A DNA stretch of 64,000 bases from positions 94,854 through 158,853 of the forward strand of contig LQBI01000031.1 of assembly GCA_002030045.1 (NCBI GenBank), read 5' to 3'. How positions within the stretch are numbered: the first letter of the stretch is position 1; each line of letters starts with the position of its first letter. This DNA is from Candidatus Aegiribacteria sp. MLS_C (GTDB lineage Bacteria; Fermentibacterota; Fermentibacteria; Fermentibacterales; JCC-6). Made by a program: the position numbers and the translations under genes. This document shows positions 1 to 64,000 of this stretch, piece after piece. The notes beneath the pieces were generated by a model, which worked only from the letters and a program-made list of their open reading frames with translations, was not told the DNA's origin and did not search any database.

Positions 1-467
1 TGAAGGTAGCCATGCTCAGGAATGCCATCATCGTGGCCGGGGCCCTTGGGATAGAGCATCCGAAGAGCACCTACGTTTGCGCCAAGGAGGTGCCCTACGA
101 GAAGATGCCCTGCACCATGGAGGCTGCCAGGATGAAGGAGATGGCCGACAGGGGCGAATTCGGCGACATCATCTTCGACGCTCCCCTGGCCATGGACCTC
201 GCCGTATCAGCCGAAGCCTGCAGGATCAAGAAGATAGACACCCCCGTCGGAGGGGACGCGGACATACTCATACTCCCCGACATTGAGGCCGCCAACATTC
301 TCTACAAGACCCTGATATTCATCTCCGGCGGAGAGCTCGGGGCAGTGATAATGGGGGCGAAGAATCCGGTGGTCCTCACCTCCCGCGCTGACTCTGCAGA
401 GTCGAAGCTGTGTTCCATCGTGCTGTCAGGGGTCGTCGCCGGATACGGGAAGACAGACGGGAACTGA
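1..467 (+). CDS. phosphate acetyl/butyryltransferase (Pta/Ptb family), C-terminal fragment; gene begins upstream of the window
   Basis: Open frame from the window edge to TGA at 465-467. The translation (…DADILILPDIEAANILYKTLIFISGGELGAVIMGAKNPVVLTSRADS…) matches the conserved C-terminus of the phosphotransacetylase/phosphotransbutyrylase family. Confidence 0.55.
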   Translation, partial: KVAMLRNAIIVAGALGIEHPKSTYVCAKEVPYEKMPCTMEAARMKEMADRGEFGDIIFDAPLAMDLAVSAEACRIKKIDTPVGGDADILILPDIEAANILYKTLIFISGGELGAVIMGAKNPVVLTSRADSAESKLCSIVLSGVVAGYGKTDGN

Positions 468-919
468 TGAGGATCGCCATAGCCAGCGATCACGCCGGAT
501 TCCGGCTCAAGGAGCACCTGGCGGAATGGCTCCGGGGGAGGGATGCCCTGGTCCTCGAGGACCTGGGCCCTTCGGACGACTGCTCCGTCGATTATCCTGA
601 TTTCGCCGGAGCCCTCTGCAGGAGCCTCCTCGCGGGATCCGCCGATATCGGCATCCTGATATGCAATTCCGGCATCGGTATGAGCATCAGCGCCAACCGG
701 TACAGGGGCATAAGGGCCGCCCTCTGTCTTTATCCGGACATGGCCTTCTGGGCCAGGCACCACAACGACGCCAACGTCCTGGTACTGGGAGGAGGCATGA
801 CGGCTCCCTTCCTGGCAAGGGAGATAGTGAAGGTCTTCCTGACCGAGGAGTTCGACGGTGGACGGCACGGGAGAAGGGTCGGCAAGATGGACTCTCTGCC
901 CGGCGTGCAGGGATCCTGA
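467..919 (+). CDS. rpiB: ribose-5-phosphate isomerase B
   Basis: ATG at 467 overlaps the upstream stop (TGATG). N-terminus MRIAIASDHAGFRLKEHL… with CNSGIGMSISANR is the RpiB/LacAB signature; length ~150 aa. Confidence 0.85.
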   Translation: MRIAIASDHAGFRLKEHLAEWLRGRDALVLEDLGPSDDCSVDYPDFAGALCRSLLAGSADIGILICNSGIGMSISANRYRGIRAALCLYPDMAFWARHHNDANVLVLGGGMTAPFLAREIVKVFLTEEFDGGRHGRRVGKMDSLPGVQGS

Positions 920-935
920 TCCCCCGGAGAAGGAA

Positions 936-2000
936 ATGATCGACGTTATTTGCGGAGCAAGACCGAATTTCATGAAAGTCGACCCCATCGTGAGGAACCT
1001 CGACCCCGGCATCGGTGTCCGTATAGTGCACACCGGTCAGCACTACGACCATATCATGTCCCAGAGCTTCTTCGACCAGCTCCGGCTGCCGCCTCCGGAC
1101 CTTAACCTCGAGGTGGGTTCGGCCAGCATCACAGCCCAGACAGCGGCCATAATGGAACGGTACGAGGAGGTCGTCGCCGATGGAGCTCCGGTGGCCGTCG
1201 TGGTGGTGGGTGACGTCAATTCCACCCTTGCCTGCTCACTTGTCGCGGTCAGGTACGGTATTCCGGTGATCCACGTGGAGGCAGGGCTGCGAAGCTTCGA
1301 CAGGCGAATGCCGGAGGAGATAAACCGAGTACTGACCGACCAGATAGCCGATCTGCTCCTGATAACCAGCGCCGAGGCCAGGGACAACCTGCTGGCCGAG
1401 GGCAAGAGCAGCAGGAGCATCAAGCTGGTGGGCAATCCCATGATAGATACTCTGAAGAGACTCCTGCCGGAGGCCATGTCCTCCGAGGAGCCGCCGGTGG
1501 GCGAGCGCTACTGCCTGGTCACGCTTCACAGGCCCTCGAATGTGGACGACCCGGAGAGGCTGATGAGGATACTTGAGGCACTCGGCGACCTCGAGGGTCT
1601 CAGGGTGGTGTTCCCGGCCCATCCCCGGACCCGCGCCAGCATCCTCTCCTGGAGACTGGAAGTGCCCTCCAGTGTGCTTGTAGGCGAACCCATGACCTAT
1701 TTGCAGTTCCTGAGAGCACAGGCGGGTGCGGCGGGTGTGATTACCGACTCGGGCGGGGTACAGGAAGAGACCAGCGTCCTCGGAGTGCCCTGCGTGACCG
1801 TGCGGACCAGCACCGAAAGGCCCGTAACGCTTGAACTGGGGACCAATGTCCTTTGCCCCGTCGTATCGGAACTGAAGGATGCGGTTATCTCGCAGATGGA
1901 GAAACGAACCGGTTCTCCTCCGGAGATACCTTTGTGGGACGGGAAGGCGGGGGGCAGGATAGCCGCAGCCATAGAGGAATTCATAGGAGGTGCCAGATGA
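936..2000 (+). CDS. wecB: UDP-N-acetylglucosamine 2-epimerase (non-hydrolysing)
   Basis: RBS GGAGAAGGAA is followed by ATG 936. Motifs HTGQHYD, GDVNSTLA and HVEAGLRSFD…PEEINR are typical of WecB/MnaA. Confidence 0.85.
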   Translation: MIDVICGARPNFMKVDPIVRNLDPGIGVRIVHTGQHYDHIMSQSFFDQLRLPPPDLNLEVGSASITAQTAAIMERYEEVVADGAPVAVVVVGDVNSTLACSLVAVRYGIPVIHVEAGLRSFDRRMPEEINRVLTDQIADLLLITSAEARDNLLAEGKSSRSIKLVGNPMIDTLKRLLPEAMSSEEPPVGERYCLVTLHRPSNVDDPERLMRILEALGDLEGLRVVFPAHPRTRASILSWRLEVPSSVLVGEPMTYLQFLRAQAGAAGVITDSGGVQEETSVLGVPCVTVRTSTERPVTLELGTNVLCPVVSELKDAVISQMEKRTGSPPEIPLWDGKAGGRIAAAIEEFIGGAR

Positions 2001-3427
2001 GGAGCCTGACAGCAGCTGCAGCCATCGGTCCGGTGTTCATGGTCTTCATCGCCGCGGCATGTGGCGGTTCCGGCGACGGAGGCTTGCGCGTCTCCGCCGC
2101 GGATTCGGGCACTCAGAAATTCGCGGTTTCCATTCGGGGCGACGATGTGGGCTACATGCAGCTCGACATAGAGGAGTACGGTGAGGATTCACTCCTGATA
2201 ACCCAGACCATCAGCTGGAACATGATCCTCATGGGGAACAGGCGGGACATCGAGATGTCCATGACCGCCGTCACCGATACGACCTACGACCTGGGCAGCA
2301 TGGAGATGATGATGTCCGACGGGTCCGCAGAGATCAATGTCACGGCCGTCAGGCGTGATTCCCTGCTTGTTTCCTCGATAGGCACCGCGGGCAGGGTGAT
2401 AGACAACTCGACAGTGATCGAGGGGGATTACCTCCCTGTGCTGGCCGATCTGGCATGCGCCTCCATGGATTGGACCGAGGGCCAGGAAAGGATCTTTCAG
2501 TCCTTCGATCCCGCCAGCGGAGCGGTTCTATCGGCCACCGCCCTGTGCCAGGGTTACGAGGAGATGGACCTGCTCGGCGACACAGTGGAGGCCGTAAGGC
2601 TCCAGCTGTCCCAGATGGGAACGAGCAACCTGGTCTGGGTTCACGAGGGACAGATAGTCCGTGAGTACGAAGAGGGTCTGGGAATGGAGATGACCCGTGT
2701 CCCGCCTGGACAGGGGGGGGATATAATTGCAACAACCGACCTGTACGAGGTCTTCGCTGTTTCCTCGACCCCCATAGCTGATCCCAGGTCGGTGAGGGAC
2801 AGGACATTCGTCCTCGAGGGAGACATCGACTGGTCCCTGTTCCAGCTGGACATCCCTCCACTGCAGGAGGCGAGGGGCTGCACGGTGCGGGTCTCGAACA
2901 CCGCACCGGACCTTCCGGCGGGGTTCCCTTCGCCGGCGGTTCCGGACAGCCTTGCTGACTACGTTCTTCCCGAACCCATGATACAGTCCGGGGATTCAAC
3001 GATCTGCGCCGGGGCCGCGGAAGTGACCGCCGGCAGCCGTGACGCATGGGAAGCCGCACGCAGGATCTGTTCCTTCGTCGATACTGCGGTGGAGAACACC
3101 CCCACGGTTTCCCTACCCTCCGCTGTGGACGTGATGGAAAACCTCCGCGGCGACTGCAACGAGCACACCATTCTGTTCGTGGCCATGGCCAGGGCGGTCG
3201 GACTGCCTTCGAGGATATGCGCGGGAATAGTCTACCTGGACGGCTCCTTCGGCTACCATGCATGGCCCATGGTGTGGGTGGGCGACTGGGTGGCAATGGA
3301 CCCGACCTTCGGTCAGTACCTGGCCGACGGGACACATGTGATCCTGGCCACGGGGGACCTCCAGTCCCAGTACGTTGTCAATTCCGTGATCGGAAGGCTC
3401 AGCGTCATCGAGCTGATGGAGGAGTGA
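1997..3427 (+). CDS. lipoprotein with C-terminal transglutaminase-like cysteine-protease domain
   Basis: AGGAGG RBS; ATG 1997 overlaps the wecB stop. Signal peptide plus lipobox (…FIAAAC GGS). The C-terminal CNEHTILFVAMARAVGLPSRICAGIVY…GYHAWPMVWVGDWVAMDPTFG fits a transglutaminase-like Cys/His/Asp core. Confidence 0.7.
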   Translation: MRSLTAAAAIGPVFMVFIAAACGGSGDGGLRVSAADSGTQKFAVSIRGDDVGYMQLDIEEYGEDSLLITQTISWNMILMGNRRDIEMSMTAVTDTTYDLGSMEMMMSDGSAEINVTAVRRDSLLVSSIGTAGRVIDNSTVIEGDYLPVLADLACASMDWTEGQERIFQSFDPASGAVLSATALCQGYEEMDLLGDTVEAVRLQLSQMGTSNLVWVHEGQIVREYEEGLGMEMTRVPPGQGGDIIATTDLYEVFAVSSTPIADPRSVRDRTFVLEGDIDWSLFQLDIPPLQEARGCTVRVSNTAPDLPAGFPSPAVPDSLADYVLPEPMIQSGDSTICAGAAEVTAGSRDAWEAARRICSFVDTAVENTPTVSLPSAVDVMENLRGDCNEHTILFVAMARAVGLPSRICAGIVYLDGSFGYHAWPMVWVGDWVAMDPTFGQYLADGTHVILATGDLQSQYVVNSVIGRLSVIELMEE

Positions 3428-4543
3428 ATGGCCTCAGATGCCGAGGTCCTTGCCATGAGGAAAGCCCTCAGGATGGCCTCCAAGGGCAGGGGGGCGGCAT
3501 TTCCCAATCCCATGGTGGGTGCCGTTGTCCTGGACGGGAATGGAGTCGAGGTCGGTGACGGCTTCCACCGGAAATGCGGGGAACCCCATGCCGAGACCGT
3601 GGCCCTGGCCGCGGCGGGGGACAGGGCGAGGGGAGGGACCATGGTGGTCACTCTGGAGCCCTGCTGCCATCAGGGCAGGACCGGACCCTGCACCGAGAAG
3701 ATAATCGGGGCGGGCATCTCCAGGGTCGTAGTGGCCATGCAGGACCCGGACCCGAGGGTGCACGGGGGCGGGATCAGAGCCCTGGAGGAGGCGGGCATCG
3801 ATGTGGAGACCGGTATTCTGGCGGAAAGGGCCGCCGAACTGAACCGATTCTACCTTCATTACGTGAGGACCGGCAGGAGCTGGGTCACCCTGAAGCTGGC
3901 CTTGAGCCTGGACGGCAGGGTGGCGGCAGCTGACGGCGGAAGCCGGTGGATCTCCTGCGAGGAGTCCAGGAAGACTGTCCATAAAAAGAGGGCATCGGTG
4001 TCGGCGGTCATGACCGGGGCCGGTACCGTCCGCCGTGACGACCCCCGGCTCACCGCCAGGGATCTCCCTTTCCCGCTCTGCGAACAGCCGGCAAGGGTAG
4101 TGGTGACCGGTTCCGGAGACCTGGGTGATCCGAAGAGATTCCTGTCCGCTCCGGGAAGGATAATAATAGCCCTGCCCCGGGGAGCGGGCGATCTTCCTGA
4201 GATCATTCGTGGAAGGAGTGACCTGGAGATCTGGGAGCTTCCGAAGGACAGCCGCGGCGGCGTCGACCTGAGGGAACTCCTGGCCAGGACCGCTTCACGC
4301 GGGATGGGGGAAGTGCTCTGCGAATCGGGTCCCGGTCTCGCTGCGAACCTGATGATCGAGGGACTGGTGGATTCGGTCATGTTCTTCACGGCACCGATCC
4401 TCATGGGTAACGGTGGAGTACCCGCCATCGGGGACCTTGGAGTCCGGAGCATGGATGGTGCAATAAGGCTTCGCGGCGTGAGGCGACGAAGGATCGGAAC
4501 GGATCAGCTGACGGAGGGGGAGATTGTTCACGGGTCTGATTGA
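3428..4543 (+). CDS. ribD: bifunctional diaminohydroxyphosphoribosylaminopyrimidine deaminase / 5-amino-6-(5-phosphoribosylamino)uracil reductase
   Basis: CMP/dCMP-deaminase zinc motif (HAETVAL…LEPCCHQGRTGPC) followed by an RibD reductase domain; 371 aa; ends with TGA. Confidence 0.9.
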   Translation: MASDAEVLAMRKALRMASKGRGAAFPNPMVGAVVLDGNGVEVGDGFHRKCGEPHAETVALAAAGDRARGGTMVVTLEPCCHQGRTGPCTEKIIGAGISRVVVAMQDPDPRVHGGGIRALEEAGIDVETGILAERAAELNRFYLHYVRTGRSWVTLKLALSLDGRVAAADGGSRWISCEESRKTVHKKRASVSAVMTGAGTVRRDDPRLTARDLPFPLCEQPARVVVTGSGDLGDPKRFLSAPGRIIIALPRGAGDLPEIIRGRSDLEIWELPKDSRGGVDLRELLARTASRGMGEVLCESGPGLAANLMIEGLVDSVMFFTAPILMGNGGVPAIGDLGVRSMDGAIRLRGVRRRRIGTDQLTEGEIVHGSD

Positions 4544-5135
4544 GGGTACGGGTACGGTGAGATCCCGGTCGGGAAGCTCACTGACGGTTTCCTCGCCTCT
4601 GTCCGGGGAGGTCGTGCCCGGAGACAGCTTTGCTGTGGACGGTTCCTGCCTTACGGTGACGGGTTCGGCGGCGGGTTCGATGAGTTTTCAATGTTCCGGA
4701 GAGACTCTTTCAAGGACGGTGATCCAGTGGTACACCACAGGGGTCAGGGTCAACCTGGAGAGGCCGCTGCTCCCCTCGGACAGGCTTCACGGCCACCTGG
4801 TGACGGGCCATGTGGACGAGACGGCCCGTTTACTGCGCGTTCAGAGATCCGGCGGCGGCATGACGGCATGGATCTCCTATTCCCCGGAGTCATCAGTGCT
4901 TCTCGTCCCCAGGGGATCAGTGGCCGTGAGCGGAGTGAGCCTTACGGTAGCGTCACTGGAACCCGGCATGTTCTCCGTTGCGCTGATACCGGAGACCCTT
5001 GCGAGGACAACTGCGGACGGATGGCGTCCGGGCACCAGGGTGAACCTGGAGTTCGACCTGATAGGCAAATACGTGCGGAGGCAGGCTGAAGCCGCCTCTG
5101 CTGCTGCAGGATTGAGGGATCATCTTGAAGGGTAA
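4524..5135 (+). CDS. ribE: riboflavin synthase alpha subunit
   Basis: [12 protein letters not shown]… N-terminus with a duplicated lumazine-binding half; overlaps ribD by 20 nt in another frame. Confidence 0.85.
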
Positions 5136-6363
5136 TGAGAACGGAGCGATCGCGGGGGCTCCCGAGGCCATCGAGGCCATAGCCGCCGGCAGGATGGTGG
5201 TCGTGGTGGACGACGAGAACAGAGAGAACGAGGGTGACCTGGTGATAGCAGCCCAGATGTGCGATGCCGGAGCAGTCAACTTCATGGCCATGGAGGCCAG
5301 GGGACTGATATGCCTTTCGATGGAGAGGGAAGACCTGGAGCGGCTGGGTATCCACGAGATGGTACCCCGGAACACTTCCCTCCATGATACCGCCTTCATG
5401 GTGAGCATCGACGCAAAGGAGGGCGTATCAACAGGAATCTCGGCCCACGACAGGGCCAGGACCATCGCAGTCGCCATCGATCCCTCCTCCAGGGTCGACG
5501 ACCTCGCCCGACCCGGACACATCTTCCCGCTGGCCGCCAGGCCCGGAGGTGTCCTTTCGAGGACGGGCCACACGGAGGCGGCGGTGGACCTGGCCAGACT
5601 GGCCGGGCTCGTGCCCGCCGGAGTGATCTGCGAGATAATGAACAGGGACGGTACCATGGCCAGGCTCCCCGAGCTCAGGGAATTCTGCCGGGAGCACGGG
5701 CTGGTGCTGACCACGGTTGAGGAACTGGTCCGCTACAGGCGCAGGACCGAGAAACTGGTGCGAGAGGTTGCTGCTTCAGTTCTGCCCACGGACTACGGGA
5801 CCTTCCAGCTGAGGATATTCGAGAGCATAACCGACGGAGAGGTCCATGTGGCGCTGGTGAAGGGTGAGGTGGCTGGAATGGAGAACGTGCTTGTCAGGGT
5901 GCATTCCCAGTGCCTGACAGGCGACGTGTTCGCCTCCAGGAGGTGCGACTGCGGAAGCCAGCTGCACGCCGCGCTGAGGAGGATAGAGTACGAGGGGATG
6001 GGAGTGGTACTTTACATGGCCCAGGAGGGTCGCGGGATCGGACTGGCCAACAAGATAAAGGCATACCATCTCCAGGACCATGGTCTGGACACCGTGGAGG
6101 CCAACGAGCGTCTGGGATTCGCCCCCGATCTCAGGGACTACGGTACCGGTGCGCAGATCCTGTCCGAGCTGGGCCTGTCCACCATAAGGCTCATGACGAA
6201 CAACCCGAGGAAAATAGTCGGCCTGAGGGGCTATGGGCTCGAGATCACGGAGAGGGTGGGTATCGAGGTGAAACCCACCAACGAGAACATCAGGTACCTG
6301 AGAACAAAGAAGAATAAGCTGGGACACCTGCTGGAGGAGGTCGACGATGACCTGGATACATGA
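5125..6363 (+). CDS. ribBA: bifunctional 3,4-dihydroxy-2-butanone-4-phosphate synthase / GTP cyclohydrolase II
   Basis: DHBP synthase motifs ([14 protein letters not shown]) followed by GTP cyclohydrolase II (CDCGSQL…[12 protein letters not shown]); 412 aa. Confidence 0.9.
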
Positions 6364-6868
6364 GGGGAAGCTTGACGGCGAAGGTATCAGACCGGCCATA
6401 ATCGTATCCCGTTTCAACAGTTTCATTACCGGCAAACTGCTGGAGGGCGCCCTTGACTGCCTGGAGAGACACAACGTGGACACTGACGACATCGACGTAT
6501 TCTGGGTTCCCGGCGCCTGGGAGATCCCGGCTCTCGCATTGAGGGTAGCGGACACAGGGCTGTTCGACTGCGTTATCTGTCTTGGAGCAGTCATAAGGGG
6601 CGAGACCCCTCACTTCGAGTACGTGTCCGCGGAGAGTGCCAAGGGAGTGGCCCAGGCCGCCATGCTCACGGACGTTCCGGTGGTCTACGGGATAGTCACC
6701 GCCGATACTGTGGAACAGGCAGTGGACCGGGCAGGCACAAAGTCCGGCAACAGGGGGTTCGACGCAGCCATGACGGCGCTGGAGATGACGGCCCTCTACG
6801 ACCATCTCGCCGACCTCGAGTCCTCCAGGGAGGAAGCACCCGGGGAAGAAGGGGAAGACAAGGACTGA
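6347..6868 (+). CDS. ribH: 6,7-dimethyl-8-ribityllumazine synthase
   Basis: [18 protein letters not shown]…VPGAWEIP…[14 protein letters not shown] are lumazine-synthase signatures. Confidence 0.9.
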
Positions 6869-7309
6869 ATGGGAGTCAGGAACAGATGCCGCAAAGCCCT
6901 TCTGCAGGCCAGGTTTGCCGCTGAGATAAACGGCAGGCCGATCCTGGTGAACCTGGAGTTCATACGGAGTATGCTCGAGGATCCGGAACTTGGCGTGGGC
7001 GCGCCCCTGGACGAGGAGGACTGGACCTGGATTGCGACGCTGGCCGAGGCCATCCAGGAGAATCTGGCGGAGATAAGGGAAAGGATCGGCGGATCCCTGG
7101 AGAACTGGACTCTGGACAGGCTCAGTATCGTCACCAGGCTGATACTCGAGCAGGCCATGGGAGAGATGTTCTACTGCAGTTCCCGAACGCCTGCGCCGGT
7201 GGTAATAGACGAGTCGCTTGAACTTGCCCGAATGTTCGAGGAGGATGAAGCGGCGGGGCTGATAAACGGAGTCCTTGACGCCATATCCGGAGACGGCGGG
7301 AAGGGCTGA
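6869..7309 (+). CDS. nusB: transcription antitermination factor NusB
   Basis: Starts one nt after the ribH stop. Length ~146 aa and the position downstream of ribH match the conserved ribH-nusB pairing; NusB-like helical sequence. Confidence 0.8.
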   Translation: MGVRNRCRKALLQARFAAEINGRPILVNLEFIRSMLEDPELGVGAPLDEEDWTWIATLAEAIQENLAEIRERIGGSLENWTLDRLSIVTRLILEQAMGEMFYCSSRTPAPVVIDESLELARMFEEDEAAGLINGVLDAISGDGGKG

Positions 7310-7327
7310 GGATCTGGAGATGATGAA

Positions 7328-8038
7328 ATGCTTCTAAGGGTGATCTCCGATGTCCACTCGAATCTCCCGGCCCTGAAAGCCGTCCTGGAAGACCCTCCCG
7401 GAGCCGGCGCTGACAGCACGCTCTGCCTCGGCGATGTTGTGGGTTACGGAGCGGACCCTTCCAAATGCATCAGCCTGGTCAGGAAGCAATGCCGACTGGT
7501 CGTCAGGGGGAACCACGACGCCGGGGCTGCCGGCCAGGTGTCCCTGGACAGGTTCAACTGGGAGGGGGCGACCGCCATAAGGTGGACCAGGGATGTCCTG
7601 AGCGGCGAAGAGATCAGATGGCTGTCCATGCTTCCCCATTTCCATGAGCTTCAGGAGTTCTTCCTGTGCCACAGCTATCCTGCAGACCCGGAGAGCTGGA
7701 CCTACGTCCTCAGACGCAACCAGGCACTTGCCTCCATCGAGGCGAGGAAGGGCCAGGTCTCACTGATAGGGCATACCCACCTGCCCGGGGTATGGTCCGA
7801 GGACGGTCAGTACAGCGAGATCGATTCCGGTGACCTGGAGAGCGTGAGGCTGATCAACGTGGGCAGCGTGGGTCAGCCGAGGGACCGGGACCCCCGTGCC
7901 GCGTACCTTCTTATAGACACGGAGAAGAGAACCTGGGAGCACCGGCGGGTGGAGTATCCGATTGACGAAGCCGCGGCACGAATCAGGGAGGAATCCCTCC
8001 CGGAAGTTCTTTGGCAGCGCCTCTACAGGGGTACGTGA
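7328..8038 (+). CDS. metallophosphoesterase (calcineurin-like, YfcE/MJ0936 family)
   Basis: ISDVHSN…LGDVVGYG…VRGNHD…GHTHLP is the metallophosphatase motif series. Confidence 0.7.
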   Translation: MLLRVISDVHSNLPALKAVLEDPPGAGADSTLCLGDVVGYGADPSKCISLVRKQCRLVVRGNHDAGAAGQVSLDRFNWEGATAIRWTRDVLSGEEIRWLSMLPHFHELQEFFLCHSYPADPESWTYVLRRNQALASIEARKGQVSLIGHTHLPGVWSEDGQYSEIDSGDLESVRLINVGSVGQPRDRDPRAAYLLIDTEKRTWEHRRVEYPIDEAAARIREESLPEVLWQRLYRGT

Positions 8039-8080
8039 CCGGGACATTTGCGCGGTTTCCTGCTCGTATCTGACCGAAGG

Positions 8081-9184
8081 CTAAGCCATGACACCCTCGG
8101 CGGTCTCCTCCATCACCTGGAGCATCCTGCGGGCCGTGGAGTCCCAGTCGAAGTTCCCCGCCCATTCCTTGCCCTTCGCGCCGAGGTCCGACCTCAGCTC
8201 CGAGTCGGATGCGATGCGACCCATGGCTTCCGCCAGTGCTTCAAGGTCTCCATGGGGGACCAGGATACCGGTCTCGCCGTTCCTCACCGAGTCCCTGAGC
8301 CCTTCGCTGTCACTTGCGATCACCGGTGTTCCGCAGGCGTTCGCCTCTATGACCGTGAGGCCCCACCCCTCCTTTTCCGAGGGAAATACCGCCGCCCATG
8401 CCCTCCGTAACCAGTGGAGCTTCCTTTCCTGTGATACGAAGCCCTCGAAAGTGACGGAGTCTTCAAGTCCCTGTTTCGAGGCAAGCTTCCTTAGCTCGTG
8501 ATCGTAGTCGCCCGATCCCAGGACTGTGAGCCTGCAGTCCCTGCCGGCCTCACGGAGCAGCCGGAGGGCGGATATTATGAGATGCACGCCCTTGTACCTC
8601 TTCAGCCTTCCCACGTACAGGAAGGTGCCCTGCTCGGGTTCGGGAGGACCCGGGCTGTAGAAACCGGTGTCTATTCCGCAGGGGATCACTGAGATTCTTC
8701 CCGCCGGTATTCCTCTGCTTATCAGGTCGGTCCTGGTGGAGTCCGATATTGCCACGAAGGTCGAATCCCTGTAGGCGCTGGGGATGAAGGACTCCATGAA
8801 GTTGACGTACAGGGCCAGAGGGAAGGCCACTTCCCTGTATGCCGTCGTACCGAACAGGTGAGGCACTACGGTGAGGACAGGTACGGGCGACCAGCGGGGG
8901 CTGTAGAAGGGGATCTTGCAGAGGTCCTCCAGAACGAGGTCGAAATTGGTCCCGATGTCCAGGGACAAGGCGAATCTCCTGACGGAGAAGTTGAAGGTAT
9001 TGCGTCTTCCATGCCGGAGTATCCTCACACCGTCGATCATCTCCTCGGGCGGCAGCCCCTTCACCGCCTGGGATACCTGGGTCACGGTGTGGCCGGCAGA
9101 CACAGCACGTTTCAGTATCTCGTGCAGATGGACCTCGGCGCCTCCGGCCTCCGGGTTCCGGGGATCCCTCCAGTTGAGGGCCAT
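8081..9184 (-). CDS. glycosyltransferase family 4
   Basis: N-terminal GGAEVHLHEI…GH and C-terminal EGWGLTVIEANACGTPVIASD…GETG are the GT4 (RfaG-like) signature. The start is chosen at MALNW; the ORF is open to 9220. Confidence 0.8.
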   Translation of the reverse strand: MALNWRDPRNPEAGGAEVHLHEILKRAVSAGHTVTQVSQAVKGLPPEEMIDGVRILRHGRRNTFNFSVRRFALSLDIGTNFDLVLEDLCKIPFYSPRWSPVPVLTVVPHLFGTTAYREVAFPLALYVNFMESFIPSAYRDSTFVAISDSTRTDLISRGIPAGRISVIPCGIDTGFYSPGPPEPEQGTFLYVGRLKRYKGVHLIISALRLLREAGRDCRLTVLGSGDYDHELRKLASKQGLEDSVTFEGFVSQERKLHWLRRAWAAVFPSEKEGWGLTVIEANACGTPVIASDSEGLRDSVRNGETGILVPHGDLEALAEAMGRIASDSELRSDLGAKGKEWAGNFDWDSTARRMLQVMEETAEGVMA

Positions 9185-9194
9185 TATGCGCACT

Positions 9195-9977
9195 TCAGCC
9201 CCTCCGCTGCTTCTCGGCAAAAATACCGATGACGCACCCGGTCATTCTTCCGACGGGAGAGGACTCCACCTTCTCCCTGATCCTTCTTCTGAGATCGTGA
9301 ACGGGTGGAACGAGGACGGGCCTGAGGGGAAGACATATACCGAGCTTCATCATTATCTCCCTGAAAACCCTGTAGGCCAGTGACGGGGAGAAGAACCGCC
9401 CGTAGGCGGCGCGGGGTTCGAGTCCCGCATCCTTCAGAAGCCGTCTCAGGCTTCCGGCGGTGAACTGAGTCTCCCAGCCGGCGAACCAGGCGTTTAACGC
9501 GATCAGTACCTTTTTCATTGCGGTGTATACGTGGAAGGTCTGGGGAACGTCCACGAGGACCGTTCCTCCGGGCCTCGTTACTCTGGAGTTCTCCCTAAGC
9601 AGCAGTATCGGCTCCCTGAAATGTTCCAGAACACCCTGGTGGAAGACCAGGTCGAAGACCCCGTCCCTGAAGGGCAGGGCGAGTGCGTCACCGCACACGA
9701 GCATGAGTTCAGCCCCGGACCTGTCCGCGGCCTCCCTGGCCAGCCTGAGGGCTTCGTGGGAATAATCCAGTGCGACGACCCGGGCTCCCTGCAGGGAAAG
9801 GGTAGCGCTGTCCCTGGCGGTGGCCGCCCCCACTTCCATTATCAGGAGTCCGGACACATCCATCCGCCTGCCCACCTCGAGGGGGATACGGCCGTCGTTG
9901 TCGTATATCTCGTCAAGGTCACGGTCACGACGCCAGAAGTCGTCCCAGTGACTCCTTTCGGAAGTCCTGCTGCTCAT
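9195..9977 (-). CDS. class I SAM-dependent methyltransferase
   Basis: Motif I LIMEVGAATARDS and motif post-I VVALDYS, with GGTVLVD downstream. Confidence 0.75.
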   Translation of the reverse strand: MSSRTSERSHWDDFWRRDRDLDEIYDNDGRIPLEVGRRMDVSGLLIMEVGAATARDSATLSLQGARVVALDYSHEALRLAREAADRSGAELMLVCGDALALPFRDGVFDLVFHQGVLEHFREPILLLRENSRVTRPGGTVLVDVPQTFHVYTAMKKVLIALNAWFAGWETQFTAGSLRRLLKDAGLEPRAAYGRFFSPSLAYRVFREIMMKLGICLPLRPVLVPPVHDLRRRIREKVESSPVGRMTGCVIGIFAEKQRRG

Positions 9978-10069
9978 ACAGCTAACCTACTAAGACAACC
10001 CGTATTTAACTAGAAGAATGTCCCATTCTGGTGCCGGGCCCGAAAAATGGGACATTCCTGTTCTTCGCA

Positions 10070-10906
10070 CTAGATCTTGAGGAGTTTCAGCGTTTCCGAA
10101 CCGTTCTCATCGGATGCCACCACGAGGTAGCAGCCGCATGCAAGACCGGATCCGTCAATGGTCATCGAACCGGTCAGGGGTTGTTCCATCATGACCCTGC
10201 CGGACATGTCGTAGAGGATCATCGTACCGCTCTCGAAGCCGGAAGATGAGATTACCACGGTGGAGTTGAAGGGGTTCCGGTCCGCAGCCAGTGACCTGGC
10301 TGTCGAGGTTCCGCCTTCGCCGGAAACCCCGTTGTAAGTCTGGATGTATACCTGGACAAAACCGTTGTAGTTGCTGGCCAGAACGTCTGGAAGGCCATCC
10401 TCGTTCCAGTCGTCGATACAGAACCTGGCTCCGTAGTATCCCGTATTGATGATGGCCTCGTTCCCAGAGAAGGCCGGGTTGGCGTTGGTGCCGGTGTTCT
10501 CGTAGTAGTAGATGCTGTAATCATTCGCACCGCAGAGCAGGTCCTTCCTGCCGTCCATGTTCATGTCAAAGACCTGAGGGCAGTTCCTGTAGTGGCTGAT
10601 GTTGGTGCCGCTGCTCTGAAGAAGCGAATAGGAGTTGTAGACTGGGTCCGTGTCTATCGTGTCGTTGATGTATAATCTGACGGTGCCGTCCTGGGTCCCC
10701 AGCAGCAGGTCACGGTTCCCGTCCTCGTCCCAGTCGACGCAGACCGGTGCCGAATTGTAGCCCACGTCTATCGTTACACCGCCGCAAACGAGGTCGGCCT
10801 CCTTCGTCAGTGTGATGGGTGATTCCGATGTCCGGCGGTAGTAGTGGGTGTAGCCATTTCGGTCCCCTACTACTATGTCGAGCATACCGTCGTCGTTGTA
10901 GTCCAC
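10070..10906 (-). CDS. FG-GAP/VCBS-repeat secreted protein, C-terminal part with T9SS C-terminal sorting domain (continuous in frame with 10934-11233 across a TGA)
   Basis: Repeated DxDxDG modules (VDWDEDGNRDLLLG, FDMNMDGRKDLLCG, DDWNEDGLPDVLAS). The C-terminus LYDMSGRVM…GCYLVVASDENGSETLKLLKI resembles a Por/T9SS tail. Confidence 0.6.
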   Translation of the reverse strand: MDYNDDGMLDIVVGDRNGYTHYYRRTSESPITLTKEADLVCGGVTIDVGYNSAPVCVDWDEDGNRDLLLGTQDGTVRLYINDTIDTDPVYNSYSLLQSSGTNISHYRNCPQVFDMNMDGRKDLLCGANDYSIYYYENTGTNANPAFSGNEAIINTGYYGARFCIDDWNEDGLPDVLASNYNGFVQVYIQTYNGVSGEGGTSTARSLAADRNPFNSTVVISSSGFESGTMILYDMSGRVMMEQPLTGSMTIDGSGLACGCYLVVASDENGSETLKLLKI

Positions 10907-10933
10907 AACCTGTGGATTCGTTGAACCTGTGCA

Positions 10934-11233
10934 TCAACCGTACGCCATGGTGATGATCACACCATCAGCGTAGAGGTAGGAGAACGAATTGAAAACCGGA
11001 GAGGCATTGGTCCCTTCGTTCTTGTAGAACCTGATATAACCGCTTGCGAACTGACCCAGGATGAGGTCCTTGAGCCCGTCACCATCCCAGTCTGCGACAC
11101 AGGGAGAGCCATAGTAACCGACGTCTATGACCGTTCCGCTGCACTGTAGATTGTAGGGCGACTCAAAACTGAAGGACTGGGATAGGACCAGGGTCGGGAA
11201 CAGCAATAGCGCGAAAAACAGAACCTTGTACAT
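10934..11233 (-). CDS. FG-GAP-repeat protein, N-terminal part with signal peptide; terminated by an in-frame TGA (plus-strand tca 10934-10936)
   Basis: RBS AAGGGGGGA; signal peptide MYKVLFFALLLFPTLVLSQ; FG-GAP module ADWDGDGLKDLILG. The same reading frame continues past the TGA into the 10070-10906 ORF. Confidence 0.6.
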   Translation of the reverse strand: MYKVLFFALLLFPTLVLSQSFSFESPYNLQCSGTVIDVGYYGSPCVADWDGDGLKDLILGQFASGYIRFYKNEGTNASPVFNSFSYLYADGVIITMAYG

Positions 11234-11302
11234 GGAATCCCCCCTTCATGTAGATCGATACTGAATAATACATAGTGCTTTTCCAGAAACGCAAGTCCAT
11301 AA

Positions 11303-11332
11303 GAAAAGGGGCGGTTCCCACCGCCCCTTTCC
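11303..11332 (-). terminator. intrinsic terminator downstream of the 11353-12651 gene
   Basis: Perfect stem aaaggggcgg / ccgccccttt with a 6-nt loop; flanking T-rich runs on both strands. Confidence 0.55.
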
Positions 11333-11352
11333 GCTTTTCGGAGACCGCAGTC

Positions 11353-12651
11353 TCAGTCTATCAGGTCCCGTCTGCCTATCCAGCCGAGGTAACCGTCGCG
11401 GACGAAGCGCCAGTACCTGTTGAGTCTCCTGGGGACCGAACCCCTGTCCCAGTCGGTGGGCCTGAATACGTTGGGGTCCGGCACCACGAGGGAGCCGACA
11501 TAGGAACCCTCGCTGTAGACCTTGTCGATCTCGGCTGCGATGGTGTCTATGTCCTCCTCGGAGGCGACGCCGTTGGAAGTTGCCTTGTAGAATTGAACGG
11601 TGACCCGTATGGGGAAGCTGGGGTCCCTTTCGATCTCGAGATTGTCTATCTCGGTGAAAGGCCCTTCCAGCTCACCGTGGCCTATGACCGCGGCCTCGAC
11701 ATCTGATGACCTGGACTGGGCTGCTCCTGTGGCGACCATTGAGGCATCCTCGCAGCAGCAGACCTCATCGAACCATGTGCTCTGGGGATTGCTCTGCTTC
11801 AGCGGTATCTGTATCAGAAGGACCATGTTCAGGTTGCTCTCATCTGATATGTCCGAGGGATCACCGCCCTGCTGGGCGTACTGGGTCCTGAAGTCCGATA
11901 TCCTCTGGCCCGTAAGGCTGGCACGCTGGCCGTTCTCGTTGAAGAAGAGCCTCTGTCCCCAGCTCCAGGAGCCGGGAACGGCGTCCCTAGTGTTGTCTAT
12001 AACCGTGACGCTTGTTCCTTCGCGGGTCACCAGGATGGTGAGCACCGCAGGGTCGCCCTCGTAGGACTGGTAGTTGTAGAGCACCGGGTTGAAGGTGGCG
12101 TTCCCGCTCTGAGGTATCGGCAGGAAGACCGCCTGCGCACTCACCAGCACCACGCTGTCCCTGGGAGCCAGAAGACTGTGCTCGTCGGCCTCCCATGATT
12201 CCGGATCGTGAAGGTAGAACCTGATGTTATCAACGAAATCCGTGAGAGATACGGGAGCCAGGTCCTCACCTATCTCGTTCCCGACCAGCAGGTAGAAATC
12301 GTCGGGGTCCATGTCGGCCGAGAGGTCATGGAAGTTCGGGTACCTTATTACCGGCATGCATGTCAGGGTTGGGTATTCAGCCCCGTCATCGTAGCTGTGG
12401 ACCTGAATGGTCATGTCGGAGATGTTGGGCCCCCAGCAGGAGCCGTAGTACCGTCCGGTGTCCTCCCATGTGACGTTGACCACGTCCAGGCCGTGTTCGG
12501 AGGCCATCTGTGTGACCTTGCTGTCCCAGACCATTTCGGCCACCCGGTTGACCACCTCCCGGTAATCATCGTTGGCAGACCTACCCGGGCAGAAGTAGGC
12601 GGCGAATGAGACCGATACGATCATCATTGTTGCCATCGTGTTCATCAGCAT
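11353..12651 (-). CDS. hypothetical secreted protein (signal peptide), unknown family
   Basis: 432-aa ORF. N-terminal hydrophobic signal MLMNTMATMMIVSVSFAAYF. I recognise no conserved catalytic motif. Confidence 0.55.
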   Translation of the reverse strand: MLMNTMATMMIVSVSFAAYFCPGRSANDDYREVVNRVAEMVWDSKVTQMASEHGLDVVNVTWEDTGRYYGSCWGPNISDMTIQVHSYDDGAEYPTLTCMPVIRYPNFHDLSADMDPDDFYLLVGNEIGEDLAPVSLTDFVDNIRFYLHDPESWEADEHSLLAPRDSVVLVSAQAVFLPIPQSGNATFNPVLYNYQSYEGDPAVLTILVTREGTSVTVIDNTRDAVPGSWSWGQRLFFNENGQRASLTGQRISDFRTQYAQQGGDPSDISDESNLNMVLLIQIPLKQSNPQSTWFDEVCCCEDASMVATGAAQSRSSDVEAAVIGHGELEGPFTEIDNLEIERDPSFPIRVTVQFYKATSNGVASEEDIDTIAAEIDKVYSEGSYVGSLVVPDPNVFRPTDWDRGSVPRRLNRYWRFVRDGYLGWIGRRDLID

Positions 12652-12737
12652 TTCAATACCTCCAGGTTGACTGACTTATCGGAACCTTTCTTCACTGCTG
12701 TTACACGCCCCCCTGAATCTTATTCCATAGATCCGGA

Positions 12738-12760
12738 GACGGACCTTAATTCATCAGGGA
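12738..12760. promoter_or_regulatory. copy of the GACGGACCT(T/A)AATTCATCA motif shared with the 13.7-kb inverted repeat, about 90 bp upstream of the 11353-12651 gene start
   Basis: GACGGACCTTAATTCATCAGGGA differs at 2 of the first 19 nt from the inverted-repeat arm GACGGACCTAATTTCATCAAG. Confidence 0.3.
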
Positions 12761-12824
12761 ATTGACTCGAGCAGTGCGAAAGGGCTTACCGTTGAAAGAG
12801 AATGCCGGTGAAAAAGGAAGCGGC

Positions 12825-12850
12825 GGGAAGGATCCCGCCGCGTTACTTTA
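12825..12850 (-). terminator. intrinsic terminator downstream of the 12868-13635 gene
   Basis: Stem gcggcggga / tcccgccgc with loop agga; on the minus strand it is followed by ttccttttt. Confidence 0.5.
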
Positions 12851-12867
12851 TGAACTTGAGTCAGACC

Positions 12868-13635
12868 TTAGAGTACGTTGAAGAGCCTGAGAAAGTCTAT
12901 CAGCTGGTACTCGTAGGACAAGAGGTCGGCGCCGTCCGTAAAGACGCTGTCTATGTTGAGTTCGGCGTAGTGGTCATTGCTGAGCTGGACGAATACCCAG
13001 TCGAAGTCGGTTACCTGCACGGAGTCAACCCATTCGGTGGATCCCGGTTCGGGTGCGAGCCTGCCGTGAGCACCCCTTGGGCAGAGCTTGGTGTCATTGC
13101 CACCGGGGTAGTTCACCGGGTCGAAGTTTCCGGAGAACAGGTAGAGCATGTTGCCCACGGTATCAATGTAGACATCCTGGGCGAAGTCCATGGAGTCGGC
13201 GCAGCCAAGTCCCCAGCCGGTGCCGTTATCGTAGAATACGAGTCCGTTCGACTCGGTGCCCACGCGCATCTCCCTCTCGTTCAGTGCGGACTCGGCCCTG
13301 GTGTCCACCCTGTTGGAGAAGCCGGCGGAGTAGTTGAGCCCTTCGGAAGCCTTCACCTGATAGTATCCGGTGGTAGTAGCTATGTGAGCGTAGGTCGTAT
13401 CCTCCGAGATGAATTCGGACCATGAACCCGGCATCGTGGTGGCGAAGTAGATGTGGTAACCATCGACCGTTACATCGACAGCATCCCAGAATAGCACTAC
13501 CGTATCACCCCTGGATGCGTTCTCGTCGATCTGGAGGTTCTGCACGTCCGGAAGGGTCCCGGACGGCGTTGAAGGCTCGCTGGAACATGCGATGAGAAGG
13601 GCAAGGGCGGCTGAGACTACAAGGCACTTCTTCAT
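12868..13635 (-). CDS. lipoprotein, probable fibronectin-III-like fold, unknown function
   Basis: Signal peptide plus lipobox (LALLIACSS). The DGYHIYF…YYQVKA pattern suggests an FN3-like domain. Confidence 0.55.
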   Translation of the reverse strand: MKKCLVVSAALALLIACSSEPSTPSGTLPDVQNLQIDENASRGDTVVLFWDAVDVTVDGYHIYFATTMPGSWSEFISEDTTYAHIATTTGYYQVKASEGLNYSAGFSNRVDTRAESALNEREMRVGTESNGLVFYDNGTGWGLGCADSMDFAQDVYIDTVGNMLYLFSGNFDPVNYPGGNDTKLCPRGAHGRLAPEPGSTEWVDSVQVTDFDWVFVQLSNDHYAELNIDSVFTDGADLLSYEYQLIDFLRLFNVL

Positions 13636-13695
13636 ACGGTCTCCGTTCGATCAGTGATCCCATGTTTTCAACAACACAACAATATAACATAACAT

Positions 13696-13777
13696 AGGGA
13701 CGGACCTAATTTCATCAAGTTATTTCTGTATATGATTGATCGATGTCAAATAACTTGATGAAATTAGGTCCGTCCCT
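13696..13777. repeat. perfect 29-bp inverted repeat (arms 13696-13724 and 13749-13777, 24-nt AT-rich spacer) followed by a direct repeat of GGTCCGTCCCTGAA (13767-13780 and 13784-13797)
   Basis: AGGGACGGACCTAATTTCATCAAGTTATT and its exact reverse complement AATAACTTGATGAAATTAGGTCCGTCCCT are read directly. They lie in the divergent promoter region between the 12868-13635 gene and the dnaE2-like gene. Confidence 0.7.
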
Positions 13778-13814
13778 GAACTAGGTCCGTCCCTGAATGG
13801 TATTGATTTTGTGT

Positions 13815-13826
13815 GAACAAATGTTT
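13815..13826. promoter_or_regulatory. candidate LexA (Cheo-box-type, GAAC-N4-GTTY) SOS operator overlapping the dnaE2-like start region
   Basis: GAACAAATGTTT matches the GAACRNRYGTTY core 12 of 12. It sits 12-23 nt upstream of ATG 13838, within the near-palindrome TGTGAACAAATGTTTACA. Confidence 0.35.
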
Positions 13827-13837
13827 ACATATATGGC

Positions 13838-16714
13838 ATGGAATACATGATCGGTCCTCTGCGCAGCTGGTACTCCTTCCGGAGGGGAGTGGCATCACCG
13901 TCGGACCTGTCGTCGTCGTCGGCATCCAGGGGGTTCTCCTGCGGTCTGCTGGCCGATCTCGACGTCATGTGCGGTCAGCTGGAGTTCGCCGGAGCCTGCA
14001 GGAAGGAGGGGATCGCCGGTGCAGCCGGGGTCGATCTTGAGGTTTCGGGAACCAGGGCCGTATTCGCCGCCGGGGAAGGAGGCTGGGGACAGCTCTGCAC
14101 CCTCGTCACCTCGACACTGCTACCGGAGCGTATAGGTACCGGGGAGGCAATGGCCTCCACCGACCGCCTGACGGCCATAGTAGGGACTCCGTACGCCGCT
14201 ATGGAACTGCGTGAAGCCCGGGGTTTCGAAGGTGAGGTGCTGGTGGGCGTCCTTCCGGAGGAACTGTCCGGAGTCTCTCCCGCTATGGCTGAGAGGGATA
14301 TCGTAGAGACCGGCTGCAGTCCGGTGGCGGTGTGGCCGGTGATGTTCACCGGAGGGGAGCAGATAAGGACCCATAGAGTGCTTCGAAGGGGCTACCTGGC
14401 CATCGAGAAGAGGAGGCCGCTGCAGTCCGATTACGCGACGGAACACAGCATCATGCCTGATGCGGAAGCTTTCGGAAGGAGCTTCCTCGGGGCGGAGAGG
14501 GCCATCTCGGGGAACATGGCGCTGGCGGAAAGACTGGGTACGCTCCCGAGCACGGGGAACCGCCGACGGAAGAGGGTCCCGGAGGAAGAAGGGAAGCTTG
14601 CGGAGATCGCCGCCTCGAGGATCGGTACCGTCTATCAGGGAAGCGCGGCGGCGAATCACAGGATGGAGAAGGAGCTTGCGGCCATACTGGAGAACGGTCT
14701 CGCCGGGTACTTCCTGAGGTTCTTCGAGATAGTCGAGTACTGCAGGGAGCGGGGCATAGCCGTATCCGCGCGCGGTTCGGCGGCGGGCAGCATAGTGGCC
14801 TATCTACTGGGCATTTCCATCATCTGCCCCATCAAGCACGACCTGTCATTCTCCAGGTTCTTCAACGTGCTCAGGTCGAGCCCTCCGGACATAGACCTGG
14901 ACATAGACAGCTCGAGGAGAGAGCAGGTGCTTGACTGGTTCCTGAAGAGGTCCGGCAGGAGCGGGGCAGCCGTCTCGCAGACCGTCGCCCACAGGTCCAG
15001 GTCGGCGTTCAGGGTCGCGGCGTCGGGACTGGGGATCGGCAGTTCCGAGATGGATACACTCACGAAACTCCTCAGGTACCGTGACAACGGTGCCTGGAGG
15101 AGGCCGGAGGCACGGCTGGCGCTGGAGAGATCCCTTCTGCTGAGGGGACTGCCTTCGCATCTGGCCCCCCATCCCTGCGGAGTCGTGTGGACCCATGACC
15201 CCGTGGACACCTTTGTGCCGCTTCATCCAAGCGCCATGGGATGCCACATCACCCATTTCGACAAGGACGGGGTGGAGGAGATGGGGCTCCTCAAGATGGA
15301 CCTGCTCGGCCAGAGGGGTCTCACAGCGGTCTCCATGACCTGCTCGGTACTCGGACGGGAGCCCATGGAGGTGTTCCGAAGAGGAGGACGAATACTCGGG
15401 GGAGCCATGGAACTGCTGGACTCCGGCAGGACGATAGGAGTGGTGCACGTGGAGTCCCCCGCCATGAGGGGGCTGCTCAAAGAGATGCGGATACGCACGA
15501 TGGAGGACGTGGGACGGGCTCTGGCCCTGGTCAGGCCCGGTGCCGCCGCTGGAGGCGGAAGACGGAACTACATGGAGTGCCTCCACTCCGGGAGGATTCA
15601 GCAGGGCTGTCTTCCGGAACTCCGTCAGGTGCTTCGGGAGAACATGGGGGTCATGCTCTACCAGGAGGACGTGTCCAGGGCCGCCGAGGTGCTCCTGGGA
15701 CTGGACGAGGCATCTTCCGACCTGCTGAGGAGACAGCTGAAGAAGGGCAGCATACACGAGGAGCAGGTGATATCCATCTGCAGGAGGAGATGTATGGGGC
15801 CCCGGAAGGCAGCGGCGGTATGGGAGGTTCTTTCGGGGTACGCAGGCTACGGTTTCTGCAAGGCCCACGCCTTCACCTACGCCGCGGTTGCATGCGGAGC
15901 GGCGGCCCTCAAGGTAGAGAGTCCGGCCCTCTACATGGCCTCGGTGATGGCGGCGGGCGGCGGGTTCTACCCGTCCAGGGTCTACCTCGAGGAGGCGCGT
16001 CGAATGGGAGTAGAGTTCTCTCCTCCGGGGGTCAACACCGGCCGCTGGCTTACCTGCGAGATGGAGGGTCGTATAGTTCCAGGCTTCCACCATCTGAAAG
16101 GGATGGGGGCCGTTGAGTACGAGAGGCTGGAGGCCGGAAGGCCCTACCGTTATCCCTCGGAGGTCCTCTCCGCCGGATGCGGAATGTCCCTCTGCAGGAA
16201 CATGGCGGCAGCCGGCTGCTTCGGTGAGCTTGGCTTCTCCCCGCCGGAAGCTCTCATGCAACTGGAGGCTGGGGACGGGGGTTTCTTTCCCGGCATACCC
16301 CAGGGCACACCGCCACTGCCCGACTACAGCCGGGAGACCAGGCTGGCGATGGAGCTGGGACTGCTGGGCCTGCCCCTCTCGCAGAACCCTCTCGAGCTCC
16401 TGCAGCCTCCTCCAGGCACGGTGCCTCTGAAGGATGTCCCCGTGTCCGGCACCTTCGGAATGTGGGGCAGGTCTGTGACGACCAGAAGGCTGGAGGGTGG
16501 TTCCGGGTTCCTGATGATGGAGGACGCCACCGGAGTTGCGGATGTGTTCCTTCCCTCACCGCTCTTCGGCAGGGCGGAGTCCATTCTTGTCCGTCCGGAA
16601 GCTACCATTATAGTAAGGGGTAGGCTGGAGAGAGGGAGCAGGATCCGCGGCTTGTACGTCGAGACAGGTCCGCTGTGTCTGGGACCTCTCGAACCCGAGC
16701 CTCCCGAAGAATAG
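13838..16714 (+). CDS. dnaE2: error-prone DNA polymerase, DnaE2/ImuC-like (Pol III alpha family, degenerate PHP domain, no tau-binding C-terminus)
   Basis: Pol III alpha palm and finger motifs are present: GYFLRFFEIVEYCRERGIAVSARGSAAGSIVAYLLGI, PDIDLDID, HPCGVVW, ITHFDKDGVEEMGLLKMDLLGQRGLT, LVRPGAA, YQEDV, GYGFCKAHAFTYA, and an OB fold near the end. 958 aa, shorter than a replicative DnaE. Confidence 0.8.
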   Translation: MEYMIGPLRSWYSFRRGVASPSDLSSSSASRGFSCGLLADLDVMCGQLEFAGACRKEGIAGAAGVDLEVSGTRAVFAAGEGGWGQLCTLVTSTLLPERIGTGEAMASTDRLTAIVGTPYAAMELREARGFEGEVLVGVLPEELSGVSPAMAERDIVETGCSPVAVWPVMFTGGEQIRTHRVLRRGYLAIEKRRPLQSDYATEHSIMPDAEAFGRSFLGAERAISGNMALAERLGTLPSTGNRRRKRVPEEEGKLAEIAASRIGTVYQGSAAANHRMEKELAAILENGLAGYFLRFFEIVEYCRERGIAVSARGSAAGSIVAYLLGISIICPIKHDLSFSRFFNVLRSSPPDIDLDIDSSRREQVLDWFLKRSGRSGAAVSQTVAHRSRSAFRVAASGLGIGSSEMDTLTKLLRYRDNGAWRRPEARLALERSLLLRGLPSHLAPHPCGVVWTHDPVDTFVPLHPSAMGCHITHFDKDGVEEMGLLKMDLLGQRGLTAVSMTCSVLGREPMEVFRRGGRILGGAMELLDSGRTIGVVHVESPAMRGLLKEMRIRTMEDVGRALALVRPGAAAGGGRRNYMECLHSGRIQQGCLPELRQVLRENMGVMLYQEDVSRAAEVLLGLDEASSDLLRRQLKKGSIHEEQVISICRRRCMGPRKAAAVWEVLSGYAGYGFCKAHAFTYAAVACGAAALKVESPALYMASVMAAGGGFYPSRVYLEEARRMGVEFSPPGVNTGRWLTCEMEGRIVPGFHHLKGMGAVEYERLEAGRPYRYPSEVLSAGCGMSLCRNMAAAGCFGELGFSPPEALMQLEAGDGGFFPGIPQGTPPLPDYSRETRLAMELGLLGLPLSQNPLELLQPPPGTVPLKDVPVSGTFGMWGRSVTTRRLEGGSGFLMMEDATGVADVFLPSPLFGRAESILVRPEATIIVRGRLERGSRIRGLYVETGPLCLGPLEPEPPEE

Positions 16715-16743
16715 GACTGGATATCTGCTGGAAGGGATCGAAG

Positions 16744-19122
16744 ATGGCCGTGAACCCGCTGAAGCCGGATGAGCTGAGATGGACATGCCCCAAGGAGGCG
16801 CTGGACTTCGAGACCACCTCCGACATAAAACCCACCGGCGAGATAGTCGGCCAGGAGAGAGCGATCCAGGCCCTGAAGCTCGGTCTGGAGATACCCTCGA
16901 TAGGCTACAACATGTTCGTCACAGGAGTCTCCGGAACAGGGCGCGAGACCACCATAAAGAGAATACTGGAAGGCATGGACACAACCACCAATGACCTCCG
17001 GGACATCATGTACGTCAGGAACATGGAGGACCCCGGGGTCCCGGTGGTACTCACCTTCCCGGCAGGCGAGGGATCCCGGTTCGCCGAGGCGCTGGAGGAG
17101 TGCGTGCAGCTGCTCAAGAGCAACATACCGGCGGTACTGAGCAGCGAGAAGGCCGAGATGGAGTCCCGTTCTCTGAAGACCGTTTACGGCAACCGGAAGA
17201 AGGAGGTCATGGAGGGGATAAAGGAGAAGGCCTCCGAAGAGGGCTTCACCATCGTCAACGTCCCTGTGCCCCCCGGCGAGTTCAGGCCCGATGTCCTTCC
17301 CGTGATAAACGACGAACCCGTAACCTTCGACACTCTTGCTGGAATGAAGGACGAGGGCAAGCTTACTCAGGAGGATATGGACCGTTACACGGCCAAGCAC
17401 GAGGAACTGTTCAGGGAACTGACGGAGGCCTTCAGGAAGACCCGTGACCTGGAGATCGAGTTCAACACCAGGATCGAGAAGATGTCCAGTAGGCTGGTAC
17501 AGCCCACCATTACCGGAATAATCGCCATACTCAGGGAGATCGGCGACGACAAGGCCGACAGCTGGGCCGATTCGCTGGTGGAGATAATACTGGAGAACCT
17601 GAGCGATTTTGCCGGGGGCTCCGACAGCGGAGATCCCTACGTGCTCTTTACTCCGAACCTGATCGTGGACAACTCAGGGAACGACAAGCGGCCCGTGATA
17701 ATAGAGGAATTCCCCGATTCCATAAGCCTCTTCGGAAACATCGACAGGGTAATGGTGGACAACAAACCCTACAGCGACCACACGATGATACGCCCCGGGG
17801 CGATTCACATGGCCGACGGCGGCTACCTCATCATGAACGCCCTGGACCTGGTGCGTGAACCCTCGCTCTGGCAGAGACTTATTCAGACTCTGAGGAACCA
17901 GACCACCGTCATCAGGTGCCATGATCCCCTGGGAATGCATCCCATCCACCTGCATCCCGAACCCCTGGAAACCAACGTCAAGGTAATACTCATAGGCTCC
18001 TCCTACCTCTACCAGCTGCTGGCCTCCTACGAGCCGGAGTTCGGGCTGCTCTTCCGAATAAGGGCCGCCTTCGACATCACTATGGAGGCATCGGTGCCTA
18101 ACGTAAGGGACTTCGCCAACGTGGTGGCCGGCATAATAAAGTCGGAAGGCCTGCTGCCCATGGATCCGGGAGCTGTGGCAGCCGTAGTCGAGGAGAGCGC
18201 AAGGATAGCCGGAATAGACAGGAGGATATCCCTGGAGTTCAACCGGGTAACGGACTACCTCCGCCAGTCCTCCTACTTCGCAAGGGGCAGCGGAGAGGAG
18301 GTGGTCAGGTCCGACCACGTCAAGGAGGCCATCAGGCAGAAGACCTTCCGCCTGAACATGGGCGAGAGCTACGCTACCAGGGACATTATGAAAGGCACGG
18401 TGAAGATCGATACCGAAGGTCTGAAGGTCGGACAGGTGAACGGGCTGGCGGTCTACCAGGGAGTGGACTACGCCTTCGGGCTCCCCGTGAGGATAACCAC
18501 CAGGGTCTCTGCAGGAAGGAAGGGACTGATCAACGTCGAGCGCGAGTCCGACATGTCGGGCACCACACATACCAAGGGCATGCTGATAATTTCCGGTTTC
18601 CTGCAGGGCAAGTTCGCACGGGAGTATCCTCTTTCCCTTTCGGCCAGCGTCGTCTTCGAGCAGAGCTACGGGGGCATCGAGGGGGACAGCGCCTCCTCCA
18701 CCGAGCTCTACGTTCTGCTCAGCGCCCTTTCAGAGATACCCATCAGGCAGGACATAGCCGTGACGGGGTCGGTCAACCAGTTCGGGGAGATACAGGCCAT
18801 AGGGGGCGTCAACGAGAAGATCGAGGGTTTCCACAGGGTGTGCTGCGGCAGGGGCCTTACCGGGACCCAGGGCGTCATGATCCCGTCGGCCAACGTGAAG
18901 GACCTTCACCTGAGGGACGAGGTAGTGGAATCCGTAAGGGAAGGAAGTTTCCACATCTGGTCCGTGGAAACCATCGAAGAGGGGGCTGAACTCCTGATGG
19001 GAATCAGCACAGGGGAGCTGATGCCCGACGGCATGTATCCGGCGGACACCATCTACGGGAAGGTGGACAGAAGACTGAGACAGATGGCGGAGACGCTGAG
19101 GTCCTTCAACTACCGCGACTAG
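16744..19122 (+). CDS. Lon-like ATP-dependent protease (COG1067 / LonB-YcbZ type)
   Basis: P-loop-like GVSGTGRETT. C-terminal S16 domain with a Ser-Lys dyad context (SYGGIEGDSASSTELYVLLSALSEIPIRQDIAVTGSVNQFGEIQAIGGVNEKIEGFHRVC); 792 aa. Confidence 0.8.
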   Translation: MAVNPLKPDELRWTCPKEALDFETTSDIKPTGEIVGQERAIQALKLGLEIPSIGYNMFVTGVSGTGRETTIKRILEGMDTTTNDLRDIMYVRNMEDPGVPVVLTFPAGEGSRFAEALEECVQLLKSNIPAVLSSEKAEMESRSLKTVYGNRKKEVMEGIKEKASEEGFTIVNVPVPPGEFRPDVLPVINDEPVTFDTLAGMKDEGKLTQEDMDRYTAKHEELFRELTEAFRKTRDLEIEFNTRIEKMSSRLVQPTITGIIAILREIGDDKADSWADSLVEIILENLSDFAGGSDSGDPYVLFTPNLIVDNSGNDKRPVIIEEFPDSISLFGNIDRVMVDNKPYSDHTMIRPGAIHMADGGYLIMNALDLVREPSLWQRLIQTLRNQTTVIRCHDPLGMHPIHLHPEPLETNVKVILIGSSYLYQLLASYEPEFGLLFRIRAAFDITMEASVPNVRDFANVVAGIIKSEGLLPMDPGAVAAVVEESARIAGIDRRISLEFNRVTDYLRQSSYFARGSGEEVVRSDHVKEAIRQKTFRLNMGESYATRDIMKGTVKIDTEGLKVGQVNGLAVYQGVDYAFGLPVRITTRVSAGRKGLINVERESDMSGTTHTKGMLIISGFLQGKFAREYPLSLSASVVFEQSYGGIEGDSASSTELYVLLSALSEIPIRQDIAVTGSVNQFGEIQAIGGVNEKIEGFHRVCCGRGLTGTQGVMIPSANVKDLHLRDEVVESVREGSFHIWSVETIEEGAELLMGISTGELMPDGMYPADTIYGKVDRRLRQMAETLRSFNYRD

Positions 19123-19134
19123 GTGACCGCCCGC

Positions 19135-19398
19135 CTAGTACCGGACCCTTCCGTAGGTCAGCAGGAGGTGGTCCGGCCCGTCCGGGGGGCTGCCGTCTTC
19201 CTCCATCGACCTCACCAGCAGGTAGACCCTGCCCTCCTCGTCGACCTCCATCAGGACAGGCGTGTTCTCCAGGGGCATGGTGTACACCGTACTCCAGAGA
19301 AACTCACCTTCAGGGTCGAACTCCATCAGGAATATGTCGGTATCCCCGGGAGGCATGAAGAAGCCGTCATCCCTCTCGTAGCCCGTGTAACCGGTCAC
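19135..19398 (-). CDS. beta-propeller (SBBP-type) repeat secreted protein, 3' fragment (-1 frame relative to 19395-20186)
   Basis: A GTG-initiated fragment of the caller whose frame stays open upstream and encodes the repeat-like sequence EYLDGLRFHANGKLPAIDGEGSVHVTGYTGYERDDGFF…EGEFLWSTVY. It is the continuation of the upstream ORF after a frameshift. Confidence 0.5.
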   Translation of the reverse strand: MTGYTGYERDDGFFMPPGDTDIFLMEFDPEGEFLWSTVYTMPLENTPVLMEVDEEGRVYLLVRSMEEDGSPPDGPDHLLLTYGRVRY

Positions 19399-20186
19399 GT
19401 GGACGGAGCCCTCCCCGTCGATGGCCGGCAGTTTTCCGTTCGCATGGAAACGCAGCCCGTCCAGGTACTCTCAGTAACGGTCCCCCCCCCGGCGTCGAAA
19501 CCCGTCAGGAACATGTAGAGGCTCATGCCGAGACTGTCGGTGACCCCGGTGAGAAGGACCCCTCCGTCAGGGGTCTCGGCCATGTCACCGAGGCCTGTCA
19601 CGGGTCCGCCCTGAAGACGGAAAGCTGTGGCCATGATGACGCTGCCCGACGCATCCGGCCGGTAAAGCTTCCACCGGTCGCTTCCGGGAGGAGGTTCCCG
19701 GGCGGCCAGGCAGCCGCAGTTCACAGACGGCACGACGAAGGGGCCTGCGTCCCCGTAATAGTATGCGGAATCCAGCAGAACGGTCCACAGATTGTCTCCC
19801 TCGGGACCGAACCTGGAGACACCGGTCAGGATCATGCACTCGGAAGGGTGCTCTCCGGACAGGGAGACTCCCCCGTATTCTGAAAACGTCCCCGGCGGGA
19901 CCGGTAGAGGCGTCACCACGGACGGTCGCACCGTGCAGCCGGTGTCCATCGGGACCAGACACCTGAGCGGTCCGTCGACCCCATCCTTAACGAGTTCTAT
20001 CACCGCTGACGATCCGGCCGTGTCCGTTACCATGGACAGGGGACGCCATCCCTCGGAGTTCAGGTCACCGGCCACGGTCCAGTCCGCGGGCGGGACCGCG
20101 GCATTCATGGCAAGCACAATGATGACGAAGCTCATGGTTCCTCCTCTGCGCGCATGAAAACCCCGCTGTAAGATATTCCCTTTCAA
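19395..20186 (-). CDS. beta-propeller (SBBP-type) repeat secreted protein, 5' fragment with signal peptide; the frame is lost near 19450-19480
   Basis: Signal peptide MSFVIIVLAMNAAVPPADW. Repeat units (…DNLWTVLLDSAYYYGD…, …SDRWKLYRPDASGS…). The last ~30 codons are Ser/Thr/Arg-rich out-of-frame junk. A C9 homopolymer sits at 19482-19490. Confidence 0.55.
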   Translation of the reverse strand: MKGNILQRGFHARRGGTMSFVIIVLAMNAAVPPADWTVAGDLNSEGWRPLSMVTDTAGSSAVIELVKDGVDGPLRCLVPMDTGCTVRPSVVTPLPVPPGTFSEYGGVSLSGEHPSECMILTGVSRFGPEGDNLWTVLLDSAYYYGDAGPFVVPSVNCGCLAAREPPPGSDRWKLYRPDASGSVIMATAFRLQGGPVTGLGDMAETPDGGVLLTGVTDSLGMSLYMFLTGFDAGGGTVTESTWTGCVSMRTENCRPSTGRAPST

Positions 20187-20248
20187 TGAGTTTCAGTTGA
20201 TCGATCCTGAACTGGAGAAGAAGTACCGCGACACAGTATATTCAACTA

Positions 20249-21412
20249 ATGACGAAGGTATTCAGCGCATCATGGGGACAGCTCGAGAAGGCCGGCTCAA
20301 ACGTCGGCGACGAAGCCATCTTTGCTTCACAGGCCAGGGACCTGTCGACTCTGGAGGACGTAAGACTGGGTGTGATGTCCGCCGATCCACAGAGGACCAG
20401 GGTTCTGTACGGTGCGGAACCTTTCGACGTCTCACGCGGAAGGCTCCGGGCCATGGCCAGAGGAGTGAGGTGGGCCGACGTCGTCATTGTGGGTGGCGGA
20501 GAACTGGCACAGGACAGGTCATCGCTCCTGTACACACCCTTCAATCTTCATCCCATCAGGCTTGCCAGGAAGTACAGGAAACCCGCCTTTGCCTGGTCGG
20601 TGGGAATAGGACAGGGCGCGGAGCTGGCAAGATGGACCCCGGGGCAGCTCAGGAAATGGCTCGGTTACTGCTGCGGAGTGACGGTACGGGACAGGCCCTC
20701 CTACGAGACCCTGATGTCACTGGGACTGGATCCGGAAAGGGTCAAGCTGGCATCGGACTCCACCTTCACCCTGGCGGGAGACTTCGCCGGTACCCATGGC
20801 TCGCCGGAGATACTGGGAGTCGCCCTTAGGGATGTCTCCAACAGACGTGGGAAACTGCTTCCTCTGGAGGTCCGGCGCCGACTCGGGCTCTACCGCGAAC
20901 CGGATCGGACGGAGGAGAGACGGGTATGGGCCGGTCTGCTGGACAGGCATATCGAGACCCGTGGAGGCGAGATCCGCTTCTTCCCGTTCCATACCGGAAG
21001 CCTTTCGAATTCGGACGACAGCGAGTGCATATCGGTGATGTCAATGATGGAGCACAGCGACCAGGCTTCTGTCGTGATGCCCGGGGACCTCAGGTCATTC
21101 CTGAACTCCATCTCAGAGTGCAGGGTCATGATAACCGTCCCGCTCCACGGATCCATATTATCCCTGGTCACGGGCACCGTTCCAATCGCAGTCCCCTACG
21201 CCTCCAAGGGTTACAGGTTCATGGAGGAGGCAGGTCTTGGCGGTCTCACCGTGAACACCGGTATCCAGGGCTGGCAGGAGGCCCTCTGGGAACTGCTGGA
21301 TAGGACCTGGGAGGCGTCGAGGGACATCCTGCAGGATATCGCGGAGACTCGAAGCCGGCTTGCAGAGATGAGCACGGCGACCCTGGAGCTCTTCCGCAGG
21401 ACATGCATCTGA
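20249..21412 (+). CDS. polysaccharide pyruvyl transferase family protein (CsaB/WcaK-like)
   Basis: N-terminal GSNVGDEAI motif (the GNxGDEAI of pyruvyl transferases) and overall ~390-aa architecture. Confidence 0.65.
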   Translation: MTKVFSASWGQLEKAGSNVGDEAIFASQARDLSTLEDVRLGVMSADPQRTRVLYGAEPFDVSRGRLRAMARGVRWADVVIVGGGELAQDRSSLLYTPFNLHPIRLARKYRKPAFAWSVGIGQGAELARWTPGQLRKWLGYCCGVTVRDRPSYETLMSLGLDPERVKLASDSTFTLAGDFAGTHGSPEILGVALRDVSNRRGKLLPLEVRRRLGLYREPDRTEERRVWAGLLDRHIETRGGEIRFFPFHTGSLSNSDDSECISVMSMMEHSDQASVVMPGDLRSFLNSISECRVMITVPLHGSILSLVTGTVPIAVPYASKGYRFMEEAGLGGLTVNTGIQGWQEALWELLDRTWEASRDILQDIAETRSRLAEMSTATLELFRRTCI

Positions 21413-21416
21413 CAGG

Positions 21417-22253
21417 ATGATGCTACCGGGTATTCACGCCTCCGTCAGCGGAGGGCTCAATCGGGCCCTGGAAGTCCTGGGGTCATCGGGTCTGCCCTGC
21501 GGCCAGATATTCACCTCGAACCAGAGGCGCTGGAAGGGCCGCGAGGTGAAGGAACGCGAGAAGGAGGAGTTTTCGCGGACCCCCATCAGTGTCATATCCC
21601 ACACATCCTACCTGATCAATCTCGCCTCGTTCAGAAACGAGGTCAGGGAACGATCCTTCCTCGCCCTGAGCGAGGAACTCCTGAGAATGCACCAGCTGGG
21701 CATACACTGGACCGTCCTTCATCCCGGCGCACACCTGGGTGAAGGGGATGCCACGGGAATAAGGGCCGTGGCCGCTGCGGTGAGAAGCATCCTGCAGGAT
21801 GCACCGCCCGACACCGGAGTGCTATACGAGAACACCGCGGGCCAGGGTACGGTGGTGGGACGTTCCTTCGAGCAGCTGTCGGACCTCATGGACGGGACGG
21901 GCATTCCCGGGAGGACCGGGATATGCCTGGACACCTGCCACGCATTCGCGGCGGGTTACGACCTGTCCACCAGGAACGGAGTGGACATGGTGATGGAGGA
22001 GTTCGACTCCGTCGTAGGGTCCTCCCGTATAAGGGCCTTCCACATGAACGACTGCCTTGGGACATGCGGGAGTCACCTTGACCGCCATGCCAGGCTCGGC
22101 GGTGGTTTGCTGGGACTGGACCCCCTCCGGTACCTTGCCTCTTTGGAGGATTTCGACGGTATCCCCGGAATAGTCGAGACCCCCGGTACCGACGGGGACA
22201 GGGTCGCCGACGCCCTTGCACTCACTGCCGGCGAGGGAGTGTCCAGGGGGTGA
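21417..22253 (+). CDS. nfo: endonuclease IV (deoxyribonuclease IV)
   Basis: GIHASVSGGL…QIFTSNQRRW…HPGAHLG…LYENTAGQG…CLDTCHAFAAGYD…RAFHMNDC is the Nfo/AP-endonuclease-2 motif series. Confidence 0.85.
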   Translation: MMLPGIHASVSGGLNRALEVLGSSGLPCGQIFTSNQRRWKGREVKEREKEEFSRTPISVISHTSYLINLASFRNEVRERSFLALSEELLRMHQLGIHWTVLHPGAHLGEGDATGIRAVAAAVRSILQDAPPDTGVLYENTAGQGTVVGRSFEQLSDLMDGTGIPGRTGICLDTCHAFAAGYDLSTRNGVDMVMEEFDSVVGSSRIRAFHMNDCLGTCGSHLDRHARLGGGLLGLDPLRYLASLEDFDGIPGIVETPGTDGDRVADALALTAGEGVSRG

Positions 22254-22475
22254 CGCCTCCACCCGGTCCCGCTGCAAGGATCGGGACACGACTGCTGCCT
22301 GGAAACTGCCTGCAGTATCCGATCGATGCTGAAGAGGCAGATTGAGGAGAACCATCGCTGCTTTCCTGTGCATCGTGTTCATGTTATTATTCATCGTCGA
22401 ACATCAGACAGGCAGGAAGGCAGGTCGATTGCTCCACCGCGACATCAGGGTCACGACCGGACCGGGGGGTCAGTC

Positions 22476-23528
22476 GTGAAGGTCGCGGTAACGGCGGATG
22501 TCCATCTGGGAAGGGAAGGAGAGCATCCCGAGAGGCTGGAGGCCCTGGGCTGCATCCTCGATACCGCCGAAAGCAGGGGAATCCCGATCCTGGTCATCGC
22601 CGGCGATCTCTTCGACCAGAATTCCACCGGCTACTCGGGCTTCGAGCAGCTGTGCCGGCGACACCCCGGCATACAGGTGCATCTCATACCCGGCAACCAT
22701 GATCCGGACATATCCGGAAAGACCGTCGTAGGCGACAACATAACGGTCCACCGTCAGGTCACATCGGTCGACCTGGACGGTGTCTCAATGGTCTTCGTGC
22801 CCTATTGCGAGAACTCCGGCATGTGTGATAGCCTGGGGAACCTGAATACGGGCGGGCGCTGGGTCCTGGTCGGCCACGGCGATTACCTGGGGGGGCTGAA
22901 GGAGCGCAATCCCTACGAGAAGGGGACCTACATGCCCCTGTACAGGAAGGACCTTGAGCTGCTCAAACCCTGGCGGGTCTTCCTGGGCCACATTCACAAG
23001 CCCCTGAAGGACTCCTCCGTCTACTATCCCGGATCCCCCTGCGGGCTGGACATAAACGAAACGGGCAGGAGGAGCTTCCTTCTCTTCGACACCTCTACCG
23101 GGAAGGTGGATAGGGAGACCGTTGATACAGCGGTGATCTACTTCAGGGAGAGTTTCCTGGTCATTCCCGACGAACTGGAACTGGACAGGCTCAGGAAACA
23201 GGCCGAAGCCAGGACAGCCGCATGGGGGCTGACAGCCGGTGAAAGGCCGAAGGCCAGGGTAAGGGTGGAGGCCAGGGGGTTCTCATCGGACAGGGAAGCC
23301 GTGATGGAATGCCTACGGGAATCATTCTCCGACTACACCTTCCATTCCGGCGAACTCCCGGACATATCCGGCCTCCGCATCGCCGGGGACGGAAGACGGA
23401 CCACCATTGCACGCAGGGCCATCGAACTCATAGAAGACCTGGACTGGGAATACGGAGGCGAGCAGCCTGACAAGGAGCAGGTCATGGAAGCGGCCCTTGG
23501 AATAATCTTCGGGGACGGGGCCGGATGA
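22476..23528 (+). CDS. sbcD: SbcD/Mre11-like metallophosphoesterase nuclease
   Basis: GTG start gives MKVAVTADVHLG. It is followed by AGDLFD…GNHD…GHGD…GHIH, the Mre11-type phosphoesterase motifs I-VI. Confidence 0.7.
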   Translation: MKVAVTADVHLGREGEHPERLEALGCILDTAESRGIPILVIAGDLFDQNSTGYSGFEQLCRRHPGIQVHLIPGNHDPDISGKTVVGDNITVHRQVTSVDLDGVSMVFVPYCENSGMCDSLGNLNTGGRWVLVGHGDYLGGLKERNPYEKGTYMPLYRKDLELLKPWRVFLGHIHKPLKDSSVYYPGSPCGLDINETGRRSFLLFDTSTGKVDRETVDTAVIYFRESFLVIPDELELDRLRKQAEARTAAWGLTAGERPKARVRVEARGFSSDREAVMECLRESFSDYTFHSGELPDISGLRIAGDGRRTTIARRAIELIEDLDWEYGGEQPDKEQVMEAALGIIFGDGAG

Positions 23529-25657
23529 TGCCCGTCAGGATCCGGAGCATGAGGATCATGAGGGAGGGCCCTCTCCAGAAGGACCTTGACCTTGAACCGG
23601 CGGACCTGAACCTGATATACGGCAGGAACGAGACGGGCAAGACATACGTCGTCGAGGCCATGATATCGCTGCTCTTCCGGACCGGCAGGGATTCCCGCTG
23701 GTCCAGCAGGTCAACCAAGTCCAGGCCGGCGACCGTGAGGGAGTGGGAACCCAGAGGGGAGATCGAGGTGACCGGGCTCGGGGATGGAGCCACGGTCTTC
23801 ACGGCAGGCAGTCCAAGGATCGAGGACCTGGCGGAGAGGGGCGACGGAATGCCATCGGACCTCTCCAGGCTGCTGGTGGTCAGGGCCGGCGACACCAGGC
23901 TCTCCGATGCCAGGGACGGAGTCGGTGACGAAGTCCTGAGGACCTACCTCTCGGGAAAGAGCGTTCTGGACGAGGTGGAAGCGAACATCGGTCAGGAGAC
24001 GGTGAAGAACGCCGTCATAACCGATGGCCGCATAGAGGCCGATAACAAGGGTCTTTACCGGGACAGACTCACCCTCGAGAGGGAGCTACGATACCTGGAC
24101 GAGCTGCGCATGGTGGTGGACGAGAACGCCTCCCTGGTCCGGCTCAATTCCCTGGAGAGAATGAAGGGCGAGCTGGAGGAACGGCTGAGGGACCTGGAGG
24201 ACGCAAGGAGACACCAGGCCTTCCTGCTCCGGGAGGAACGGTCCAGGCTCCTTCTGGACCTCGAAGAACTGCCATCAGAGGAGCAGATCATCCAGCTGGG
24301 TACCGACATCAGTCTCTACCGATCCAGGAACAGGGACCTCCAGCGGCTGAGTGCGGAAATCAAGGAAGCCTCCTCCACCGGCGGTGAACTGGAATGGCTG
24401 GAGCAGGCAAGGGAGGAGTACCTATCCGGTACAGAGTCAGAAGGCAGGGAGCTGATTCCCGCTTCCGCCTGCAGGTACCTCGCACTTCTCTTCCTCCTTA
24501 TGGCGGGTGCCGGAGCATTCTTCGGCAGGGCTCTCACCCTTGCCGGAACCCTGCTTGCAGCCGCATGCCTGGTTTACCTCCTTTGGAGCCGCGGAAAGCG
24601 CCCTTCCCCGGCGGAGACTGAAATTAGGAGGGCTATCGAGAGGGAGTTCCAAAGGAGGTTCGGCAGGGAGCTGACCGATACCGCTACCCTGAAGATGGTC
24701 CTCAGGGAACTGGAGAGCGAGAGGATACGATCCGCCACCGCCGTCGAGAACAGGGACAGGACTGCGGAGGAGGTCGAGGGGGTCGGGAAGCGCGTTGAGG
24801 GGAACATCTACATTCTTGCAGGCAGGGAAGTCCCTCCCGATGAATGGGACGTGGTCCTGGACGGGTTCAGGGCATCGAGGAAGAAACTGCAGGAGGAGCT
24901 GGCCTCGGTCGACGGGGTCATAGCCACTCTGGGAGTACCGCTTGAGGAGAGCTTCCCGCAGCCTTCCACAGCTGAATGGGACCAGAGGGCCTACATCGAT
25001 GTCAGGGAACGTCTGGCGGCTGTAAACGGTGAACTGGACAGGGAGAGGAAGGGCCTCGAGGAACTCAAGGTGGACATATCGGTTGCGACCGGCCTGAATT
25101 CCAGGGATATTCGCGAGCTTATAACGGCGCTGGAGGACAGGAGACGTCAACTCGCGGAGGAACACCGCCTGGTCACCGCCAGGATCCTTGCCGGGAACAC
25201 CGTCTACAGGACCATATGCCAGTACAGGGAACAGGAGAACGCAAGACTCGGCCAGGCCCTGGAATCCCCCGAGATAGTAAACCCGCTGCGCATGATGACC
25301 GGAAGGTACAACGGCATCAGGATGACAGACGACGGTGACCTGTACCTGAAGACCGACGGAAGGGGCGAGTATCCCCTGCACCATCTCAGCACCGGCGCCG
25401 CCGAGCAGGTCTACATGGCCCTCAGGACCGGTTTCGCCAGCCTGTCCTTCGGAGAGCCGGCCTTCCTGCTGCTTGACGACGCATTCCAGCATTCCGACTG
25501 GGACAGGAGGAAGAACCTGGTGGACCAGGTCACGTCAATGGTGGAGGATGGGTGGCAGGTGTTCTACTTCACCATGGATGAGCACCTGAGGAAACTATTC
25601 GACGGGAGGGGAATGGAGATGGGCAGCGGCCGCTACCGTTACCTCAGCCTTGATTAG
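23525..25657 (+). CDS. sbcC: SbcC/Rad50-like ATPase with an internal two-helix transmembrane hairpin
   Basis: Walker A GRNETGKT; long coiled-coil-like central region; C-terminal signature/Walker B/D-loop (LSTGAAEQVYMALRTGFA…FLLLDDAFQHSD). In place of a zinc hook it has the hydrophobic stretch YLALLFLLMAGAGAFFGRALTLAGTLLAAACLVYLLW. Confidence 0.7.
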   Translation: MMPVRIRSMRIMREGPLQKDLDLEPADLNLIYGRNETGKTYVVEAMISLLFRTGRDSRWSSRSTKSRPATVREWEPRGEIEVTGLGDGATVFTAGSPRIEDLAERGDGMPSDLSRLLVVRAGDTRLSDARDGVGDEVLRTYLSGKSVLDEVEANIGQETVKNAVITDGRIEADNKGLYRDRLTLERELRYLDELRMVVDENASLVRLNSLERMKGELEERLRDLEDARRHQAFLLREERSRLLLDLEELPSEEQIIQLGTDISLYRSRNRDLQRLSAEIKEASSTGGELEWLEQAREEYLSGTESEGRELIPASACRYLALLFLLMAGAGAFFGRALTLAGTLLAAACLVYLLWSRGKRPSPAETEIRRAIEREFQRRFGRELTDTATLKMVLRELESERIRSATAVENRDRTAEEVEGVGKRVEGNIYILAGREVPPDEWDVVLDGFRASRKKLQEELASVDGVIATLGVPLEESFPQPSTAEWDQRAYIDVRERLAAVNGELDRERKGLEELKVDISVATGLNSRDIRELITALEDRRRQLAEEHRLVTARILAGNTVYRTICQYREQENARLGQALESPEIVNPLRMMTGRYNGIRMTDDGDLYLKTDGRGEYPLHHLSTGAAEQVYMALRTGFASLSFGEPAFLLLDDAFQHSDWDRRKNLVDQVTSMVEDGWQVFYFTMDEHLRKLFDGRGMEMGSGRYRYLSLD

Positions 25658-25696
25658 ACCGGTAACCGGAAGCGGCCGCTACCGTTACCTCAGCCT
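25625..25696. repeat. 26-bp direct duplication (AGCGGCCGCTACCGTTACCTCAGCCT at 25625-25650 and 25671-25696) spanning the sbcC-like stop codon
   Basis: Exact repeat read directly; the first copy encodes the last 8 codons of the sbcC-like gene. Confidence 0.6.
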
Positions 25697-25749
25697 GGGT
25701 ACACCCGCCGGCCGGGAGGGGGATCCGACCATGAGCAAAGGGTGGTGCA

Positions 25750-28575
25750 ATGCTGCTGGAGTACCTGCCTGAAGATGCCGGCTCCGTGCCGGCGCCGGCC
25801 GGGGACACTTCCACCGGGACGGTAATCCTCAGGGGCAGCGGGTGCAGGGTGGTCTTCTCGTCTGCGGATGACGGGGACGATGTGATCATAGAGAGGGACG
25901 ACGGCACACGGCACAGGGTGGATCTCCCCTCCAGGCTTCCGTACAGGCACTTGTCGGACATCAGTCCCTCTGGATATCTCCTTGTCGTGGTGTCCCGCAC
26001 CAGGGCCAGGGCGGTGGAGCTTCCATCAGGAAGGACCAGGATCATCCTGGAGGGTCCCTGGATGACCGGTACGGCCTGCCTGGCCGAGGGGTTCGTTGCC
26101 GTACTCACACGGGAAGGCAGATTCACCCTCGACATGAGGGATCCCGACGTGGCAGCGCTATCCAGCCTGCGGGGGGTGGATCCGTCCTCGGGCACGGTTA
26201 CCTTTGGATGCTCGGCGATGATCCACCTGCTGGACGCGAATGGTCCCGGAAGGCTGGTGCACAGCTTCGAGTGCCGGGCGGACCACATCTCCTCCGTCCT
26301 CGAGGGAAGGGTGGCGGTCCTGAGGAGGTCGCCTCCCGATGCGGATTCCTGGGGAACGCTGTTCCTGGGGTTCGCCGAAGGTTTGTTCTCGGTCCTGGGC
26401 AAGCACCCGGAAGACCTGGGCCGTATCCTCGAGGCGGGCGGTCTGGTCCGCGGCGAGAAAGGTGTCGGGGTAAGAGGCCTGAGGAAGGCCCTGGAAACCA
26501 TGGAGCCCTTCAGGATAAGGAAGATAGTGGAGGGGATGGGGCCGGATCCGGCAGCGGACCCGCCTCCGGTGGAGATAGTATCAAGGAAGGGCAGGATCAG
26601 GCTGGCACTGACCCGCGGGGAGGAGTCAGCGGTGCCGCTTCCGGAAGGGGCAAGGGAAGCCCTGGGTCTGGGTGTAGACGACTGGATAGCCGACTCCTCC
26701 CCGACGGGCACATTCCCGGTGATGAGATACCTCGACGGTATGTACAGGGTGTCCCTCGCATGCACGGTGGACGGCGGCGTGGCGGAGATCAGGCCGGACA
26801 GGGAACTGTCCTGCCATACCATGTGCTACGGGTTCTCTCCCGACGGGAACCGGGTGCTGCTATCCATGTACGGAGGCAGCTACCTGGTGGACACCCGAAC
26901 CGGCGTAGTGGAGGTGGCGGCTCCCCAGTTCAGGGAGCCACTTGCCGCGGAGATACTGGACGATGATTCCTTCGCCGTACTCAGCAGGCTGGAGGCCGAC
27001 TGCAGCCAGCTGGACATCTGGATGAGGCGGGAAGACTGCTTCCGACCCGTTTCATCGCTGTCCGCGGGACTTCTGGACATGCTGTTCCACCTCCACGGCA
27101 CGGGTTTGATAATGCTCACCTTCAGGCACATGCCCCCGGAGGACTCGGTAACCGTGGTCCTCCGCATCGACCCTGAGCGGGGGTCTGTTCCGGTGGACCT
27201 GCTGGATCTCAGGACAGGGGAAGCATGGAGCAACGGAGGCCGCTGCTTCCTGACGGGCGCCGACGGATCCCGCTACGAGATGTTCCTCCTGGGGGAGGGG
27301 GAAGAGCGTCCACCCCTCTCGCTCTCCTTCATCCGGCGGCAGGAAGAGCGGCCCTCCTCGGTGATGGTCTTCCGCTCCGGGGAGGACGGGCACAGGTACG
27401 GCTACATCGACTGCGAGGGCCGATGGGTCATGGAGCCCAGGTTCCTGGAAGCCGCCGGTTTCGCCGGCGGTCTGGCCGCAGCCGCCATGCCCCCCCACGG
27501 GTTCAGGGGCCTGGTCGATGCCTCCGGAAGGACGGTCATGCCCTTCCACTCCTCCTGGGTGGGAGAGCCCGCGGAAGGGTACAGGAGGGTGGCCATGGGC
27601 GGATACCCATCCTCAGGCGAACCGGCGGACTCACTCTTCGGCGTCTTCGGTCCCGTGGAGGGCTGGGTGCTGGAACCCGTTTACCCTGCTGCGGGGGAAT
27701 TCAGACAGGGCAGGATTAGGGTCCGCTACATGGACGGTGACGAGAACTGGGCCCGTGCCGACGGCACAAGGCTGACCGGTGAAAGCTACTCGGAATGCGG
27801 CGATTTCTCCGAGGGCCTGGCCAGGTTCCGGAAAGGAGGCAGGTGCGGTTTTGCTGACCTGGAGGGCCGGATGGTGATACCTCCCAGGTTCGAGGAGGCG
27901 ATGGACTTCAGCTGCGGCCTTGCCGGCGTGAGGCTGCAGGGACCCCTGTGGAGGTGTGTGGACACCGGGGGGAGCGTTGTTGTCACCAGGGGTTACGACG
28001 AGTTCTTCCCCCACTCGGAAGGGGTGGCCTGCGTCCGAACGGGCAATTGCTGGGGATACGTCGATACGCGGGGGGAAGAACCCTTCGGAATGTGCTTCCA
28101 GAGGACCTTCAACTTTGCCGGAGGAATGGGAGTGGCGGTCATGGAGGGAAGATGGCACTTCCTGACGGTCTCGGGCGTGATCACTCCGGGATGGGATGCC
28201 GCATACGCTCCTTTCGAAGGGATCGGCGTTTACAGGCAGGACGGTCTCTTCGGCTACGCGGACCGCAGCGGCGAGGTTGTGACGGGTCCCGTCTACACTG
28301 CGGCCCGGAACTTCAATCAGGGGCTGGCCGCCGTGATGTCAGGCGGCAGATGGGGCTACATCGACCGGCACGGCCAGTGGGCCGTGGAACCGCGATTCTC
28401 CGGAGCCGGGGATTTCTCCGAGGGACTGGCGCCGGTGACGGAGACGGCCGGGGGACCATGGGGCTATATAGACCGCGAGGGGCAGATGAGGATACACCCG
28501 TACTTCTCGGAGGCCGGCTCCTTCGGCGGCGGACTTGCGGCGGCGGCTGCTTCCCTGAAAGGTGATGACCGTTGA
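25750..28575 (+). CDS. large cytoplasmic protein with C-terminal WG-containing (KWG-like) repeats, function unknown
   Basis: 941 aa, no signal peptide. The C-terminal half carries multiple WGYID/WGFAD…G.….P.F…GLA repeats (e.g. RWGYIDRHGQWAVEPRFSGAGDFSEGLAPV). Confidence 0.6.
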   Translation: MLLEYLPEDAGSVPAPAGDTSTGTVILRGSGCRVVFSSADDGDDVIIERDDGTRHRVDLPSRLPYRHLSDISPSGYLLVVVSRTRARAVELPSGRTRIILEGPWMTGTACLAEGFVAVLTREGRFTLDMRDPDVAALSSLRGVDPSSGTVTFGCSAMIHLLDANGPGRLVHSFECRADHISSVLEGRVAVLRRSPPDADSWGTLFLGFAEGLFSVLGKHPEDLGRILEAGGLVRGEKGVGVRGLRKALETMEPFRIRKIVEGMGPDPAADPPPVEIVSRKGRIRLALTRGEESAVPLPEGAREALGLGVDDWIADSSPTGTFPVMRYLDGMYRVSLACTVDGGVAEIRPDRELSCHTMCYGFSPDGNRVLLSMYGGSYLVDTRTGVVEVAAPQFREPLAAEILDDDSFAVLSRLEADCSQLDIWMRREDCFRPVSSLSAGLLDMLFHLHGTGLIMLTFRHMPPEDSVTVVLRIDPERGSVPVDLLDLRTGEAWSNGGRCFLTGADGSRYEMFLLGEGEERPPLSLSFIRRQEERPSSVMVFRSGEDGHRYGYIDCEGRWVMEPRFLEAAGFAGGLAAAAMPPHGFRGLVDASGRTVMPFHSSWVGEPAEGYRRVAMGGYPSSGEPADSLFGVFGPVEGWVLEPVYPAAGEFRQGRIRVRYMDGDENWARADGTRLTGESYSECGDFSEGLARFRKGGRCGFADLEGRMVIPPRFEEAMDFSCGLAGVRLQGPLWRCVDTGGSVVVTRGYDEFFPHSEGVACVRTGNCWGYVDTRGEEPFGMCFQRTFNFAGGMGVAVMEGRWHFLTVSGVITPGWDAAYAPFEGIGVYRQDGLFGYADRSGEVVTGPVYTAARNFNQGLAAVMSGGRWGYIDRHGQWAVEPRFSGAGDFSEGLAPVTETAGGPWGYIDREGQMRIHPYFSEAGSFGGGLAAAAASLKGDDR

Positions 28576-28577
28576 GA

Positions 28578-28991
28578 ATGACTGTTCTGACGTGCGCCAT
28601 GCTGACGGCAGCCGCCCTGGCCGGGGTGGCGGCGGGTTCCGTCCATCCGGCAGATGCCCTGGAGATACACGGACTACTGCTGGAGCACACGGGCGAGGAT
28701 CCTCTCGTGACGCTGGCCGGACCGGACTCCGCCATAGTCCTGTTCGTCGTCATGGGAGGGGAATGGATGGATGACGGTGTCCAGTGGGGGCAGCTGCTGA
28801 CAGCAGCATCGGTCGCGGTCCGCATGGACACCGGGAGGGAATGGCGGCTGAGGGACGTAGCGGTCTCCTTTGGGGACGCGTGGTGCAGGATGTCCTCAGA
28901 GCACGCCGGGTCAATCGCCTCGGCGGGACCCGACGCAGCGCTCCGTCCGGAAGTCTGCCGCTCCCTGGTCGAGGTCAGGATACTGGAATAG
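28578..28991 (+). CDS. small secreted hypothetical protein
   Basis: Start overlaps the previous stop (TTG 28572 / ATG 28578). Signal-like N-terminus MTVLTCAMLTAAALAGVAAGS. Confidence 0.45.
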   Translation: MTVLTCAMLTAAALAGVAAGSVHPADALEIHGLLLEHTGEDPLVTLAGPDSAIVLFVVMGGEWMDDGVQWGQLLTAASVAVRMDTGREWRLRDVAVSFGDAWCRMSSEHAGSIASAGPDAALRPEVCRSLVEVRILE

Positions 28992-29002
28992 CCGGGAGCG
29001 CT

Positions 29003-30064
29003 CTACCTCGTGGTTTCGTCGAGGGCACCGGTGAACTTGTCCAGCTGTTCCAGGAAGAAGGCGTTCCCCGGGTCCAGCTCCAGCGCCTTTGTTTCCCATT
29101 CAACCGCCGTGGCCGGATCGCCCGATGCGTAGTAGGACTCCGCGACCGTGTCCATGATGTTCGGATCCTCAGGAGCCAGCTCGCTTGCCATAAGTGCTAT
29201 CTCAACCGCCCGTTCAGGATGGAGCTTCCTGATGGCCAGCTCCCACGCGAGACCGTTGAGGTCCTGGGCGTCCGGCTCTCCGGAGGCCAGGTAGTCCTCC
29301 ATGATGTCAAGGGCGTAATCAGCCTCCGGGTATCCCGCGTCTATGTACACCGGGAACACGAACCACATGCACCACTTGGAGTATATCCTCCCCAGGTCGC
29401 CGATGGGGTCCCGGGCGTCGGCGACCCTTATGTCAACGAGCAGGTCGCTGCTTCCCTGGTAGCCGCCGTCCCGGCGGTAGACCACCAGGGCCGCAGACTG
29501 CCTTCCCCTGCTGTCGCCGCCGGCCGCATCGCCCGCCGCCAGGGCCGCAAGGAGCCTGTCCCCCAGCGGTCCCTGATCGCTCAGGAAGGCGTCCTCCATC
29601 TCCTGCACAACTTCGGGGCCGGTCAGGATGTTGCCCTGTATGGCGTAGCCGGGACCGGTAACGCTCCCGGCCCAGTCGATGGTACCGCTTCCGGTGAAGG
29701 AGGCGGAGCCGCCCCTTGCATCGACTATCCCCAGCTGCCTCACAGAGCTGTCCGGATCCGAGGAGATCAGGCTGTCCAGGGTCTCCTGTGCGGAGGTACC
29801 GGTCATGAGCAGCCCGACTCCCAGAGGTCCGAACATCGCATTGGTCTGCGCCTGGGTGGCGACGGCACCCGCCCCGGGTTCTCCCCAGGGTACTATGTAG
29901 CCCACGTCCAGCACCTTCGACGCCACTCCCACTCCCAGCTCACCGGTAAGGGTGTCGATGGCCACGATGGAGAAGGTGGAAGTGTAGATCTCCCCGGGAA
30001 AGCCTTCGCACGCCGGCGGGAAGGCCAGCACCAGAACAGGCAGAAAATGGATCATCGGGAACAC
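29003..30064 (-). CDS. DUF1028 (Ntn-hydrolase-like) domain protein fused to TPR repeats, secreted
   Basis: Signal peptide. TFSIVAIDTLTGELGVGVASKVLDVGYIVPWGEPGAGAVATQAQTN matches the DUF1028 N-terminus; the C-terminus has TPR-like helical repeats. Confidence 0.7.
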   Translation of the reverse strand: MFPMIHFLPVLVLAFPPACEGFPGEIYTSTFSIVAIDTLTGELGVGVASKVLDVGYIVPWGEPGAGAVATQAQTNAMFGPLGVGLLMTGTSAQETLDSLISSDPDSSVRQLGIVDARGGSASFTGSGTIDWAGSVTGPGYAIQGNILTGPEVVQEMEDAFLSDQGPLGDRLLAALAAGDAAGGDSRGRQSAALVVYRRDGGYQGSSDLLVDIRVADARDPIGDLGRIYSKWCMWFVFPVYIDAGYPEADYALDIMEDYLASGEPDAQDLNGLAWELAIRKLHPERAVEIALMASELAPEDPNIMDTVAESYYASGDPATAVEWETKALELDPGNAFFLEQLDKFTGALDETTR

Positions 30065-30423
30065 GCTCCCTTCAAAGTCCTGCCACGGCCAGCCTCCCGG
30101 CCATCCTCCGGCTGAGCAGCACCATCAGGACGGCAAGAAGAGGGGAGACCGTCATGGAAATGCCAAGCTGGAGTATTATAATGACGAACCATTCCTTATC
30201 CAGATTGACCTCTGGAACCCCGTCATTCCACAGTCTCAACCGCAATTCCGGCTACGGGAAATGAATACATCGAACCGAAGCTTGTGTCCGAGGTGAGCCG
30301 ATGAACAATCCCCGAAACAGGGACCTGGTATTTCGGAATGCTATTCTTCGGCCCGACCGAAGGGAGGGACTGCCTGATCGGATCTGAACAGGGGGTCAGT
30401 GTCGTGCCCCGGGGTTCGGATCG

Positions 30424-30798
30424 TCAGCAGCCTCCGCATTTCACGGCCATTATGACCACAACCGCAACCACCCCCAGGACGAGGAGCCAGAGTATTCCCA
30501 TGAAGGAGCCGCAGCATCCGCAGCCGGTGCTGTTGATTGCCTGCTGGATACCCTGCTGACCTTCCTCGGAAGGGGATCCCTCGAAAACACCGTCCTCCGA
30601 ATCCCTCAGCTTGGGACCCGGATCATGGGAGGGTTTGGAGAAGAGACCCGACTTGCCGCCGGGCCTCCTCTTCGATCCGCCCACCGAGAAGAAGGGTTTC
30701 TTGCTGCTCCGACCGGTACCGGAGGAACCGGATTTGAAACCGGAGAAGGAGAAACCCTTGCTGGAGCCCTTCGACGATCCCGACCTTGTCTTCTTCAA
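30424..30798 (-). CDS. small Gly/Ser/Lys-rich protein with C-terminal transmembrane helix and Cys-rich tail (hypothetical)
   Basis: 124-aa ORF; C-terminus …NSTGCGCCGSFMGILWLLVLGVVAVVVIMAVKCGGC. A 206-aa ORF (30611-31231) overlaps on the opposite strand, so the coding assignment is uncertain. Confidence 0.35.
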   Translation of the reverse strand: MKKTRSGSSKGSSKGFSFSGFKSGSSGTGRSSKKPFFSVGGSKRRPGGKSGLFSKPSHDPGPKLRDSEDGVFEGSPSEEGQQGIQQAINSTGCGCCGSFMGILWLLVLGVVAVVVIMAVKCGGC

Positions 30799-31239
30799 TC
30801 CTGGACCTCCATCGTTAGCTTCGGCATCAGAATGGATACTAGACTTGACCCTTTTGGGTCCAGACCGGGAACTAATCCTGTCCCCGTGCGATATTCCAGT
30901 TGCAGACCCGATGGATCGAAATCCTTCAGGACCAGAACCCGGTCTGCAGAACGGCTGGCGGGCCGTTAACCCAATGGCAACTCGCCATGAGGGTCGGGGC
31001 GGTTTCGGTGCAACCCCGGAATTCCCCTCCCCGCCCGGACCATTACGGTCCGCCGGCCATGATCATCTTCAACACACGGTACATATACGGGAACAAATTC
31101 CCTTGACCGGAGTTAGATATATGACGCGAGAAACCTCACCGGGGAAGGGTCCGGAAAACTGGAAGCGGTTGGAAGAACTCTCCTCCTCTCGAGAGCTGAC
31201 TGGTACGGCGGAACGGGTCCATCTCCGGTGAGGTCATCA

Positions 31240-31283
31240 TCACCGCCCCGGGACACCTCCACTCCGGGGCGGTCCTTCTTTAT
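31240..31283 (+). terminator. plus-strand intrinsic terminator with no annotated upstream plus-strand gene
   Basis: Stem cgccccgg / ccggggcg with a 12-nt loop, then gtccttctttatt. Confidence 0.4.
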
Positions 31284-31285
31284 TA

Positions 31286-32158
31286 CTACCTGTTGACCAG
31301 GACGCAGTCCTCAAGGCCGACAAGTCCGAAGGACTCGCCGGCGATTGTTCCCCTGATCCTGACACCGTCCCTCGACGCCACCATGGCCGAATCGCTCGTT
31401 TCCGGGATCGCCCCCGTCATCTCGCAGGCCACGTACTTGGTGTAGATGTCACCGGACCCGGCAAGGTCCACCCTGACCGTAACGCCGTAATCCGTTGTGG
31501 AAGTCGTGGTCGAGTGGTAGTAACCCTCCACCACGACCCGGCGGCCGATCCACGTGTTGAAGAGTTCGTGGAACTCAGCGACAGGGATAGGCGTCGTACC
31601 GTTGCAGGCATAGGGGCTCGTCGCGGTACCGGGAGCCGCCTCCTCCGCACCCTGGACAAGCGAGGCACCGGTGAGCATCAGGTCCCCAGTCCAGTAGTAG
31701 TCCACGGTGCCGCGTACCGTGAGCAGCCGGTCCCCGCCCACCGGAACTCCCTGGACGGAGTCGAAGGCGAACGTGGCCAGCTCCTGGTCGCCACCGGGAG
31801 TTCCCACAAGGGCTACCTCATCCTCGATCGTCATGCTGTCGCCGTAGAAGATGCCGGGATATCCCTGCAGCGTTACCTCGAGTCCGTCCCAGGCGAAAAA
31901 GGCCTCATAGAGGGCGGCTGCACCCACCGGCGTATCTGCCGTTACCTCGGCCGGATCAAGCTTGCCCTCGGGGTAGAGGGGTTCAGGGGCAGCAGGTTCC
32001 TGTCCGGTATCCTGCTCCTGCATCGAAGCGGTCTCCGTGCTGTCCGGAGCCTCGAGTACTCCGGTGTCTCCGGAAGAATCCCCGTCGTCCTCAGGACCTC
32101 CTCCGCACGCCGGGACCATGAGCACCAGAAAAGCCATCGCAACCGCAGTTCTCTTCAT
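31286..32158 (-). CDS. lipoprotein with internally duplicated domain, unknown function
   Basis: Signal peptide plus lipobox (LVLMVPACGGG). Two similar halves (…LYEAFFAWDGLEVTLQGY… and …FHELFNTWIGRRVVVEGY…). Confidence 0.55.
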   Translation of the reverse strand: MKRTAVAMAFLVLMVPACGGGPEDDGDSSGDTGVLEAPDSTETASMQEQDTGQEPAAPEPLYPEGKLDPAEVTADTPVGAAALYEAFFAWDGLEVTLQGYPGIFYGDSMTIEDEVALVGTPGGDQELATFAFDSVQGVPVGGDRLLTVRGTVDYYWTGDLMLTGASLVQGAEEAAPGTATSPYACNGTTPIPVAEFHELFNTWIGRRVVVEGYYHSTTTSTTDYGVTVRVDLAGSGDIYTKYVACEMTGAIPETSDSAMVASRDGVRIRGTIAGESFGLVGLEDCVLVNR

Positions 32159-32759
32159 TTCTTTCCTTCCTGATCTGCTGAGTTTTGCAGGAGGATTCTA
32201 AGTCCGCCGTGACCGGGCTGCAAGCTGCCCGGCGGAAGAATGCTTGACCCTGAATTCGGGGCTCCGTATCCTATTCCGTGTGAGCGGGGAAGGAAGAGGT
32301 CGGGTGCGGGTACGGCACGGTTCTGGCGAGGGAAAGTGCGGAGGATGCGAAGGGGTACCAGTTCCGAAGGGAGTCATTCCTTCCGGCACCCTTTCCTGCC
32401 CGGTGTAACGGTGCCGTGTCTACAGATACCTCTTCGTAAGGGACGAGCCCCCGGGCAGGTGTCCCGTATGCGGCGCATCCAGCGACAGGTTCGAGGAATT
32501 CACCAGTGAGTGACGGGCGGTGGGGAATGTTGTACCTGAACGCGGCCGCATTGCTGCTGGCGGTTTCCGGGGTCTTCGGCGTCAGCAGGGTCAGGGGCGG
32601 AGGTCCGTTACGTTTCCGGATCGCGGAAAGGATACTGGACTAGGCAACACTGGGCGGTCTGAACATGGAGCAGGTGACCGGGCTGCTGGCCAGGCTGAGC
32701 CTGCAGGATGCCCCGGAGCCTTTAATGGATGCCATGGGTTTGAAGTGAGGGAGGTTCGA

Positions 32760-33185
32760 ATGGGATCGGAATCGCGGATCGAAGGCATTCTGGTGCCGGC
32801 GCTGACCGCAGTCCTGTTCCTGTCGGGTTGCGGCGGGGGGGAAGGCTCTTCCGAATCAGCTGAAGTAATACTTGAGGAGAGCGGCACGATAGAGGAGCGG
32901 GATACCCCCGACCCTAACCACGGCGGTCTTGCCTACGACGGCTACACCTTCGAGGCCGGGCAGCTCGACAGGATAACCGTGAGCGTCCGGGCGGAAGGTT
33001 TCGCTCCCCTGGTCAAGCTCTACGAGGTATCGACCGGCGCGCATCTGGCGGAATGGGACTCCCGGTACTCCCAGGAGCCCTCGCTTGCCTACACGATTGC
33101 CTCGAGGGGCTCCTACGAGGTAAGGATATACTCTCCAGACGGCGTTGACGGCGAGTACTCCCTGGAGGTTACCCGCTCCCGCTGA
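32760..33185 (+). CDS. small lipoprotein with pre-peptidase C-terminal (PPC)-like domain
   Basis: GAGGGAGG RBS, then ATG 32760. Lipobox LFLSGCGGG. DGYTFEAGQLDRITVSVRAEGFAPLVKLYEV…GSYEVRIYSPDGVDGEYSL resembles a PPC beta-sandwich. Confidence 0.55.
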   Translation: MGSESRIEGILVPALTAVLFLSGCGGGEGSSESAEVILEESGTIEERDTPDPNHGGLAYDGYTFEAGQLDRITVSVRAEGFAPLVKLYEVSTGAHLAEWDSRYSQEPSLAYTIASRGSYEVRIYSPDGVDGEYSLEVTRSR

Positions 33186-33202
33186 GGACCATTACGGAAA
33201 AG

Positions 33203-33228
33203 GGCGGAGCCGGAGCTCCGCCCTCTCC
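33203..33228. terminator. bidirectional intrinsic terminator between convergent genes
   Basis: gggcggagc-cgga-gctccgccc hairpin, flanked by aaaa on the left (a U-tract for the minus-strand C25 peptidase transcript) and a weak tract on the right. Confidence 0.5.
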
Positions 33229-33243
33229 CATTGACTGAAAGCA

Positions 33244-35655
33244 CTACCTGCAGACTATCACCCTGCCGGTGTGGATACCGCCGGCCGGGTCCGCGGAGCG
33301 GATCATGTACACGCCCTGAGGCACTACGGAGCTGTCCCAGGTGATGGTGTGCTGACCCGCGGCCAGCGGGCCGGAATGGATTGTGGCCACCATCCTGCCC
33401 GCGGTGTCGTAGACGGACATGCTGAAGTCACCGGTGGCGGAGAGCGAGACCGGTATGGAGAGCAGTCCCGACACCGGGTTCGGCCATGGCGTGCCAACCG
33501 AGGTGACCATGGCGCCGGGTCCCTCACCGGTTCCCATGCCGTTGATGACGCCCTCCGCGGGCAGGCAGTTGTGGGCGGTGACCATCCAGAGGATGTCGTT
33601 CAGACCACCGATGGGATCGAAGGTCAGGGTGACGCAGCCGGTGGAATCGGTGACGCCGCTGGCCCAGAGGCTGTCGTGGTAGAGGCAGACGAGGGCGTTG
33701 TTCACCGGCGCCCTGGACAGGTCCACGTAGAAAGCTGCCTCGGTGGATCCCACGGGCAAAGTGTAGGGTGGAACCACGGAGAGTTCCATCGGTACCTCCG
33801 TCCTCATGTCCATGGTCGGGTCGCCGAACCAGTGGAAGAGGTCGTAGGTCGTCTCTGCGTACCACTCCCAGCTTCCATAGGGGTTGAAGGGAGCCGCCAC
33901 GTACATCTCCATCTTGGCGGTGGTGAGGGCCTGGCCCGCCAGGTAGTTGCCGGTGGGGTCGGTGTAGAGGGCCGGAGGTGTCGTGTACTGGTCGACGAAG
34001 GATTTGTGGTGTCCGTAGGTAAGGTAGTCGTTGAAGTAGCTGTAGCTTGAGGCAGTGGCGGCAAAGACCCCTACGGCGCCGCCCTCCATCCTGAAGAAGT
34101 TCTCGGCGAAGCAGTCGCCGGAGAACTGACCCGTGAGGCAGTTGGTGCTCATGACCATGGGGGTCATGTCGCCGTTGCTCAGGCTCGACAGGTTGCTGGT
34201 GTAGAACGGGGGATCGGCCCATCCGCTGATGGACCCGTGGTCGCGGTGCTGCACCAGGAACACCCCGCCGTTGATGGCGTCGGTGATGCCCGCGGCGTTG
34301 CCGTCCCAGACTATGTCTCCGGGTACCATCTGTCCGGCGCTGGGAAGGTCGCTCCTGTAATAGTAGGGGGGCGACTGGGAGGTGTCCTTCACGTACTCGC
34401 GCTGGACCTCCTTGCCGTAGATGTTCATGTAGGTGTCGCGGACGGTTTCCAGCGTGAAGCAGAACCAGCGGGTGGCGACGGTTCCCCCGTTTGCCTGCAG
34501 CATTCCGGCGGTGAGGACGTGTCCCCAGAAGTCCGGGTCCATGAGGGGATCGAACTGCCACTTGAGTATCTTGGCCTCGACTATGGGATAATGGCTGGTC
34601 GGCGTGACGAAGCGGCTGTGGAAGATGTCCGGGAAGTAATCGGAACCGTCGACGCAGACGTACCTGTTGTCGCTGTAGCACCCGGTGGGGGCGCTGTAGC
34701 TTGTGAGGTCCCCCTGGTCGCCCACGAAGAGGACGAAGCTGGGAGGTATTACCCAGTTGTCGTAGGCGTCCTTGATGTAGTTGTAGATCTCGGTCTGGGA
34801 CCAGCTGCCGGCGGCCACGACGGCGGTGAGGTAGCCCTGCCTCATCTTGGCCTCGATGAAGGCGTCCATCATGGTGTCCACGAAGTCGTCGCCTGCTATG
34901 ATGAGCAGGTCGGCGGCGGTTATGTCCCTGGCCTGCCTTATGTTCGAAGCCCTTATCGCCTCTCCGGAAGGTATATGGATCGAGGAAGCGGCTTCTCCCA
35001 GTATGCTGGAATTGACAAGGGTCCTGTAGGTATTGCGGAAGAACCTGCTCAGAAGCCTGGGATCCACCTGCACGGAGCCTCCCAGGTCAACCGTCACTCG
35101 AAGCCTCGGGTGAACGGTCATTACCTGTGTGGCTGCATTCCAGCTGAAGGGAAGGACGGTGAAGCGTCCGATGTTGACACCCCTCATGACGCCGGCTTCC
35201 TCGAAGGCCGCGTCCTGCCGGGGATAGTTTCCCTGAGCGTACATCTCAGGAAGGTAGGTGAAGGGTACCGGGTCGTAGGAGTTGTCCGACGGAATCGGCT
35301 GCATCGGCGAAGGGGAGAACCCTTCCAGCACCACCGGTTCGCCGACGGGCTCGACGGATATCGAGACGTTCGGGGCATCCGGCAGGGCTGCCAGGAAGGA
35401 AACCTTGGGAAGCATCGGGGCGCCTTCCGTCTCGGCGTAGGGGGTCATTGAAGGTACCGAAAGCACGCTGAAGGTCTTCCCCTGCTCCGTGAAGTCGGTG
35501 TAGAAGAACCCGGGCACGGTGATGTCGACCGTGAAACCCGAAGGAGTGCATTCCACGACCTCGAGGCTGGCGTGGCCGAGGTCGGTGATTCCGAAGTCGA
35601 CCCATTCGGCCAGCGACAGGGAGGAAAGCGCTAGAAGGAGGATCAAATGTTTCAT
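33244..35655 (-). CDS. peptidase C25 (gingipain-like) with T9SS C-terminal sorting domain
   Basis: Signal peptide. Gingipain-type blocks (LLIIAGDDFVDT, VLFVGDQGDL, HRDHGS). The C-terminus SMSVYDTAGRMVATI…GVYMIRSADPAGGIHTGRVIVCR is T9SS-tail-like. Confidence 0.8.
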   Translation of the reverse strand: MKHLILLLALSSLSLAEWVDFGITDLGHASLEVVECTPSGFTVDITVPGFFYTDFTEQGKTFSVLSVPSMTPYAETEGAPMLPKVSFLAALPDAPNVSISVEPVGEPVVLEGFSPSPMQPIPSDNSYDPVPFTYLPEMYAQGNYPRQDAAFEEAGVMRGVNIGRFTVLPFSWNAATQVMTVHPRLRVTVDLGGSVQVDPRLLSRFFRNTYRTLVNSSILGEAASSIHIPSGEAIRASNIRQARDITAADLLIIAGDDFVDTMMDAFIEAKMRQGYLTAVVAAGSWSQTEIYNYIKDAYDNWVIPPSFVLFVGDQGDLTSYSAPTGCYSDNRYVCVDGSDYFPDIFHSRFVTPTSHYPIVEAKILKWQFDPLMDPDFWGHVLTAGMLQANGGTVATRWFCFTLETVRDTYMNIYGKEVQREYVKDTSQSPPYYYRSDLPSAGQMVPGDIVWDGNAAGITDAINGGVFLVQHRDHGSISGWADPPFYTSNLSSLSNGDMTPMVMSTNCLTGQFSGDCFAENFFRMEGGAVGVFAATASSYSYFNDYLTYGHHKSFVDQYTTPPALYTDPTGNYLAGQALTTAKMEMYVAAPFNPYGSWEWYAETTYDLFHWFGDPTMDMRTEVPMELSVVPPYTLPVGSTEAAFYVDLSRAPVNNALVCLYHDSLWASGVTDSTGCVTLTFDPIGGLNDILWMVTAHNCLPAEGVINGMGTGEGPGAMVTSVGTPWPNPVSGLLSIPVSLSATGDFSMSVYDTAGRMVATIHSGPLAAGQHTITWDSSVVPQGVYMIRSADPAGGIHTGRVIVCR

Positions 35656-35985
35656 CTTGCTCCTTAACGTTCTTGGTGTGTGTTCCCAACCGGTATAGAA
35701 GGAGTGTACGGGGCTGACGGTTACCGTTTTCGTCAGGATTATAAGAGACTGCCGGGGTGAGGTAAAGTAAGATATTGCGAGTCAATCATATACAGTTATA
35801 CAAATGTTTTTTCGAATCTTACAGTAATAGAACACGTTTGAATGTTATGAATACATTTGATAAGGATTAAAACATGCTGTTTATACCCTCTATCATGAAT
35901 GAGGAATTTAGAATGGCTATTAGCATTATTATTAGTAAAATTTTATATTATCAGTGAAAATGTTCTCGAAGTATCTTCCAGGGCA

Positions 35986-36016
35986 TTGACCGCACCGGGA
36001 CACTTGTCGAATATTC
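35986..36016 (+). promoter_or_regulatory. candidate sigma70-like promoter (TTGACC-N18-AATATT) for the leader upstream of the homocysteine cluster
   Basis: TTGACC at 35986-35991 and AATATT at 36010-36015, in the AT-rich island. Confidence 0.25.
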
Positions 36017-36026
36017 CCGGCTGATC

Positions 36027-36163
36027 GGAGGAGCAGTGATGATACCAAACGCAACATGGAACTCCCGAATGATAATGCCCCGGCCCCGTCAGGGCGCTGC
36101 CGGGTAGACGCTCCTCCACACCTCCGCTGAAACCCCGCAGCCTCTCTGCGGGGCTTTTTCGTT
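36027..36163 (+). promoter_or_regulatory. candidate leader or attenuator: 22-codon leader ORF (36039-36107) whose GGAGGAGC RBS can pair with GCTCCTCC (36110-36117), followed by an intrinsic terminator (36133-36163)
   Basis: GGAGGAGC and its exact complement GCTCCTCC lie 76 nt apart. A nested CCCGGC…GCCGGG helix sits inside. The terminator ccccgcag-cctctc-ctgcgggg plus ctttttcgttt lies 40 nt before the UPF0280 start. Confidence 0.4.
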
Positions 36164-36201
36164 TCCGGGAAGAAGTTTTAACGGGATGAGCGGAGGTAGC
36201 G

Positions 36202-36939
36202 ATGTATACCCACAGGTTCTACAGGACCTGGGTCTCCCACGGAGACCTCTGCAGGTTCAGGATAGTAAGGCACGAAAGCGATCTGCACATTGCAGCGGAC
36301 TGCGATCTCTCCATGGCGGCCTGCGATGCCCTCCACAGGGTCCGCAGGGAACTGGAGGGCTACGCAGACGGCAATGAAGCCTTCCTCCATTCCCTGGTAC
36401 CGGTTACGGTCCCGCCGTCGGCTCCTGAGGTGGCGGTGAGAATGGCTGAAGCGTCCTCCCTCTGGGGAGTGGGACCCATGGCCTCGGTGGCGGGTGCGGT
36501 CGCCGAGAGCGTGGGCCGGGCGCTGGAGGAATGGACGGATACGGTGATAGTGGAGAACGGCGGGGACATCTTCGCGAGGAGCGCCGGGACATTGAATTTC
36601 GTCCTCTACGCCGGGGAGGACTCCCCGTTCAGCGGCAGGATAGGTTTCCGTATCCACGCCCCGGACGGGAAGGGCGTCTGCACCTCTTCTGGCACGGTGG
36701 GCCATTCCCTCTCCTTCGGAAGGGCCGGAGCAGTCACAGTGGTTGCAGGGGACTGCGCCGAGGCCGACGCAGCCGCCACGGCCATAGCCAACATGATATC
36801 AGCCCCCGGGGATCTCGAGGAAACCCTGGAAAGGGTCAGTCTGAGGGGAAGCGTCGAAGGCGTGGTGGCCTGCTGCGGCAGGTCCATCGTCTCCAGGGGG
36901 GTAAGGCTTCTGCCGGTGGAGGGAAGGGAGGGGGCATGA
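36202..36939 (+). CDS. UPF0280-family protein, first gene of the DUF39/NIL-ferredoxin homocysteine-biosynthesis cluster
   Basis: 245 aa; resembles archaeal UPF0280 proteins by recollection, and sits immediately upstream of the NIL-ferredoxin and COG1900 genes. The stop overlaps the next ATG (ATGA). Confidence 0.55.
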   Translation: MYTHRFYRTWVSHGDLCRFRIVRHESDLHIAADCDLSMAACDALHRVRRELEGYADGNEAFLHSLVPVTVPPSAPEVAVRMAEASSLWGVGPMASVAGAVAESVGRALEEWTDTVIVENGGDIFARSAGTLNFVLYAGEDSPFSGRIGFRIHAPDGKGVCTSSGTVGHSLSFGRAGAVTVVAGDCAEADAAATAIANMISAPGDLEETLERVSLRGSVEGVVACCGRSIVSRGVRLLPVEGREGA

Positions 36940-37373
36940 CGGTTTCCATCAGCGTGCTGCTGAGCTTCCCCGGGGAATGCGTCGGCGAACCGGTGATATC
37001 CGGTCTTGTGCGGGAGTGCGGTCTCGAGGTGAACATCCTCCACGCACGCATAAGTCCCAGCGAGGAGGGAAGGATGCTGGCCAGGCTGGAGGGGACGGAG
37101 GATCTGATGGAAAGGGGCTTGGACTACCTTTCCCGACGGGGGGTCGGAGTAACCGTTCCGGGAACCGGCTTCATCTGGGACGAGGATCTCTGCGTGCACT
37201 GCGGAGCCTGTGCCGGCATCTGCCCCGGGGGGGCGTTCACCGTCGATCACGACACTCTCCTGGTTTCCTTCGATATGTCCGGCTGCATCCTGTGCGGGCT
37301 CTGCATGGAGGTCTGCTACTACGGGGCCGTCCAGTCGGTGGAGGATCACATGAAAGGAGGAAGCGGGAAATGA
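36936..37373 (+). CDS. NIL-domain protein fused to a 2x[4Fe-4S] ferredoxin (MA1822-like)
   Basis: NIL-like N-terminus (…GEPVISGLVRECGLEVNILHARI…GRMLARLEG) and CVHCGACAGICP…CILCGLCMEVC. Confidence 0.75.
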   Translation: MTVSISVLLSFPGECVGEPVISGLVRECGLEVNILHARISPSEEGRMLARLEGTEDLMERGLDYLSRRGVGVTVPGTGFIWDEDLCVHCGACAGICPGGAFTVDHDTLLVSFDMSGCILCGLCMEVCYYGAVQSVEDHMKGGSGK

Positions 37374-38509
37374 TGAGGAGCTGGGAGGGAATAAACGAGA
37401 GGATCGACTCGGGAAGGGTAACAGTGGTCACAGCGGAGGAGATGACGGAGATGTCCGCCTCCATTGGGGTTGCAGAGGCCTTCAGGAGAGTGGACGTCGT
37501 TACCACCGGCACATTCTCCCCCATGTGCTCCAGCGGTGTCCTTCTCAACACTGGACACCATTCACCGCGGCTCAATTACCGGAGGGCCTGGCTGAACGGT
37601 GTGCCCGCCTACTCGGGTCTGGCCGCCGTGGACCTGTACGTCGGCGCTACGGCCCGAAGGGAGTCCGGGGACCGTGGAGAGGGCGGAGAATACGGGGGAG
37701 GCCATCTGATCGAGGACCTGGTCGCGGGAAGGCAGGTGAGGCTGACCGCGGAAGGCCACGGCACCGACTGCTATCCGGGAAGGGCCGTTGAGAAGATCAT
37801 CGGCCTTCAGGAGCTGAGGGACGCGTTCCTGGTCAACCCGAGGAACTGCTACCAGAACTACAACGTGGCGGTGAACCGCTCGAAGGAGAGGACCGTCCAC
37901 ACATACATGGGACCCCTGCTGCCGGACATGAGGAACGCCTCGTACAGCAGCGCCGGCCAGCTGTCGCCGCTGATGAACGATCCGGAGTACAGGACCATCG
38001 GAATAGGCTCCAGGGTGTTCCTGGGAGGAGGCATCGGGTACGTATCCTTCAGGGGAACGCAGCACGATCCATCGGTACGGAGGACCGAGGGCGGAATACC
38101 GGAGGGAGGCGCCGGAACACTGTTCCTCACCGGGGATCTCAAAGGGATGTCCCGCGAGTTCCTAAGAGGAGTTAGAATACCAGGTTACGGTGTATCCCTT
38201 GCCGTGGGAGTAGGGACCGCCATACCTCTCCTGGACGAGGAGATGGCCCGCTGCGCAAGCGTGTCGGACAGGGAGATACCGGCCCCCGTGGTGGACTACT
38301 CCGGCGACTACCCGGAAATGAACGGGCGTATAGTGGGAACCACGGACTACGCGGCACTCAGGTCCGGCGAGATATCGCTCCTGAACAGGAGGGTAAGGAC
38401 GGTGCCCCTCTCCAGCTACCCGATGGCGAGAAGGATCGCGCTTAAGCTCCGCAGCATGGTGGAGCAAGGGCTCTTCAGGCTCTGCAGACCCTCGGCGCCG
38501 CTGGAATAG
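37370..38509 (+). CDS. COG1900/DUF39 homocysteine-biosynthesis enzyme (MA1821-like, sulfide-dependent)
   Basis: AGGAGG RBS; ATGATG start overlaps the NIL-ferredoxin stop. 379 aa; DUF39 is seen next to NIL-ferredoxin as in methanogens. Confidence 0.75.
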   Translation: MMRSWEGINERIDSGRVTVVTAEEMTEMSASIGVAEAFRRVDVVTTGTFSPMCSSGVLLNTGHHSPRLNYRRAWLNGVPAYSGLAAVDLYVGATARRESGDRGEGGEYGGGHLIEDLVAGRQVRLTAEGHGTDCYPGRAVEKIIGLQELRDAFLVNPRNCYQNYNVAVNRSKERTVHTYMGPLLPDMRNASYSSAGQLSPLMNDPEYRTIGIGSRVFLGGGIGYVSFRGTQHDPSVRRTEGGIPEGGAGTLFLTGDLKGMSREFLRGVRIPGYGVSLAVGVGTAIPLLDEEMARCASVSDREIPAPVVDYSGDYPEMNGRIVGTTDYAALRSGEISLLNRRVRTVPLSSYPMARRIALKLRSMVEQGLFRLCRPSAPLE

Positions 38510-38589
38510 AGTGTTCGCGGAATAGCATGTTCAGACCCCCTGTATTATCATAGTCGTCGGAAAACAAGAAACCGAGGGGAGATCCTTTC

Positions 38590-40152
38590 ATGAAGAATTA
38601 CGTTTGCGCCCTTGCGGCTGCCGTTATGCTGGTCGTCTCGTGCGGGACCGGAGTCGTGGCTCCCGGAAACGAGATGAGGTGTTCGCTCCCGGAGAAGACA
38701 CATACGCTTTCCGACGCCTGGCATGATGGGGAGAGCATCCTCCTCTCCCTCGGGATGCCCATGGCCATGGACGTCTATACGGAGGCCCACGGAATATCCG
38801 GCAGCGGCATAATGGTCATCGACGTCAGGAGCCACGATTTCGACCCGATTGCAGCGGTCATCGACGGACAGGGGAGCCTTGTGGCCCTGTGCGATGACTG
38901 GAAGGACAGCAGCAACGCCAGAATAGTCCTGAACGGTGCCCCTTCGGGAGGCCGGCTGCTTGTCTTCTCACCGGATGATTCCCGGGGGCTGTATGACGTG
39001 GTTGTGAGGGAAGGAACACAGCAGGACCTGGAAGCCTTCTCAGGCGCCATGGACCTCTCCTCCGGCCAGGTGAGAGGATGGATGGAGGCCGGTTCCTACA
39101 ACCCGGTCCTGGAGACCGTCCTCAGGGAGAGCCTGGAGCAGAACGTCTACAACTACAACTATTCCCAGGCCCAGCTCTTCCCGTTCTCGCTGGACGGGGA
39201 GGAACTGGTGTCCCTGAGCCTGGAGTCAGTCGAGTTCGACACCTACCTGGTGCTGGTGTCAGTAGAGGATGGTTCCTACGGTTTCGTGGCATACAACGAC
39301 GATTACAGCGGGTCCGACTCCCGGATCATCAGCAGCCTGGAGGCCGGGGACTACCTGGCCGTGGTGATGCCCTACGCGACTGGCGAAACGGGGGAGTTCG
39401 CACTTCGACTGGAGAAGATGGACAGCGGTGCCCTTGAGGCATCCGGTGTGGATGCCGGCGAGCAGGGCGTCGAATACTCGGGCATGATTCGGGAAGACGC
39501 CAGCCTGGCGCTGGCCTGGTGGCCGGACATGGCGGACAGCTGGGAGGTGCCGTCCTTCCTCGATCCCTTCAGCCCGGTCGCCGGTTTCACTTTTACGGTC
39601 CATGAACCTTCGGTCTACAGCCTGGAGGCCCGGGGGGAAATCGACGTCTGCCTGACCCTGCTGAGGGAACAGGACGGGTACATGGAACTTGCGGGCTCAA
39701 ACGACGACAACATCGACATGGGAACCGACTCGAGGATAACGGGTCCCCTGGTACCCGGCGAGTACACGGCACTGGTTTCGGCCTACAGCGGCGGCGAAGG
39801 AGGCCCGGTGACCTTCTCATGGCGGATGGAGGACTCGATTATCGAATCCCTCACACCGGGAAGGCCGGTGGATGCTTACGCCCCCTACGAGACCCCCAGT
39901 CTCATCTACAGTCTGGAGGCCGTTCCCGGAAGGACCTATTCGATCTCCGTCGAGAGCGTCGATCTCGACCCGGTGACGACCCTTTACCTGCCCGACGGCC
40001 AGAGCATGTACGACGACGACGGAGGGGAGGGGACCAACTCCCTCCTCACGTTCACTCCCGCACCCGCTCAGGCGGGTACATGCTTCCTTGTGGTGGAGAA
40101 GTACTCGGAAGGCACCGGGACCTTCAGCATACTGCTGGAGCAGCAGAGGTAG
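38590..40152 (+). CDS. lipoprotein with tandem PPC (pre-peptidase C-terminal)-like beta-sandwich domains
   Basis: Lipobox VVSCGTG. Repeated units of the type DTYLVLVSVEDGSYGFVAYNDDYSGSDSRI…GDYLAVVMPYATGETGEFALRL. Confidence 0.6.
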   Translation: MKNYVCALAAAVMLVVSCGTGVVAPGNEMRCSLPEKTHTLSDAWHDGESILLSLGMPMAMDVYTEAHGISGSGIMVIDVRSHDFDPIAAVIDGQGSLVALCDDWKDSSNARIVLNGAPSGGRLLVFSPDDSRGLYDVVVREGTQQDLEAFSGAMDLSSGQVRGWMEAGSYNPVLETVLRESLEQNVYNYNYSQAQLFPFSLDGEELVSLSLESVEFDTYLVLVSVEDGSYGFVAYNDDYSGSDSRIISSLEAGDYLAVVMPYATGETGEFALRLEKMDSGALEASGVDAGEQGVEYSGMIREDASLALAWWPDMADSWEVPSFLDPFSPVAGFTFTVHEPSVYSLEARGEIDVCLTLLREQDGYMELAGSNDDNIDMGTDSRITGPLVPGEYTALVSAYSGGEGGPVTFSWRMEDSIIESLTPGRPVDAYAPYETPSLIYSLEAVPGRTYSISVESVDLDPVTTLYLPDGQSMYDDDGGEGTNSLLTFTPAPAQAGTCFLVVEKYSEGTGTFSILLEQQR

Positions 40153-40191
40153 GTCTTCCGCCCGTGACCCGGCGGGGCGGCAGCCTGGCTG

Positions 40192-41430
40192 CTACTCCCT
40201 TTCGGGAAGAAGCGAGCGCATGTTGACCGTGGAGGGTATCACCGGGTAGTCTATCACGACCCTGTAGGTCCTGAAGAGATTCGGGTCCCAGTCCAGCCTT
40301 GCGAACACATCCTCCATCATCTCGGTGTACCATGGAAGATATGGTGAGTACATGGCCCGGACGCCGAATCCCAGCTTCTGTATGGATGCCTCTATCGGAA
40401 GACAGCTGTTGGGATTGCGGAATTCCGCCGCCCTGGCCCAGTCGTAGCCGGTGAACTCCCCGAAGACGAACAACTCCGGATCCATGGGGCCTATCAGGTC
40501 CCTGTGGACTATCTGGTCGAAGACCAGCCGTTCCACAGGCGTCCTGGACCTGACCAGCACCTCCCGGTACCTGTCCTCCCTGGTCCTGTAGCTTGAGAAC
40601 ACGCTCCTGGCAACCTGTGCGGTAATGCAGGTCATTGCCTCGGTATTGCCTATGGGAGCTTCCTCCAGTTCGTGGACCACCCGTCCCTCGCATTTCCTGG
40701 AGCTTACCACGTTGGGCAGGGGCGCGGAGCAGAAGCTGTAGTAGAAAGGGACGCCCATGTGGTTCTCCGTACCCTCCGGGCATGCCTCCAGGGGCTGCAC
40801 CTGTACGAAGCTCTTCGGGACGTTCTCGTCGTCGGTGAAGTACGCCCACTCCAGGAGCCAGGGCACGTTGGGCCTGTTCCTGCGGAAATCGACGAACCCC
40901 CTGATACTGGCGATGTCATGGTACAGGCCGTCATCCGAAGGACAGAAGACCCATGTGCAGAGCTGGGTGGCGGCCTGTACTCCCAGCAGGTGGCTGTAGG
41001 CGGTGAAAGCGGCCTTCTGCTGGGACAGGAACGCCTTCGACCTGCCCTTGTCGGAGCAGGCCAGGAGCATAAGGTCGAACTCCTTCCTGCTGTCCGCATG
41101 CTTTTCAACCATCTCGTCGAAGGCCTGGCACGCTTCCCTTGCCCGTTTCAGGAGCTTCTTCGAAGTGCCGAGCTTCTTGCACAGCTTCATGAAGTTGCGG
41201 CAGGCGGCCTTGCCCGGCACGAACTGGGCGGCAAGGAAGGGGTCATCCTCGCAGATCACGTTGTAGATCTTCCATCCCAGCTTCTTGTCTATGTTCAGCT
41301 TCTTGTAGACGTCCCGCGGGTTGTCAACGGATATGTCGAGCCCGTGGAGTATCTCTCCGAGGATGTTCTTCATCATGACTACCGTGGAACTGATGTCCTC
41401 ACCGAAACACATGCTGTCGTAGTTCTCCAT
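40192..41430 (-). CDS. hypothetical cytoplasmic protein, unknown family
   Basis: Start chosen at MENYDSM, preceded by AGGAAAGGAAAA. The ORF is open to 41535, but the first 35 codons are a CCCC-containing probable non-coding stretch. Confidence 0.5.
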   Translation of the reverse strand: MENYDSMCFGEDISSTVVMMKNILGEILHGLDISVDNPRDVYKKLNIDKKLGWKIYNVICEDDPFLAAQFVPGKAACRNFMKLCKKLGTSKKLLKRAREACQAFDEMVEKHADSRKEFDLMLLACSDKGRSKAFLSQQKAAFTAYSHLLGVQAATQLCTWVFCPSDDGLYHDIASIRGFVDFRRNRPNVPWLLEWAYFTDDENVPKSFVQVQPLEACPEGTENHMGVPFYYSFCSAPLPNVVSSRKCEGRVVHELEEAPIGNTEAMTCITAQVARSVFSSYRTREDRYREVLVRSRTPVERLVFDQIVHRDLIGPMDPELFVFGEFTGYDWARAAEFRNPNSCLPIEASIQKLGFGVRAMYSPYLPWYTEMMEDVFARLDWDPNLFRTYRVVIDYPVIPSTVNMRSLLPERE

Positions 41431-41666
41431 AATCCGTTTTCCTTTCCTGAACAGGCATTTACTATGTTCGATCCGGTCAGGCGAAACAAGACTCCGGCAG
41501 CAGCAGCAATGGGGGACAATTGCAGTTCTTGACACGTTTCTGGAAACAGTCGATATTTACCTCCGTAGCCAGGACTGACAGGGAATTGCCGGTCCGGGAA
41601 CCCGAAGGCGTTGCTGCTGTTCCTTTTCATAGTCATCCTGTATGTTATTGCTCGAAAGGAGAAGAC

Positions 41667-42665
41667 ATGAGATTCACTCTTGTATTACTTTCCATTCTGG
41701 CGGCTGTGGCCCTCTCGGCCGAGAGGACCGTACTCTGGGAGTACTTCACCCAGACCGGTTGACCCACCTGCTACAGCAGCTGGTCAGCTGTTAAGAGTGC
41801 CATCAACCCCTTCCTCACCTCCGGCGATGTAGCTCCACTCTACATCTTCTACAACGGTCCCGCCGCATGTGCCTTCAACTCGACCAGGTTCAGCTTCTAC
41901 GGCGTCGGGGCGACACCCACGGTCAAGATCGACGGGCTCGCGTCCGGCTATGCGCCCTCGGGATACGCGACAGCCATCAACAACAGGCTGGCGGTCCCCT
42001 CCTACGTGGACATCGACGTTACAATGGTGGGCGATGCCTCCGGCGGCACCGCGTACATCAGTGTCACAGCCGAGGAGGAGCCCTCCCAGACCTATCCTAT
42101 CAAGGTCTGGTGCGTGATCACCGAGGACCACGACATTGCCGCCGGAACAGGCTGGGGCGGGTACACGAACATGGAGATGATGTGGCTTCCCCGTGCATGG
42201 CCACTGGGGACCCAGGGCCAGGCGCTGAACTTCACGGGCCCGTACCCGCAGACCCTGAGCGTGGCCGGGGACTACACCCTCGACCCCTCACAGCACCAGT
42301 TCGACAACCTGAACGTGACCACCTTCGTCCAGTACACATCCGGCACAAGGGAGTGTCTCAACGCCGACCATATGGACATGCCCGACACGGCTACCGGAGT
42401 CTACGGCGACGAGGAGGGTTACTCACCAGTCACGCTCCTCACCGCAGGGCCCAACCCTTCCAACGGGGCCGTCACCATCAGCTGCGGGCTTCCCGCAGGA
42501 GTGGCCGGGACGGTAAGGGTATTCGATATAACCGGCAGGATCGTGAATTCCTTCCCCGCCGGGGATGCCGTCGAAACCCAGCTGGCGGAAAGCGGCGTCT
42601 ACTTCGTGCACCTGAGCACTACCGGAGGGGAATCGGTCAGGAGACAGATCACCGTAATAAGGTAG
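41667..42665 (+). CDS. predicted selenoprotein: signal-peptide, thioredoxin-like (UxxC) N-terminal domain, T9SS C-terminal sorting domain; in-frame UGA at 41760-41762
   Basis: AAAGGAGAAG RBS and ATG 41667. Signal peptide MRFTLVLLSILAAVALSA. VLWEYFTQTG-[TGA]-PTCYSSW resembles a Trx-fold F/W-x-x-W-C-x-x-C motif with Sec in place of the first Cys. The frame stays open across the TGA for 301 more codons. The C-terminus (…VRVFDITGRIVNSF…GVYFVHLSTTGGESVRRQITVIR) is T9SS-tail-like. Confidence 0.55.
41775..41792 (+). other. candidate bacterial SECIS-like hairpin 12 nt downstream of the UGA
   Basis: AGCAGC-UGGUCA-GCUGUU, a 6-bp stem (one G-U pair) with a G/U-containing apical loop. Confidence 0.3.
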
Positions 42666-42687
42666 CAAGGCAGTTATCACTGTGGAG

Positions 42688-42725
42688 AAGGGGCGGCCGG
42701 TCCGGACGCCCCTTCGACTTTTCAT
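42688..42725 (+). terminator. intrinsic terminator after the thioredoxin-like gene
   Basis: aag-ggggcg…cgcccc-ctt stem followed by cgacttttcatt. Confidence 0.45.
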
Positions 42726-42734
42726 TCCATTCGG

Positions 42735-43157
42735 TCAGTCGTAGGTGGAGAACGCATCCCGTTCGCCGGGACTCATGCCCCAGGCGGGCATCAGGGACAG
42801 TATCTCGAGGTCGGGGTCGTCACCGAGCCTGTAGAAGGCATCGCCGTCCAGGAATATCCTCCCGTTCTTTCCACCGGTCTCCGTCAGCACCATCGAGATC
42901 TCCCGCATACCCATGTCCACGGGGCTGCCGTCCAGTCTCACGGCCTCCCGCCTGTTCAGTACCAGTTCATCGGCAGTCGAATACCATTCGCCCGTGTAGA
43001 CGATACCCTCGTTGATGGACCGGAGGAAGGCGTACTCCCCCGTCTCCCAGAAGAAGTAGCAGCTGCCGTAACCGTCGGAAACGTCGGGTTCCGAGTTCCA
43101 GAACCCCTCCAGCTCCGCAGGGGTCATTGCAAGTAGCGCGGCAAGGAACAGCATCAT
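42735..43157 (-). CDS. small secreted hypothetical protein
   Basis: 140 aa with an N-terminal signal peptide MMLFLAALLAMTPA. Confidence 0.5.
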   Translation of the reverse strand: MMLFLAALLAMTPAELEGFWNSEPDVSDGYGSCYFFWETGEYAFLRSINEGIVYTGEWYSTADELVLNRREAVRLDGSPVDMGMREISMVLTETGGKNGRIFLDGDAFYRLGDDPDLEILSLMPAWGMSPGERDAFSTYD

Positions 43158-43171
43158 GTTACCCTCCCAGG

Positions 43172-43777
43172 TCAGGTGTTGCAGAAATGCTTATCCAGGT
43201 AGTAGGCCAGAAGCCTCCTGGCCTCCTCCTCGCACTCTCCGCAGGAGGTGCCCACCTTGGTCTTCTCCTGCAGCTGGTAGTAGTTCCTGGCTCCCTCAAG
43301 GACCGCGTGCTCTATCTCGTCCTCGGTGATGTTGAGGCACTGGCAGACCACCCGTGAGCCGGTGTCGTGGACCCTGTCCTCCATACCGATGGAGCGGTAG
43401 TAGTTGTCTATAGCCCTGCGCAGGGCCTTGTCGCCGAGGACGGAGCAGTGTACCTTGTTCTCGGGGAGCCCGCCGAGCTGCTCTATGATGTCCCTGTTGG
43501 AGATTCTGTATGCGTCCTCGAGTTTCATGCCCTTCACCATCTCGGAGAGGACGGATGTGCTGGCTATGGCGCTGGCGCACCCGAAGGTCTTCCACCGGCA
43601 GTCCGTGATGGTCATCGATTCGGGGTCTATCTTCAGGTAGAAGGTCATCTCGTCGCCGCACTTGATGTTGCCGGTGGTTCCCTTCGCGTCGTACTCGAAG
43701 CCCTCCTCGTCGTACATGATGTTCTTCGGGTCCATGAAGTGCTCCTTGACCCGGTCCGAGTACAGCCAGTCGCTCAT
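43172..43777 (-). CDS. nifU: NifU-like Fe-S cluster scaffold (IscU-type N-domain plus BFD-like [2Fe-2S] domain)
   Basis: N-terminus MSDWLYSDRVKEHFMDPKN; scaffold cysteines (GNIKCGDEM…FGCASAIAS); BFD-like CQCLNITEDEI…CGEC. Confidence 0.85.
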   Translation of the reverse strand: MSDWLYSDRVKEHFMDPKNIMYDEEGFEYDAKGTTGNIKCGDEMTFYLKIDPESMTITDCRWKTFGCASAIASTSVLSEMVKGMKLEDAYRISNRDIIEQLGGLPENKVHCSVLGDKALRRAIDNYYRSIGMEDRVHDTGSRVVCQCLNITEDEIEHAVLEGARNYYQLQEKTKVGTSCGECEEEARRLLAYYLDKHFCNT

Positions 43778-44958
43778 CTGCAGCTCCCGCCCCAGGCAGT
43801 GGACATCTTCCTCAGTCTCCGCACCACGCCCGGAAGGACCTCGAGCACCCTCTCGACGTCGTCCTCCGTTGTGGACCTCCCCATGCTGATGCGAAGGGAT
43901 CCGTGACTGTACTCAACGGGAAGACCCATCTCGAGGAGCACATGGGAAGGGTCAAGGGACCCCGACGCGCATGCGGAACCGGTGGAGACCTCTATGCCCT
44001 CCATGTCGAGATACAGCAGCATGGCCTCCCCCTCGACGCCGGCGAAGGAGACGTTCAGCGTCGAATGTACGCAGTGTTCCGGGAAGCTGTTGAAGTGAAT
44101 GTCGTCTATCCTTTCAATTATTCCTTCCCTGAGCCTGCGGTTGAGGGCCTCAAGCTTCCTTCCCTCGGCTTCCATCTCCAGTCCCCTCATTTCCGCAGCG
44201 ATTCCGAATCCCGTTATTCCCAGGGTGTTCTCGGTGCCCGCCCGTCGTCCCATTTCCTGGTGGCCGCCTCGGATCAGGGGACAGAAGGGCGTGCCCCTCC
44301 TTACATAAAGAGCGCCCACCCCCTTGGGTCCGTATATCTTGTGGGCCGAGACCGTCAGGAAGTCCACTTCCAGTTCTCTAACGTCAACCGGTATCTTGCC
44401 CACGGCCTGTACGGCATCGGTGTGGAAGAGGGCTCCCGCCCTGTGGGCGAGGTCCAACGCCGTACGAACATCCTGTATCGCACCTGTCTCGTTGTTCACC
44501 ATCATGATGGAAACCAGCGACGTATCCCTGGCGAGGGCCTCCTCGAGGTCCTCCATCCTGAGCAGGCCACGTTCATCGACGCCTATCCTGGCCACGCTTG
44601 CGCCGCGGTTCTCAAGACATTTGGAGGTCTCGAGGATACACGGGTGCTCGATGGTGGAAGTGACCAGCTGGCTCTCGACCGAAGGATGGATGCCGCACTG
44701 CGCCCCGGTGCAGCCGAGGATTGACAGGACGGTGTTGTTGGCCTCGGAGCCGCTGCCCACGAACATCATATCCCCGGGTTCCGCGTTTATCAGCGCCGCC
44801 ACCCTGCCCCTTGCCTCCTCAAGCAGAGCCCTGGCCTCCCTGCCGTCGGCGTGGAGGCTGGATGGATTCCCGTAGAGGTCCATGGAGTCTATGATCGACT
44901 TCCTGACCTCGGGATGCAGTGGAGTCGTCGCGTTATGGTCCAGGTAGATCCTCTTCAT
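43774..44958 (-). CDS. nifS: cysteine desulfurase
   Basis: MKRIYLDHNATTP start; PLP lysine context SAHKIYGPKG; active-site loop STGSACAS; 4-nt overlap with nifU. Confidence 0.85.
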   Translation of the reverse strand: MKRIYLDHNATTPLHPEVRKSIIDSMDLYGNPSSLHADGREARALLEEARGRVAALINAEPGDMMFVGSGSEANNTVLSILGCTGAQCGIHPSVESQLVTSTIEHPCILETSKCLENRGASVARIGVDERGLLRMEDLEEALARDTSLVSIMMVNNETGAIQDVRTALDLAHRAGALFHTDAVQAVGKIPVDVRELEVDFLTVSAHKIYGPKGVGALYVRRGTPFCPLIRGGHQEMGRRAGTENTLGITGFGIAAEMRGLEMEAEGRKLEALNRRLREGIIERIDDIHFNSFPEHCVHSTLNVSFAGVEGEAMLLYLDMEGIEVSTGSACASGSLDPSHVLLEMGLPVEYSHGSLRISMGRSTTEDDVERVLEVLPGVVRRLRKMSTAWGGSCR

Positions 44959-45127
44959 CTTCTCTCCAGGTTCATGAAACCTCATATCCGTCGACGCCCC
45001 GTGATTATGTGCCTGCCCAACGTGAAATGCAACCGCTCATAGCCGGTTCCCCTCCATTGTCCCCGGAGCGGACCTTGGACATGTTTTCCTTCTTGGCGGT
45101 AAAAAAAAGGAAGGAACGGGGTCTCCC

Positions 45128-47017
45128 ATGAACAGGAACAACAGTCTCAGGGACAGGTTGAGCTACGCTTTCGACACCATGATGTCCCGGGGGACGTCCG
45201 GTCTGATGATCTGGCTGGGTGTCCTCTCGGTGGTGCTGATAGTCGCCTTTTCGCTTGTGGTCATCCTGACACGGACAGCCCCCGAGGGGGAGAACTTTCT
45301 CGAGATTACCTGGATGAGCCTCATGAGGACCCTGGATCCCGGTACCATGGGTGGAGACCAGGGAACCCCCCTCTTCCTCATGGCGATGCTGTGCGTCACG
45401 CTGGGGGGCATCTTCATAATAAGCACCCTGATAGGCATAGTGACCACCAGCCTCGAGGCGAAGCTGGAATCGCTCCGCAAGGGCAGGTCCAGGGTGATGG
45501 AGAGCGGGCATACCGTGATCCTGGGATGGTCCGAGCAGGTCTTCACCATAGTTTCGGAACTGACCATAGCCAACGAGAACCAGAAGAACCCGTGCGTGGC
45601 GATACTGGCAGAGATGGACAAGGTGGAGATGGAGGACGAGATAAGGAGCAAGGTCCCAGACACTCGAAACACCAGGGTGGTGTGCCGGACCGGCAGTCCC
45701 ATGGAACCCGCCGATCTTGCCATAATGAGCCTCGGCACCTCGAAGTCCATAATAGTGCTCTCGCCGGAGGGGGACGATCCCGACCCCGAAGTGATCAAGG
45801 TCATGCTGGCAATAGTGAACGATCCGGAACTATCCTCCGTGGACCTCAACGTCGTGTCCCTGGTGAGGGACCCGGAGAATCTCCAGGTCGCAAGGATCGT
45901 TGGAAGGGACAGGGCGGAGATCGTCCTGGCCGGCGACCTGGTTGCCAGGATGGCGGCCCAGACCTGTCTTCAGTCGGGCCTCTCCGTGGTGTACCAGGAA
46001 CTCCTGGACTACGGCGGTGATGAGATCTACTTCCACATGGAACCATCACTGGCCGGAAGCAGGTTCAGGGAGGTCCTCTTCATGTACGAGAACAGCACCA
46101 TAATGGGAATCAAACCCGCAGATGGTCCCCCGGTGCTGAACCCGCCCATGGACACCGTCCTCGAGGAGGGCGACAGCCTCATCGCCATTTCCGAGGACGA
46201 CGACACCGTGGTGCTTTCCGGAAGGGAGACCTTCGACGTATCCGAGGGTGCTATTCGAAGCGACAGTCCCGTTGAGAACACCCCGACCAGGATCATAATG
46301 CTCGGCTGGAACTGGAGGGCTCCCATCATAATCAGGGAGCTGGACAGCTACCTGATGCCGGGATCCTACTTGCGCGTAGTGGCCAGGGGGGAGATGTGTG
46401 ACTTCGGCGGACAGGAACCGGGACTGGAAAACCTCGAGCTGGAGTTCACGCCGGCGGACACCACCGATCGTAAGATCCTGGAAAGTCTGGATATAGCGGG
46501 CTTCAACCACATCATCCTGCTCTGCTACACCGATCACCTGGAGGCACAGGAGGCCGACTCGGCCACACTGATGACGCTCCTCCACATCCGGGACATAACC
46601 GGGGGCTCGAAGGCCGGGTACACGATAGTAAGCGAAATGAAGGACATTCGGAACAGGAACCTGGCCGAGGTGACCGGAGCCGATGATTACATAGTCAGCG
46701 ACCAGATGCTGAGCCTGCTTCTGACGCAGATATCAGAGAACCGGTATCTAAGCGGCGTGTTCTGGGACCTCTTCGACCCGGAGGGATCGGAGATCTATCT
46801 CAAGCCGGTGAGCAGGTTCGTCAGTCCAGGCGAGCCCGTGAACTTCTATACGGTTGTGGAGAGCGCGGCCCGCAGGGGAGAGGTGGCCCTGGGGTACCGT
46901 ATCGCCGCTCTCAGGGATGATGCCGAGAGTTCCTACGGAGTGGTCGTCAATCCCGACAAGGGGAAGACGGTGGTCTTCGATGACAAGGACATGGTGATAG
47001 TTCTGGCGGAGGACTGA
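45128..47017 (+). CDS. CASTOR/POLLUX-type ion-channel-like protein (two TM helices plus tandem RCK/TrkA-like domains)
   Basis: N-terminal TM pair and a pore-like segment, then HTVILGWSEQ… and …RIIMLGWNWRA… RCK-type Rossmann starts. Confidence 0.7.
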   Translation: MNRNNSLRDRLSYAFDTMMSRGTSGLMIWLGVLSVVLIVAFSLVVILTRTAPEGENFLEITWMSLMRTLDPGTMGGDQGTPLFLMAMLCVTLGGIFIISTLIGIVTTSLEAKLESLRKGRSRVMESGHTVILGWSEQVFTIVSELTIANENQKNPCVAILAEMDKVEMEDEIRSKVPDTRNTRVVCRTGSPMEPADLAIMSLGTSKSIIVLSPEGDDPDPEVIKVMLAIVNDPELSSVDLNVVSLVRDPENLQVARIVGRDRAEIVLAGDLVARMAAQTCLQSGLSVVYQELLDYGGDEIYFHMEPSLAGSRFREVLFMYENSTIMGIKPADGPPVLNPPMDTVLEEGDSLIAISEDDDTVVLSGRETFDVSEGAIRSDSPVENTPTRIIMLGWNWRAPIIIRELDSYLMPGSYLRVVARGEMCDFGGQEPGLENLELEFTPADTTDRKILESLDIAGFNHIILLCYTDHLEAQEADSATLMTLLHIRDITGGSKAGYTIVSEMKDIRNRNLAEVTGADDYIVSDQMLSLLLTQISENRYLSGVFWDLFDPEGSEIYLKPVSRFVSPGEPVNFYTVVESAARRGEVALGYRIAALRDDAESSYGVVVNPDKGKTVVFDDKDMVIVLAED

Positions 47018-47086
47018 CACCGTCCTGCATCGGAATCCGGGGGCCTCGCGTCCCCTCGGCGACGGCCGGACGGGGGACCTTCGGCT

Positions 47087-47869
47087 TCACTCTTCCCGGG
47101 CGGCACCTTCAAGGAGTTCCCGGCACCATTCCTCTGCCTCGTCCAGCAATGCCGGCAGAGCATCAGGGCTCGAAGGGTACAGCAGCCTCTCGAGCCTGGT
47201 GTTAACTCCATCTGGATAGTCCCTGTCGGCGTACCTTATTCCGAAATCGAACCTTTCCGGCCTGTATTTCAGGTTCAGGAGCCCCGCCAGCTTTCCCGAT
47301 AAGAACCTCTGGTACTGCGCGACGGCGTCGATGGCGTTGCCTCTGGCGATCTGCTTGCGTGTCTCGACCAGGGTGAGAGGCAGTGTCGCACCTAGCATAC
47401 CGAGGAAACCGGAACGCCTGCGACTCAGTTCCAGGGGGTCCGATCCCTCCCCGGTGACAATTCCGTCCCGGTCAAGCCATACCAGGGCCTTCCCGTGACG
47501 GTCGGGCTCCAGGAGCCTTTCGTTCGAGGACAGCTTCTCCACCAGCAGGTCTATGTAATACAGGGGGGGGCAGTCCTCGATGAAGTAGAAACACTGCCCG
47601 TGACCGTGCCAGCAGGGTTCCGGCATTCGGAAACGGCGGGTTATTCCGTACTCCGCCTCCAGAAAGGACTCGAACAGTCTGAAAGCTTCCTCGACCCTGT
47701 CGTCCTCGACCACCATCACCAGGTCAAGGTCCGAGTAGTCATCCAGGAAGCCTGTGGCAGCGGAACCCCCTTCCCACATAGCCCGCACCCATGCAAATGT
47801 ATCGAAGACGCCCAGTATTCCCTTCCTCATCCTTTCCCGGAAGGGAGCTGTGCCTCTGCAGCCGTTCAT
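47087..47869 (-). CDS. nucleotidyltransferase-fold protein (ANT(6)/AadK-like)
   Basis: GFLDDYSDLDLVMVVED is a G[SA]-x9-13-DxD nucleotidyltransferase motif. Confidence 0.55.
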   Translation of the reverse strand: MNGCRGTAPFRERMRKGILGVFDTFAWVRAMWEGGSAATGFLDDYSDLDLVMVVEDDRVEEAFRLFESFLEAEYGITRRFRMPEPCWHGHGQCFYFIEDCPPLYYIDLLVEKLSSNERLLEPDRHGKALVWLDRDGIVTGEGSDPLELSRRRSGFLGMLGATLPLTLVETRKQIARGNAIDAVAQYQRFLSGKLAGLLNLKYRPERFDFGIRYADRDYPDGVNTRLERLLYPSSPDALPALLDEAEEWCRELLEGAAREE

Positions 47870-47890
47870 TTCAGGGGGATACAGTGTCCG

Positions 47891-48460
47891 TCAGTCCCGA
47901 CCCAGGAGACCATCCCTGAGACCTCCGTTCGGAGGATCGTCCCCCAGCCAGATGAGGAAGAACACCTCCTGGAAATCGCTGCCTTCTATCGTTCCCATCA
48001 CGGTACCCTTCACCGATACCTCCAGTCCTGTCCCGGGACGGTAAGTGAAGGTCATTCGGTCACCTTCGCTCATCGGGCTCATCCAGGAATTCAGGGTGAT
48101 CACCCTGTCCTCGTACCGGGGGAGGTCATTCCCGGCGTTCTTGATGAACCCCTCGGCCCAGGCGGAGGTGATGTCGGACTCCCCCACGTCCCTGACGAAA
48201 TGGAGGACCAGTCTTTTCGTCTCCTCGGAAGCGCATATCGCGGGACCGTTGCCGCCGGGGTTCTCCAGGTACAGAGCAGCCACGTAAACGTTGACCCTGA
48301 AGAGAGTGGCTTCCCTGGTCCCCAGTCCGTTGAGGGCAAGTTCGGTGCCGTCCACGGTGATGTTGTCCGGGTAGGACACCCCGTCGCGCTCCATGGCCCC
48401 AAGGCCGGAGGCCGTAACTGCAAGGACTGCTGCAAGGAGCGTGGAAGCTGCTGGTCTCAT
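47891..48460 (-). CDS. chalcone-isomerase-like family protein, secreted
   Basis: Signal peptide. TVDGTELALNGLGTREATLFRVNVYVAALYLE resembles bacterial CHI-like proteins. Confidence 0.5.
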   Translation of the reverse strand: MRPAASTLLAAVLAVTASGLGAMERDGVSYPDNITVDGTELALNGLGTREATLFRVNVYVAALYLENPGGNGPAICASEETKRLVLHFVRDVGESDITSAWAEGFIKNAGNDLPRYEDRVITLNSWMSPMSEGDRMTFTYRPGTGLEVSVKGTVMGTIEGSDFQEVFFLIWLGDDPPNGGLRDGLLGRD

Positions 48461-48472
48461 GTTCCTCCCGAT

Positions 48473-50863
48473 CTAGTGCTGTTCCGAGAACAGCTCGTTC
48501 ATGGCAGTAAGCAGCTGGGCCATTGAATAGGGTTTCAGGAGGAACCTCGAGTTTTCCCTGAACCTTTCCAGTGCGTCGCTGCTCTTCTCCCTGCTGTACC
48601 CGCTGCAGAAGATGATGGGCATTTCAGGTCGGACCTCCCTTATCTTTTCGGCGGCCATGAAACCATTCATGACGGGCATCACCGCGTCCATTATCATGAG
48701 GTCCACGCTGTCCGGAGAATCGGTGACAAGCAGGACAGCCTCCTCACCGTCCGCTGCCGTTATCACCTCGTGGCCGGCCTCCGAGAGCACTTCGCAGGCA
48801 AGGTTCCTCACATCGTCGTCGTCCTCCGCTATGATGATGGTGAGGGATACGGCCTCCTCGACCTCGTACTCCTGAGGTATCTCCTCTATCTCTATGTTGC
48901 GGTCGGCCGCCGGCAGGTAGACCCTGAACACGGAACCCTCGCCGGGAACGCTTTCGGCCCTTATGAGACCGTCATGCTGCGTGACGATGCCGTATACCGT
49001 GGAGAGGCCCAGACCCGTGCCGGCGGTTATACCCTTGGTACTGAAGAAGGGCTCGAAGATCCTGGAAAGGGTGTCCTCGTCCATACCATGACCGGTGTCG
49101 GCGATGGATACCATTCCGTAGTAACCCGGCCTGGCCGATGGATTGGTCTCACAGAACTCGCTGTCCAGGTAGACCCTGTCCGTCCGTACCGTTATCCTGC
49201 CGCCTTCGGGCATCGCATCCCTTGCATTGAGGCATATATTGAGCAGGACCTGTCCCGCCATGGAATGATCGGCGTTAACGTACACGGGATCCGTACAGGT
49301 CTCGAGAATGATGCCGATATTCTCGCCTATGATCCTCTTCAGCATTTTGAGGTGTTCCGAGATCACCTGGTTGAGATCCATTATACTTGTCACGATGACC
49401 TGGTTCCTGCTGAACAGCAGCAGCTGATGGACCAGTTCTTCGGCCCTCTCCCCGGCCTTCGATATCTGACGGACCATCTCCCTCACCGGGTGGTCCTCCT
49501 CGAGAGCGGCATCCGCCAGTTCCGTATAGCCGTTTATGACCTGCAGGATGTTGTTGAAGTCGTGTGCCACGCCCCCCGCCAGCTGGCCCACAGCATCCAT
49601 CTTCTGGGACTGCCTGAACTGGTTCTCAAGCTGAATGCGCTCGGACAGGTCCCTCACAAGGACGATGTAGGATCTTTCGCCATCGAAGCGGATCTCAGAG
49701 ACGTTCAGTTCGACCGGGATCTTCTCCCCGTCCTTGCGCAGTATCTCCACGTCGTATATCGGAGGGACTTTCTTGCCGGCTATCCTGTTGGTCATGTTCC
49801 TCAGCACCAGTGCCTCGTGATCGTGGGAAACGAAGTTCAGGACGCTGTTGCCCAGCAGTTCCCCGCGGTCGTAGCCCGTCAGGGTCGTCGCTGTGCGGTT
49901 GACGAAGACGATGATACCGTCGCGGTGGATCACGATGGCGTCGTTGCTGTTTTCCACCAGGGTACGGTACTTCTCCTCGCTCTCTCTCAGGGACTCGATT
50001 GTCTGCACGGTGTCCGTAATGTCCGTGCATACTAGCTGCAGGACCGGATGATGGCCGTGTTCGGACACAAGTATGCTGACCATCGCCCGGACGGTTACTC
50101 CATCGGCGTTCAGCATGCTGTACCGGGCAGTTCCGGATGGGTCGCCGGAACCATCCAGCATGCGCATTCTTCCGGTCAGGTCATTCCAGGATGGTTCAGA
50201 GAAGACCAGTCTTACTTCCGATGCCTCCATCGAGGTCAGCACGGAGGTCTCCAGGCCCAGCATCCTCCCCGCGGATTCGCTGGCGTACTCGATGACGGGA
50301 GGGTCTCCGCCGATGATCATGGTGCCGTGGTCGGAGTCCTCCATGATACGCCTGAACAGATCCGCATCCCTGACCAGGTCCTCGGGATACTCCACGGGGT
50401 TTTCCAGCAGGTGTCCCGAGACCATGACGCACATCACAATGCCGTCCTCGTCCCTGATCACCCTGTTGAGGAAGGTCGCCGGGATGCTCCCGCCGTCGGC
50501 GAGTATGGAGTACTCCTGCCGGAATGTCCCGGATCCCCTTTCGGTTAAGAGGTCGCTGAATGCCCTGGAAGCTGCGTCCCCTGATTCCGGGTCCACAAGG
50601 TCGGAGAACCAGTTCATGCCGACTATCTCCTCAGCGCTCCGGCCCAGTATGTCGCACATCTGCCGGTTGACGGTGATTATCTTGCCGCTGCGCGAGGTGA
50701 AGAGCAGAATGCTGTCGGCTTCCCTCAGTATGTCCTCCCCGGACATGTATTTCAGGACTGTACTGGAATCGCTCATTTCCCACTCCTGGTTTGAACGGTA
50801 CCCAGGGTCTGGCCTGAGACGCTGTTCCTGTACCGATAATACTAACTCAGCTCCACCAGTCAA
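48473..50863 (-). CDS. multi-PAS hybrid sensor histidine kinase with C-terminal receiver domain
   Basis: HisKA (VAHDFNNILQVI); HATPase (DTGHGMDEDTLSRIFEPFFSTK…GTGLGLS); REC (IIIAEDDDDV…MDAVMPVMNG). Confidence 0.8.
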   Translation of the reverse strand: MTGGAELVLSVQEQRLRPDPGYRSNQEWEMSDSSTVLKYMSGEDILREADSILLFTSRSGKIITVNRQMCDILGRSAEEIVGMNWFSDLVDPESGDAASRAFSDLLTERGSGTFRQEYSILADGGSIPATFLNRVIRDEDGIVMCVMVSGHLLENPVEYPEDLVRDADLFRRIMEDSDHGTMIIGGDPPVIEYASESAGRMLGLETSVLTSMEASEVRLVFSEPSWNDLTGRMRMLDGSGDPSGTARYSMLNADGVTVRAMVSILVSEHGHHPVLQLVCTDITDTVQTIESLRESEEKYRTLVENSNDAIVIHRDGIIVFVNRTATTLTGYDRGELLGNSVLNFVSHDHEALVLRNMTNRIAGKKVPPIYDVEILRKDGEKIPVELNVSEIRFDGERSYIVLVRDLSERIQLENQFRQSQKMDAVGQLAGGVAHDFNNILQVINGYTELADAALEEDHPVREMVRQISKAGERAEELVHQLLLFSRNQVIVTSIMDLNQVISEHLKMLKRIIGENIGIILETCTDPVYVNADHSMAGQVLLNICLNARDAMPEGGRITVRTDRVYLDSEFCETNPSARPGYYGMVSIADTGHGMDEDTLSRIFEPFFSTKGITAGTGLGLSTVYGIVTQHDGLIRAESVPGEGSVFRVYLPAADRNIEIEEIPQEYEVEEAVSLTIIIAEDDDDVRNLACEVLSEAGHEVITAADGEEAVLLVTDSPDSVDLMIMDAVMPVMNGFMAAEKIREVRPEMPIIFCSGYSREKSSDALERFRENSRFLLKPYSMAQLLTAMNELFSEQH

Positions 50864-50928
50864 TTCCGAAAAGCACTTTTAATCATGGTTGGGAACTGTA
50901 TGTGGCCGGCATGTACCGTCGAAGGCGA

Positions 50929-51828
50929 CTAGAGAGTGACTATAGCGACCCCGGCAACGGCCAGCAGCGCACCGGCCAGCTCCGGGATCCGGACCCTCCG
51001 TCCCATGATGAACTTCTCGGGTACCATTATGAATACAGGCACCATGGCCATTATGGTGGACGCTATTCCAACCCGTATGAGCCTGACGGCCACCAGGGAG
51101 AGGGATACCCCCAGGAATGGACCGAAGAAGGATCCCAGTCCTACCATCCTCATGGCCGTGCCGTTCCCGGCCGCCTCCCTCAGCCTGCGGCGGAGACCTG
51201 ACAGGGGGAGTGCAAGGGCGAAGACCGCCAGGGCGGCGATCAGCCTGATCTGGTTCGCCGCGAAGGGATCGTAGTCCCCCATACCGTACTTGCTCAGGAC
51301 CAGGCCCGCCGCCTGGCCCACTGTCCCGCCCAGGGCCAGCAGTATGCCGCCGGCGGGGTGTGCCAGCCTTACCCTGCTGGATTCCCTCACCACTATCACC
51401 ATACCTATTCCCGAGACGGTGACGAGTATGCCCAGCCAGTGTCCCGGCGACAGCGATTCGTTCAGGAAGACCCGGCCGGCAAGGGCCGTGACCGGAGGCA
51501 CCAGCGCGTAGATGACCATCGATATCCGGCTGCCTATGAGCACGAAGGCCCGGAAGAGGAAAAGGTCTCCTGCCACGAAGCCTACGAGCCCGGAGAGTCC
51601 GAGCCAGAACCACCTCGAGGTTCCAGCGTCGACAGGCAGAGGGAGACCCCTGGTCAAGGTGGTGTAGATCGACAGCAGTACGAAACCCGCAGCCAGCCGC
51701 ATGATGTTCACAGGGAGGGATCCCACCCTCCTGCCGGCGGCCTCGAAGGAAATCACCGTGACGGTCCAGCAGACCGCAGTGCCAAGCGCCGCCAGTTCTC
51801 CGGACCCCATCGATCCTCCGTCCAGCAT
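50929..51828 (-). CDS. EamA/DMT-family transporter
   Basis: Ten predicted TM helices in two EamA-like halves. Confidence 0.7.
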   Translation of the reverse strand: MLDGGSMGSGELAALGTAVCWTVTVISFEAAGRRVGSLPVNIMRLAAGFVLLSIYTTLTRGLPLPVDAGTSRWFWLGLSGLVGFVAGDLFLFRAFVLIGSRISMVIYALVPPVTALAGRVFLNESLSPGHWLGILVTVSGIGMVIVVRESSRVRLAHPAGGILLALGGTVGQAAGLVLSKYGMGDYDPFAANQIRLIAALAVFALALPLSGLRRRLREAAGNGTAMRMVGLGSFFGPFLGVSLSLVAVRLIRVGIASTIMAMVPVFIMVPEKFIMGRRVRIPELAGALLAVAGVAIVTL

Positions 51829-51952
51829 GCACGTTACAGGCCGGTATTATACGATGAACCCTGCGGAAAGGGGTTTCCTGTGCTCCAGCTTCCGAGTTAA
51901 ATTGCTCAGACTGTGAACGAAGAAGTCCCTCGCTCTGCAGGAGGAAGGTCCA

Positions 51953-54900
51953 ATGGAAACTTCCGGCTACGGCTCCCCAGTCTCTGAAGCGGCGGCCGCA
52001 CTTGAGGAGAGCCTTTCCATGTACTCACGCGGAAGCAGGTTCCTTGCCGGAAGGACTGACCGCCTGGTGGACGGGGAGAGAAGGAAAGTCGCCGTTCTCT
52101 TCCTGGGGATCGCCCTGGAAGCAGGCTCCGGCGGAACCACCGATCACGATCTCTTCCATGGAGTCCTGGCCGGAATAATGGACTTCCTGTCTTCGGTGGT
52201 GGAATCCTTCGGAGGCTACGTGGACAAGAGCGAGGGTGCAAGGCTCATGGCCCTCTTCGGGGCCAGGTCCGCCGCCGAGAACGACAGCGCGCGAGCCGTG
52301 GGATGCGGCCTCAGGATGGTGGAGATCCTCCGGGAGGTCGGTCCCGCGCTCCCTGAAGGCAGTTCGCTCCAGGCCGGGGCCGGGATCAATTCCGGCACCG
52401 TCGTTGTCGCCCCGGACCCTGCAGGACACCTCACCGCCACCGGTTCCACAGTCAATCTGGCCTCCAGGATAGAGGAGATGGCGGAGCCGGGCACCGTATT
52501 CGTATCGAGTGGCGTACGGGAGGAATGCGGCGACCTCTTCGAATTCGATTCAAGGGGCAGCTTCGCTGTGAGGGGGACCTCGTCCACCGTATGCATCTAC
52601 CAGCCTGCCGGTCCCGGGAGACTGCGGAAGGAGAGGTGGGAGAGGGCGGCACGCCTGTCCGGAATACCCATCTTCGGCAGGGAAAGGGAACTGGAAAGAC
52701 TGGAGGAGCTTGTGGGAAGGGCTTTCGGGGATACCCCCGGAACCGTCCTGGCAAGGATCAGGGGAGAGGCCGGCATAGGCAAGTCCAGGCTCCTGCACCA
52801 CCTTCTGGAGAGCATCGGGGGCGTCGCCGTACTTCACGGTCACACGGAACACTTTTCCCGGACCCCCTTCTCGATCTGGCTAGATATTCTCAGGGGGTAT
52901 CTCCGGACAATGGACGACTCCGAGGGGGTCATAGCCGACAAGCTTGCCATTCTGGCGGACGGATGCCCCGACGGAAGACTGGCTGCCAAGGTGAGGGAGG
53001 AGATACCCAGGCTCACTGCATTCCTTCTGTACGGAGGACCTGATGCCGGCGGCGGCAGCCCGGAGGAGAGCCGTGCCCTGGCGGTCGCGATACGCCTTGT
53101 ACTAAGCGCGCTCTCCGCTTCCGGTCCCCTGCTGCTGGCGCTGGAGGACCTTCACTGGATGGACGAGGCCTCCGCCAGGGTGCTTCAGCTCTTCACCGGT
53201 TCAGTTGGAGACGGTGCCGGCGTTATGATAGCCGCCACCGAGAGACCCCCGGAGAGCGGACCGGCGATTGAGGAGAAGGGATGGGAGATCATGGAACTGG
53301 ATCCCCTCGGGTCGAGCCCCATCGCGGCGATCTGCGACCATCTGCTTTCCGACGGGGGGGAACCCGCGGACATGGATCCCTGTCTCACGGACTTCCTGCA
53401 CAACGGCGCCAGGGGCAACCCGTTCTACGCCGAGGAGCTGGTCCTGAGCCTGCACGAGATCGGCGGCATCGTCCGCGGCAGTGACGGAAGATGGAGACTC
53501 ACCACCGGCGTCGCTGACATCGGCGTCCCTCCCGGCGTCGCCGCCCTGATCCAGTCGAGGGTGGACATGCTGCCCGGGGAGGAAAGGAGGATACTCCAGA
53601 TCGCGTCGGTAATAGGTACGGCGTTCAGAAAGGGTCTCCTGAAGAAGGTAACCTCCGGGCTCGGTCTTCGGGAGTATCCGGAAGTATCGGTACAGAAGCT
53701 GGTGGAAAAGGGCTTCCTGATTCCGGAGAATGGCGGGAGGCTGTCCTTCAGGCACGACCTCGTGAGGTCCTCGGTCTACGGAACTACCCTGATGCACAAC
53801 AGGAGGATCGTGCACGGCATCACCGCCGAGGCCTGCGAGGAACTCTATTCTGATGAAACCGGAATGATGGCGACCGTGGTCTTCGACCACTGGAGACTTG
53901 CCGGCAGGAGCGGGAAGATGCTGGAGTGGTCGGACAGGGCACTTGCCGGGGCAAGGGACGGGGACCTCGTTTCCGAGATAATACGAATAGCCGGGCACGT
54001 GCTGGAGGTTACCGGCAGGGATTCGTCCGACGGCGAGTGGTCCTCGAGGATGTTCGCGATGGAATTGATGCAGGCGGCGCTGGGCAGGTCGGGCAACCTT
54101 TCCGAAGCCCTGGATGTCACCGAGGAATTCCTCGCGGAGGCCTCGGCCGGGGGCAGACCGGACTGGGAAGCGGTGGCGCTGAGAGCCAGGGGAATCCATC
54201 TGAACGAGATGGGCAGGCACGAGGAGATCGAAGCAGTGTACGCCCGTGCTCTGGAGATGGCCCGGGTGGCCGGCGACGGAATGCTCATCGCCCGGGTCCA
54301 CGGCAGCATCGCCAACTTCTACTCGGATACCGGCAGGAACGACCTGGCCCTGGAGAACTACAGGGCCGCAAGGGAGATACTTGTACGGGAGGGCAGCAGG
54401 GAACAGCTTGCATCTGCCCTCTGCAACACCGCCAACCTGATGGTCCGCCTGGGGAGGAGGGAGGAGGCCGCGAAGGAGTTCCTGGAGTCCATACGCATAT
54501 GCAGGGAGAGAGGGATGAGGGCCTCGCTGGGCTATTCGCTCAACGGCTACGCCATCCTCCTGGCGATGGAGAACAGGCTGGAGGAGGCTGAGAAGGTATT
54601 CGAGGAGGCGCTTGACTGCCAGAGGGACATAGGTAACAGACCCCTGGAGTCAAGTATAACGGGCAACCTCGGTGTGCTGACCAGGATGCTCGGGGATCTC
54701 CCCCGATCCCTGGAGTACAGGGAGTCCGCCCTGCGGATGGTCCGTTCCTGCGGCAGCCGCAGGTCGCTGGCCATAGCACTGGTGAACATGGCAAGTATCC
54801 ACAGGCTGATGGAGAACAAGGAAGCCGCTCTAAGCTACTGCGGCGAGGCCCGTTCGGTGGCGGAGAGCATCCGGGACCCTGCCAGTCTCTGTCATGCGGT

Positions 54901-55108
54901 GAGCATCCAGGGCATGCTGTACCTGGCCATGGGTCGAAGAAAAGACGCCATGGAAGCCTGCGAGGAGGCAATCCGCCTGGTGGAGTCCCACGGCATCTCT
55001 TCGGGCACACTTGAAGACCTGGATGATTTCCTGGGCATTATGATGGAATACGGTCTGCCGTGCAGGAGGCCGTCCAACTGGGAAGACGGAGGGACCGGAG
55101 AGCTCTAG
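51953..55108 (+). CDS. adenylate/guanylate cyclase domain - AAA/STAND-type ATPase - TPR repeat protein
   Basis: Class III cyclase-like N-domain (VAVLFLGIA…GINSGTVVV…GSTVNLASRIEEMAEPGTVFVS); P-loop GEAGIGKSRLL; C-terminal TPR array. Confidence 0.75.
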   Translation: METSGYGSPVSEAAAALEESLSMYSRGSRFLAGRTDRLVDGERRKVAVLFLGIALEAGSGGTTDHDLFHGVLAGIMDFLSSVVESFGGYVDKSEGARLMALFGARSAAENDSARAVGCGLRMVEILREVGPALPEGSSLQAGAGINSGTVVVAPDPAGHLTATGSTVNLASRIEEMAEPGTVFVSSGVREECGDLFEFDSRGSFAVRGTSSTVCIYQPAGPGRLRKERWERAARLSGIPIFGRERELERLEELVGRAFGDTPGTVLARIRGEAGIGKSRLLHHLLESIGGVAVLHGHTEHFSRTPFSIWLDILRGYLRTMDDSEGVIADKLAILADGCPDGRLAAKVREEIPRLTAFLLYGGPDAGGGSPEESRALAVAIRLVLSALSASGPLLLALEDLHWMDEASARVLQLFTGSVGDGAGVMIAATERPPESGPAIEEKGWEIMELDPLGSSPIAAICDHLLSDGGEPADMDPCLTDFLHNGARGNPFYAEELVLSLHEIGGIVRGSDGRWRLTTGVADIGVPPGVAALIQSRVDMLPGEERRILQIASVIGTAFRKGLLKKVTSGLGLREYPEVSVQKLVEKGFLIPENGGRLSFRHDLVRSSVYGTTLMHNRRIVHGITAEACEELYSDETGMMATVVFDHWRLAGRSGKMLEWSDRALAGARDGDLVSEIIRIAGHVLEVTGRDSSDGEWSSRMFAMELMQAALGRSGNLSEALDVTEEFLAEASAGGRPDWEAVALRARGIHLNEMGRHEEIEAVYARALEMARVAGDGMLIARVHGSIANFYSDTGRNDLALENYRAAREILVREGSREQLASALCNTANLMVRLGRREEAAKEFLESIRICRERGMRASLGYSLNGYAILLAMENRLEEAEKVFEEALDCQRDIGNRPLESSITGNLGVLTRMLGDLPRSLEYRESALRMVRSCGSRRSLAIALVNMASIHRLMENKEAALSYCGEARSVAESIRDPASLCHAVSIQGMLYLAMGRRKDAMEACEEAIRLVESHGISSGTLEDLDDFLGIMMEYGLPCRRPSNWEDGGTGEL

Positions 55109-55962
55109 TGTTCGATGAACCCGCTCCCGTCCCATGCATGGACCGTGGAGTATGTATCCGTGAGAACGTAGTCCTCCGTCCCCTCTTCCCACTGGGATAC
55201 CTCTGTCAGCACCCGTACCTCTTCGGGTCTGCCGGAGCTGTCCGCGGGCAGGACGAATGACTGTACGAACCTGTATTCGGAAGCCTCGAACTGCGAATCG
55301 GCCGACGGGCCCATTATCAGCTCATCCCCGGTCCAGCAGAGGAGAATGTCCCGGTTGAGGAAACCGCAGGCCTCGTAGATGAAAGACAGCCTGACGATGT
55401 CCCTCAGGCCCCTCAACCCTTCGGGTACGGCAGGAGCGCTCCTGACCGAATAGCTGTAGGGGACCTGTCCGAAACCGCCGTCGGGCGGGCTGAATACGAT
55501 TTCGCTGACCATCCTTCCGGAAACCAGGACCCTGGCGGCAGAGCTGAAGGAGCAAGTCCCGGGGTCGTAACCCGTAATTCCGTACAGGAAGAGCGTATCT
55601 CCTCCCAGCGGCTGGAACGCAAGTGCCAGGGACGTGCCGGTCATCCAGCCTTCGCACACGCCCCTTTCCCGAGGAACGGACACACTGTACCAGTACGTGG
55701 CGGTGCCGTTCTCCAGGAGAATATCTCCTCCAGAACCGGTTATTTCCACCTCGGTGCCCGCCGGAAGCATGTCGACCGAAGCCGACCCTGTATCCGCATC
55801 CTCGTATACCACAGCGCCATCGGAGAGAGTCAGGGCACTCCCATCGGTGAAATCGCCGTGCCAGTAATCCGCCCTCGAGAAGCCTGTTGCCGTCGACAAC
55901 ACCACCAGGCACAGGACGACAGTTCTATGAATCATGCTCCTCCGTCCGATTCCCTTGCTCAT
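55105..55962 (-). CDS. secreted hypothetical protein, co-operonic with the upstream hybrid kinase (4-nt overlap)
   Basis: Signal peptide MIHRTVVLCLVVLSTA; no recognised domain. Confidence 0.5.
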   Translation of the reverse strand: MSKGIGRRSMIHRTVVLCLVVLSTATGFSRADYWHGDFTDGSALTLSDGAVVYEDADTGSASVDMLPAGTEVEITGSGGDILLENGTATYWYSVSVPRERGVCEGWMTGTSLALAFQPLGGDTLFLYGITGYDPGTCSFSSAARVLVSGRMVSEIVFSPPDGGFGQVPYSYSVRSAPAVPEGLRGLRDIVRLSFIYEACGFLNRDILLCWTGDELIMGPSADSQFEASEYRFVQSFVLPADSSGRPEEVRVLTEVSQWEEGTEDYVLTDTYSTVHAWDGSGFIEH

Positions 55963-58370
55963 TCCTCCAGGATGCTGCCGAGGAGGTCTGATATCTGGTT
56001 CAGTGAATAGGGCTTGGTTATCACACCGGAGAATCCGTGGCTTGAGTAATCGCTCATAATGGATGCATTGGAGTAACCGCTGGAGACTATGGCCCTGACA
56101 CCGGGATCCATCTGCAGCAGTTCCCTGACAGTCTCTGTCCCTCCCATGCCGTCGGGCACTGTAAGGTCGAGGATGACCGCGTAGTACGGGCGGTGGTCCT
56201 CCATCGCCTTCCTGTACATGTCCAGCGTCTCAGAACCCTCCGATGCGGTATCCACCTCGTACCCGAGTTCCTTCAGAAGAGCGCCGGCGGTGTCCCTGAT
56301 CATCTTCTGGTCGTCCATGATGAGGATCCTCCTGCCAACGCCCTGATTCTTTCCGCCCTGTGCCACCGGAATGTCCTCCACGTCGTCATCAGCGGCGGGC
56401 AGATACACCGTGAACTCCGTCCCCCTTCCCAGTTCGGTGTCCACCCTTATGTGTCCCCCGTGCTTCCTGACCATCGAATAGGCGGTGGCGAGACCAAGAC
56501 CGCTTCCGTTGCTCCTTGTTGTGAAGAAGGGGTCGAATATTCTGTCGAGATGATCCTGCTGTATGCCGTAGCCGTCGTCCCTGATGAAGACCTTCACGTA
56601 CTGGCCCGGAGCGACCCCGGAAGGATCTCCACTGTCCAACGTATCCGCCTCCGCGCCGATGTGGACCCTTCCGCCCCCCGGCATCGACTGGACCGCGTTG
56701 ATTATGATGTTGCTGAATACCTGCACCAGCTGGTCGCTGTCGGCGGTTACCGCAGGGAGTCCCGGCGGCACATCGAACTCCGCCGTGACGTTGGATCCGC
56801 TCAGGACGAAGGATGCCGCTTCCCTGAGCAGTCTGTCGACGGCCACCTTCTTCTTGACCGGGTTGCCTCCCCTGGAGAATGTGAGCAGCTGCCTCGTCAG
56901 GTTCGAGGCCTTGCTGGCGGCGTGCTCGGAGCCTGTGAGGATCTCGTAGAGGTCGCTCCCCGGTTCCACCATGGTCCTGGCAAGGGAGATGTTCCCGATT
57001 ATGGCCGTGAGGAAGTTGTTGAAGTCGTGGGCGATCCCGCCGGCCAGGAGCCCCAGCGACTCCAGCTTCTCTATCCTCCTCTGCTCCTCCTCGAGCTTCT
57101 TGATGTCGGTTATGTCCCTGGCCACGCCGAGGACTGCTTCCTCTCCCGCGTAGGCGATGTCCCTCACGGAGAACTCCACTGACCTTATGTCGCTGTCGCT
57201 CCTGAGTACCCTGAGCTGGAACACGTTCGGGATCTCCGCGAGCCCTTCCAGCGGCTTGCCGTCAGGGCCGACACTTTCCCGGTCGTCAGGATGGAGGAGC
57301 TGCCGGAAGCTCATTCCCAGCATCTCCTCCCGCGTACGGAGAGCGATGTCGCACATCCTGTCGTTGACGAAGAGGAAGCGGTCCCCTCCGTAGATGTAGA
57401 TTCCGTCATGGCTCTGCTCGACCAGGGTCCTGTACTTCCTCTCGCTTTCCTCCAGTTCAGCGGTCCTGTCCCTGACCAGCTCCTCCAGCCGGAACCGGTG
57501 GTTGGCCAGTTCCTCCTCGACCTGCTTTCGTCCGGTGATGTCCCTGACCGTCGCCTGCAGCAGCTGTCTGCCCCTGATCTGGATCCTGCTGAGGAGAACC
57601 GTTGCGGGAAAATCCTCGCCGTTGACCCTTCGGTGGGTCCACTCGAAGAAGTTCGAGCCATTCTCCATCGCCCTGTCGATCATCTCCTTCGCCTTGATGG
57701 CGGATATCTGGCCGTCAGGCTGGTATTCCGGCGAGAGTTTCCACGGCTGATGCGAGGTGAAATCCGCCTCGCTCCTGCATCCGAACATCTCTATGGTCGC
57801 GGGGTTGCCGGCGGTGAAGCTCCAGTCAGGAGGTTCGAGGGTCATTATGGCGTCTCGCGAGTTCTCGAAGAGGGAGCGGTATTTCTCCTCGTTCTCCCTC
57901 TGTATCTTCTCGGCCTTCTTCTGTTCAGTTATGTCGATGAAGCTGAGCAGCAGGAGTCTGCTGGAATCGGTTGTACTGTGAACGTCGGAGGCGTTCAGGG
58001 ACATTATCCTCTCACCGATGTTCAGGAGGTTGAGGTTGGCCTCGTAACCGTCGAAATCCCTGTGTATCGAGAGTAACTCGTCAAGAAGCTCCCTGAGGCC
58101 CTCAAGGTCAAGGATGCCTCCGCCGATGGAGAAGACGGGCTCTCCCTTGACCTTCTTCGCCTCGATACCGAACATTTCGGTGAAGCTGGTGTTGCTGAAC
58201 ACAACATTGAGCGACGAGTCCAGGACCAGGATGGGTTCGGTTATGGCAGAAATGATCGATGAAAGGAAATCGATGCATTCGTCGGTGCTCATGCCCTCTA
58301 TGGGGCAGGAACGGCATTCATCCTCCGGTCCCTCGCCGAGTATTTCGCCAGCCTTTTCGGGATTCACCAT
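55959..58370 (-). CDS. multi-PAS hybrid sensor histidine kinase with C-terminal receiver domain
   Basis: HisKA (IAHDFNNFLTAI); HATPase (DDGYGIQQDHLDRIFDPFFTTR…GSGLGLA); REC (ILIMDDQKMI…LDLTVPDGMGG). Confidence 0.8.
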   Translation of the reverse strand: MVNPEKAGEILGEGPEDECRSCPIEGMSTDECIDFLSSIISAITEPILVLDSSLNVVFSNTSFTEMFGIEAKKVKGEPVFSIGGGILDLEGLRELLDELLSIHRDFDGYEANLNLLNIGERIMSLNASDVHSTTDSSRLLLLSFIDITEQKKAEKIQRENEEKYRSLFENSRDAIMTLEPPDWSFTAGNPATIEMFGCRSEADFTSHQPWKLSPEYQPDGQISAIKAKEMIDRAMENGSNFFEWTHRRVNGEDFPATVLLSRIQIRGRQLLQATVRDITGRKQVEEELANHRFRLEELVRDRTAELEESERKYRTLVEQSHDGIYIYGGDRFLFVNDRMCDIALRTREEMLGMSFRQLLHPDDRESVGPDGKPLEGLAEIPNVFQLRVLRSDSDIRSVEFSVRDIAYAGEEAVLGVARDITDIKKLEEEQRRIEKLESLGLLAGGIAHDFNNFLTAIIGNISLARTMVEPGSDLYEILTGSEHAASKASNLTRQLLTFSRGGNPVKKKVAVDRLLREAASFVLSGSNVTAEFDVPPGLPAVTADSDQLVQVFSNIIINAVQSMPGGGRVHIGAEADTLDSGDPSGVAPGQYVKVFIRDDGYGIQQDHLDRIFDPFFTTRSNGSGLGLATAYSMVRKHGGHIRVDTELGRGTEFTVYLPAADDDVEDIPVAQGGKNQGVGRRILIMDDQKMIRDTAGALLKELGYEVDTASEGSETLDMYRKAMEDHRPYYAVILDLTVPDGMGGTETVRELLQMDPGVRAIVSSGYSNASIMSDYSSHGFSGVITKPYSLNQISDLLGSILEE

Positions 58371-59046
58371 GCCGAACGCCCCTGTCTGCCTTGTATCGAC
58401 CGAACTCGGTCATCATATAATAGCTGCCCCTGAGGCGGAGCAAGTACTACGGATATACCCCGCGATTCCTTGCCGCAGCCTGCCGGCGGATTATCTTCCC
58501 TTATGCCTTCATTCCTAAAGGGAGGGCTGTGGACGGGTTGCTTACGGTCTTCGGGTCAGGGAGTTCTACGGGGAGACTGTCGCCTCCGGGACCCGAGTAC
58601 CCGTGGAGTCCCTCTCCACTTCGCTTCCCGGGGGCCCTGAGAACTGGAGGGACGCGGCTGGATCACTCCTGGAGAGGCTGCAGGAGGACGGTGTGTACCA
58701 CCCTTCGACCATGGCTTCGATATCCGTCTCTGAAGAGGCTGCCTGCGCACCGGCCGACTGCTGCGATACGGTCATCAGGGAAGTCCACGGGCCCGGAGGG
58801 GAGGGAGATCCGAACACCGCCCCGGTCCTGGACCGCTTCAGGGTTTGCAGTAGGTGCGGCGGGATCCTGTGGTGGCATCCCCTCCGCGGTGAGTACATGC
58901 CCCATTCCAGCCTGCTCAAGCGTACGCGGCGGGGAACGGCGGCTACGTAAACTAAGCCCCGGTCAGCAGTTGACGATAAAGGGCGGTCCGGTCATACTAC
59001 TTACTGCTTGTTCGAACAGCAGAACCCGTTCCGGAGCGGCGGACAT

Positions 59047-60030
59047 ATGGGCAAGAGTGCCAGCAGGATCCTGAGCATACTGCGGGAAAGCGACGGCTAC
59101 GTCTCCGGTCAGGAGATATCCGACATGCTCGGTATCTCGAGGACCGCAGTATGGAAGAACATAAACAGCCTCAGGGATTACGGTTACACGATCGACGCAG
59201 TCTCCAACAGGGGCTACCGCCTCCTTCGGGGAGTGGACATTCCCACCGCCGACGAGATAGGCCGGCAATGCGCAGCCTCGGTATTCGGAAGGGAGATCGT
59301 GTACATGGCATCGTTATCCTCCACGAACAACCTGGCCATGATGCTGGCTGCCCAGGGGGCGGAGCACGGTACTGTGGTCACTTCCGACGAGCAGACCTCC
59401 GGAAAAGGAAGGATGGGGCGCGACTGGTATTCGCCGCCCGGGACGAACCTGTACATATCGGTGGTCCTCAGACCGCCTGTTTTTCCTGCCGAGGCGTCGC
59501 AGATACCCATCCTGGCGGTCCTGGCGGAAATGCGGGCCATGCGCAGGCTCTGCCCCGGCCTGGATCTGGCCGTCAAGTGGCCCAACGACGTGTACTGCAG
59601 TGGGAGGAAGGTCTGCGGTACTCTCTGCGAGATGAAGGCCGAGACGGACAGCGTGGAACACCTTGTGGTCGGTACGGGCATCAATGTGAACGCCAACCCT
59701 TCCGACCACGACATGCCGCTGACCGCCACATCCCTCTTCATGGAGACCGGACAGAAACAGTCAAGGGCCGAACTGGCAGCCCGGTTCCTCGAGGACTTCG
59801 AGCGTGTCTACGAGCGATGGCTTTCCGAATGCAGCCTCGAGCCCTTCATGATGGAATGGAACTCGGCGTCCCTGCTCCTGGGCCGGCGGGTGGACGTACG
59901 GACGGCCAGCAAGGTCATCACCGGAATATCGATGGGTATTGCGGAGAATGGCGCATTGAAGCTGCAGCTCAAGGATGGCACGAAGAGGCTGGTCTACGCC
60001 GGCGACGCTACCCTGCACGGAAGTTTCTGA
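59047..60030 (+). CDS. birA: bifunctional biotin-[acetyl-CoA-carboxylase] ligase / biotin operon repressor
   Basis: N-terminal wHTH (YVSGQEISDMLGISRTAVWKNI) and ligase core (QTSGKGRMGRDWYSPPGTNLYIS…KWPNDV). Confidence 0.85.
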   Translation: MGKSASRILSILRESDGYVSGQEISDMLGISRTAVWKNINSLRDYGYTIDAVSNRGYRLLRGVDIPTADEIGRQCAASVFGREIVYMASLSSTNNLAMMLAAQGAEHGTVVTSDEQTSGKGRMGRDWYSPPGTNLYISVVLRPPVFPAEASQIPILAVLAEMRAMRRLCPGLDLAVKWPNDVYCSGRKVCGTLCEMKAETDSVEHLVVGTGINVNANPSDHDMPLTATSLFMETGQKQSRAELAARFLEDFERVYERWLSECSLEPFMMEWNSASLLLGRRVDVRTASKVITGISMGIAENGALKLQLKDGTKRLVYAGDATLHGSF

Positions 60031-60092
60031 ACTTTCCGTTATGGTTGCCCCCGGGACCGGGGGGAACAATATTCATTCTTTGAGATATCACC

Positions 60093-60563
60093 ATGTTGGA
60101 CACGATGAAACGAGAGGGGGTATTCGGCTTGAGCCTGGTAATGATAGCGGCTCTTCTGATAGGCGTAGTTGCTGATGACTTCGAACTCCCGCCGGACATA
60201 GTCTACGGCACCATGAACAGGACCGGCAGGCTGGCGGAGGTCGATGCCGGAGGACTGCAGGTAGTCCTCTCAGTCAGGGAAGGGGATCACGAGACTTTCT
60301 GGTCCTTCGATCCTCTGCTGAACAGTTTCCTGTCCCTTCACACGGATGAGCAGGCAGTCCTGGAGATCGAGGACGTCGAGACCTGGATGCCGGAGGAAGA
60401 AGCCATGGTCAGGTTGCTGCGAGTGGTGGACGCCACCATTGGAGAGATCACCTTCCGTGCATGGAGCGATTCCCTGGAAGCAGGGGGTACCCCGGGCGAA
60501 GTACTCGAGGACCCGGGAACTCCCCGGGGCGAGGATGACTGCGAGGGGGACGGAGGAAGATGA
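60093..60563 (+). CDS. hypothetical membrane-anchored protein
   Basis: N-terminal TM helix GVFGLSLVMIAALLIGVV; acidic C-terminus. Confidence 0.4.
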   Translation: MLDTMKREGVFGLSLVMIAALLIGVVADDFELPPDIVYGTMNRTGRLAEVDAGGLQVVLSVREGDHETFWSFDPLLNSFLSLHTDEQAVLEIEDVETWMPEEEAMVRLLRVVDATIGEITFRAWSDSLEAGGTPGEVLEDPGTPRGEDDCEGDGGR

Positions 60564-60574
60564 CCGGCTGACGC

Positions 60575-61681
60575 TCAGTCGGTGATCTCTTCCAGTTCAT
60601 CTGCACGGTAGGTCGACAGGGGCGTCGGATCCTCCATGTTCCTGCCCGGATGGTATTCCAGTGCGGGCTGCACCAGCGATCCCGCCCTTATGAATAGATC
60701 GGCCACGGGTATTCCCACGGGACACGCATCGCTGCACTGCCCGCATCCGGTGCAGTACGGGGCTATGTGGTTCAGCCTTCCCAGGTGGAACTGCAGTGTG
60801 CCGGGTGGCACTCTCAATGCACCCCTTCTTTCGGCCTCGTGCCCTATCAGCGAAGGTGGATAGATTGTCCTCGCGGTCTCGTAATCGCACAGCAGGCAGG
60901 TGCACAGGGGACACGCCTGCCGGCATGCCCTGCAGCCTATGCATTTGGCGAACAGGCTTACCAGTTCCTCCAGACCGCTGCCGGCGGACGGGCCCTTCTC
61001 AATGAAGTCCTGCCGCTGAAGGGACCTGCGCCGGGCGACAGCCCTGGTGAGCTGCTCCAGGGACGGCCCCTGGACGATCTCGAAACCGGTAAGGTCTTCG
61101 GCCATGGACGCCGCCGCCTCGGACCTCAGGAGTATTCGAGTGTCTTCCGGGCTTTCATCCGCTTCCAGAAGCAGGACCATGTCGGCAGGGTCCCCGGGGA
61201 CGAAATCGGTGCAGACCGAGCATGCGGTCCTGTAACCGGATCCGCCGCCGCTCTTTCCTGAGTCATTTCCCGAGGCCTTGCCGGAGTCTCCGACCCCGGG
61301 GCAGGTGCAGCTGATGAAGAACATGTTCTCCACGCTGCCCTGTGACTGTTTCACGTTCTCGATAAAGGCCCTCAGCTCGCAGGGTCTTATGATGACGGCG
61401 ACCTTCTCCTCGAGCGGCCGCGATACCGTCAGCTGGGAGAGTGCCCTTGCGGCCTGGACCGGCATCAGGGGATGGAACGGGACCGCTTCCTCGACAAGTC
61501 TCGGATCCGATATGAGGGAATAGCTGAAGCTCTCGTTGCCGGGGATGCTGCGAAGCGAGAAGACGGCCTTCACGGAACCGCTGACCAGGAGCTGCCTCAG
61601 GATGCTGCGAACCCCCTCGACGTGGTCTCCGGGACACCGGATGTACCGCCCGCCCGCCGTTGCCTCAGTCCTCGAACTCAT
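60575..61681 (-). CDS. FrhB/FdhB-family protein (coenzyme F420 hydrogenase/dehydrogenase beta-subunit-like) with 2x[4Fe-4S] ferredoxin insert
   Basis: CIGCRACRQACPLC and CTGCGQCSDACPVG. GAGGAGGA RBS; 17-nt overlap with the upstream paralog. Confidence 0.7.
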   Translation of the reverse strand: MSSRTEATAGGRYIRCPGDHVEGVRSILRQLLVSGSVKAVFSLRSIPGNESFSYSLISDPRLVEEAVPFHPLMPVQAARALSQLTVSRPLEEKVAVIIRPCELRAFIENVKQSQGSVENMFFISCTCPGVGDSGKASGNDSGKSGGGSGYRTACSVCTDFVPGDPADMVLLLEADESPEDTRILLRSEAAASMAEDLTGFEIVQGPSLEQLTRAVARRRSLQRQDFIEKGPSAGSGLEELVSLFAKCIGCRACRQACPLCTCLLCDYETARTIYPPSLIGHEAERRGALRVPPGTLQFHLGRLNHIAPYCTGCGQCSDACPVGIPVADLFIRAGSLVQPALEYHPGRNMEDPTPLSTYRADELEEITD

Positions 61682-62723
61682 GCAGTTCCTCCTCGACGAA
61701 GGTGTTCAGCGGAAGAGGCTCCTCCGGGTCCTTTCCCGCCCTGTAGTCGAAGAGCGCGGAAGTGCCGGCGCCTACCATGCTGACAAGTCTTCCAACGGGG
61801 ATCCCTGCGGGGCAGGCGTCCTCGCACATACCGCAGCCGACGCAGGAAATGCTCATATGGGCCATTCGGCCGATGTGGAACAGAAGGGTATCGGAGACCA
61901 GCCTGGCCGCCCCTGACCTTCGGGACCGGTCGAGGTGCGAGGATGCCGGACTGCGTCTGTCCTTCATGTCGATGAAGCACTGCCTGCAGTAGCATATAGG
62001 ACATACCGTCCTGCAGGCCCTGCATCCGATGCAGTCGGCGAAGAAGTCCGACAGCCGGCCTATGCCCGCCACCTGTTGCCTCAGTTCTGTCCTCGCCCCC
62101 TCCGCGGTACCGAGCCTGAGTGCCCTGAGTTCTTCCGTTCTTTTCGACCATTCGTCCAGGCTGCCCTGTTCCTCGAGACCCAGCGAGGACGCGAGTTCCC
62201 CGCCCTTAGCCGTCAGCGGGAGCAGGAGGTTCGAATCAGCGGACCTGACGATGCAGGCGTCGCCGCAGGCGGTGAATTCGGAGCACTGCCTGCAGGCAGG
62301 TCGCAGGTTTGCCGGATCGCATTCTTCGGGTTCCGCCGCGCCGTCGTAGAGGTCCAGCTGAATGACACCGGGACAGTCCATGGTGACCAGCGTAAGGTTC
62401 GCGTGGTCGATCTGACGGAGTTTCATCACCTCCACCGCCGCCCTTGCCTCGCAGGGCCGCATTATGGCCAGTATTCTGCGGGATGAGGGCTCTCCGGCCG
62501 CCGAGGACAGGGCCCTGGCCCCCTGTACGGTCATTACCGGCGGCAGGGGTTCCGCCGAGGTCAGAGCGTCAGGCGTTCCCGCCAGTATCCAGCTGTAGCT
62601 GTCCCCGGGACCCCTTGACGGAACCATCACGAAGTCGGCGTACCCCTCCCTGAGAGCGGAGTATGCCAGCTCAAGGAGCGCTTCGCGAAGCGGCAGGCCG
62701 GGGCTGGTGACGAGGCCCCTCAT
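61665..62723 (-). CDS. FrhB/FdhB-family protein, paralog 2, with 2x[4Fe-4S] ferredoxin insert
   Basis: CIGCRACRTVCPIC and CVGCGMCEDACPAG. Start MRGLVTSP overlaps the hdrA-like stop (ATGA). Confidence 0.7.
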   Translation of the reverse strand: MRGLVTSPGLPLREALLELAYSALREGYADFVMVPSRGPGDSYSWILAGTPDALTSAEPLPPVMTVQGARALSSAAGEPSSRRILAIMRPCEARAAVEVMKLRQIDHANLTLVTMDCPGVIQLDLYDGAAEPEECDPANLRPACRQCSEFTACGDACIVRSADSNLLLPLTAKGGELASSLGLEEQGSLDEWSKRTEELRALRLGTAEGARTELRQQVAGIGRLSDFFADCIGCRACRTVCPICYCRQCFIDMKDRRSPASSHLDRSRRSGAARLVSDTLLFHIGRMAHMSISCVGCGMCEDACPAGIPVGRLVSMVGAGTSALFDYRAGKDPEEPLPLNTFVEEELHEFED

Positions 62724-63934
62724 CTCAGGGCTCCCTCCACCTGCGACCGGATCTGTTCGGGAGTGAAGTGCAGCGACCGTATGGCTCCGGAAGGACACGC
62801 CGCGGCGCAATTACCGCAACCCTTGCATAGAACGCCGTTGACGGTGCACACGAACCTCTCCTCATCGAAGGAAATGGCTCCGAAACCGCAGACGTCCATG
62901 CACTGCCGGCATCCGCGGCAGAGTGTCTCGTTTATGACGGACCTCCTTGGTTCCGTCATGACCTCCCTGCCGGGGACCAGGGCTGAGAGGATGCCGCCTG
63001 CCACAGCCTCGGCGCTTCTGACCGAGTCGCCGGGACCGCAGGGGCCTCCTGCGCAGCCCGCTATGTACACGCCGTCGATGGCGGTGGAGAACGGATCGAG
63101 GAAAGTGTGCCTTCGTGAAGGGAAACCTGACTGTCCAGCCGATAGACGCAGCATTCCAGCTATTCCAGAGAATCCTTTCGACGGCCGGTACTTCCCGTCT
63201 TCCATCTCGCAGCCGGTTGCCAGTACCAGTGCACCGACCCTGAGAGGTTCGTCGAGGCTGGTGACGGAAACAATGAAATTCCCGAAGAAACCGACTATTT
63301 CCTGGGGCTCGCTTCCGGTCAGGACCTCGATGGAACTGGTTCGACCGACCTCCTCGGCCAGTTCCGCGGTAACGGCCAGGTCCCTGCCCTCCGGGCTGCC
63401 GCCCAGCTCCGGCTCCCTCTCCAGGAGGACTACCCTTCTGCCGGCTTCCGCGAGTATCAGGGAGGCTATCATGCCGGTGAGCCCTCCTCCTATCACGAGC
63501 ACGCCGGGATCGCAGACTATGCTGCTGGTCTCCAGGGCTTCATGGCGGGCCGCCCTCTCCACGGCGGCCCTGATCATCCTGAGGGCTTTCCAGGTGGCCA
63601 GGTCGCGGTCTGATGTAACCCATGCCACATGTTCACGGATGTTTGCCATTTCCATCATGAAGGGGTTCAGACCCGCCGCAGCGCATACGGCCATGAAGGT
63701 CCTCTCGTGCTCCCTGGGAGAACAGGCGGCCACCACCAGCCTTTCGAGACGGTTCGCCCTTATCCTCTCCGCGAGGTACTCCCTTCCTTTGGGGGAGCAG
63801 AGCAGACCGTAGGTCTCCGCGACCACCACTCCCGGCATGACGGATGCCTCCTCCGCGAGCCTGCCGATATCGACCCTGTCGCTGATGTTGTTCCCGCAGC
63901 TGCATATGAAGACTCCGGTCCGAGGAAGAATCAT
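62720..63934 (-). CDS. HdrA-like FAD-dependent flavoprotein (heterodisulfide reductase subunit A family, short QmoA-like form) with C-terminal ferredoxin cysteines
   Basis: N-terminus GVFICSCGNNISDRVD; FAD fold GVLVIGGGLTGMIASLIL; C-terminal CRGCRQCMDVC…CKGCGNCAAACP; AGGAGA RBS. Confidence 0.75.
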   Translation of the reverse strand: MILPRTGVFICSCGNNISDRVDIGRLAEEASVMPGVVVAETYGLLCSPKGREYLAERIRANRLERLVVAACSPREHERTFMAVCAAAGLNPFMMEMANIREHVAWVTSDRDLATWKALRMIRAAVERAARHEALETSSIVCDPGVLVIGGGLTGMIASLILAEAGRRVVLLEREPELGGSPEGRDLAVTAELAEEVGRTSSIEVLTGSEPQEIVGFFGNFIVSVTSLDEPLRVGALVLATGCEMEDGKYRPSKGFSGIAGMLRLSAGQSGFPSRRHTFLDPFSTAIDGVYIAGCAGGPCGPGDSVRSAEAVAGGILSALVPGREVMTEPRRSVINETLCRGCRQCMDVCGFGAISFDEERFVCTVNGVLCKGCGNCAAACPSGAIRSLHFTPEQIRSQVEGALR

Positions 63935-64000
63935 TCCGGTCTCCTGTTCGCGGATGAAAGTATCCTGCCTGCGGCCCCGGCGGCCGATTCCACCGAGGCG

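Follow-up and report, generated by a model that had tools for sequence, protein, structure and literature searches.

A predicted sulfide-based homocysteine synthesis operon and its putative methionine-codon leader in Candidatus Aegiribacteria sp. MLS_C

Known systems and the organization of the locus

The reaction of L-ASST (L-aspartate-semialdehyde sulfurtransferase), in which aspartate semialdehyde, sulfide and two electrons yield homocysteine, is known only for Methanosarcina and Desulfovibrio. In Methanosarcina acetivorans the system comprises MA1821 (COG1900a) and the NIL-ferredoxin MA1822, as well as MA1715 (COG2122), which is encoded apart from the other genes; Cys54 of MA1821 is essential (PMC12068725). 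In Desulfovibrio all three components (Dde_3007/DVU2938/DvMF_1464; DvMF_0262; DvMF_0044/Dde_2535) are genetically required: mutants of D. vulgaris in the DUF39, NIL/ferredoxin and COG2122 genes are methionine auxotrophs, homoserine is no intermediate, and the three genes carry far-apart locus tags (PMC5764234). The mutant of Dde_3007, a protein devoid of CBS domains, is rescued by homocysteine (PMC4045070). In Dehalococcoides, finally, the pathway genes are clustered (DET0919-DET0921; PMC5764234).

Members of the same three families are encoded in a 64-kb stretch of DNA (hereafter the window), by an operon on the forward strand at positions 36202-38509. Its genes are g1 (36202-36939, COG2122/UPF0280, ApbE-like, 245 aa), g2 (36936-37373, NIL-domain ferredoxin, 145 aa) and g3 (37370-38509, DUF39/COG1900a, 379 aa, the predicted sulfurtransferase subunit). 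The overlaps, ATGA between g1 and g2 (36936-36939) and ATGATGA between g2 and g3 (37370-37376), bear out both the gene positions and the translational coupling given in the original prediction. The families that are dispersed in Desulfovibrio, and of which MA1715 stands apart in M. acetivorans, are united here in one overlapping operon, similarly to the three-gene clusters for the same pathway in Dehalococcoides and to the DUF39-NIL-ferredoxin-COG2122 operons of Bacillota, WOR-3 and other bacteria. The g3 protein matches AVO35_06685 from Candidatus Aegiribacteria sp. MLS_C with 100% identity; this uncultured fermenter of the FCB group comes from the euxinic, sulfidic sediment of Mahoney Lake, which agrees with the anaerobic candidate-phylum origin proposed from the sequence. 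The deposited record labels this product "hypothetical", and the MLS_C genome paper mentions neither methionine nor homocysteine and reports the absence of some amino-acid pathways.

Proteins of the DUF39, NIL-ferredoxin and COG2122 families are already-known components of L-ASST. The label "methanogen-type", under which the cluster had been described, is misleading, given the genetics in Desulfovibrio, the cluster in Dehalococcoides and the high frequency of these genes in anaerobic bacteria, where the DUF39 family is widespread (at least 562 loci in GTDB). Because the pathway is known and frequent in anaerobes, we regard the cluster as less remarkable than it was originally held to be. By itself it represents an ordinary gain in annotation; the part worth follow-up is the leader that precedes it.

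The three proteins and their probable function

According to the Pfam search, g3 matches HcyBio (PF01837) over practically the whole model (E = 2.9e-137, alignment to 2-349 of the 349 profile positions), which confirms the proposed DUF39/COG1900 assignment of the 379-aa protein. The HcyBio domain reaches the end of the protein, and the C-terminal, SAM-sensing CBS domains of the archaeal MA1821/MJ0100 type are absent, as they are in the Desulfovibrio proteins; this absence fits the bacterial type, and CBS domains are not needed for membership in the family. Among 81 sequences, Cys53 is conserved in 100%, Cys134 in 94% and Cys160 in 88%. Cys53 and Cys134 represent the COG1900a pattern of near-universal cysteines and correspond to Cys54 and Cys131 of MA1821, an equivalence based on their positions and on a statement in PMC12068725 rather than on a direct alignment. 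On the other hand, g3 differs from MA1821 in a shortened and altered loop at residues 98-107, which is specific to its clade, and in this clade Tyr130 is replaced by His; a loop (DPxN...PGxF) conserved at 94-99% in the 80 nearest GTDB homologues is missing from g3. A PDB sequence search returned no solved relatives of DUF39.

The NIL-ferredoxin assignment of g2 is likewise corroborated by a NIL domain (PF09383, E = 6e-18) and two CxxCxxCxxxC [4Fe-4S] motifs, whose cysteines (Cys86/89/92/96 and Cys117/120/123/127) are all 100% conserved in 43 homologues. The best NCBIfam matches of g1 are the PRK04334 (UPF0280) models, where it reaches 235 bits and stays under the equivalog cut-off of 271 bits; its precomputed family is PF27030 (AbpE_bact), and the closest solved structure is 2O34 (E = 5e-33, residues 18-229), presumably DVU1097 of D. 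vulgaris. We conclude that g1 belongs to the COG2122/UPF0280 family, as its sequence indicates, without being an equivalog of the PRK04334 models. The near-invariant motifs VGPMAxVAG, ENGGD and SSGxxGxSxSxG and Cys160 (88%) recur across 32 homologues of g1. The original prediction had treated the UPF0280 gene as one that merely precedes the other two; the family was correct, but COG2122 is more than a neighbor, being already known as the third component of this pathway (PMC5764234).

By analogy with the Methanosarcina and Desulfovibrio work, from which its chemistry is extrapolated, and considering the families and conserved residues found here, the g1-g3 operon very probably encodes sulfide-based homocysteine synthesis. 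In this scheme, g3 would carry out the sulfur-transfer chemistry, probably via a persulfide on the invariant Cys53, with electrons delivered by g2 through its two [4Fe-4S] clusters; the NIL domain of g2 is a likely methionine-binding regulatory module, and g1 may aid sulfide assimilation or persulfide loading. MLS_C, a fermenter from a sulfide-rich lake, can therefore probably make homocysteine directly from sulfide. Within the 64-kb window no genes of the canonical routes (metX/metA, metY/metB/metZ) were found.

It could be argued that g3 is a COG1900 paralogue that makes another thiol, e.g. as a coenzyme-M-synthase-like enzyme or another aldehyde sulfurtransferase. COG1900 indeed has several subfamilies, and L-ASST may partly replace MMP16 (PMC12068725); the altered 98-107 loop and the Tyr130 replacement in the g3 clade could be read in the same way. 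However, MMP16/ComF (the COG1900d coenzyme M synthase), which has the COG1900/PF01837 domain in common with g3, contains a ferredoxin domain inserted in COG1900 and has other conserved cysteines, whereas g3 lacks the insertion (no Fer4 match), follows the COG1900a cysteine pattern, and reaches only 112 bits with the MMP16 model TIGR03287, far below its cut-off of 363.95. The genomic context also argues for homocysteine: g3 adjoins its NIL-ferredoxin and COG2122 partners, metK comes after the cluster in one relative (L109), and the leader ORF described below carries Met codons. Of 17 loci from other phyla, 8 have a SAM-I riboswitch right upstream of the DUF39 orthologue, with products 50-57% identical to g3, which provides independent regulatory evidence for the link of the operon to methionine. 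Taken together, these data make the synthesis of another thiol by g3 very improbable.

The conserved leader upstream of g1

Upstream of g1 we found an element missed by the original prediction (35986-36160, forward strand), which consists of a conserved promoter, a leader ORF and an intrinsic terminator. The promoter-like site, identified by a consensus scan (35986-36015), has a -35 box TTGACC, an 18-nt spacer and a -10 box AATATT, and TTGAC and ATATT(C) boxes are kept at the same spacing in related leaders. A Shine-Dalgarno sequence GGAGGAG (36027-36033) lies 5 nt 5' of the ATG of an ORF of 22 codons and TAG (36039-36107), with the predicted product MIPNATWNSRMIMPRPRQGAAG, for which public records contain no gene call. 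The ORF is in frame in all 17 distinct leaders compared; its length is 19-25 codons, or 38 if the long form is taken in L109. A Shine-Dalgarno sequence of at least 4 nt stands before the in-frame start in 12 of 14 scored leaders, and one was also read from the sequence in L107 (AAGGAG) and L108 (GGAG); a clear one is absent from L004 and L095.

The predicted leader peptide has a variable N-terminal half and ends with the motif M-x-M-P-x-P-R-x-G-x-x-G-stop. Its two Met codons, in the window part of ATG-ATA-ATG (Met-Ile-Met, 36069-36077), are invariant in 17/17 leaders, with the codon between them free (ATA, TTA, ACC, GCG, ATC, TCC, CGC), and lie at a distance from the stop that is 30 nt in L108 and exactly 36 nt in the other 16 leaders; at the stop itself only TAG, TAA and TGA alternate. 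Non-initiator Met accounts for 11.3% of leader residues, compared with 2.7% in the proteins of the operon. Counted from the stop in 16 leaders, Pro at -9 is found in 14, Pro at -7 in 15, Arg at -6 in 14, Gly at -4 in 15 and Gly at -1 in 14, and L107, from a low-GC relative, keeps the peptide via synonymous changes (CCA for CCC, GGT for GGC). Codon-position entropy revealed no excess of third-position variation in the conserved 36-nt block, so that constraints at the RNA level are mixed in and this block provides no independent proof of coding.

At the RNA level, the ATG-NNN-ATG is unpaired in the predicted fold and is followed, still inside the ORF, by a hairpin of segments 1 and 2 (CCCCGGCCCCG...GCUGCCGGG, 36078-36104), with a predicted energy of -16.4 kcal/mol in the window and of -11 to -17 kcal/mol in 13 leaders. 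Segment 2 (36096-36104), composed of the last codons, is also complementary to the 5' arm of a second, intrinsic-terminator-like hairpin (segment 3), and their pairing takes 7 of the 8 nt of this arm. The latter hairpin (36133-36159, -14.7 kcal/mol) consists of CCCCGCAG, a CCUCU loop and CUGCGGGG, followed by C and UUUUU. A GC-rich hairpin of -10 to -25 kcal/mol occupies this place in 17/17 leaders, and a U-tract follows it in 15 of them, whereas L004 and L109 have a poor one or none. The forward strand carries no upstream gene that the window hairpin could terminate. Two anti-Shine-Dalgarno-like boxes lie between the ORF and the terminator (36110-36126): GCUCCUCC (36110-36117), which pairs with the leader Shine-Dalgarno sequence in both the minimum-free-energy and the centroid folds, and CCUCCG (36121-36126), kept as CCUYCG in most leaders and complementary to the Shine-Dalgarno sequence of g1 (GGAGG, 36192-36196), which is invariant in alignment A1.

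In 12 of 13 leaders, the nascent-RNA folds have the final codons of the ORF paired with 4-9 nt of the 5' arm of the terminator; four additional leaders give the same picture, so that this pairing is predicted in 16/17 altogether. In a joint test, the summed sequestered fraction of the arm exceeded that of all 300 shuffles (0/300). The shuffle tests for individual sequences were not significant, and duplex energies of segments 2 and 3 did not differ between cognate and non-cognate combinations (permutation p = 0.21). RNAalifold, applied to a MAFFT alignment of the terminators, returned no consensus pairs and no covariation, since the loops vary and throw the 5' arms out of register.

Proposed attenuation at the Met codons and its alternatives

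This arrangement resembles that of the classical attenuators (trpL, hisL, pheL, thrL, leuL, ilvL, and the mycobacterial Cys-codon leaders), with which it shares a short, Shine-Dalgarno-preceded ORF with codons for the end product, a hairpin inside the ORF, a predicted alternative pairing between the 3' end of the ORF and the 5' arm of the terminator, and an intrinsic terminator ahead of the first gene. It differs from them in the proposed use of methionine, in having only two regulatory codons, one codon apart, in the unusually conserved C-terminus of the peptide, and in the host, a candidate lineage of the FCB group. We found no described case of a methionine-codon attenuator in the literature.

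We therefore lean, with some reservation, towards the view that the leader is a ribosome-mediated transcription attenuator that would sense methionine as Met-tRNA; all steps of this model are read from the sequence architecture. Transcription would begin near 36022 and the 22-codon ORF would be translated. If methionine is ample, the ribosome would reach the stop codon at 36105 and cover segment 2, the terminator hairpin (36133-36153) would form, and transcription would stop before g1. If Met-tRNA is scarce, the ribosome would stall at the two Met codons and cover segment 1; segment 2, now free, would then pair with the 5' arm of the terminator, and the RNA polymerase would read into g1-g3. 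Among the points against this model are the non-significant duplex and single-sequence shuffle tests, the RNAalifold result, the mixed constraints in the 36-nt block, and the leaders with no clear Shine-Dalgarno sequence (L004, L095) or no good U-tract (L004, L109); moreover, the regulatory codons are only two, and methionine starvation also limits the initiation of the leader ORF. Combined with the proposed function of the operon, attenuation forms a joint explanation of the locus that we consider likely. If true, it would extend classical leader-peptide attenuation to methionine, an amino acid also needed for initiation of the leader, and to a candidate lineage of the FCB group.

The SAM-I-controlled operons of Bacillota, WOR-3 and other phyla also have a methionine-related cis-regulatory leader directly upstream, and it is tempting to consider a metabolite-binding riboswitch (e.g. 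for SAM, SAH or methionine) in the window as well, in which the small ORF would be incidental. Such a reading would account for nucleotides conserved outside the codon logic, such as the G that never changes at the third position of the otherwise variable codon of CCC-NNG-CCC, for the variability without codon periodicity, and for a leader fold somewhat better than that of shuffled sequences (z = -2.2). However, at the gathering threshold Rfam detected no riboswitch or leader family in the whole window, covariance models of SAM-I to SAM-VI, SAM/SAH, SAH and T-box elements did not match it, and the region 35500-36400, searched with 4227 Rfam families at E <= 5, gave only weak, terminator-driven matches, none of them relevant. 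Moreover, the conserved core spans only about 35 nt with a simple hairpin fold, the invariant ATG-NNN-ATG is unpaired and tolerates any of several middle codons, Shine-Dalgarno sequence, start and stop keep a fixed frame and distance in 16/17 leaders, and L107 retains the peptide through synonymous changes. We thus consider a riboswitch unlikely. In the predicted attenuator the sensor would be a leader ORF with Met codons instead of an RNA aptamer for SAM, and the same operon under a SAM-binding RNA (Bacillota, WOR-3) and under a Met-codon leader ORF (Fermentibacterota) offers a natural comparison, in which the two devices would read the methionine cycle at separate places, SAM and charged tRNA, respectively.

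The conservation of the peptide itself raises another possibility, namely that ...MxMPxPRxGxxG is an arrest peptide that senses free methionine, SAM or homocysteine rather than Met-tRNA and halts the ribosome on the stop codon or close to it. The amino acids at its last 12 positions are conserved, also across the synonymous codons of L107, a conservation that classical attenuators do not need. Gly or Pro beside a stop codon slows peptide release, which we count in favor of such an arrest, and among known arrest peptides TnaC senses tryptophan, SpeFL ornithine and plant CGS1 SAM. However, the conservation largely coincides with the nucleotides of segments 1 and 2 and can be explained by RNA structure, and the peptide resembles none of the known arrest peptides. 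With a ribosome stalled at the stop codon, segment 2 would be covered and termination favored; this fits repression by excess ligand, but the data do not require it. Arrest is in our opinion rather improbable; if true, this would add a bacterial counterpart to TnaC, SpeFL and the SAM-sensing CGS1, here coupled to an intrinsic terminator.

Finally, the upstream conservation could reflect only a promoter plus either a gene for a small non-coding RNA or a stray terminator, unconnected with the regulation of the operon, considering that terminator-like hairpins are not enriched in the region (3 found, 2.2 expected from shuffles). On the other hand, the element invariably shares the strand of the operon and lies immediately 5' of g1, its position is kept despite changed flanking genes (L088, L105 and L106-L109 vs C25-flanked loci), and all eight genuine metagenome matches of the core motif are upstream of this operon, the other six matches being chance hits in coding sequences. 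Such a coincidental arrangement is highly unlikely. The leader covariance model, searched against 88 sources, recovered only the window, L098 and, weakly, L004, which indicates that the element, in our preferred reading a methionine attenuator, is confined to this lineage.

Related loci and neighboring genes

Among the best 80 of the at least 562 GTDB loci, all three families are linked in 31. The linkage also holds for the Fermentibacterota relatives examined, with the single exception of L108, which is devoid of the ferredoxin gene. The common gene order is DUF39 - NIL-ferredoxin - COG2122; the reversed order of the window is common to L004, L006 and L007. The Thermodesulfobacteriota relatives mostly have DUF39 alone within +/-6 kb, and the DUF39 protein of L079 (Desulfovibrionaceae) is 52% identical to g3. 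We also scanned the regions upstream of DUF39 in other phyla for Met-rich small ORFs; those of the MMMNREIRLV type in Desulfobaccales-like loci were rejected, as they are antisense to a gene transcribed divergently. The NIL domain has repeatedly been lost. Such losses, together with the clade-specific loop deletion in DUF39, could serve as structure-function handles for a family without a solved structure.

As for the remainder of the window, the FrhB identity proposed for the gene at 60575-61681 (reverse strand) found no support, since the gene gave 4Fe-4S matches only and none to the FrhB/FdhB family. The other predicted neighbors were recovered, all on the reverse strand: an HdrA-like N-terminal fragment at the window end (62720-63934), and two proteins with the features of T9SS cargo, the gingipain-like one (Peptidase_C25 and Por_Secre_tail, 33244-35655) and the FG-GAP one (FG-GAP and Por_Secre_tail, 10070-10906).

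The operon and its pathway

The operon comprises three genes of the + strand, located and coupled as originally predicted: a COG2122/UPF0280 ApbE-like gene (g1, 36202-36939, 245 aa), a gene for a NIL-domain ferredoxin (g2, 36936-37373, 145 aa) and a DUF39/COG1900 gene (g3, 37370-38509, 379 aa). The stop of g1 overlaps the start of g2 in ATGA (36936-36939), and the stop of g2 the start of g3 in ATGATGA (37370-37376). The family assignments were borne out by profile searches: g3 matches Pfam PF01837 (HcyBio, formerly DUF39) from end to end (E 2.9e-137), in g2 a NIL domain (E 6e-18) precedes two 4Fe-4S motifs, and g1 is matched by the NCBIfam UPF0280 models PRK04334.1-3 at 235 bits, under their 271-bit equivalog cut-off. 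The local Pfam copy gave no match for g1, which matches the solved structure 2O34 (E 5e-33), carries the precomputed family PF27030 AbpE_bact and keeps near-invariant motifs of its family. The sequence of g3 shows 100% identity with AVO35_06685 of Candidatus Aegiribacteria sp. MLS_C, deposited as "hypothetical protein"; the JGI record of the contig is 3300001533 MLSed_10000017 (164.6 kb).

In Methanosarcina acetivorans, MA1821 (COG1900a) and the NIL-ferredoxin MA1822 form the L-aspartate-semialdehyde sulfurtransferase, which requires Cys54 of MA1821 but can dispense with the conserved Cys131; methionine and SAM binding is thought to be the role of the NIL and CBS domains (PMC12068725). In an alignment of g3 with DUF39 proteins from the 80 best loci in GTDB genomes, Cys53 proved invariant, with Cys134 and Cys160 conserved in 94% and 88%, respectively; Cys53 and Cys134 correspond to the COG1900a pair 54/131, a match made by position rather than by aligning the two proteins directly. 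Against the MMP16 (COG1900d) model, g3 scored far under the cut-off, and profile search found no CBS domain in g3, which resembles other bacterial DUF39 members in this respect. In g2, each of the eight cysteines of the ferredoxin is invariant across 43 homologues.

These data support the reading of the cluster as a sulfide-dependent homocysteine pathway. On the other hand, the label "methanogen-type", under which it had been described, is misleading. Homocysteine synthesis in Desulfovibrio alaskensis needs the DUF39 gene Dde_3007, whose orthologues are "often adjacent" to a ferredoxin and COG2122 (PMC4045070). In D. vulgaris the DUF39, NIL/ferredoxin and COG2122 genes are each required and the route does not pass through homoserine; DET0919-0921 is the corresponding cluster of Dehalococcoides (PMC5764234). 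Since its components are established in these bacteria, the cluster represents a known bacterial system and no methanogen peculiarity. Its GC content of 0.63 equals that of the window, and thus gives no sign of recent transfer. The gene cluster itself is ordinary, one more example of an already-known system, and what adds interest to the locus is the Met-codon leader upstream of g1.

Distribution and clade-specific protein changes

A scan of GTDB genomes matched at least 600 stretches, at least 562 of which encode relatives. The best 80 of these loci are spread over many anaerobic phyla, at 49-59% identity to g3. All three genes were found within the fetched flanks in 31 of the 80, DUF39 and the NIL-ferredoxin alone in 11, and DUF39 without partners in 38. 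The common order is DUF39 - NIL-ferredoxin - COG2122; the reverse order of the window recurs among these 80 in three loci (L004, L006 and L007). Nearer relatives (62-75% identity) come from metagenome bins of Fermentibacterota and Aegiribacteria, where the gene order and overlaps of the window are kept in most loci examined, often with the same C25 peptidase gene upstream and the same PPC-domain protein gene downstream.

The DUF39 proteins of the Aegiribacteria type (P0002-P0028) lack a loop, (E/D)DPxN..xPGxF, whose conservation among the 80 GTDB homologues is 94-99%; g3 has ESGDRGEGGE instead (residues 98-107, 37661-37690). They also carry His at position 130, next to Cys134 (37757-37759 in the window), where the GTDB homologues have Tyr, and terminate some 15 residues earlier. 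A deeper member of the Fermentibacterales (P0097) retains the canonical loop. The NIL domain is mostly or wholly lost in two lineages of the clade, L084 (5756-6004) and L094 (~2455-2740), as compared with L086 (5567-6004), while the ferredoxin with its two 4Fe-4S motifs is kept; these losses fit a regulatory rather than catalytic role of NIL. In a further locus, L108, the ferredoxin gene is absent between the ApbE-like and DUF39 genes.

A methionine-codon leader upstream of g1

The divergent C25 gene and g1 are separated by 546 bp, in which several elements follow one another on the + strand: a sigma-70-like promoter (35986-36015; TTGACC, 18 nt, AATATT), a small ORF (36039-36107) encoding MIPNATWNSRMIMPRPRQGAAG followed by a stop, with the Shine-Dalgarno (SD) sequence GGAGGAG 5 nt upstream, and a terminator-like hairpin (36133-36153) followed by CUUUUU. 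There is no + strand gene upstream for this hairpin to terminate. Alignment with four relatives reveals strong conservation from promoter through terminator. Exact-protein look-ups, a metagenome pattern scan, a covariance-model search and inspection of L004 yielded 17 distinct leaders. Eight of the 14 pattern-scan matches were genuine, all of them upstream of an ApbE-like gene; the other six were chance matches within coding sequence. Rfam has no match to the leader, which, as far as sampled, is limited to Fermentibacterota and L004.

The ORF is in frame in all 17 leaders, with 19-25 codons from the SD-proximal start (38 in the long form of L109, a Fermentibacterales MAG). The N-terminal half of the peptide is variable and its C-terminus reads M-x-M-P-x-P-R-x-G-x-x-G-stop. 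Both ATG codons are invariant in 17/17 leaders, the codon between them varies freely, and the stop changes solely among stop codons; the ATG pair precedes the stop by exactly 36 nt in 16 leaders and by 30 nt in the remaining one, L108. Met other than the initiator accounts for 11.3% of the residues in the leaders versus 2.7% in the three operon proteins; as the leaders are related, the binomial p-value can serve as an indication only. A GC-rich hairpin (-10 to -25 kcal/mol) follows the ORF in every leader, and a U-tract follows the hairpin in 15 of them.

From these sequence features we lean, by a small measure, towards regarding the leader as a ribosome-mediated attenuator of the classical type, sensing methionine supply. 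Within the ORF, segment 1 (36078-36088) and segment 2 (36096-36104) are predicted to form a hairpin of -16.4 kcal/mol, and segment 2 shows complementarity to the 5' arm of the terminator (36133-40) as well; with the RNA 5' of Met2+14 masked and the 3' arm unmade, 7 of the 8 nt of the 5' arm pair with segment 2 in the fold. While waiting at the Met codons, a ribosome would occlude segment 1 but not segment 2, and antitermination would follow; once it had reached the stop codon, it would occlude segment 2, and termination would result. This antiterminator is predicted for 12 of the 13 leaders in the first set and for the four added later, and its pairing summed over leaders exceeds that in every one of 300 shuffled versions of the segment-2 region. 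Per-sequence shuffles gave no significance for the antiterminator, cognate and non-cognate duplexes did not differ (p = 0.21), and alignment-based covariation was not obtained. The conserved block exhibits no codon periodicity, so that RNA and codon constraints are intertwined. It is because the per-sequence shuffle, duplex, covariation and periodicity tests give limited support that our preference for attenuation is slight. The conserved Pro, Arg and Gly residues of the peptide, with Gly terminal, leave room for an effect at the peptide level, for example delayed release at the stop codon or ribosome arrest by the peptide.

Besides the elements of the putative attenuator, CUCCUCC (GCUCCUCC) and CCUCCG boxes are conserved between the leader stop and the terminator (36110-36126, +) and are complementary to the SD sequences of the leader (36027-36033) and of g1 (36192-36196). 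They may provide an extra translational layer, or block re-initiation on terminated transcripts.

Orthologous operons elsewhere have a SAM-I riboswitch in the place corresponding to the Met-codon leader of the window. Such riboswitches (79-92 bits) lie directly upstream of DUF39 in 8 of 17 loci (Bacillota, WOR-3 and others), all eight preceding DUF39 - NIL-ferredoxin - COG2122: L005 (192-292), L008 (5813-5911), L012 (130-231), L013 (5708-5815), L016 (120-215), L026 (896-1009), L052 (1731-1826) and L065 (5363-5472). Beyond the far end of the cluster, we also observed a T-box in L008 (8451-8713) and a cobalamin riboswitch in L050 (6244-6413). In L109 (4389-5546) the three-gene cluster is directly followed by metK, the gene for S-adenosylmethionine synthetase. 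Together, metK and the SAM-I riboswitches link the operon to methionine metabolism on grounds other than homology.

To our knowledge, the control of methionine genes is by MetJ/MetR, SAM riboswitches, Met T-boxes or SahR. Full-text literature searches for methionine leader peptides or attenuators returned nothing relevant, and two comparative attenuator studies report none for methionine operons (PMC2965389, PMC1262725). Therefore, we propose the unannotated Met-codon leader as a candidate new form of ribosome-mediated attenuation.

Host and neighbouring genes

The host, Candidatus Aegiribacteria sp. MLS_C, is a proposed fermenter of the FCB group from euxinic Mahoney Lake sediment; its genome description leaves methionine and homocysteine unmentioned, and states that genes of some amino-acid pathways are missing (PMC4846661). 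The 64-kb window contains no canonical methionine genes. The T9SS cargo that had been noted is present, namely a C25 peptidase (33244-35655, -) and an FG-GAP protein (10070-10906, -), each with Por_Secre_tail. Of the HdrA/FrhB pair reported at the window end, the HdrA-like ORF (62720-63934, -) stands, whereas "FrhB" is unsupported for 60575-61681 (-), which has solely 4Fe-4S matches.

The operon is flanked by the divergent C25 peptidase gene and by a gene for a PPC-domain protein with a lipoprotein-like signal (38590-40152, +). L084, L086 and L103 conserve both flanks, and L104 C25 alone; both are absent from L088 and L105-L109. No functional link of the operon to either flank is evident. About 5 kb from the operon lies a gene pair (43172-44985, -) for a NifS-type cysteine desulfurase and for a NifU scaffold that includes a BFD-like 2Fe-2S domain, a plausible source of the Fe-S clusters of g2; the pair is unlinked to the operon in other relatives. 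A riboflavin operon (3428-7309, +; ribD, riboflavin synthase, ribBA, lumazine synthase and nusB) adjoins a transglutaminase-like gene, and no FMN riboswitch was detected in the whole window at the Rfam gathering threshold. Finally, a 31-codon ORF resembling a signal peptide (41667-41762, +; MRFTLVLLSILAAVALSAERTVLWEYFTQTG) is called separately in several assemblies, corresponds to L001 14298-14393 and recurs in L084 (12903-12998) and L103 (8246-8341). In the window, L002/L003 and L103 it is followed ~80-240 nt downstream by a Por_Secre_tail protein, and it may represent a genuine small gene, part of a split one or the product of a frameshift.

Follow-up and report, generated by a model that had tools for sequence, protein, structure and literature searches.

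Introduction

Thioredoxin-fold selenoproteins with a UxxC motif are common, a family of Omp28-related selenoproteins has been curated, and selenoproteins that act outside the cytoplasm are documented. The curated family (NCBIfam NF045500, "Omp28-related selenoprotein") is equivalent to the "hypothetical protein GOS_C" in Zhang & Gladyshev 2008 (PMC2398784; table in PMC13188914), a selenoprotein of thioredoxin-like type with a UxxC motif that was identified in metagenomes of the ocean surface (PMC2398784). The Omp28 proteins (PF11551; NF033782; PDB 2R2C) are lipoproteins that carry Cys. Other exported precedents are SaoB/SaoC, an FCYXU-type TonB-dependent receptor and an MtrB/PioB-type outer-membrane selenoprotein, all of which have signal peptides and act outside the cytoplasm. 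A protein of related architecture is HBP35, the 35-kDa hemin-binding protein of Porphyromonas gingivalis, a cargo of type IX secretion (T9SS), in which a CxxC motif (C48, C51) gives insulin-reducing activity; hemin is bound through the C-terminal, non-thioredoxin part of the protein, and loss of HBP35 slows growth without hemin (PMC2907840).

Here, we describe a gene of Candidatus Aegiribacteria sp. MLS_C, which belongs to the Fermentibacteria, a candidate phylum that is often encountered in anaerobic digesters and in sulfidic sediments. MLS_C lives under anoxic conditions with abundant sulfide and polysulfide (MLS_C genome paper). Selenium is not mentioned in that paper, and nothing relevant was found in the searched literature that links Fermentibacteria with selenocysteine (Sec, or U in motifs), or Omp28 with selenocysteine. 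The gene is found in a stretch of 64,000 nucleotides (contig LQBI01000031.1, positions 94,854 to 158,853), referred to below as the window, to which all coordinates apply. It is very likely that positions 41667-42665 constitute one gene for a 332-residue exported thioredoxin-like selenoprotein with Sec at an in-frame UGA. Relative to the searched literature the finding is modestly new, i.e., it adds a distinct family that scores under the thresholds of existing models and that combines an HBP35 architecture with a T9SS sorting domain. Further points of modest novelty are that >90% of the family members are Sec forms, that a genome may carry multiple copies and that the gene is truncated throughout public annotation.

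The reading frame and its annotation

The segment 41667-42665 (+ strand) comprises 332 codons in one frame, which ends with TAG at 42663-42665 and holds a single internal stop, TGA at 41760-41762. The features of the locus are listed below.

41529..41557, + strand: tentative promoter-like site TTGACA-17-GATATT (one found against 0.4 expected in a consensus scan; weak evidence, as FCB-group promoter types may differ from the consensus used)
41656..41661, + strand: Shine-Dalgarno sequence AAGGAG, with a 5-nt spacer to the ATG at 41667 (read from the sequence)
41667..42665, + strand: complete predicted selenoprotein coding sequence including UGA-32 (tblastn matches cross the TGA, with query residues 1-332, in most of 64 loci)
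41760..41762, + strand: UGA codon 32, predicted Sec, first position of UxxC (TGA/Cys column in homologues)
41769..41771, + strand: Cys35, second residue of UxxC (TGC or TGT in 67/67 aligned Sec-type members, 42 TGC and 25 TGT)
42687..42715, + strand: strong GC-rich hairpin 3' of the stop codon, followed by GACUUUUCAUU (RNAfold, -27.5 kcal/mol for 42666-42735)

The last of these elements, together with GACUUUUCAUU, is possibly a terminator common to the convergent gene; it was not among the elements called by the terminator scan. In the window, the order of genes is a PPC-domain protein, a 447-aa gene of unknown function, the selenoprotein gene, nifU and nifS, an order common to the two nearest relatives, JAFGPK01 and CAZXEF01.

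Conventional ORF calling divides the frame into an 80-aa ORF (41520-41762, TTG start, TGA end) and a 219-aa ORF (42006-42665, GTG start). An earlier note, made from the sequence alone, had claimed that these two ORFs lie in one frame with no other stop between them and that they are joined through the local sequence VLWEYFTQTG-U-PTCYSSW; the translation bears out both points, with a stop at the position of U. Only the 219-aa part is covered by the GenBank annotation (P0002, hypothetical protein AVO35_06700; 100% identity).

Because TGA is the main ordinary stop of the window, where it ends 29 of the 47 long non-overlapping ORFs and often abuts the next gene, the genetic code is standard, and the suggestion in the earlier note of local recoding rather than a change of code stands. 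In-frame TGAs with open flanks across the window gave 205 candidates in this 61% GC DNA, a set too noisy for use.

The window derives from a single metagenome-assembled genome, a 98%-complete bin of 35 scaffolds (BioSample SAMN04330451), so that the TGA might in principle be a sequencing or assembly error for TGC or TGT. However, positions 41006-42729, including the TGA at 41760 for which such a check had been suggested, recur without any difference in a second, independent assembly (Logan) built from the identical read set (SRR2989655), and the same TGA is found in ~70 homologues from independent metagenomes. Assembly error was ruled out on these two grounds, and its probability is negligible.

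The UGA column in homologues

Among 5.8 billion proteins searched, 171 relatives were identified. The best 120 of these are 204-292 residues long and each gene call starts downstream of the UGA column; a signal peptide is found in none of the 120 and a T9SS sorting domain in nearly all, as would be expected if one and the same in-frame stop had cut them all short. When 1.84 billion representatives were searched exhaustively, just 22 relatives were returned, indicating a small, lineage-restricted family. For comparison at the DNA level, 64 loci from 49 assemblies were collected, nearly all from Fermentibacteria, Aegiribacteria, Sabulitectum or Hyd24-12, some of the assemblies being titled "uncultured bacterium" alone. 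Several genomes contain tandem arrays of two or three family copies.

The aligned column is TGA in 64-68 family genes (the count depends on the pattern used) from at least 42 assemblies, and it is TAA or TAG in no family gene. For ordinary stops that follow the usage of the window (62% TGA), the chance of 68/68 TGA would be ~8e-15, a value that ignores relatedness. Three genes carry a Cys codon instead (TGC in L053 and L055, TGT in L057). When a Cys member was used as the query, six full-length Cys forms (321-334 aa; P0247-P0252) and one distant form, P0296, were recovered; the distant full-length relatives P0304-P0315 are also Cys forms, with FT..GCxPC motifs. The comparison with Cys-containing homologues that the earlier note had proposed thus places Cys at the UGA column both in close family members and in more distant full-length proteins.

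The position of the UGA is codon 31-33 in all members, and its flanks are maintained as protein, i.e., a signal peptide, ERVVLFEYFTQTG and U-x-x-C, with the pattern [FY]T.TG-U-xxC. The Thr at -2 is encoded by ACC, ACT, ACA or ACG across the family, and codons outside the hairpin described below vary synonymously. This synonymous variation, combined with conserved flanks, indicates that translation runs through the frame across the UGA.

These data bear on the proposal that the TGA is a true stop, leaving a 31-residue peptide and a separate downstream protein (e.g., from GTG 42006), or a pseudogene. GenBank and other gene callers annotate the locus in this manner, and no other stop codon is as frequent in the window as TGA. 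Yet the downstream product would then carry a T9SS sorting domain without any signal peptide and would begin partway through a thioredoxin fold. In addition, the stop is always TGA, the frame and the residues on both sides are kept in ~70 genes from at least 42 assemblies, and homologues carry Cys at the same column. Conservation of this kind is not expected of a pseudogene, which is why that reading was rejected, and two independent ORFs were likewise ruled out by the conservation across homologues; we regard a true stop as highly improbable.

If the UGA is instead read as Sec, a coherent protein is restored and a multi-copy family is added to the selenoproteome of a candidate phylum, while ~170-240 database entries of the family are recognized as truncated gene calls that lack the signal peptide and the active site. 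In this family, Sec forms are much more numerous than Cys forms, whereas most selenoprotein families show the reverse. This predominance speaks for a functional requirement for the selenol at the surface of these anaerobic cells.

A SECIS-like hairpin downstream of the UGA

Downstream of the UGA, and within the coding sequence, a short helix was identified by comparative pairing and covariation:

41775..41792, + strand: SECIS-like hairpin AGCAGCU-GGUC-AGCUGUU, which encodes S-S-W-S-A-V

The helix has 7 bp, formed between 41775-41781 and 41786-41792, with the loop at 41782-41785, and it lies 15-32 nt past the U of the UGA. In an alignment of 67 Sec-type genes, standard pairs occupy 93% of the helix cells, and both-side (compensatory) changes are found in 5 of the 7 helix pairs (31 cells), although in a coding region such covariation is partly confounded by amino-acid conservation and sequence relatedness. 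None of 500 shuffles reached the observed covariation or pairing, and when the 3' arm was slid as a control, pairing fell to 17-65%. The helix is maintained even where the peptide changes, as seen from a comparison of SSWSAVK (AGCAGCU-GGUC-AGCUGUU) with SSAGAVK (AGCAGCG-CGGG-CGCUGUU); further variants of the helix are GCGGCU/AGCCGU and CAGUUG/CAACUG. Synonymous sites in the helix are frozen (Ser AGC, Ser TCA, Ala GCT) despite the 61% GC content. The Cys-type gene L057 lacks the helix.

The loop is GGUC in 49/68 members and has G at its second position in 63/68; other loops in the family are GGCC, CGGG and similar. The tetraloop GGUC is also the apical one of the E. coli fdhF SECIS, relative to which the family loop is shifted by ~1 nt. 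The window hairpin resembles an fdhF-type SECIS in that it follows soon after the UGA within the coding sequence and has a small apical loop containing G; it differs in that no bulged U is evident and in that the stem has just 7 bp. Its distance from the UGA and its loop composition fit the usual description of a bacterial SECIS element.

The covarying hairpin lies within 41755-41830, the region that the earlier note had proposed for SECIS prediction. The single-sequence fold of these 76 nt is no better than that of shuffles (z = -0.74), i.e., the signal emerges only from comparison. Taken by itself, the hairpin has a modest energy, -7 to -7.8 kcal/mol for the window sequence and -7.8 as the family mean. 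Rfam gave no meaningful match around the hairpin at E values up to 10 and nothing across the window at gathering thresholds. With ~70 natural examples in a conserved Ser-Ser-Trp-Ser-Ala-Val stretch, the family offers a clean set for models of bacterial SECIS elements.

Selenocysteine machinery in the lineage

Within the 64-kb window, neither Sec-machinery genes nor a tRNA-Sec were found, and the window copy has no adjoining selenium genes, its neighbors being a conserved gene of unknown function and nifU/nifS. SelB is contained in many Aegiribacteria and Fermentibacteria genomes; SelB of MLS_C is absent among the SelB matches listed. The two nearest relatives that have the gene order of the window, JAFGPK01 and CAZXEF01, encode selA-selB. 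Judged by relatives, the arrangement to be expected in MLS_C is rnfCDGEAB-selA-selB. A tRNA-Sec is located 3 kb from a family member in L016 (found by ARAGORN, and by Rfam with 75.7 bits, where 47 is the gathering score). In L051, the order is yedF, a gene for a 205-aa partner protein, the family member, selD (on the opposite strand), selA and selB, and most of this order is found also in L049 and L050. The sel genes of the L049-L051 cluster score well over the NCBIfam equivalog cut-offs. In this cluster, selD itself carries an in-frame stop (CAG-stop-AGK), and the 205-aa partner is itself putatively an exported selenoprotein, the second of the cluster and previously undescribed, which contains the motif C-x-x-U (CGS-U) or C-x-U (CH-U).

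The occurrence of this machinery is relevant to another explanation, in which decoding of the UGA yields a standard amino acid (Trp, Gly or Cys), either because the code has changed across the lineage or because of SECIS-independent suppression. Reassignment of UGA does occur in some uncultured bacterial lineages. In the window, however, long ORFs remain intact when TGA is taken as a stop, and it was this usage and the unfragmented state of the genes that ruled out a change of code. Moreover, the in-frame UGA is restricted to one redox-active column at which homologues have Cys, it is followed by a conserved SelB-type hairpin, and SelA, SelB, SelD and tRNA-Sec are all encoded in the lineage. 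Decoding as a standard amino acid is accordingly given very little weight.

Protein architecture

The predicted protein is composed of a signal peptide followed by three domains:

41667..41720, + strand: predicted Sec-type signal peptide MRFTLVLLSILAAVALSA, residues 1-18 (by eye: basic residue, hydrophobic run, A-L-S-A)
41721..41996, + strand: thioredoxin-fold domain, residues ~19-110
41913..41918, + strand: T83-P84, likely cis-Pro loop of the thioredoxin fold (invariant in alignment A1; just before strand 3 of the structure model)
42003..42374, + strand: beta-sandwich (Ig-like) middle domain, residues ~113-236, with the motif FTGPYPQT
42450..42662, + strand: T9SS type A C-terminal sorting domain, residues 262-332 (PF18962, TIGR04183)

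N-termini equivalent to the predicted signal peptide are seen by eye in all family members. Pfam and NCBIfam recognize just the type A sorting domain in the window protein, with 31.9 bits against PF18962 (gathering score 27) and 34.4 bits against TIGR04183 (cut-off 23); these scores agree with the sorting domain that had been read from the sequence beforehand. The motif FTGPYPQT of the middle domain is invariant in the alignment.

The structural comparison is based on a model of the Cys homologue P0247, which is ~40% identical to the window protein. The model is confident (pLDDT 88.6) and is divided into a thioredoxin fold (22-111), a beta-sandwich (117-236) and a sorting domain (259-332). The first domain has the beta-alpha-beta-alpha-beta-beta-alpha fold, with CxxC at the start of helix 1, so that the TGA does fall, as the earlier note had proposed, at the first Cys of a thioredoxin-fold CxxC. 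Residue P84 of the window protein would probably adopt the cis conformation.

Relation to described families

A Foldseek search with the P0247 model matched HBP35 (5Y1A) with an E value of 1.2e-13. As judged from the model, the family and HBP35 are alike in the order and fold of their thioredoxin, Ig-like and C-terminal sorting domains. They differ in that HBP35 has Cys where the window protein has predicted Sec, the sequence identity is ~16-17%, and HBP35 belongs to a pathogen of the Bacteroidota while the family described here belongs to a free-living anaerobe of the Fermentibacteria. A search of PDB sequences with the family profile did not detect HBP35; the matches were sorting domains of other T9SS cargo (gingipains, an endonuclease).

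With GOS_C, the window protein shares a thioredoxin-like fold, a UxxC close to the N-terminus and some relatedness to Omp28. Against NF045500 it scores 13.5 bits (E 0.034) with a cut-off of 200, in an alignment that covers residues 14-147 and spans the motif, and it is therefore not a member; the distant Cys homologue P0296 reaches 23.6 bits against the same cut-off. On sequence grounds, the family is a distant relative of the Omp28-related selenoprotein GOS_C, far under the cut-off. GOS_C is from the ocean surface, whereas the present family was confined to Fermentibacteria in the searches made. The Omp28 model PF11551 (gathering score 34.9 bits) matched neither the window protein nor P0247, while distant Cys homologues scored 16-35 bits, and the threshold of NF033782 was not reached by the window protein or its close relatives. 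In contrast to the Cys-containing Omp28 lipoproteins, the family has a T9SS sorting domain and a predicted Sec.

The earlier note had considered an exported selenoprotein that uses the T9SS to be unusual. As regards the secretion route, no description of any selenoprotein as T9SS cargo was found in the searched literature, within which the present family would be the first to be so described. As regards export in general the statement was too strong, because SaoB/SaoC, the TonB-dependent receptor, the MtrB/PioB-type protein and GOS_C are precedents. The first three of these have other folds and export routes than the family described here.

Proposed mechanism

We infer the following sequence of events, from Sec insertion at codon 32 through export to redox activity and substrate. 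When a ribosome arrives at UGA-32, its exit tunnel would probably still contain the signal peptide. The hairpin at 41775-41792, with its GGUC loop, would most likely recruit SelB and Sec-tRNA(Sec), leading to insertion of Sec rather than termination, and would then itself be translated as Ser-Ser-Trp-Ser-Ala-Val. With the UGA at codon 31-33 and the signal peptide still in the ribosome, recoding and targeting need not interfere with each other. If selenium is lacking, only a 31-residue peptide would be made, and expression would therefore depend on selenium.

Given its predicted N-terminal signal peptide, the product should pass the inner membrane via the Sec translocon; the sorting domain would then direct it to the T9SS, which would deliver it past the outer membrane, either onto the cell surface or into the medium. 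The window also encodes a C25 peptidase with a sorting domain (33244-35655), for which an assignment as PorU was ruled out (19.5 versus 420 bits).

The active site U32-P-T-C35, held in the thioredoxin fold, may cycle between a selenenylsulfide and a selenol/thiol form. Candidate targets are extracellular disulfides, polysulfide or sulfur, selenium species and, by analogy with HBP35, haem. By fold and architecture, as seen in the model, the protein would be a Sec version of an HBP35/Omp28-type surface thiol-disulfide oxidoreductase.

Functional role

A different role for a genuine selenoprotein is ligand capture, i.e., binding of haem or metal as in HBP35, or scavenging of selenium or polysulfide, rather than general disulfide reduction. 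This role is suggested by the binding of hemin to HBP35 through its non-thioredoxin part (PMC2907840), by the invariant FTGPYPQT motif of the middle domain, by the sulfide- and polysulfide-rich habitat, and by the subfamily that resides in the cluster yedF-partner-member-selD-selA-selB, beside a second putative exported selenoprotein. However, there is no detectable sequence similarity to HBP35, and the window copy is found away from selenium genes, between the conserved unknown gene and nifU/nifS. Furthermore, proximity to sel genes is frequent among selenoprotein genes that play no part in the uptake of selenium. We consider ligand capture to be a possible but rather unlikely main role, and favor thiol-disulfide oxidoreductase activity of a predicted surface selenoprotein.

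A more far-reaching and doubtful proposal is that this putatively T9SS-secreted and tandem-expanded family, nearly all of whose members are Sec forms, makes up the surface component of a dedicated extracellular system for handling selenium or reactive sulfur in Fermentibacteria. One subfamily may be tied to such a system through its association with yedF, selD, selA, selB and the second exported selenoprotein. If this proposal is correct, extracellular selenoproteins would serve the cell by capturing or reducing selenium or polysulfide.

Sequence context of the predicted Sec codon

The Gly codon directly 5' of the UGA of the thioredoxin-like selenoprotein gene is GGT in 62 of 62 homologues, i.e., GGC, GGA and GGG are never used, in genomes of ~60% GC.

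Window 41757-41762: invariant GGT followed by UGA (equivalent position in the 62 homologues)

The invariant U before the UGA is left unexplained by the 7-bp hairpin, i.e., the SECIS-like element located 15-32 nt after the UGA, and may reflect a context effect on recoding versus termination. In two of the Cys-type family members (loci L053 and L055 of relatives, each locus having its own coordinates), a strong 9-bp hairpin, GUGCUUACC-CUCA-GGUAAGUGC, is found 16-37 nt past the Cys codon. This hairpin differs from the 7-bp hairpin and could be a remnant of an earlier SECIS.

L053 ~6110-6131: 9-bp hairpin
L055 ~6077-6098: 9-bp hairpin

Genes flanking the selenoprotein gene

The genes around the window selenoprotein gene include the following:

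Window 36977-38509, +: homocysteine-biosynthesis (HcyBio) sulfur-incorporation gene, upstream
Window 40192-41535, -: gene of a 447-aa protein, divergent, upstream
Window 43172-44985, -: nifU (NifU_N and BFD-like [2Fe-2S] domain) and nifS-type cysteine desulfurase, just downstream

The nifU/nifS neighbourhood is kept throughout the Aegiribacteria clade, and wherever loci share the window gene order, the gene of the 447-aa protein is found divergently upstream of the selenoprotein gene. The 447-aa protein has no Pfam or NCBIfam match; its identity is 73-86% in the closest Aegiribacteria-clade loci and 57% in locus L012.

Selenium genes in relatives

In locus L051 (2755-10089) a member of one thioredoxin-like selenoprotein subfamily is enclosed in a selenium gene cluster, in the order yedF, partner (a gene found beside the thioredoxin-like gene in some relatives), thioredoxin-like member, selD (on the opposite strand), selA and selB. 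Most of this order is also seen in stretches of L049 (347-6080) and L050. The selD gene has an in-frame stop within the N-terminal motif CAG*AGK, and its product is therefore probably a Sec-containing SelD.

L051 5466-6521, -: selD

Other arrangements are found elsewhere in the lineage. In the Aegiribacteria-type genomes represented by L065, L067, L069 and L070, rnfCDGEAB is directly followed by selA-selB and then by two UDP-glucose dehydrogenase genes. In L016 the tRNA-Sec gene (Rfam, 75.7 bits) adjoins a TonB-dependent receptor gene, from which a thioredoxin-like family member is divergent.

L067 1-7881: rnfCDGEAB-selA-selB region (example)
L016 3076-3172, -: tRNA-Sec gene
L016 3248-5842, -: TonB-dependent receptor gene
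L016 6001-6993: thioredoxin-like family member

A putative second exported selenoprotein family

Partner genes, each adjoined by a thioredoxin-like family member, were found in five loci:

L050 1107-1712, +: partner gene
L051 3708-4325, +: partner gene
L053 7796-8413: partner gene
L055 7791-8417: partner gene
L057 7294-7881: partner gene

An in-frame TGA lies within PFCGS-U-Y.SLRYQ in L050 and L051 and within NPFCH-U-NGDARRHQ in L053 and L055, while L057 has Cys at this position (context PFCGSCALSLRYQ). The partner proteins define a putative second family of exported selenoproteins. For the portion beyond the TGA, neither Pfam nor NCBIfam gives a match, and the family is absent from the window.

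The partner proteins are ~205 aa long and start with a signal peptide.

Other features of the window

A protein of 803 aa from the peptidase C25 (gingipain) family carries a T9SS type A sorting domain, and its gene is therefore a second T9SS cargo gene in the window. Assignment of this protein as the sortase PorU was rejected (19.5 versus 420 bits).

Window 33244-35655, -: peptidase C25 gene
Window 31967-32057, +: tRNA-Arg(CCT), ARAGORN call

The called tRNA-Arg(CCT) is 91 nt long; ARAGORN-type calls of tRNA-Arg(CCT) at three further loci have a length of 77 nt. Rfam gives no tRNA at this position, neither above the gathering thresholds nor with the E-value limit relaxed to 1. A false call or an aberrant gene is the probable explanation.

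Follow-up and report, generated by a model that had tools for sequence, protein, structure and literature searches.

A conserved hairpin 3' of an in-frame UGA as the probable bSECIS of a T9SS-sorted protein family of Fermentibacteria annotated in N-terminally truncated form

Does the in-frame UGA at 41760-41762 end a short peptide, or is it decoded as selenocysteine (Sec) under the direction of an RNA hairpin that lies directly behind it in the coding sequence? We address this question for a 64-kb stretch of DNA from Candidatus Aegiribacteria sp. MLS_C (contig LQBI01000031.1); the whole of this stretch, 64,000 nucleotides long, is referred to as the window, and all positions are given relative to its first letter. 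Our analysis makes it very probable that the hairpin at 41775-41792 is a bacterial SECIS (bSECIS) element that directs the UGA at 41760-41762 to be read as Sec, from which we infer both recognition of the hairpin by SelB and the insertion of Sec itself. The features needed for the argument, all on the plus strand, are as follows.

41657-41661, plus strand: Shine-Dalgarno-like AGGAG, 5 nt ahead of the ATG (read in the sequence)
41667-42665, plus strand: complete predicted selenoprotein gene, 332 codons plus stop (42663-42665), with the UGA as codon 32 (translation, tblastn)
41667-41720, plus strand: predicted signal peptide, MRFTLVLLSILAAVALSA (sequence; equivalent N-termini kept in homologous loci)
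41756-41790, plus strand: competing helix, in which CGGUUGACC (41756-41764) pairs with GGUCAGCUG (41782-41790) around an inner CUGC/GCAG hairpin (folding)
41757-41759, plus strand: invariant GGT (Gly) codon directly 5' of the UGA (alignment of 57 sequences)
41760-41762, plus strand: in-frame UGA, residue 32, probably read as Sec (comparison of the TGA/Cys column)
41775-41792, plus strand: probable SECIS hairpin, with 5' arm 41775-41781, GGUC tetraloop 41782-41785 and 3' arm 41786-41792
42450-42650, plus strand: T9SS type A C-terminal sorting domain, residues 262-328 (PF18962, 1.7e-7; TIGR04183, 1.6e-8)

The first-pass annotation of this DNA had described a hairpin of the form AGCAGC-UGGUCA-GCUGUU at 41775-41792, and a direct reading of the sequence bears out its letters and coordinates exactly, the three segments being AGCAGC (41775-41780), TGGTCA (41781-41786) and GCTGTT (41787-41792). 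The hairpin also begins 12 nt past the in-frame UGA, as claimed, with CCCACCTGCTAC (41763-41774) as the spacer. It had been drawn as a 6-bp stem closed by a 6-nt loop; the stem stands, at 6-7 bp, whereas the loop is better drawn as a GGUC tetraloop. U41781 and A41786 are able to close the loop, giving a 7-bp stem at -7.0/-7.1 kcal/mol, in which GGUC begins 19 nt after the UGA and the first loop G lies 20 nt after it. Conservation does not extend to the outermost pair, A41775-U41792, which fails to form in 21 of 57 homologues; the conserved core consists of 41776-41781 paired with 41786-41791. Alternative registers with longer stems, suggested earlier from the CAGCUG palindrome, were rejected; they leave a loop of only 2 nt, which is not feasible within a single molecule. 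As coding sequence, the hairpin specifies Ser-Ser-Trp-Ser-Ala-Val.

GenBank annotates only the distal part of the gene (AVO35_06700; 42006-42665, 219 aa), and all 120 of the 120 database homologues listed are likewise N-terminally truncated, their coverage not exceeding 88%. Past the TGA, the window offers no in-frame ATG, GTG or TTG until one 82 codons downstream. When the frame is followed through the UGA, the domain order would be a signal peptide, a thioredoxin-like domain with U-x-x-C, a β-sandwich, and the T9SS sorting domain; the signal peptide is predicted because T9SS cargo needs one, and the GenBank-annotated short form is without it. The UGA codes for the first residue of a U-P-T-C redox motif (41760-41771) within the context WEYFTQTG-U-PTC. 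An AlphaFold model of the post-UGA part, i.e., of a chain that includes neither the first β-strand nor the Sec residue, reached a pLDDT of 84, and the predicted fold follows the thioredoxin α/β pattern minus its first strand, then a β-sandwich, and then the CTD.

The status of the UGA as a Sec codon can be judged from its column in related genes. A family search limited to one genome per species gave 52 loci, almost all labelled Fermentibacteria, Aegiribacteria or Sabulitectum; in most of these, tblastn aligned residues 1-332 across the TGA, and the protein sequence is conserved on either side of it. Besides the window, TGA is kept at the column of codon 32 in 57 further copies, often tandem paralogues, the homologue translations reading ...FEYFTQTG*xxC... 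at this point. In three loci (L042, L043 and L045) the same column holds TGC or TGT, i.e., Cys, and many distant full-length homologues from an exhaustive HMMER search carry FTNxxCxxC at the UGA position. The UGA column thus corresponds to the first Cys of a CxxC motif, with conservation on both flanks, in agreement with the earlier proposal of a candidate Sec codon. Within a thioredoxin fold, a UGA that lines up with the leading Cys of CxxC is a classical hallmark of selenoproteins, and this is the reading that we favour. By comparison, a generic scan of the window for TGA codons between long open stretches returned 88 cases, mostly spurious in this GC-rich DNA; the HdrA-like ORF at 62720-63934 on the minus strand is uninterrupted.

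As for the decoding machinery, a tRNA-Sec lies 2.9 kb upstream of a family gene in a locus of a related MAG (L015; ARAGORN; Rfam RF01852, 75.7 bits). No tRNA-Sec was found within the 64-kb window, and approximately 40 window ORFs scanned with Pfam or NCBIfam gave no match to SelA, SelB or SelD; no selA or selB was found beside tRNA-Sec in the neighbourhood of loci L053-L055. With no Sec gene found in the 64-kb window among the ORFs scanned, evidence for the Sec trait comes from the related MAG only.

Taken as a lone sequence, the hairpin is no more than chance would supply, and it is the comparative evidence that is decisive. A hairpin of at least 6 bp in loose bSECIS geometry follows 305 of the 1833 TGA trinucleotides in the window (17%), and 121 of the 1833 (6.6%) are followed by one of the same geometry at -7.0 kcal/mol or below; the 76-nt region 41755-41830 folds no better than its shuffles (z = -0.74). 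The hairpin alone is worth -7.1 kcal/mol in the window and reaches -7.5 kcal/mol or below in 18 of 57 homologues. A strict form, with a GGUC tetraloop, at least 6 bp and a distance of 17-21 nt past the UGA, occurs at 1 of the 1833 window TGAs, and the hairpin described here is the sole match among TGAs in open reading contexts.

Across the family, 57 distinct sequences with the TGA form a gapless alignment of 81 nt, the hairpin starting 12 nt past the UGA throughout. Within this alignment, 92.5% of cells are paired in the 7-pair helix, vs 17-64% for slid registers, and RNAalifold independently gives the same helix. The structural conservation that the first-pass annotation would have expected among homologues is present: compensatory changes occur in 4 of the 7 pairs, with 26 doubly changed cells vs 4.9 expected from shuffles, and the covariation score of the helix (0.291, vs 0.138 in shuffles) was reached by 0 of 500 shuffles. 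Mapped onto an NJ tree of the remaining protein sequence, the changes A-U to G-C, C-G to U-A and U-A to G-C each have at least 2-4 separate origins. In several compensations (AGC to GGC with GCT to GCC; AGC to AGT with GCT to ACT), one of the two coupled changes alters the amino acid and the other is synonymous; because of this coupling, protein constraint cannot explain them.

Conservation at synonymous sites in orthologs, another comparison proposed at the outset, is confined to the hairpin. The codon entropy of its Ser, Ser, Ser and Ala codons is 0.17-0.58 bits, compared to 1.1-2.2 for the same amino acids in the flanks, with near-frozen choices of Ser AGC (42/46), Ser AGC (42/47), Ser TCA (39/40) and Ala GCT (47/53). 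The loop reads GGUC in the window and in 40 of the 57 sequences, the others having GGCC, GGAC, GGGC, CGGG, CGGC, or a shifted AGGC/AGGU. Variant hairpins include AGCAGCG-CGGG-CGCUGUU in a clade with the protein sequence SSAGAV, CACAGC-AGGC-GCUGUG in L039 and L040, and CCGC-AGGU-GCGG in L047. In the 26%-identical L052, a different hairpin, CCUGCGGU-GGA-AUCGCAGG, lies 9 nt past the UGA of that gene, with 17 nt between UGA and loop. The Cys-form loci L042 and L043, which represent one lineage, also form a hairpin where the SECIS would lie, of 9 bp and with CUCA as its loop, and since these Cys forms keep one, the presence of a hairpin here is not strictly tied to a UGA.

The hairpin was compared with the consensus bSECIS model, namely that of bSECISearch (Zhang and Gladyshev) as summarised in PMC13188914 (Fig. 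2A), which calls for a loop of 3-9 nt, an upper stem of 4-16 bp, a UGA-to-loop distance of 16-37 nt, a G as first or second loop nucleotide, usually followed by G or U, and an MFE of -7.5 kcal/mol or below (PMC13188914). The 4-nt loop, the 6-7 bp stem, the loop G and the 19-nt spacing of the window hairpin all fit; the bare hairpin, at -7.0 to -7.1 kcal/mol, is marginally above the threshold of -7.5, a value that refers to the structure as scored by bSECISearch. More generally, SECIS elements are described as having a 6-8 bp stem and a conserved loop G approximately 20 nt past the UGA (PMC4605307), much like the 6-7 bp stem and the loop G 20 nt past the UGA in the window. In spacing and loop, then, the earlier SECIS reading of the hairpin is supported by its fit to both published descriptions. 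Rfam gave no match at gathering score over the window, and in 41600-41950 (E <= 10) it gave only chance-level matches (E >= 2), with no SECIS family among them.

The closest individual likeness is to the SECIS of E. coli fdhF, the gene for formate dehydrogenase H, which serves as the reference for bacterial SECIS elements bound by SelB. Both elements lie in coding sequence immediately 3' of a Sec UGA and both present a GGUC tetraloop (GCA-GGUC-UGC in fdhF, GCU-GGUC-AGC in the window), with an A-U or U-A closing pair on G-C and C-G pairs. GGUC begins 18 nt past the UGA in fdhF (read from NC_000913) vs 19 nt in the window. The minimal fdhF hairpin starts 11 nt past its UGA, as compared to 12 nt in the window, the host proteins are unrelated, and an extended lower helix backed by covariation is a feature that the window hairpin lacks. 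A further difference lies in the 5' arm, where the fdhF hairpin has a bulged U and the window hairpin does not. This bulged U is needed by E. coli SelB. By analogy, the window hairpin would work like an fdhF-type SECIS, presumably through binding by SelB, without being an exact structural copy of it.

What, then, of the fold adopted by the mRNA itself? The first-pass annotation had proposed folding 41755-41830, and had held that a minimum-free-energy (MFE) structure without the hairpin would speak against its own reading; formally, this is what we obtained. Both the MFE and the centroid structure of 41755-41830, at -20.6 kcal/mol, contain the competing helix, which sequesters the UGA together with the SECIS loop, and on naked window RNA the SECIS hairpin has an ensemble probability of approximately 0-1%, although it is in the naked-RNA MFE of 25 of 57 homologues. 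With the 12 nt after the UGA masked as ribosome-covered, its probability rises to 0.87-0.98 in the window, with a median of 0.91 across homologues, 41 of the 57 then showing it in their MFE structure. The MFE criterion is too crude to be informative, because the competing helix takes up the UGA, a codon that lies within the ribosome at Sec decoding, and because that helix is without covariation support. Were the naked-mRNA fold nevertheless the functional structure in place of the SECIS hairpin, e.g., as a translational attenuator or a UGA-masking element, then its standing as both MFE and centroid would be accounted for, as would the 78.9% of its cells that pair across homologues and the invariance of the GGT before the UGA. 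Against this, the fold does no better than column shuffles in paired cells (67/500) or in covariation (295/500), and its pairs survive only at positions where each side is fixed by something else; 2 of its 9 outer pairs rest on the variable codon after the UGA. Moreover, the outer helix is lost in the CGGG-loop (GCGGGC) clade, in which 10-17 sequences are unpaired at three positions, whereas the SECIS hairpin is compensated in that same clade. A functional role for the naked-mRNA fold is thus very unlikely, and the competing helix may be a transient competitor.

Two further explanations dispense with Sec decoding altogether. The UGA could be an ordinary stop and the hairpin functionless, such that a 31-aa peptide and a downstream ORF are adjacent by chance and the conservation reflects constraint on SSWSAV plus codon bias. 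Gene callers do split the locus in this manner in every database entry seen, and the hairpin is statistically ordinary as a single sequence; however, frame and protein sequence are kept across the TGA in more than 50 loci, Cys-form homologues are continuous, the nearest in-frame start codon is remote from the TGA (see above), and a protein begun downstream would be T9SS cargo that lacks its signal peptide. Constraint on the peptide also fits poorly with synonymous freezing that is found only within the hairpin, the same amino acids varying freely elsewhere, and with compensatory changes that include non-synonymous ones, so that we consider an ordinary stop extremely unlikely. Alternatively, the UGA might be reassigned or read through without Sec machinery, whether by a code 4/25-like assignment to Trp or Gly or by near-cognate suppression, with the hairpin acting as a generic read-through stimulator or pause site. 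Downstream hairpins can stimulate read-through in other systems, and the lack of SelA, SelB and SelD matches in the window would be compatible with such a scheme. TGA, on the other hand, ends ordinary genes in the window, as at 3425-3427, where it closes the ORF 1853-3427 directly before the ribD ATG at 3428, and a reassigned code is therefore unlikely. Further points against generic read-through are that conserved in-frame TGA occurs only at redox-motif positions, that homologues have at this column the leading Cys of CxxC, where Sec is classically found, that a related MAG has tRNA-Sec near a family member, and that the hairpin combines a SelB-type GGUC loop with SelB-type spacing. Decoding without Sec machinery is, in our assessment, very unlikely indeed.

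For the bSECIS reading, a plausible course of events at the UGA can be outlined as follows. The approaching ribosome would unwind the UGA-containing competing helix. Once that codon occupies the A site, approximately 12 nt of downstream mRNA would be inside the ribosome, and the 6-7 bp GGUC hairpin could form at the mRNA entrance. SelB, loaded with GTP and Sec-tRNA(Sec), would bind the apical GGU(C) loop through its C-terminal winged-helix domain and, competing with RF2, bring the Sec-tRNA(Sec) to the UGA. Afterwards, the ribosome would melt the hairpin while translating it as Ser-Ser-Trp-Ser-Ala-Val.

The protein itself can be placed by structure and by sequence. The best PDB match of the model is P. 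gingivalis HBP35 (5Y1A; Foldseek E = 2.7e-10, 280 aligned columns, TM 0.46/0.44), itself a T9SS cargo, with which it shares a signal peptide, a thioredoxin-like domain with a dithiol motif, a β domain and a T9SS CTD. HBP35 differs in having Cys instead of Sec, and sequence identity is approximately 14%; its CxxC (C48/C51) is needed for its thioredoxin activity (PMC2907840). A search of PDB sequences with the family profile found T9SS CTDs only, HBP35 not being found by sequence. Cys-form relatives match NF045500, 'Omp28-related selenoprotein' (34-90 bits), PF11551 Omp28 (up to 55.7 bits), and NF033782; therefore, Sec in an Omp28-related protein has already been recognised by NCBI curators. The window protein, in contrast, scores 13.5 bits against NF045500 (E = 0.034), for which the cut-off is 200, and has no match to PF11551 at E <= 1. 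By these scores, it appears to be a distant relative of NF045500 rather than a member, with the Fermentibacteria clade apparently forming a separate subfamily that is as yet unmodelled. As part of the bSECIS/Sec explanation as a whole, and with the same high confidence, we regard the product as an exported, T9SS-sorted, thioredoxin-fold oxidoreductase with a U-x-x-C active site, related to Omp28 and HBP35, its enzymatic activity being predicted.

The immediate context of the UGA is itself restricted. The nucleotide at -1 is T in 57/57 sequences and the preceding codon is GGT in 52/52 Gly cases, while the nucleotide at +4 is never T in the 57-sequence alignment. Separately, the window contains a second gene for a T9SS cargo, at 11233-10070 on the minus strand, which encodes FG-GAP repeats. 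It has a conserved in-frame GGT-TGA-TGC with a GGU-loop hairpin, which would correspond to a G-U-C motif (10936-10934, minus strand); its nearest full-length homologues have Glu, not Cys, at the TGA column. A possible, though still doubtful, extension would be that Fermentibacteria export a set of selenoproteins via the T9SS, comprising at least two unrelated cargo families, i.e., the Omp28/HBP35-like UxxC proteins of the tandem arrays and the FG-GAP proteins with G-U-C, and sharing GGU-loop SECIS hairpins and a near-invariant U 5' of the UGA (GGU-UGA). If true, GGU-UGA would constitute a phylum-specific context requirement for Sec decoding, outside the current bSECIS model.

As an RNA element, the hairpin is canonical, of textbook form and nearly that of fdhF in loop and spacing, and it adds nothing new on Sec decoding. 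The gene, in turn, represents a new and systematically mis-annotated subfamily of an already known type. The literature searched held no link of Fermentibacteria, Aegiribacteria or Omp28-type proteins with selenium, and the MLS_C genome paper never mentions selenium. The finding is of value for annotation and ecology. This protein family of the candidate phylum Fermentibacteria (Aegiribacteria, Sabulitectum, Fermentibacter), often present in tandem, is truncated in all database entries seen, and truncation at the UGA costs it both signal peptide and active site. The 57-sequence, covariation-supported bSECIS alignment could help to train bacterial SECIS and selenoprotein predictors. Read correctly, the members of this family are predicted to be thiol/selenol oxidoreductases that the T9SS directs to the surface of anaerobes living in sulfidic sediments and digesters.

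The window holds a second candidate selenoprotein gene on the minus strand, which is listed here with the other features discussed.

Further features of the window and of loci homologous to its Omp28/HBP35-like selenoprotein gene (L handles)
10070-11233, minus strand: second candidate selenoprotein gene, in-frame TGA 10936-10934, hairpin 10916-10902
31967-32057, plus strand: tRNA-Arg(CCT) called by ARAGORN, 91 nt
33244-35655, minus strand: C25-family peptidase with a T9SS sorting domain
43172-44985, minus strand: NifU/NifS-like pair, opposite and just downstream of the selenoprotein gene at 41667-42665
62720-63934, minus strand: HdrA-like flavoprotein ORF at the window end
L015 80-172, minus strand: tRNA-Sec gene (Rfam, 75.7 bits), also within L053-L055
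L010 (803, 1914, 3052), L019 (786, 1933, 3091), L013, L021, L025, L028, L031 and L044: tandem arrays
L042 3094-3156 and L043 3061-3123: strong 9-bp hairpin at the SECIS position of TGC (Cys) homologues

The second candidate encodes a signal peptide, FG-GAP/VCBS-like repeats and a T9SS sorting domain, and reads GGT TGA TGC in frame (motif YG-U-CTGSTNPQVVD). The hairpin UCCACA-GGU-UGUGGA lies 17 nt 3' of the TGA, and both TGA and hairpin are kept in four homologous loci (L057-L060). About 55 of its nearest database homologues start just past the TGA; in the nearest full-length homologues (P0302 and P0323), the U column holds Glu, not Cys. Covariation is unavailable for this hairpin because the repeat motif that its codons specify is itself conserved. 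Given the C25-family peptidase, the window carries several of the organism's T9SS cargo genes. The HdrA-like ORF is uninterrupted and without Sec.

In L015, the tRNA-Sec gene lies 2.9 kb from a member of the main family, flanked by genes for an FGGY kinase and a TonB-dependent receptor; neither selA nor selB adjoins it there or in L053-L055. As the Rfam tRNA model reaches its gathering score nowhere in the window, the tRNA-Arg(CCT) call is probably either spurious or that of an unusual tRNA.

Members of the main family sit in tandem, two or three paralogues at a spacing of ~1.1 kb, each with its own TGA and SECIS hairpin. In the Cys-form homologues L042 and L043, the hairpin reads GUGCUUACC-CUCA-GGUAAGUGC, its loop devoid of G; it may be the remnant of a SECIS that outlived a Sec-to-Cys replacement, or a coincidence, and is confined to one lineage.

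The Gly codon preceding the Sec UGA (41757-41759; alignment columns 16-18) is GGT in 52/52 cases, in contrast to the GGC or GGA used for Gly at +1. In all 57 aligned sequences T occupies position -1, and it never occurs at +4 (alignment column 22). The distant homologue L052 and four of the five second-family members likewise have T at -1. No supported structure explains this pattern, which may arise because the context of the UGA influences Sec decoding or termination.
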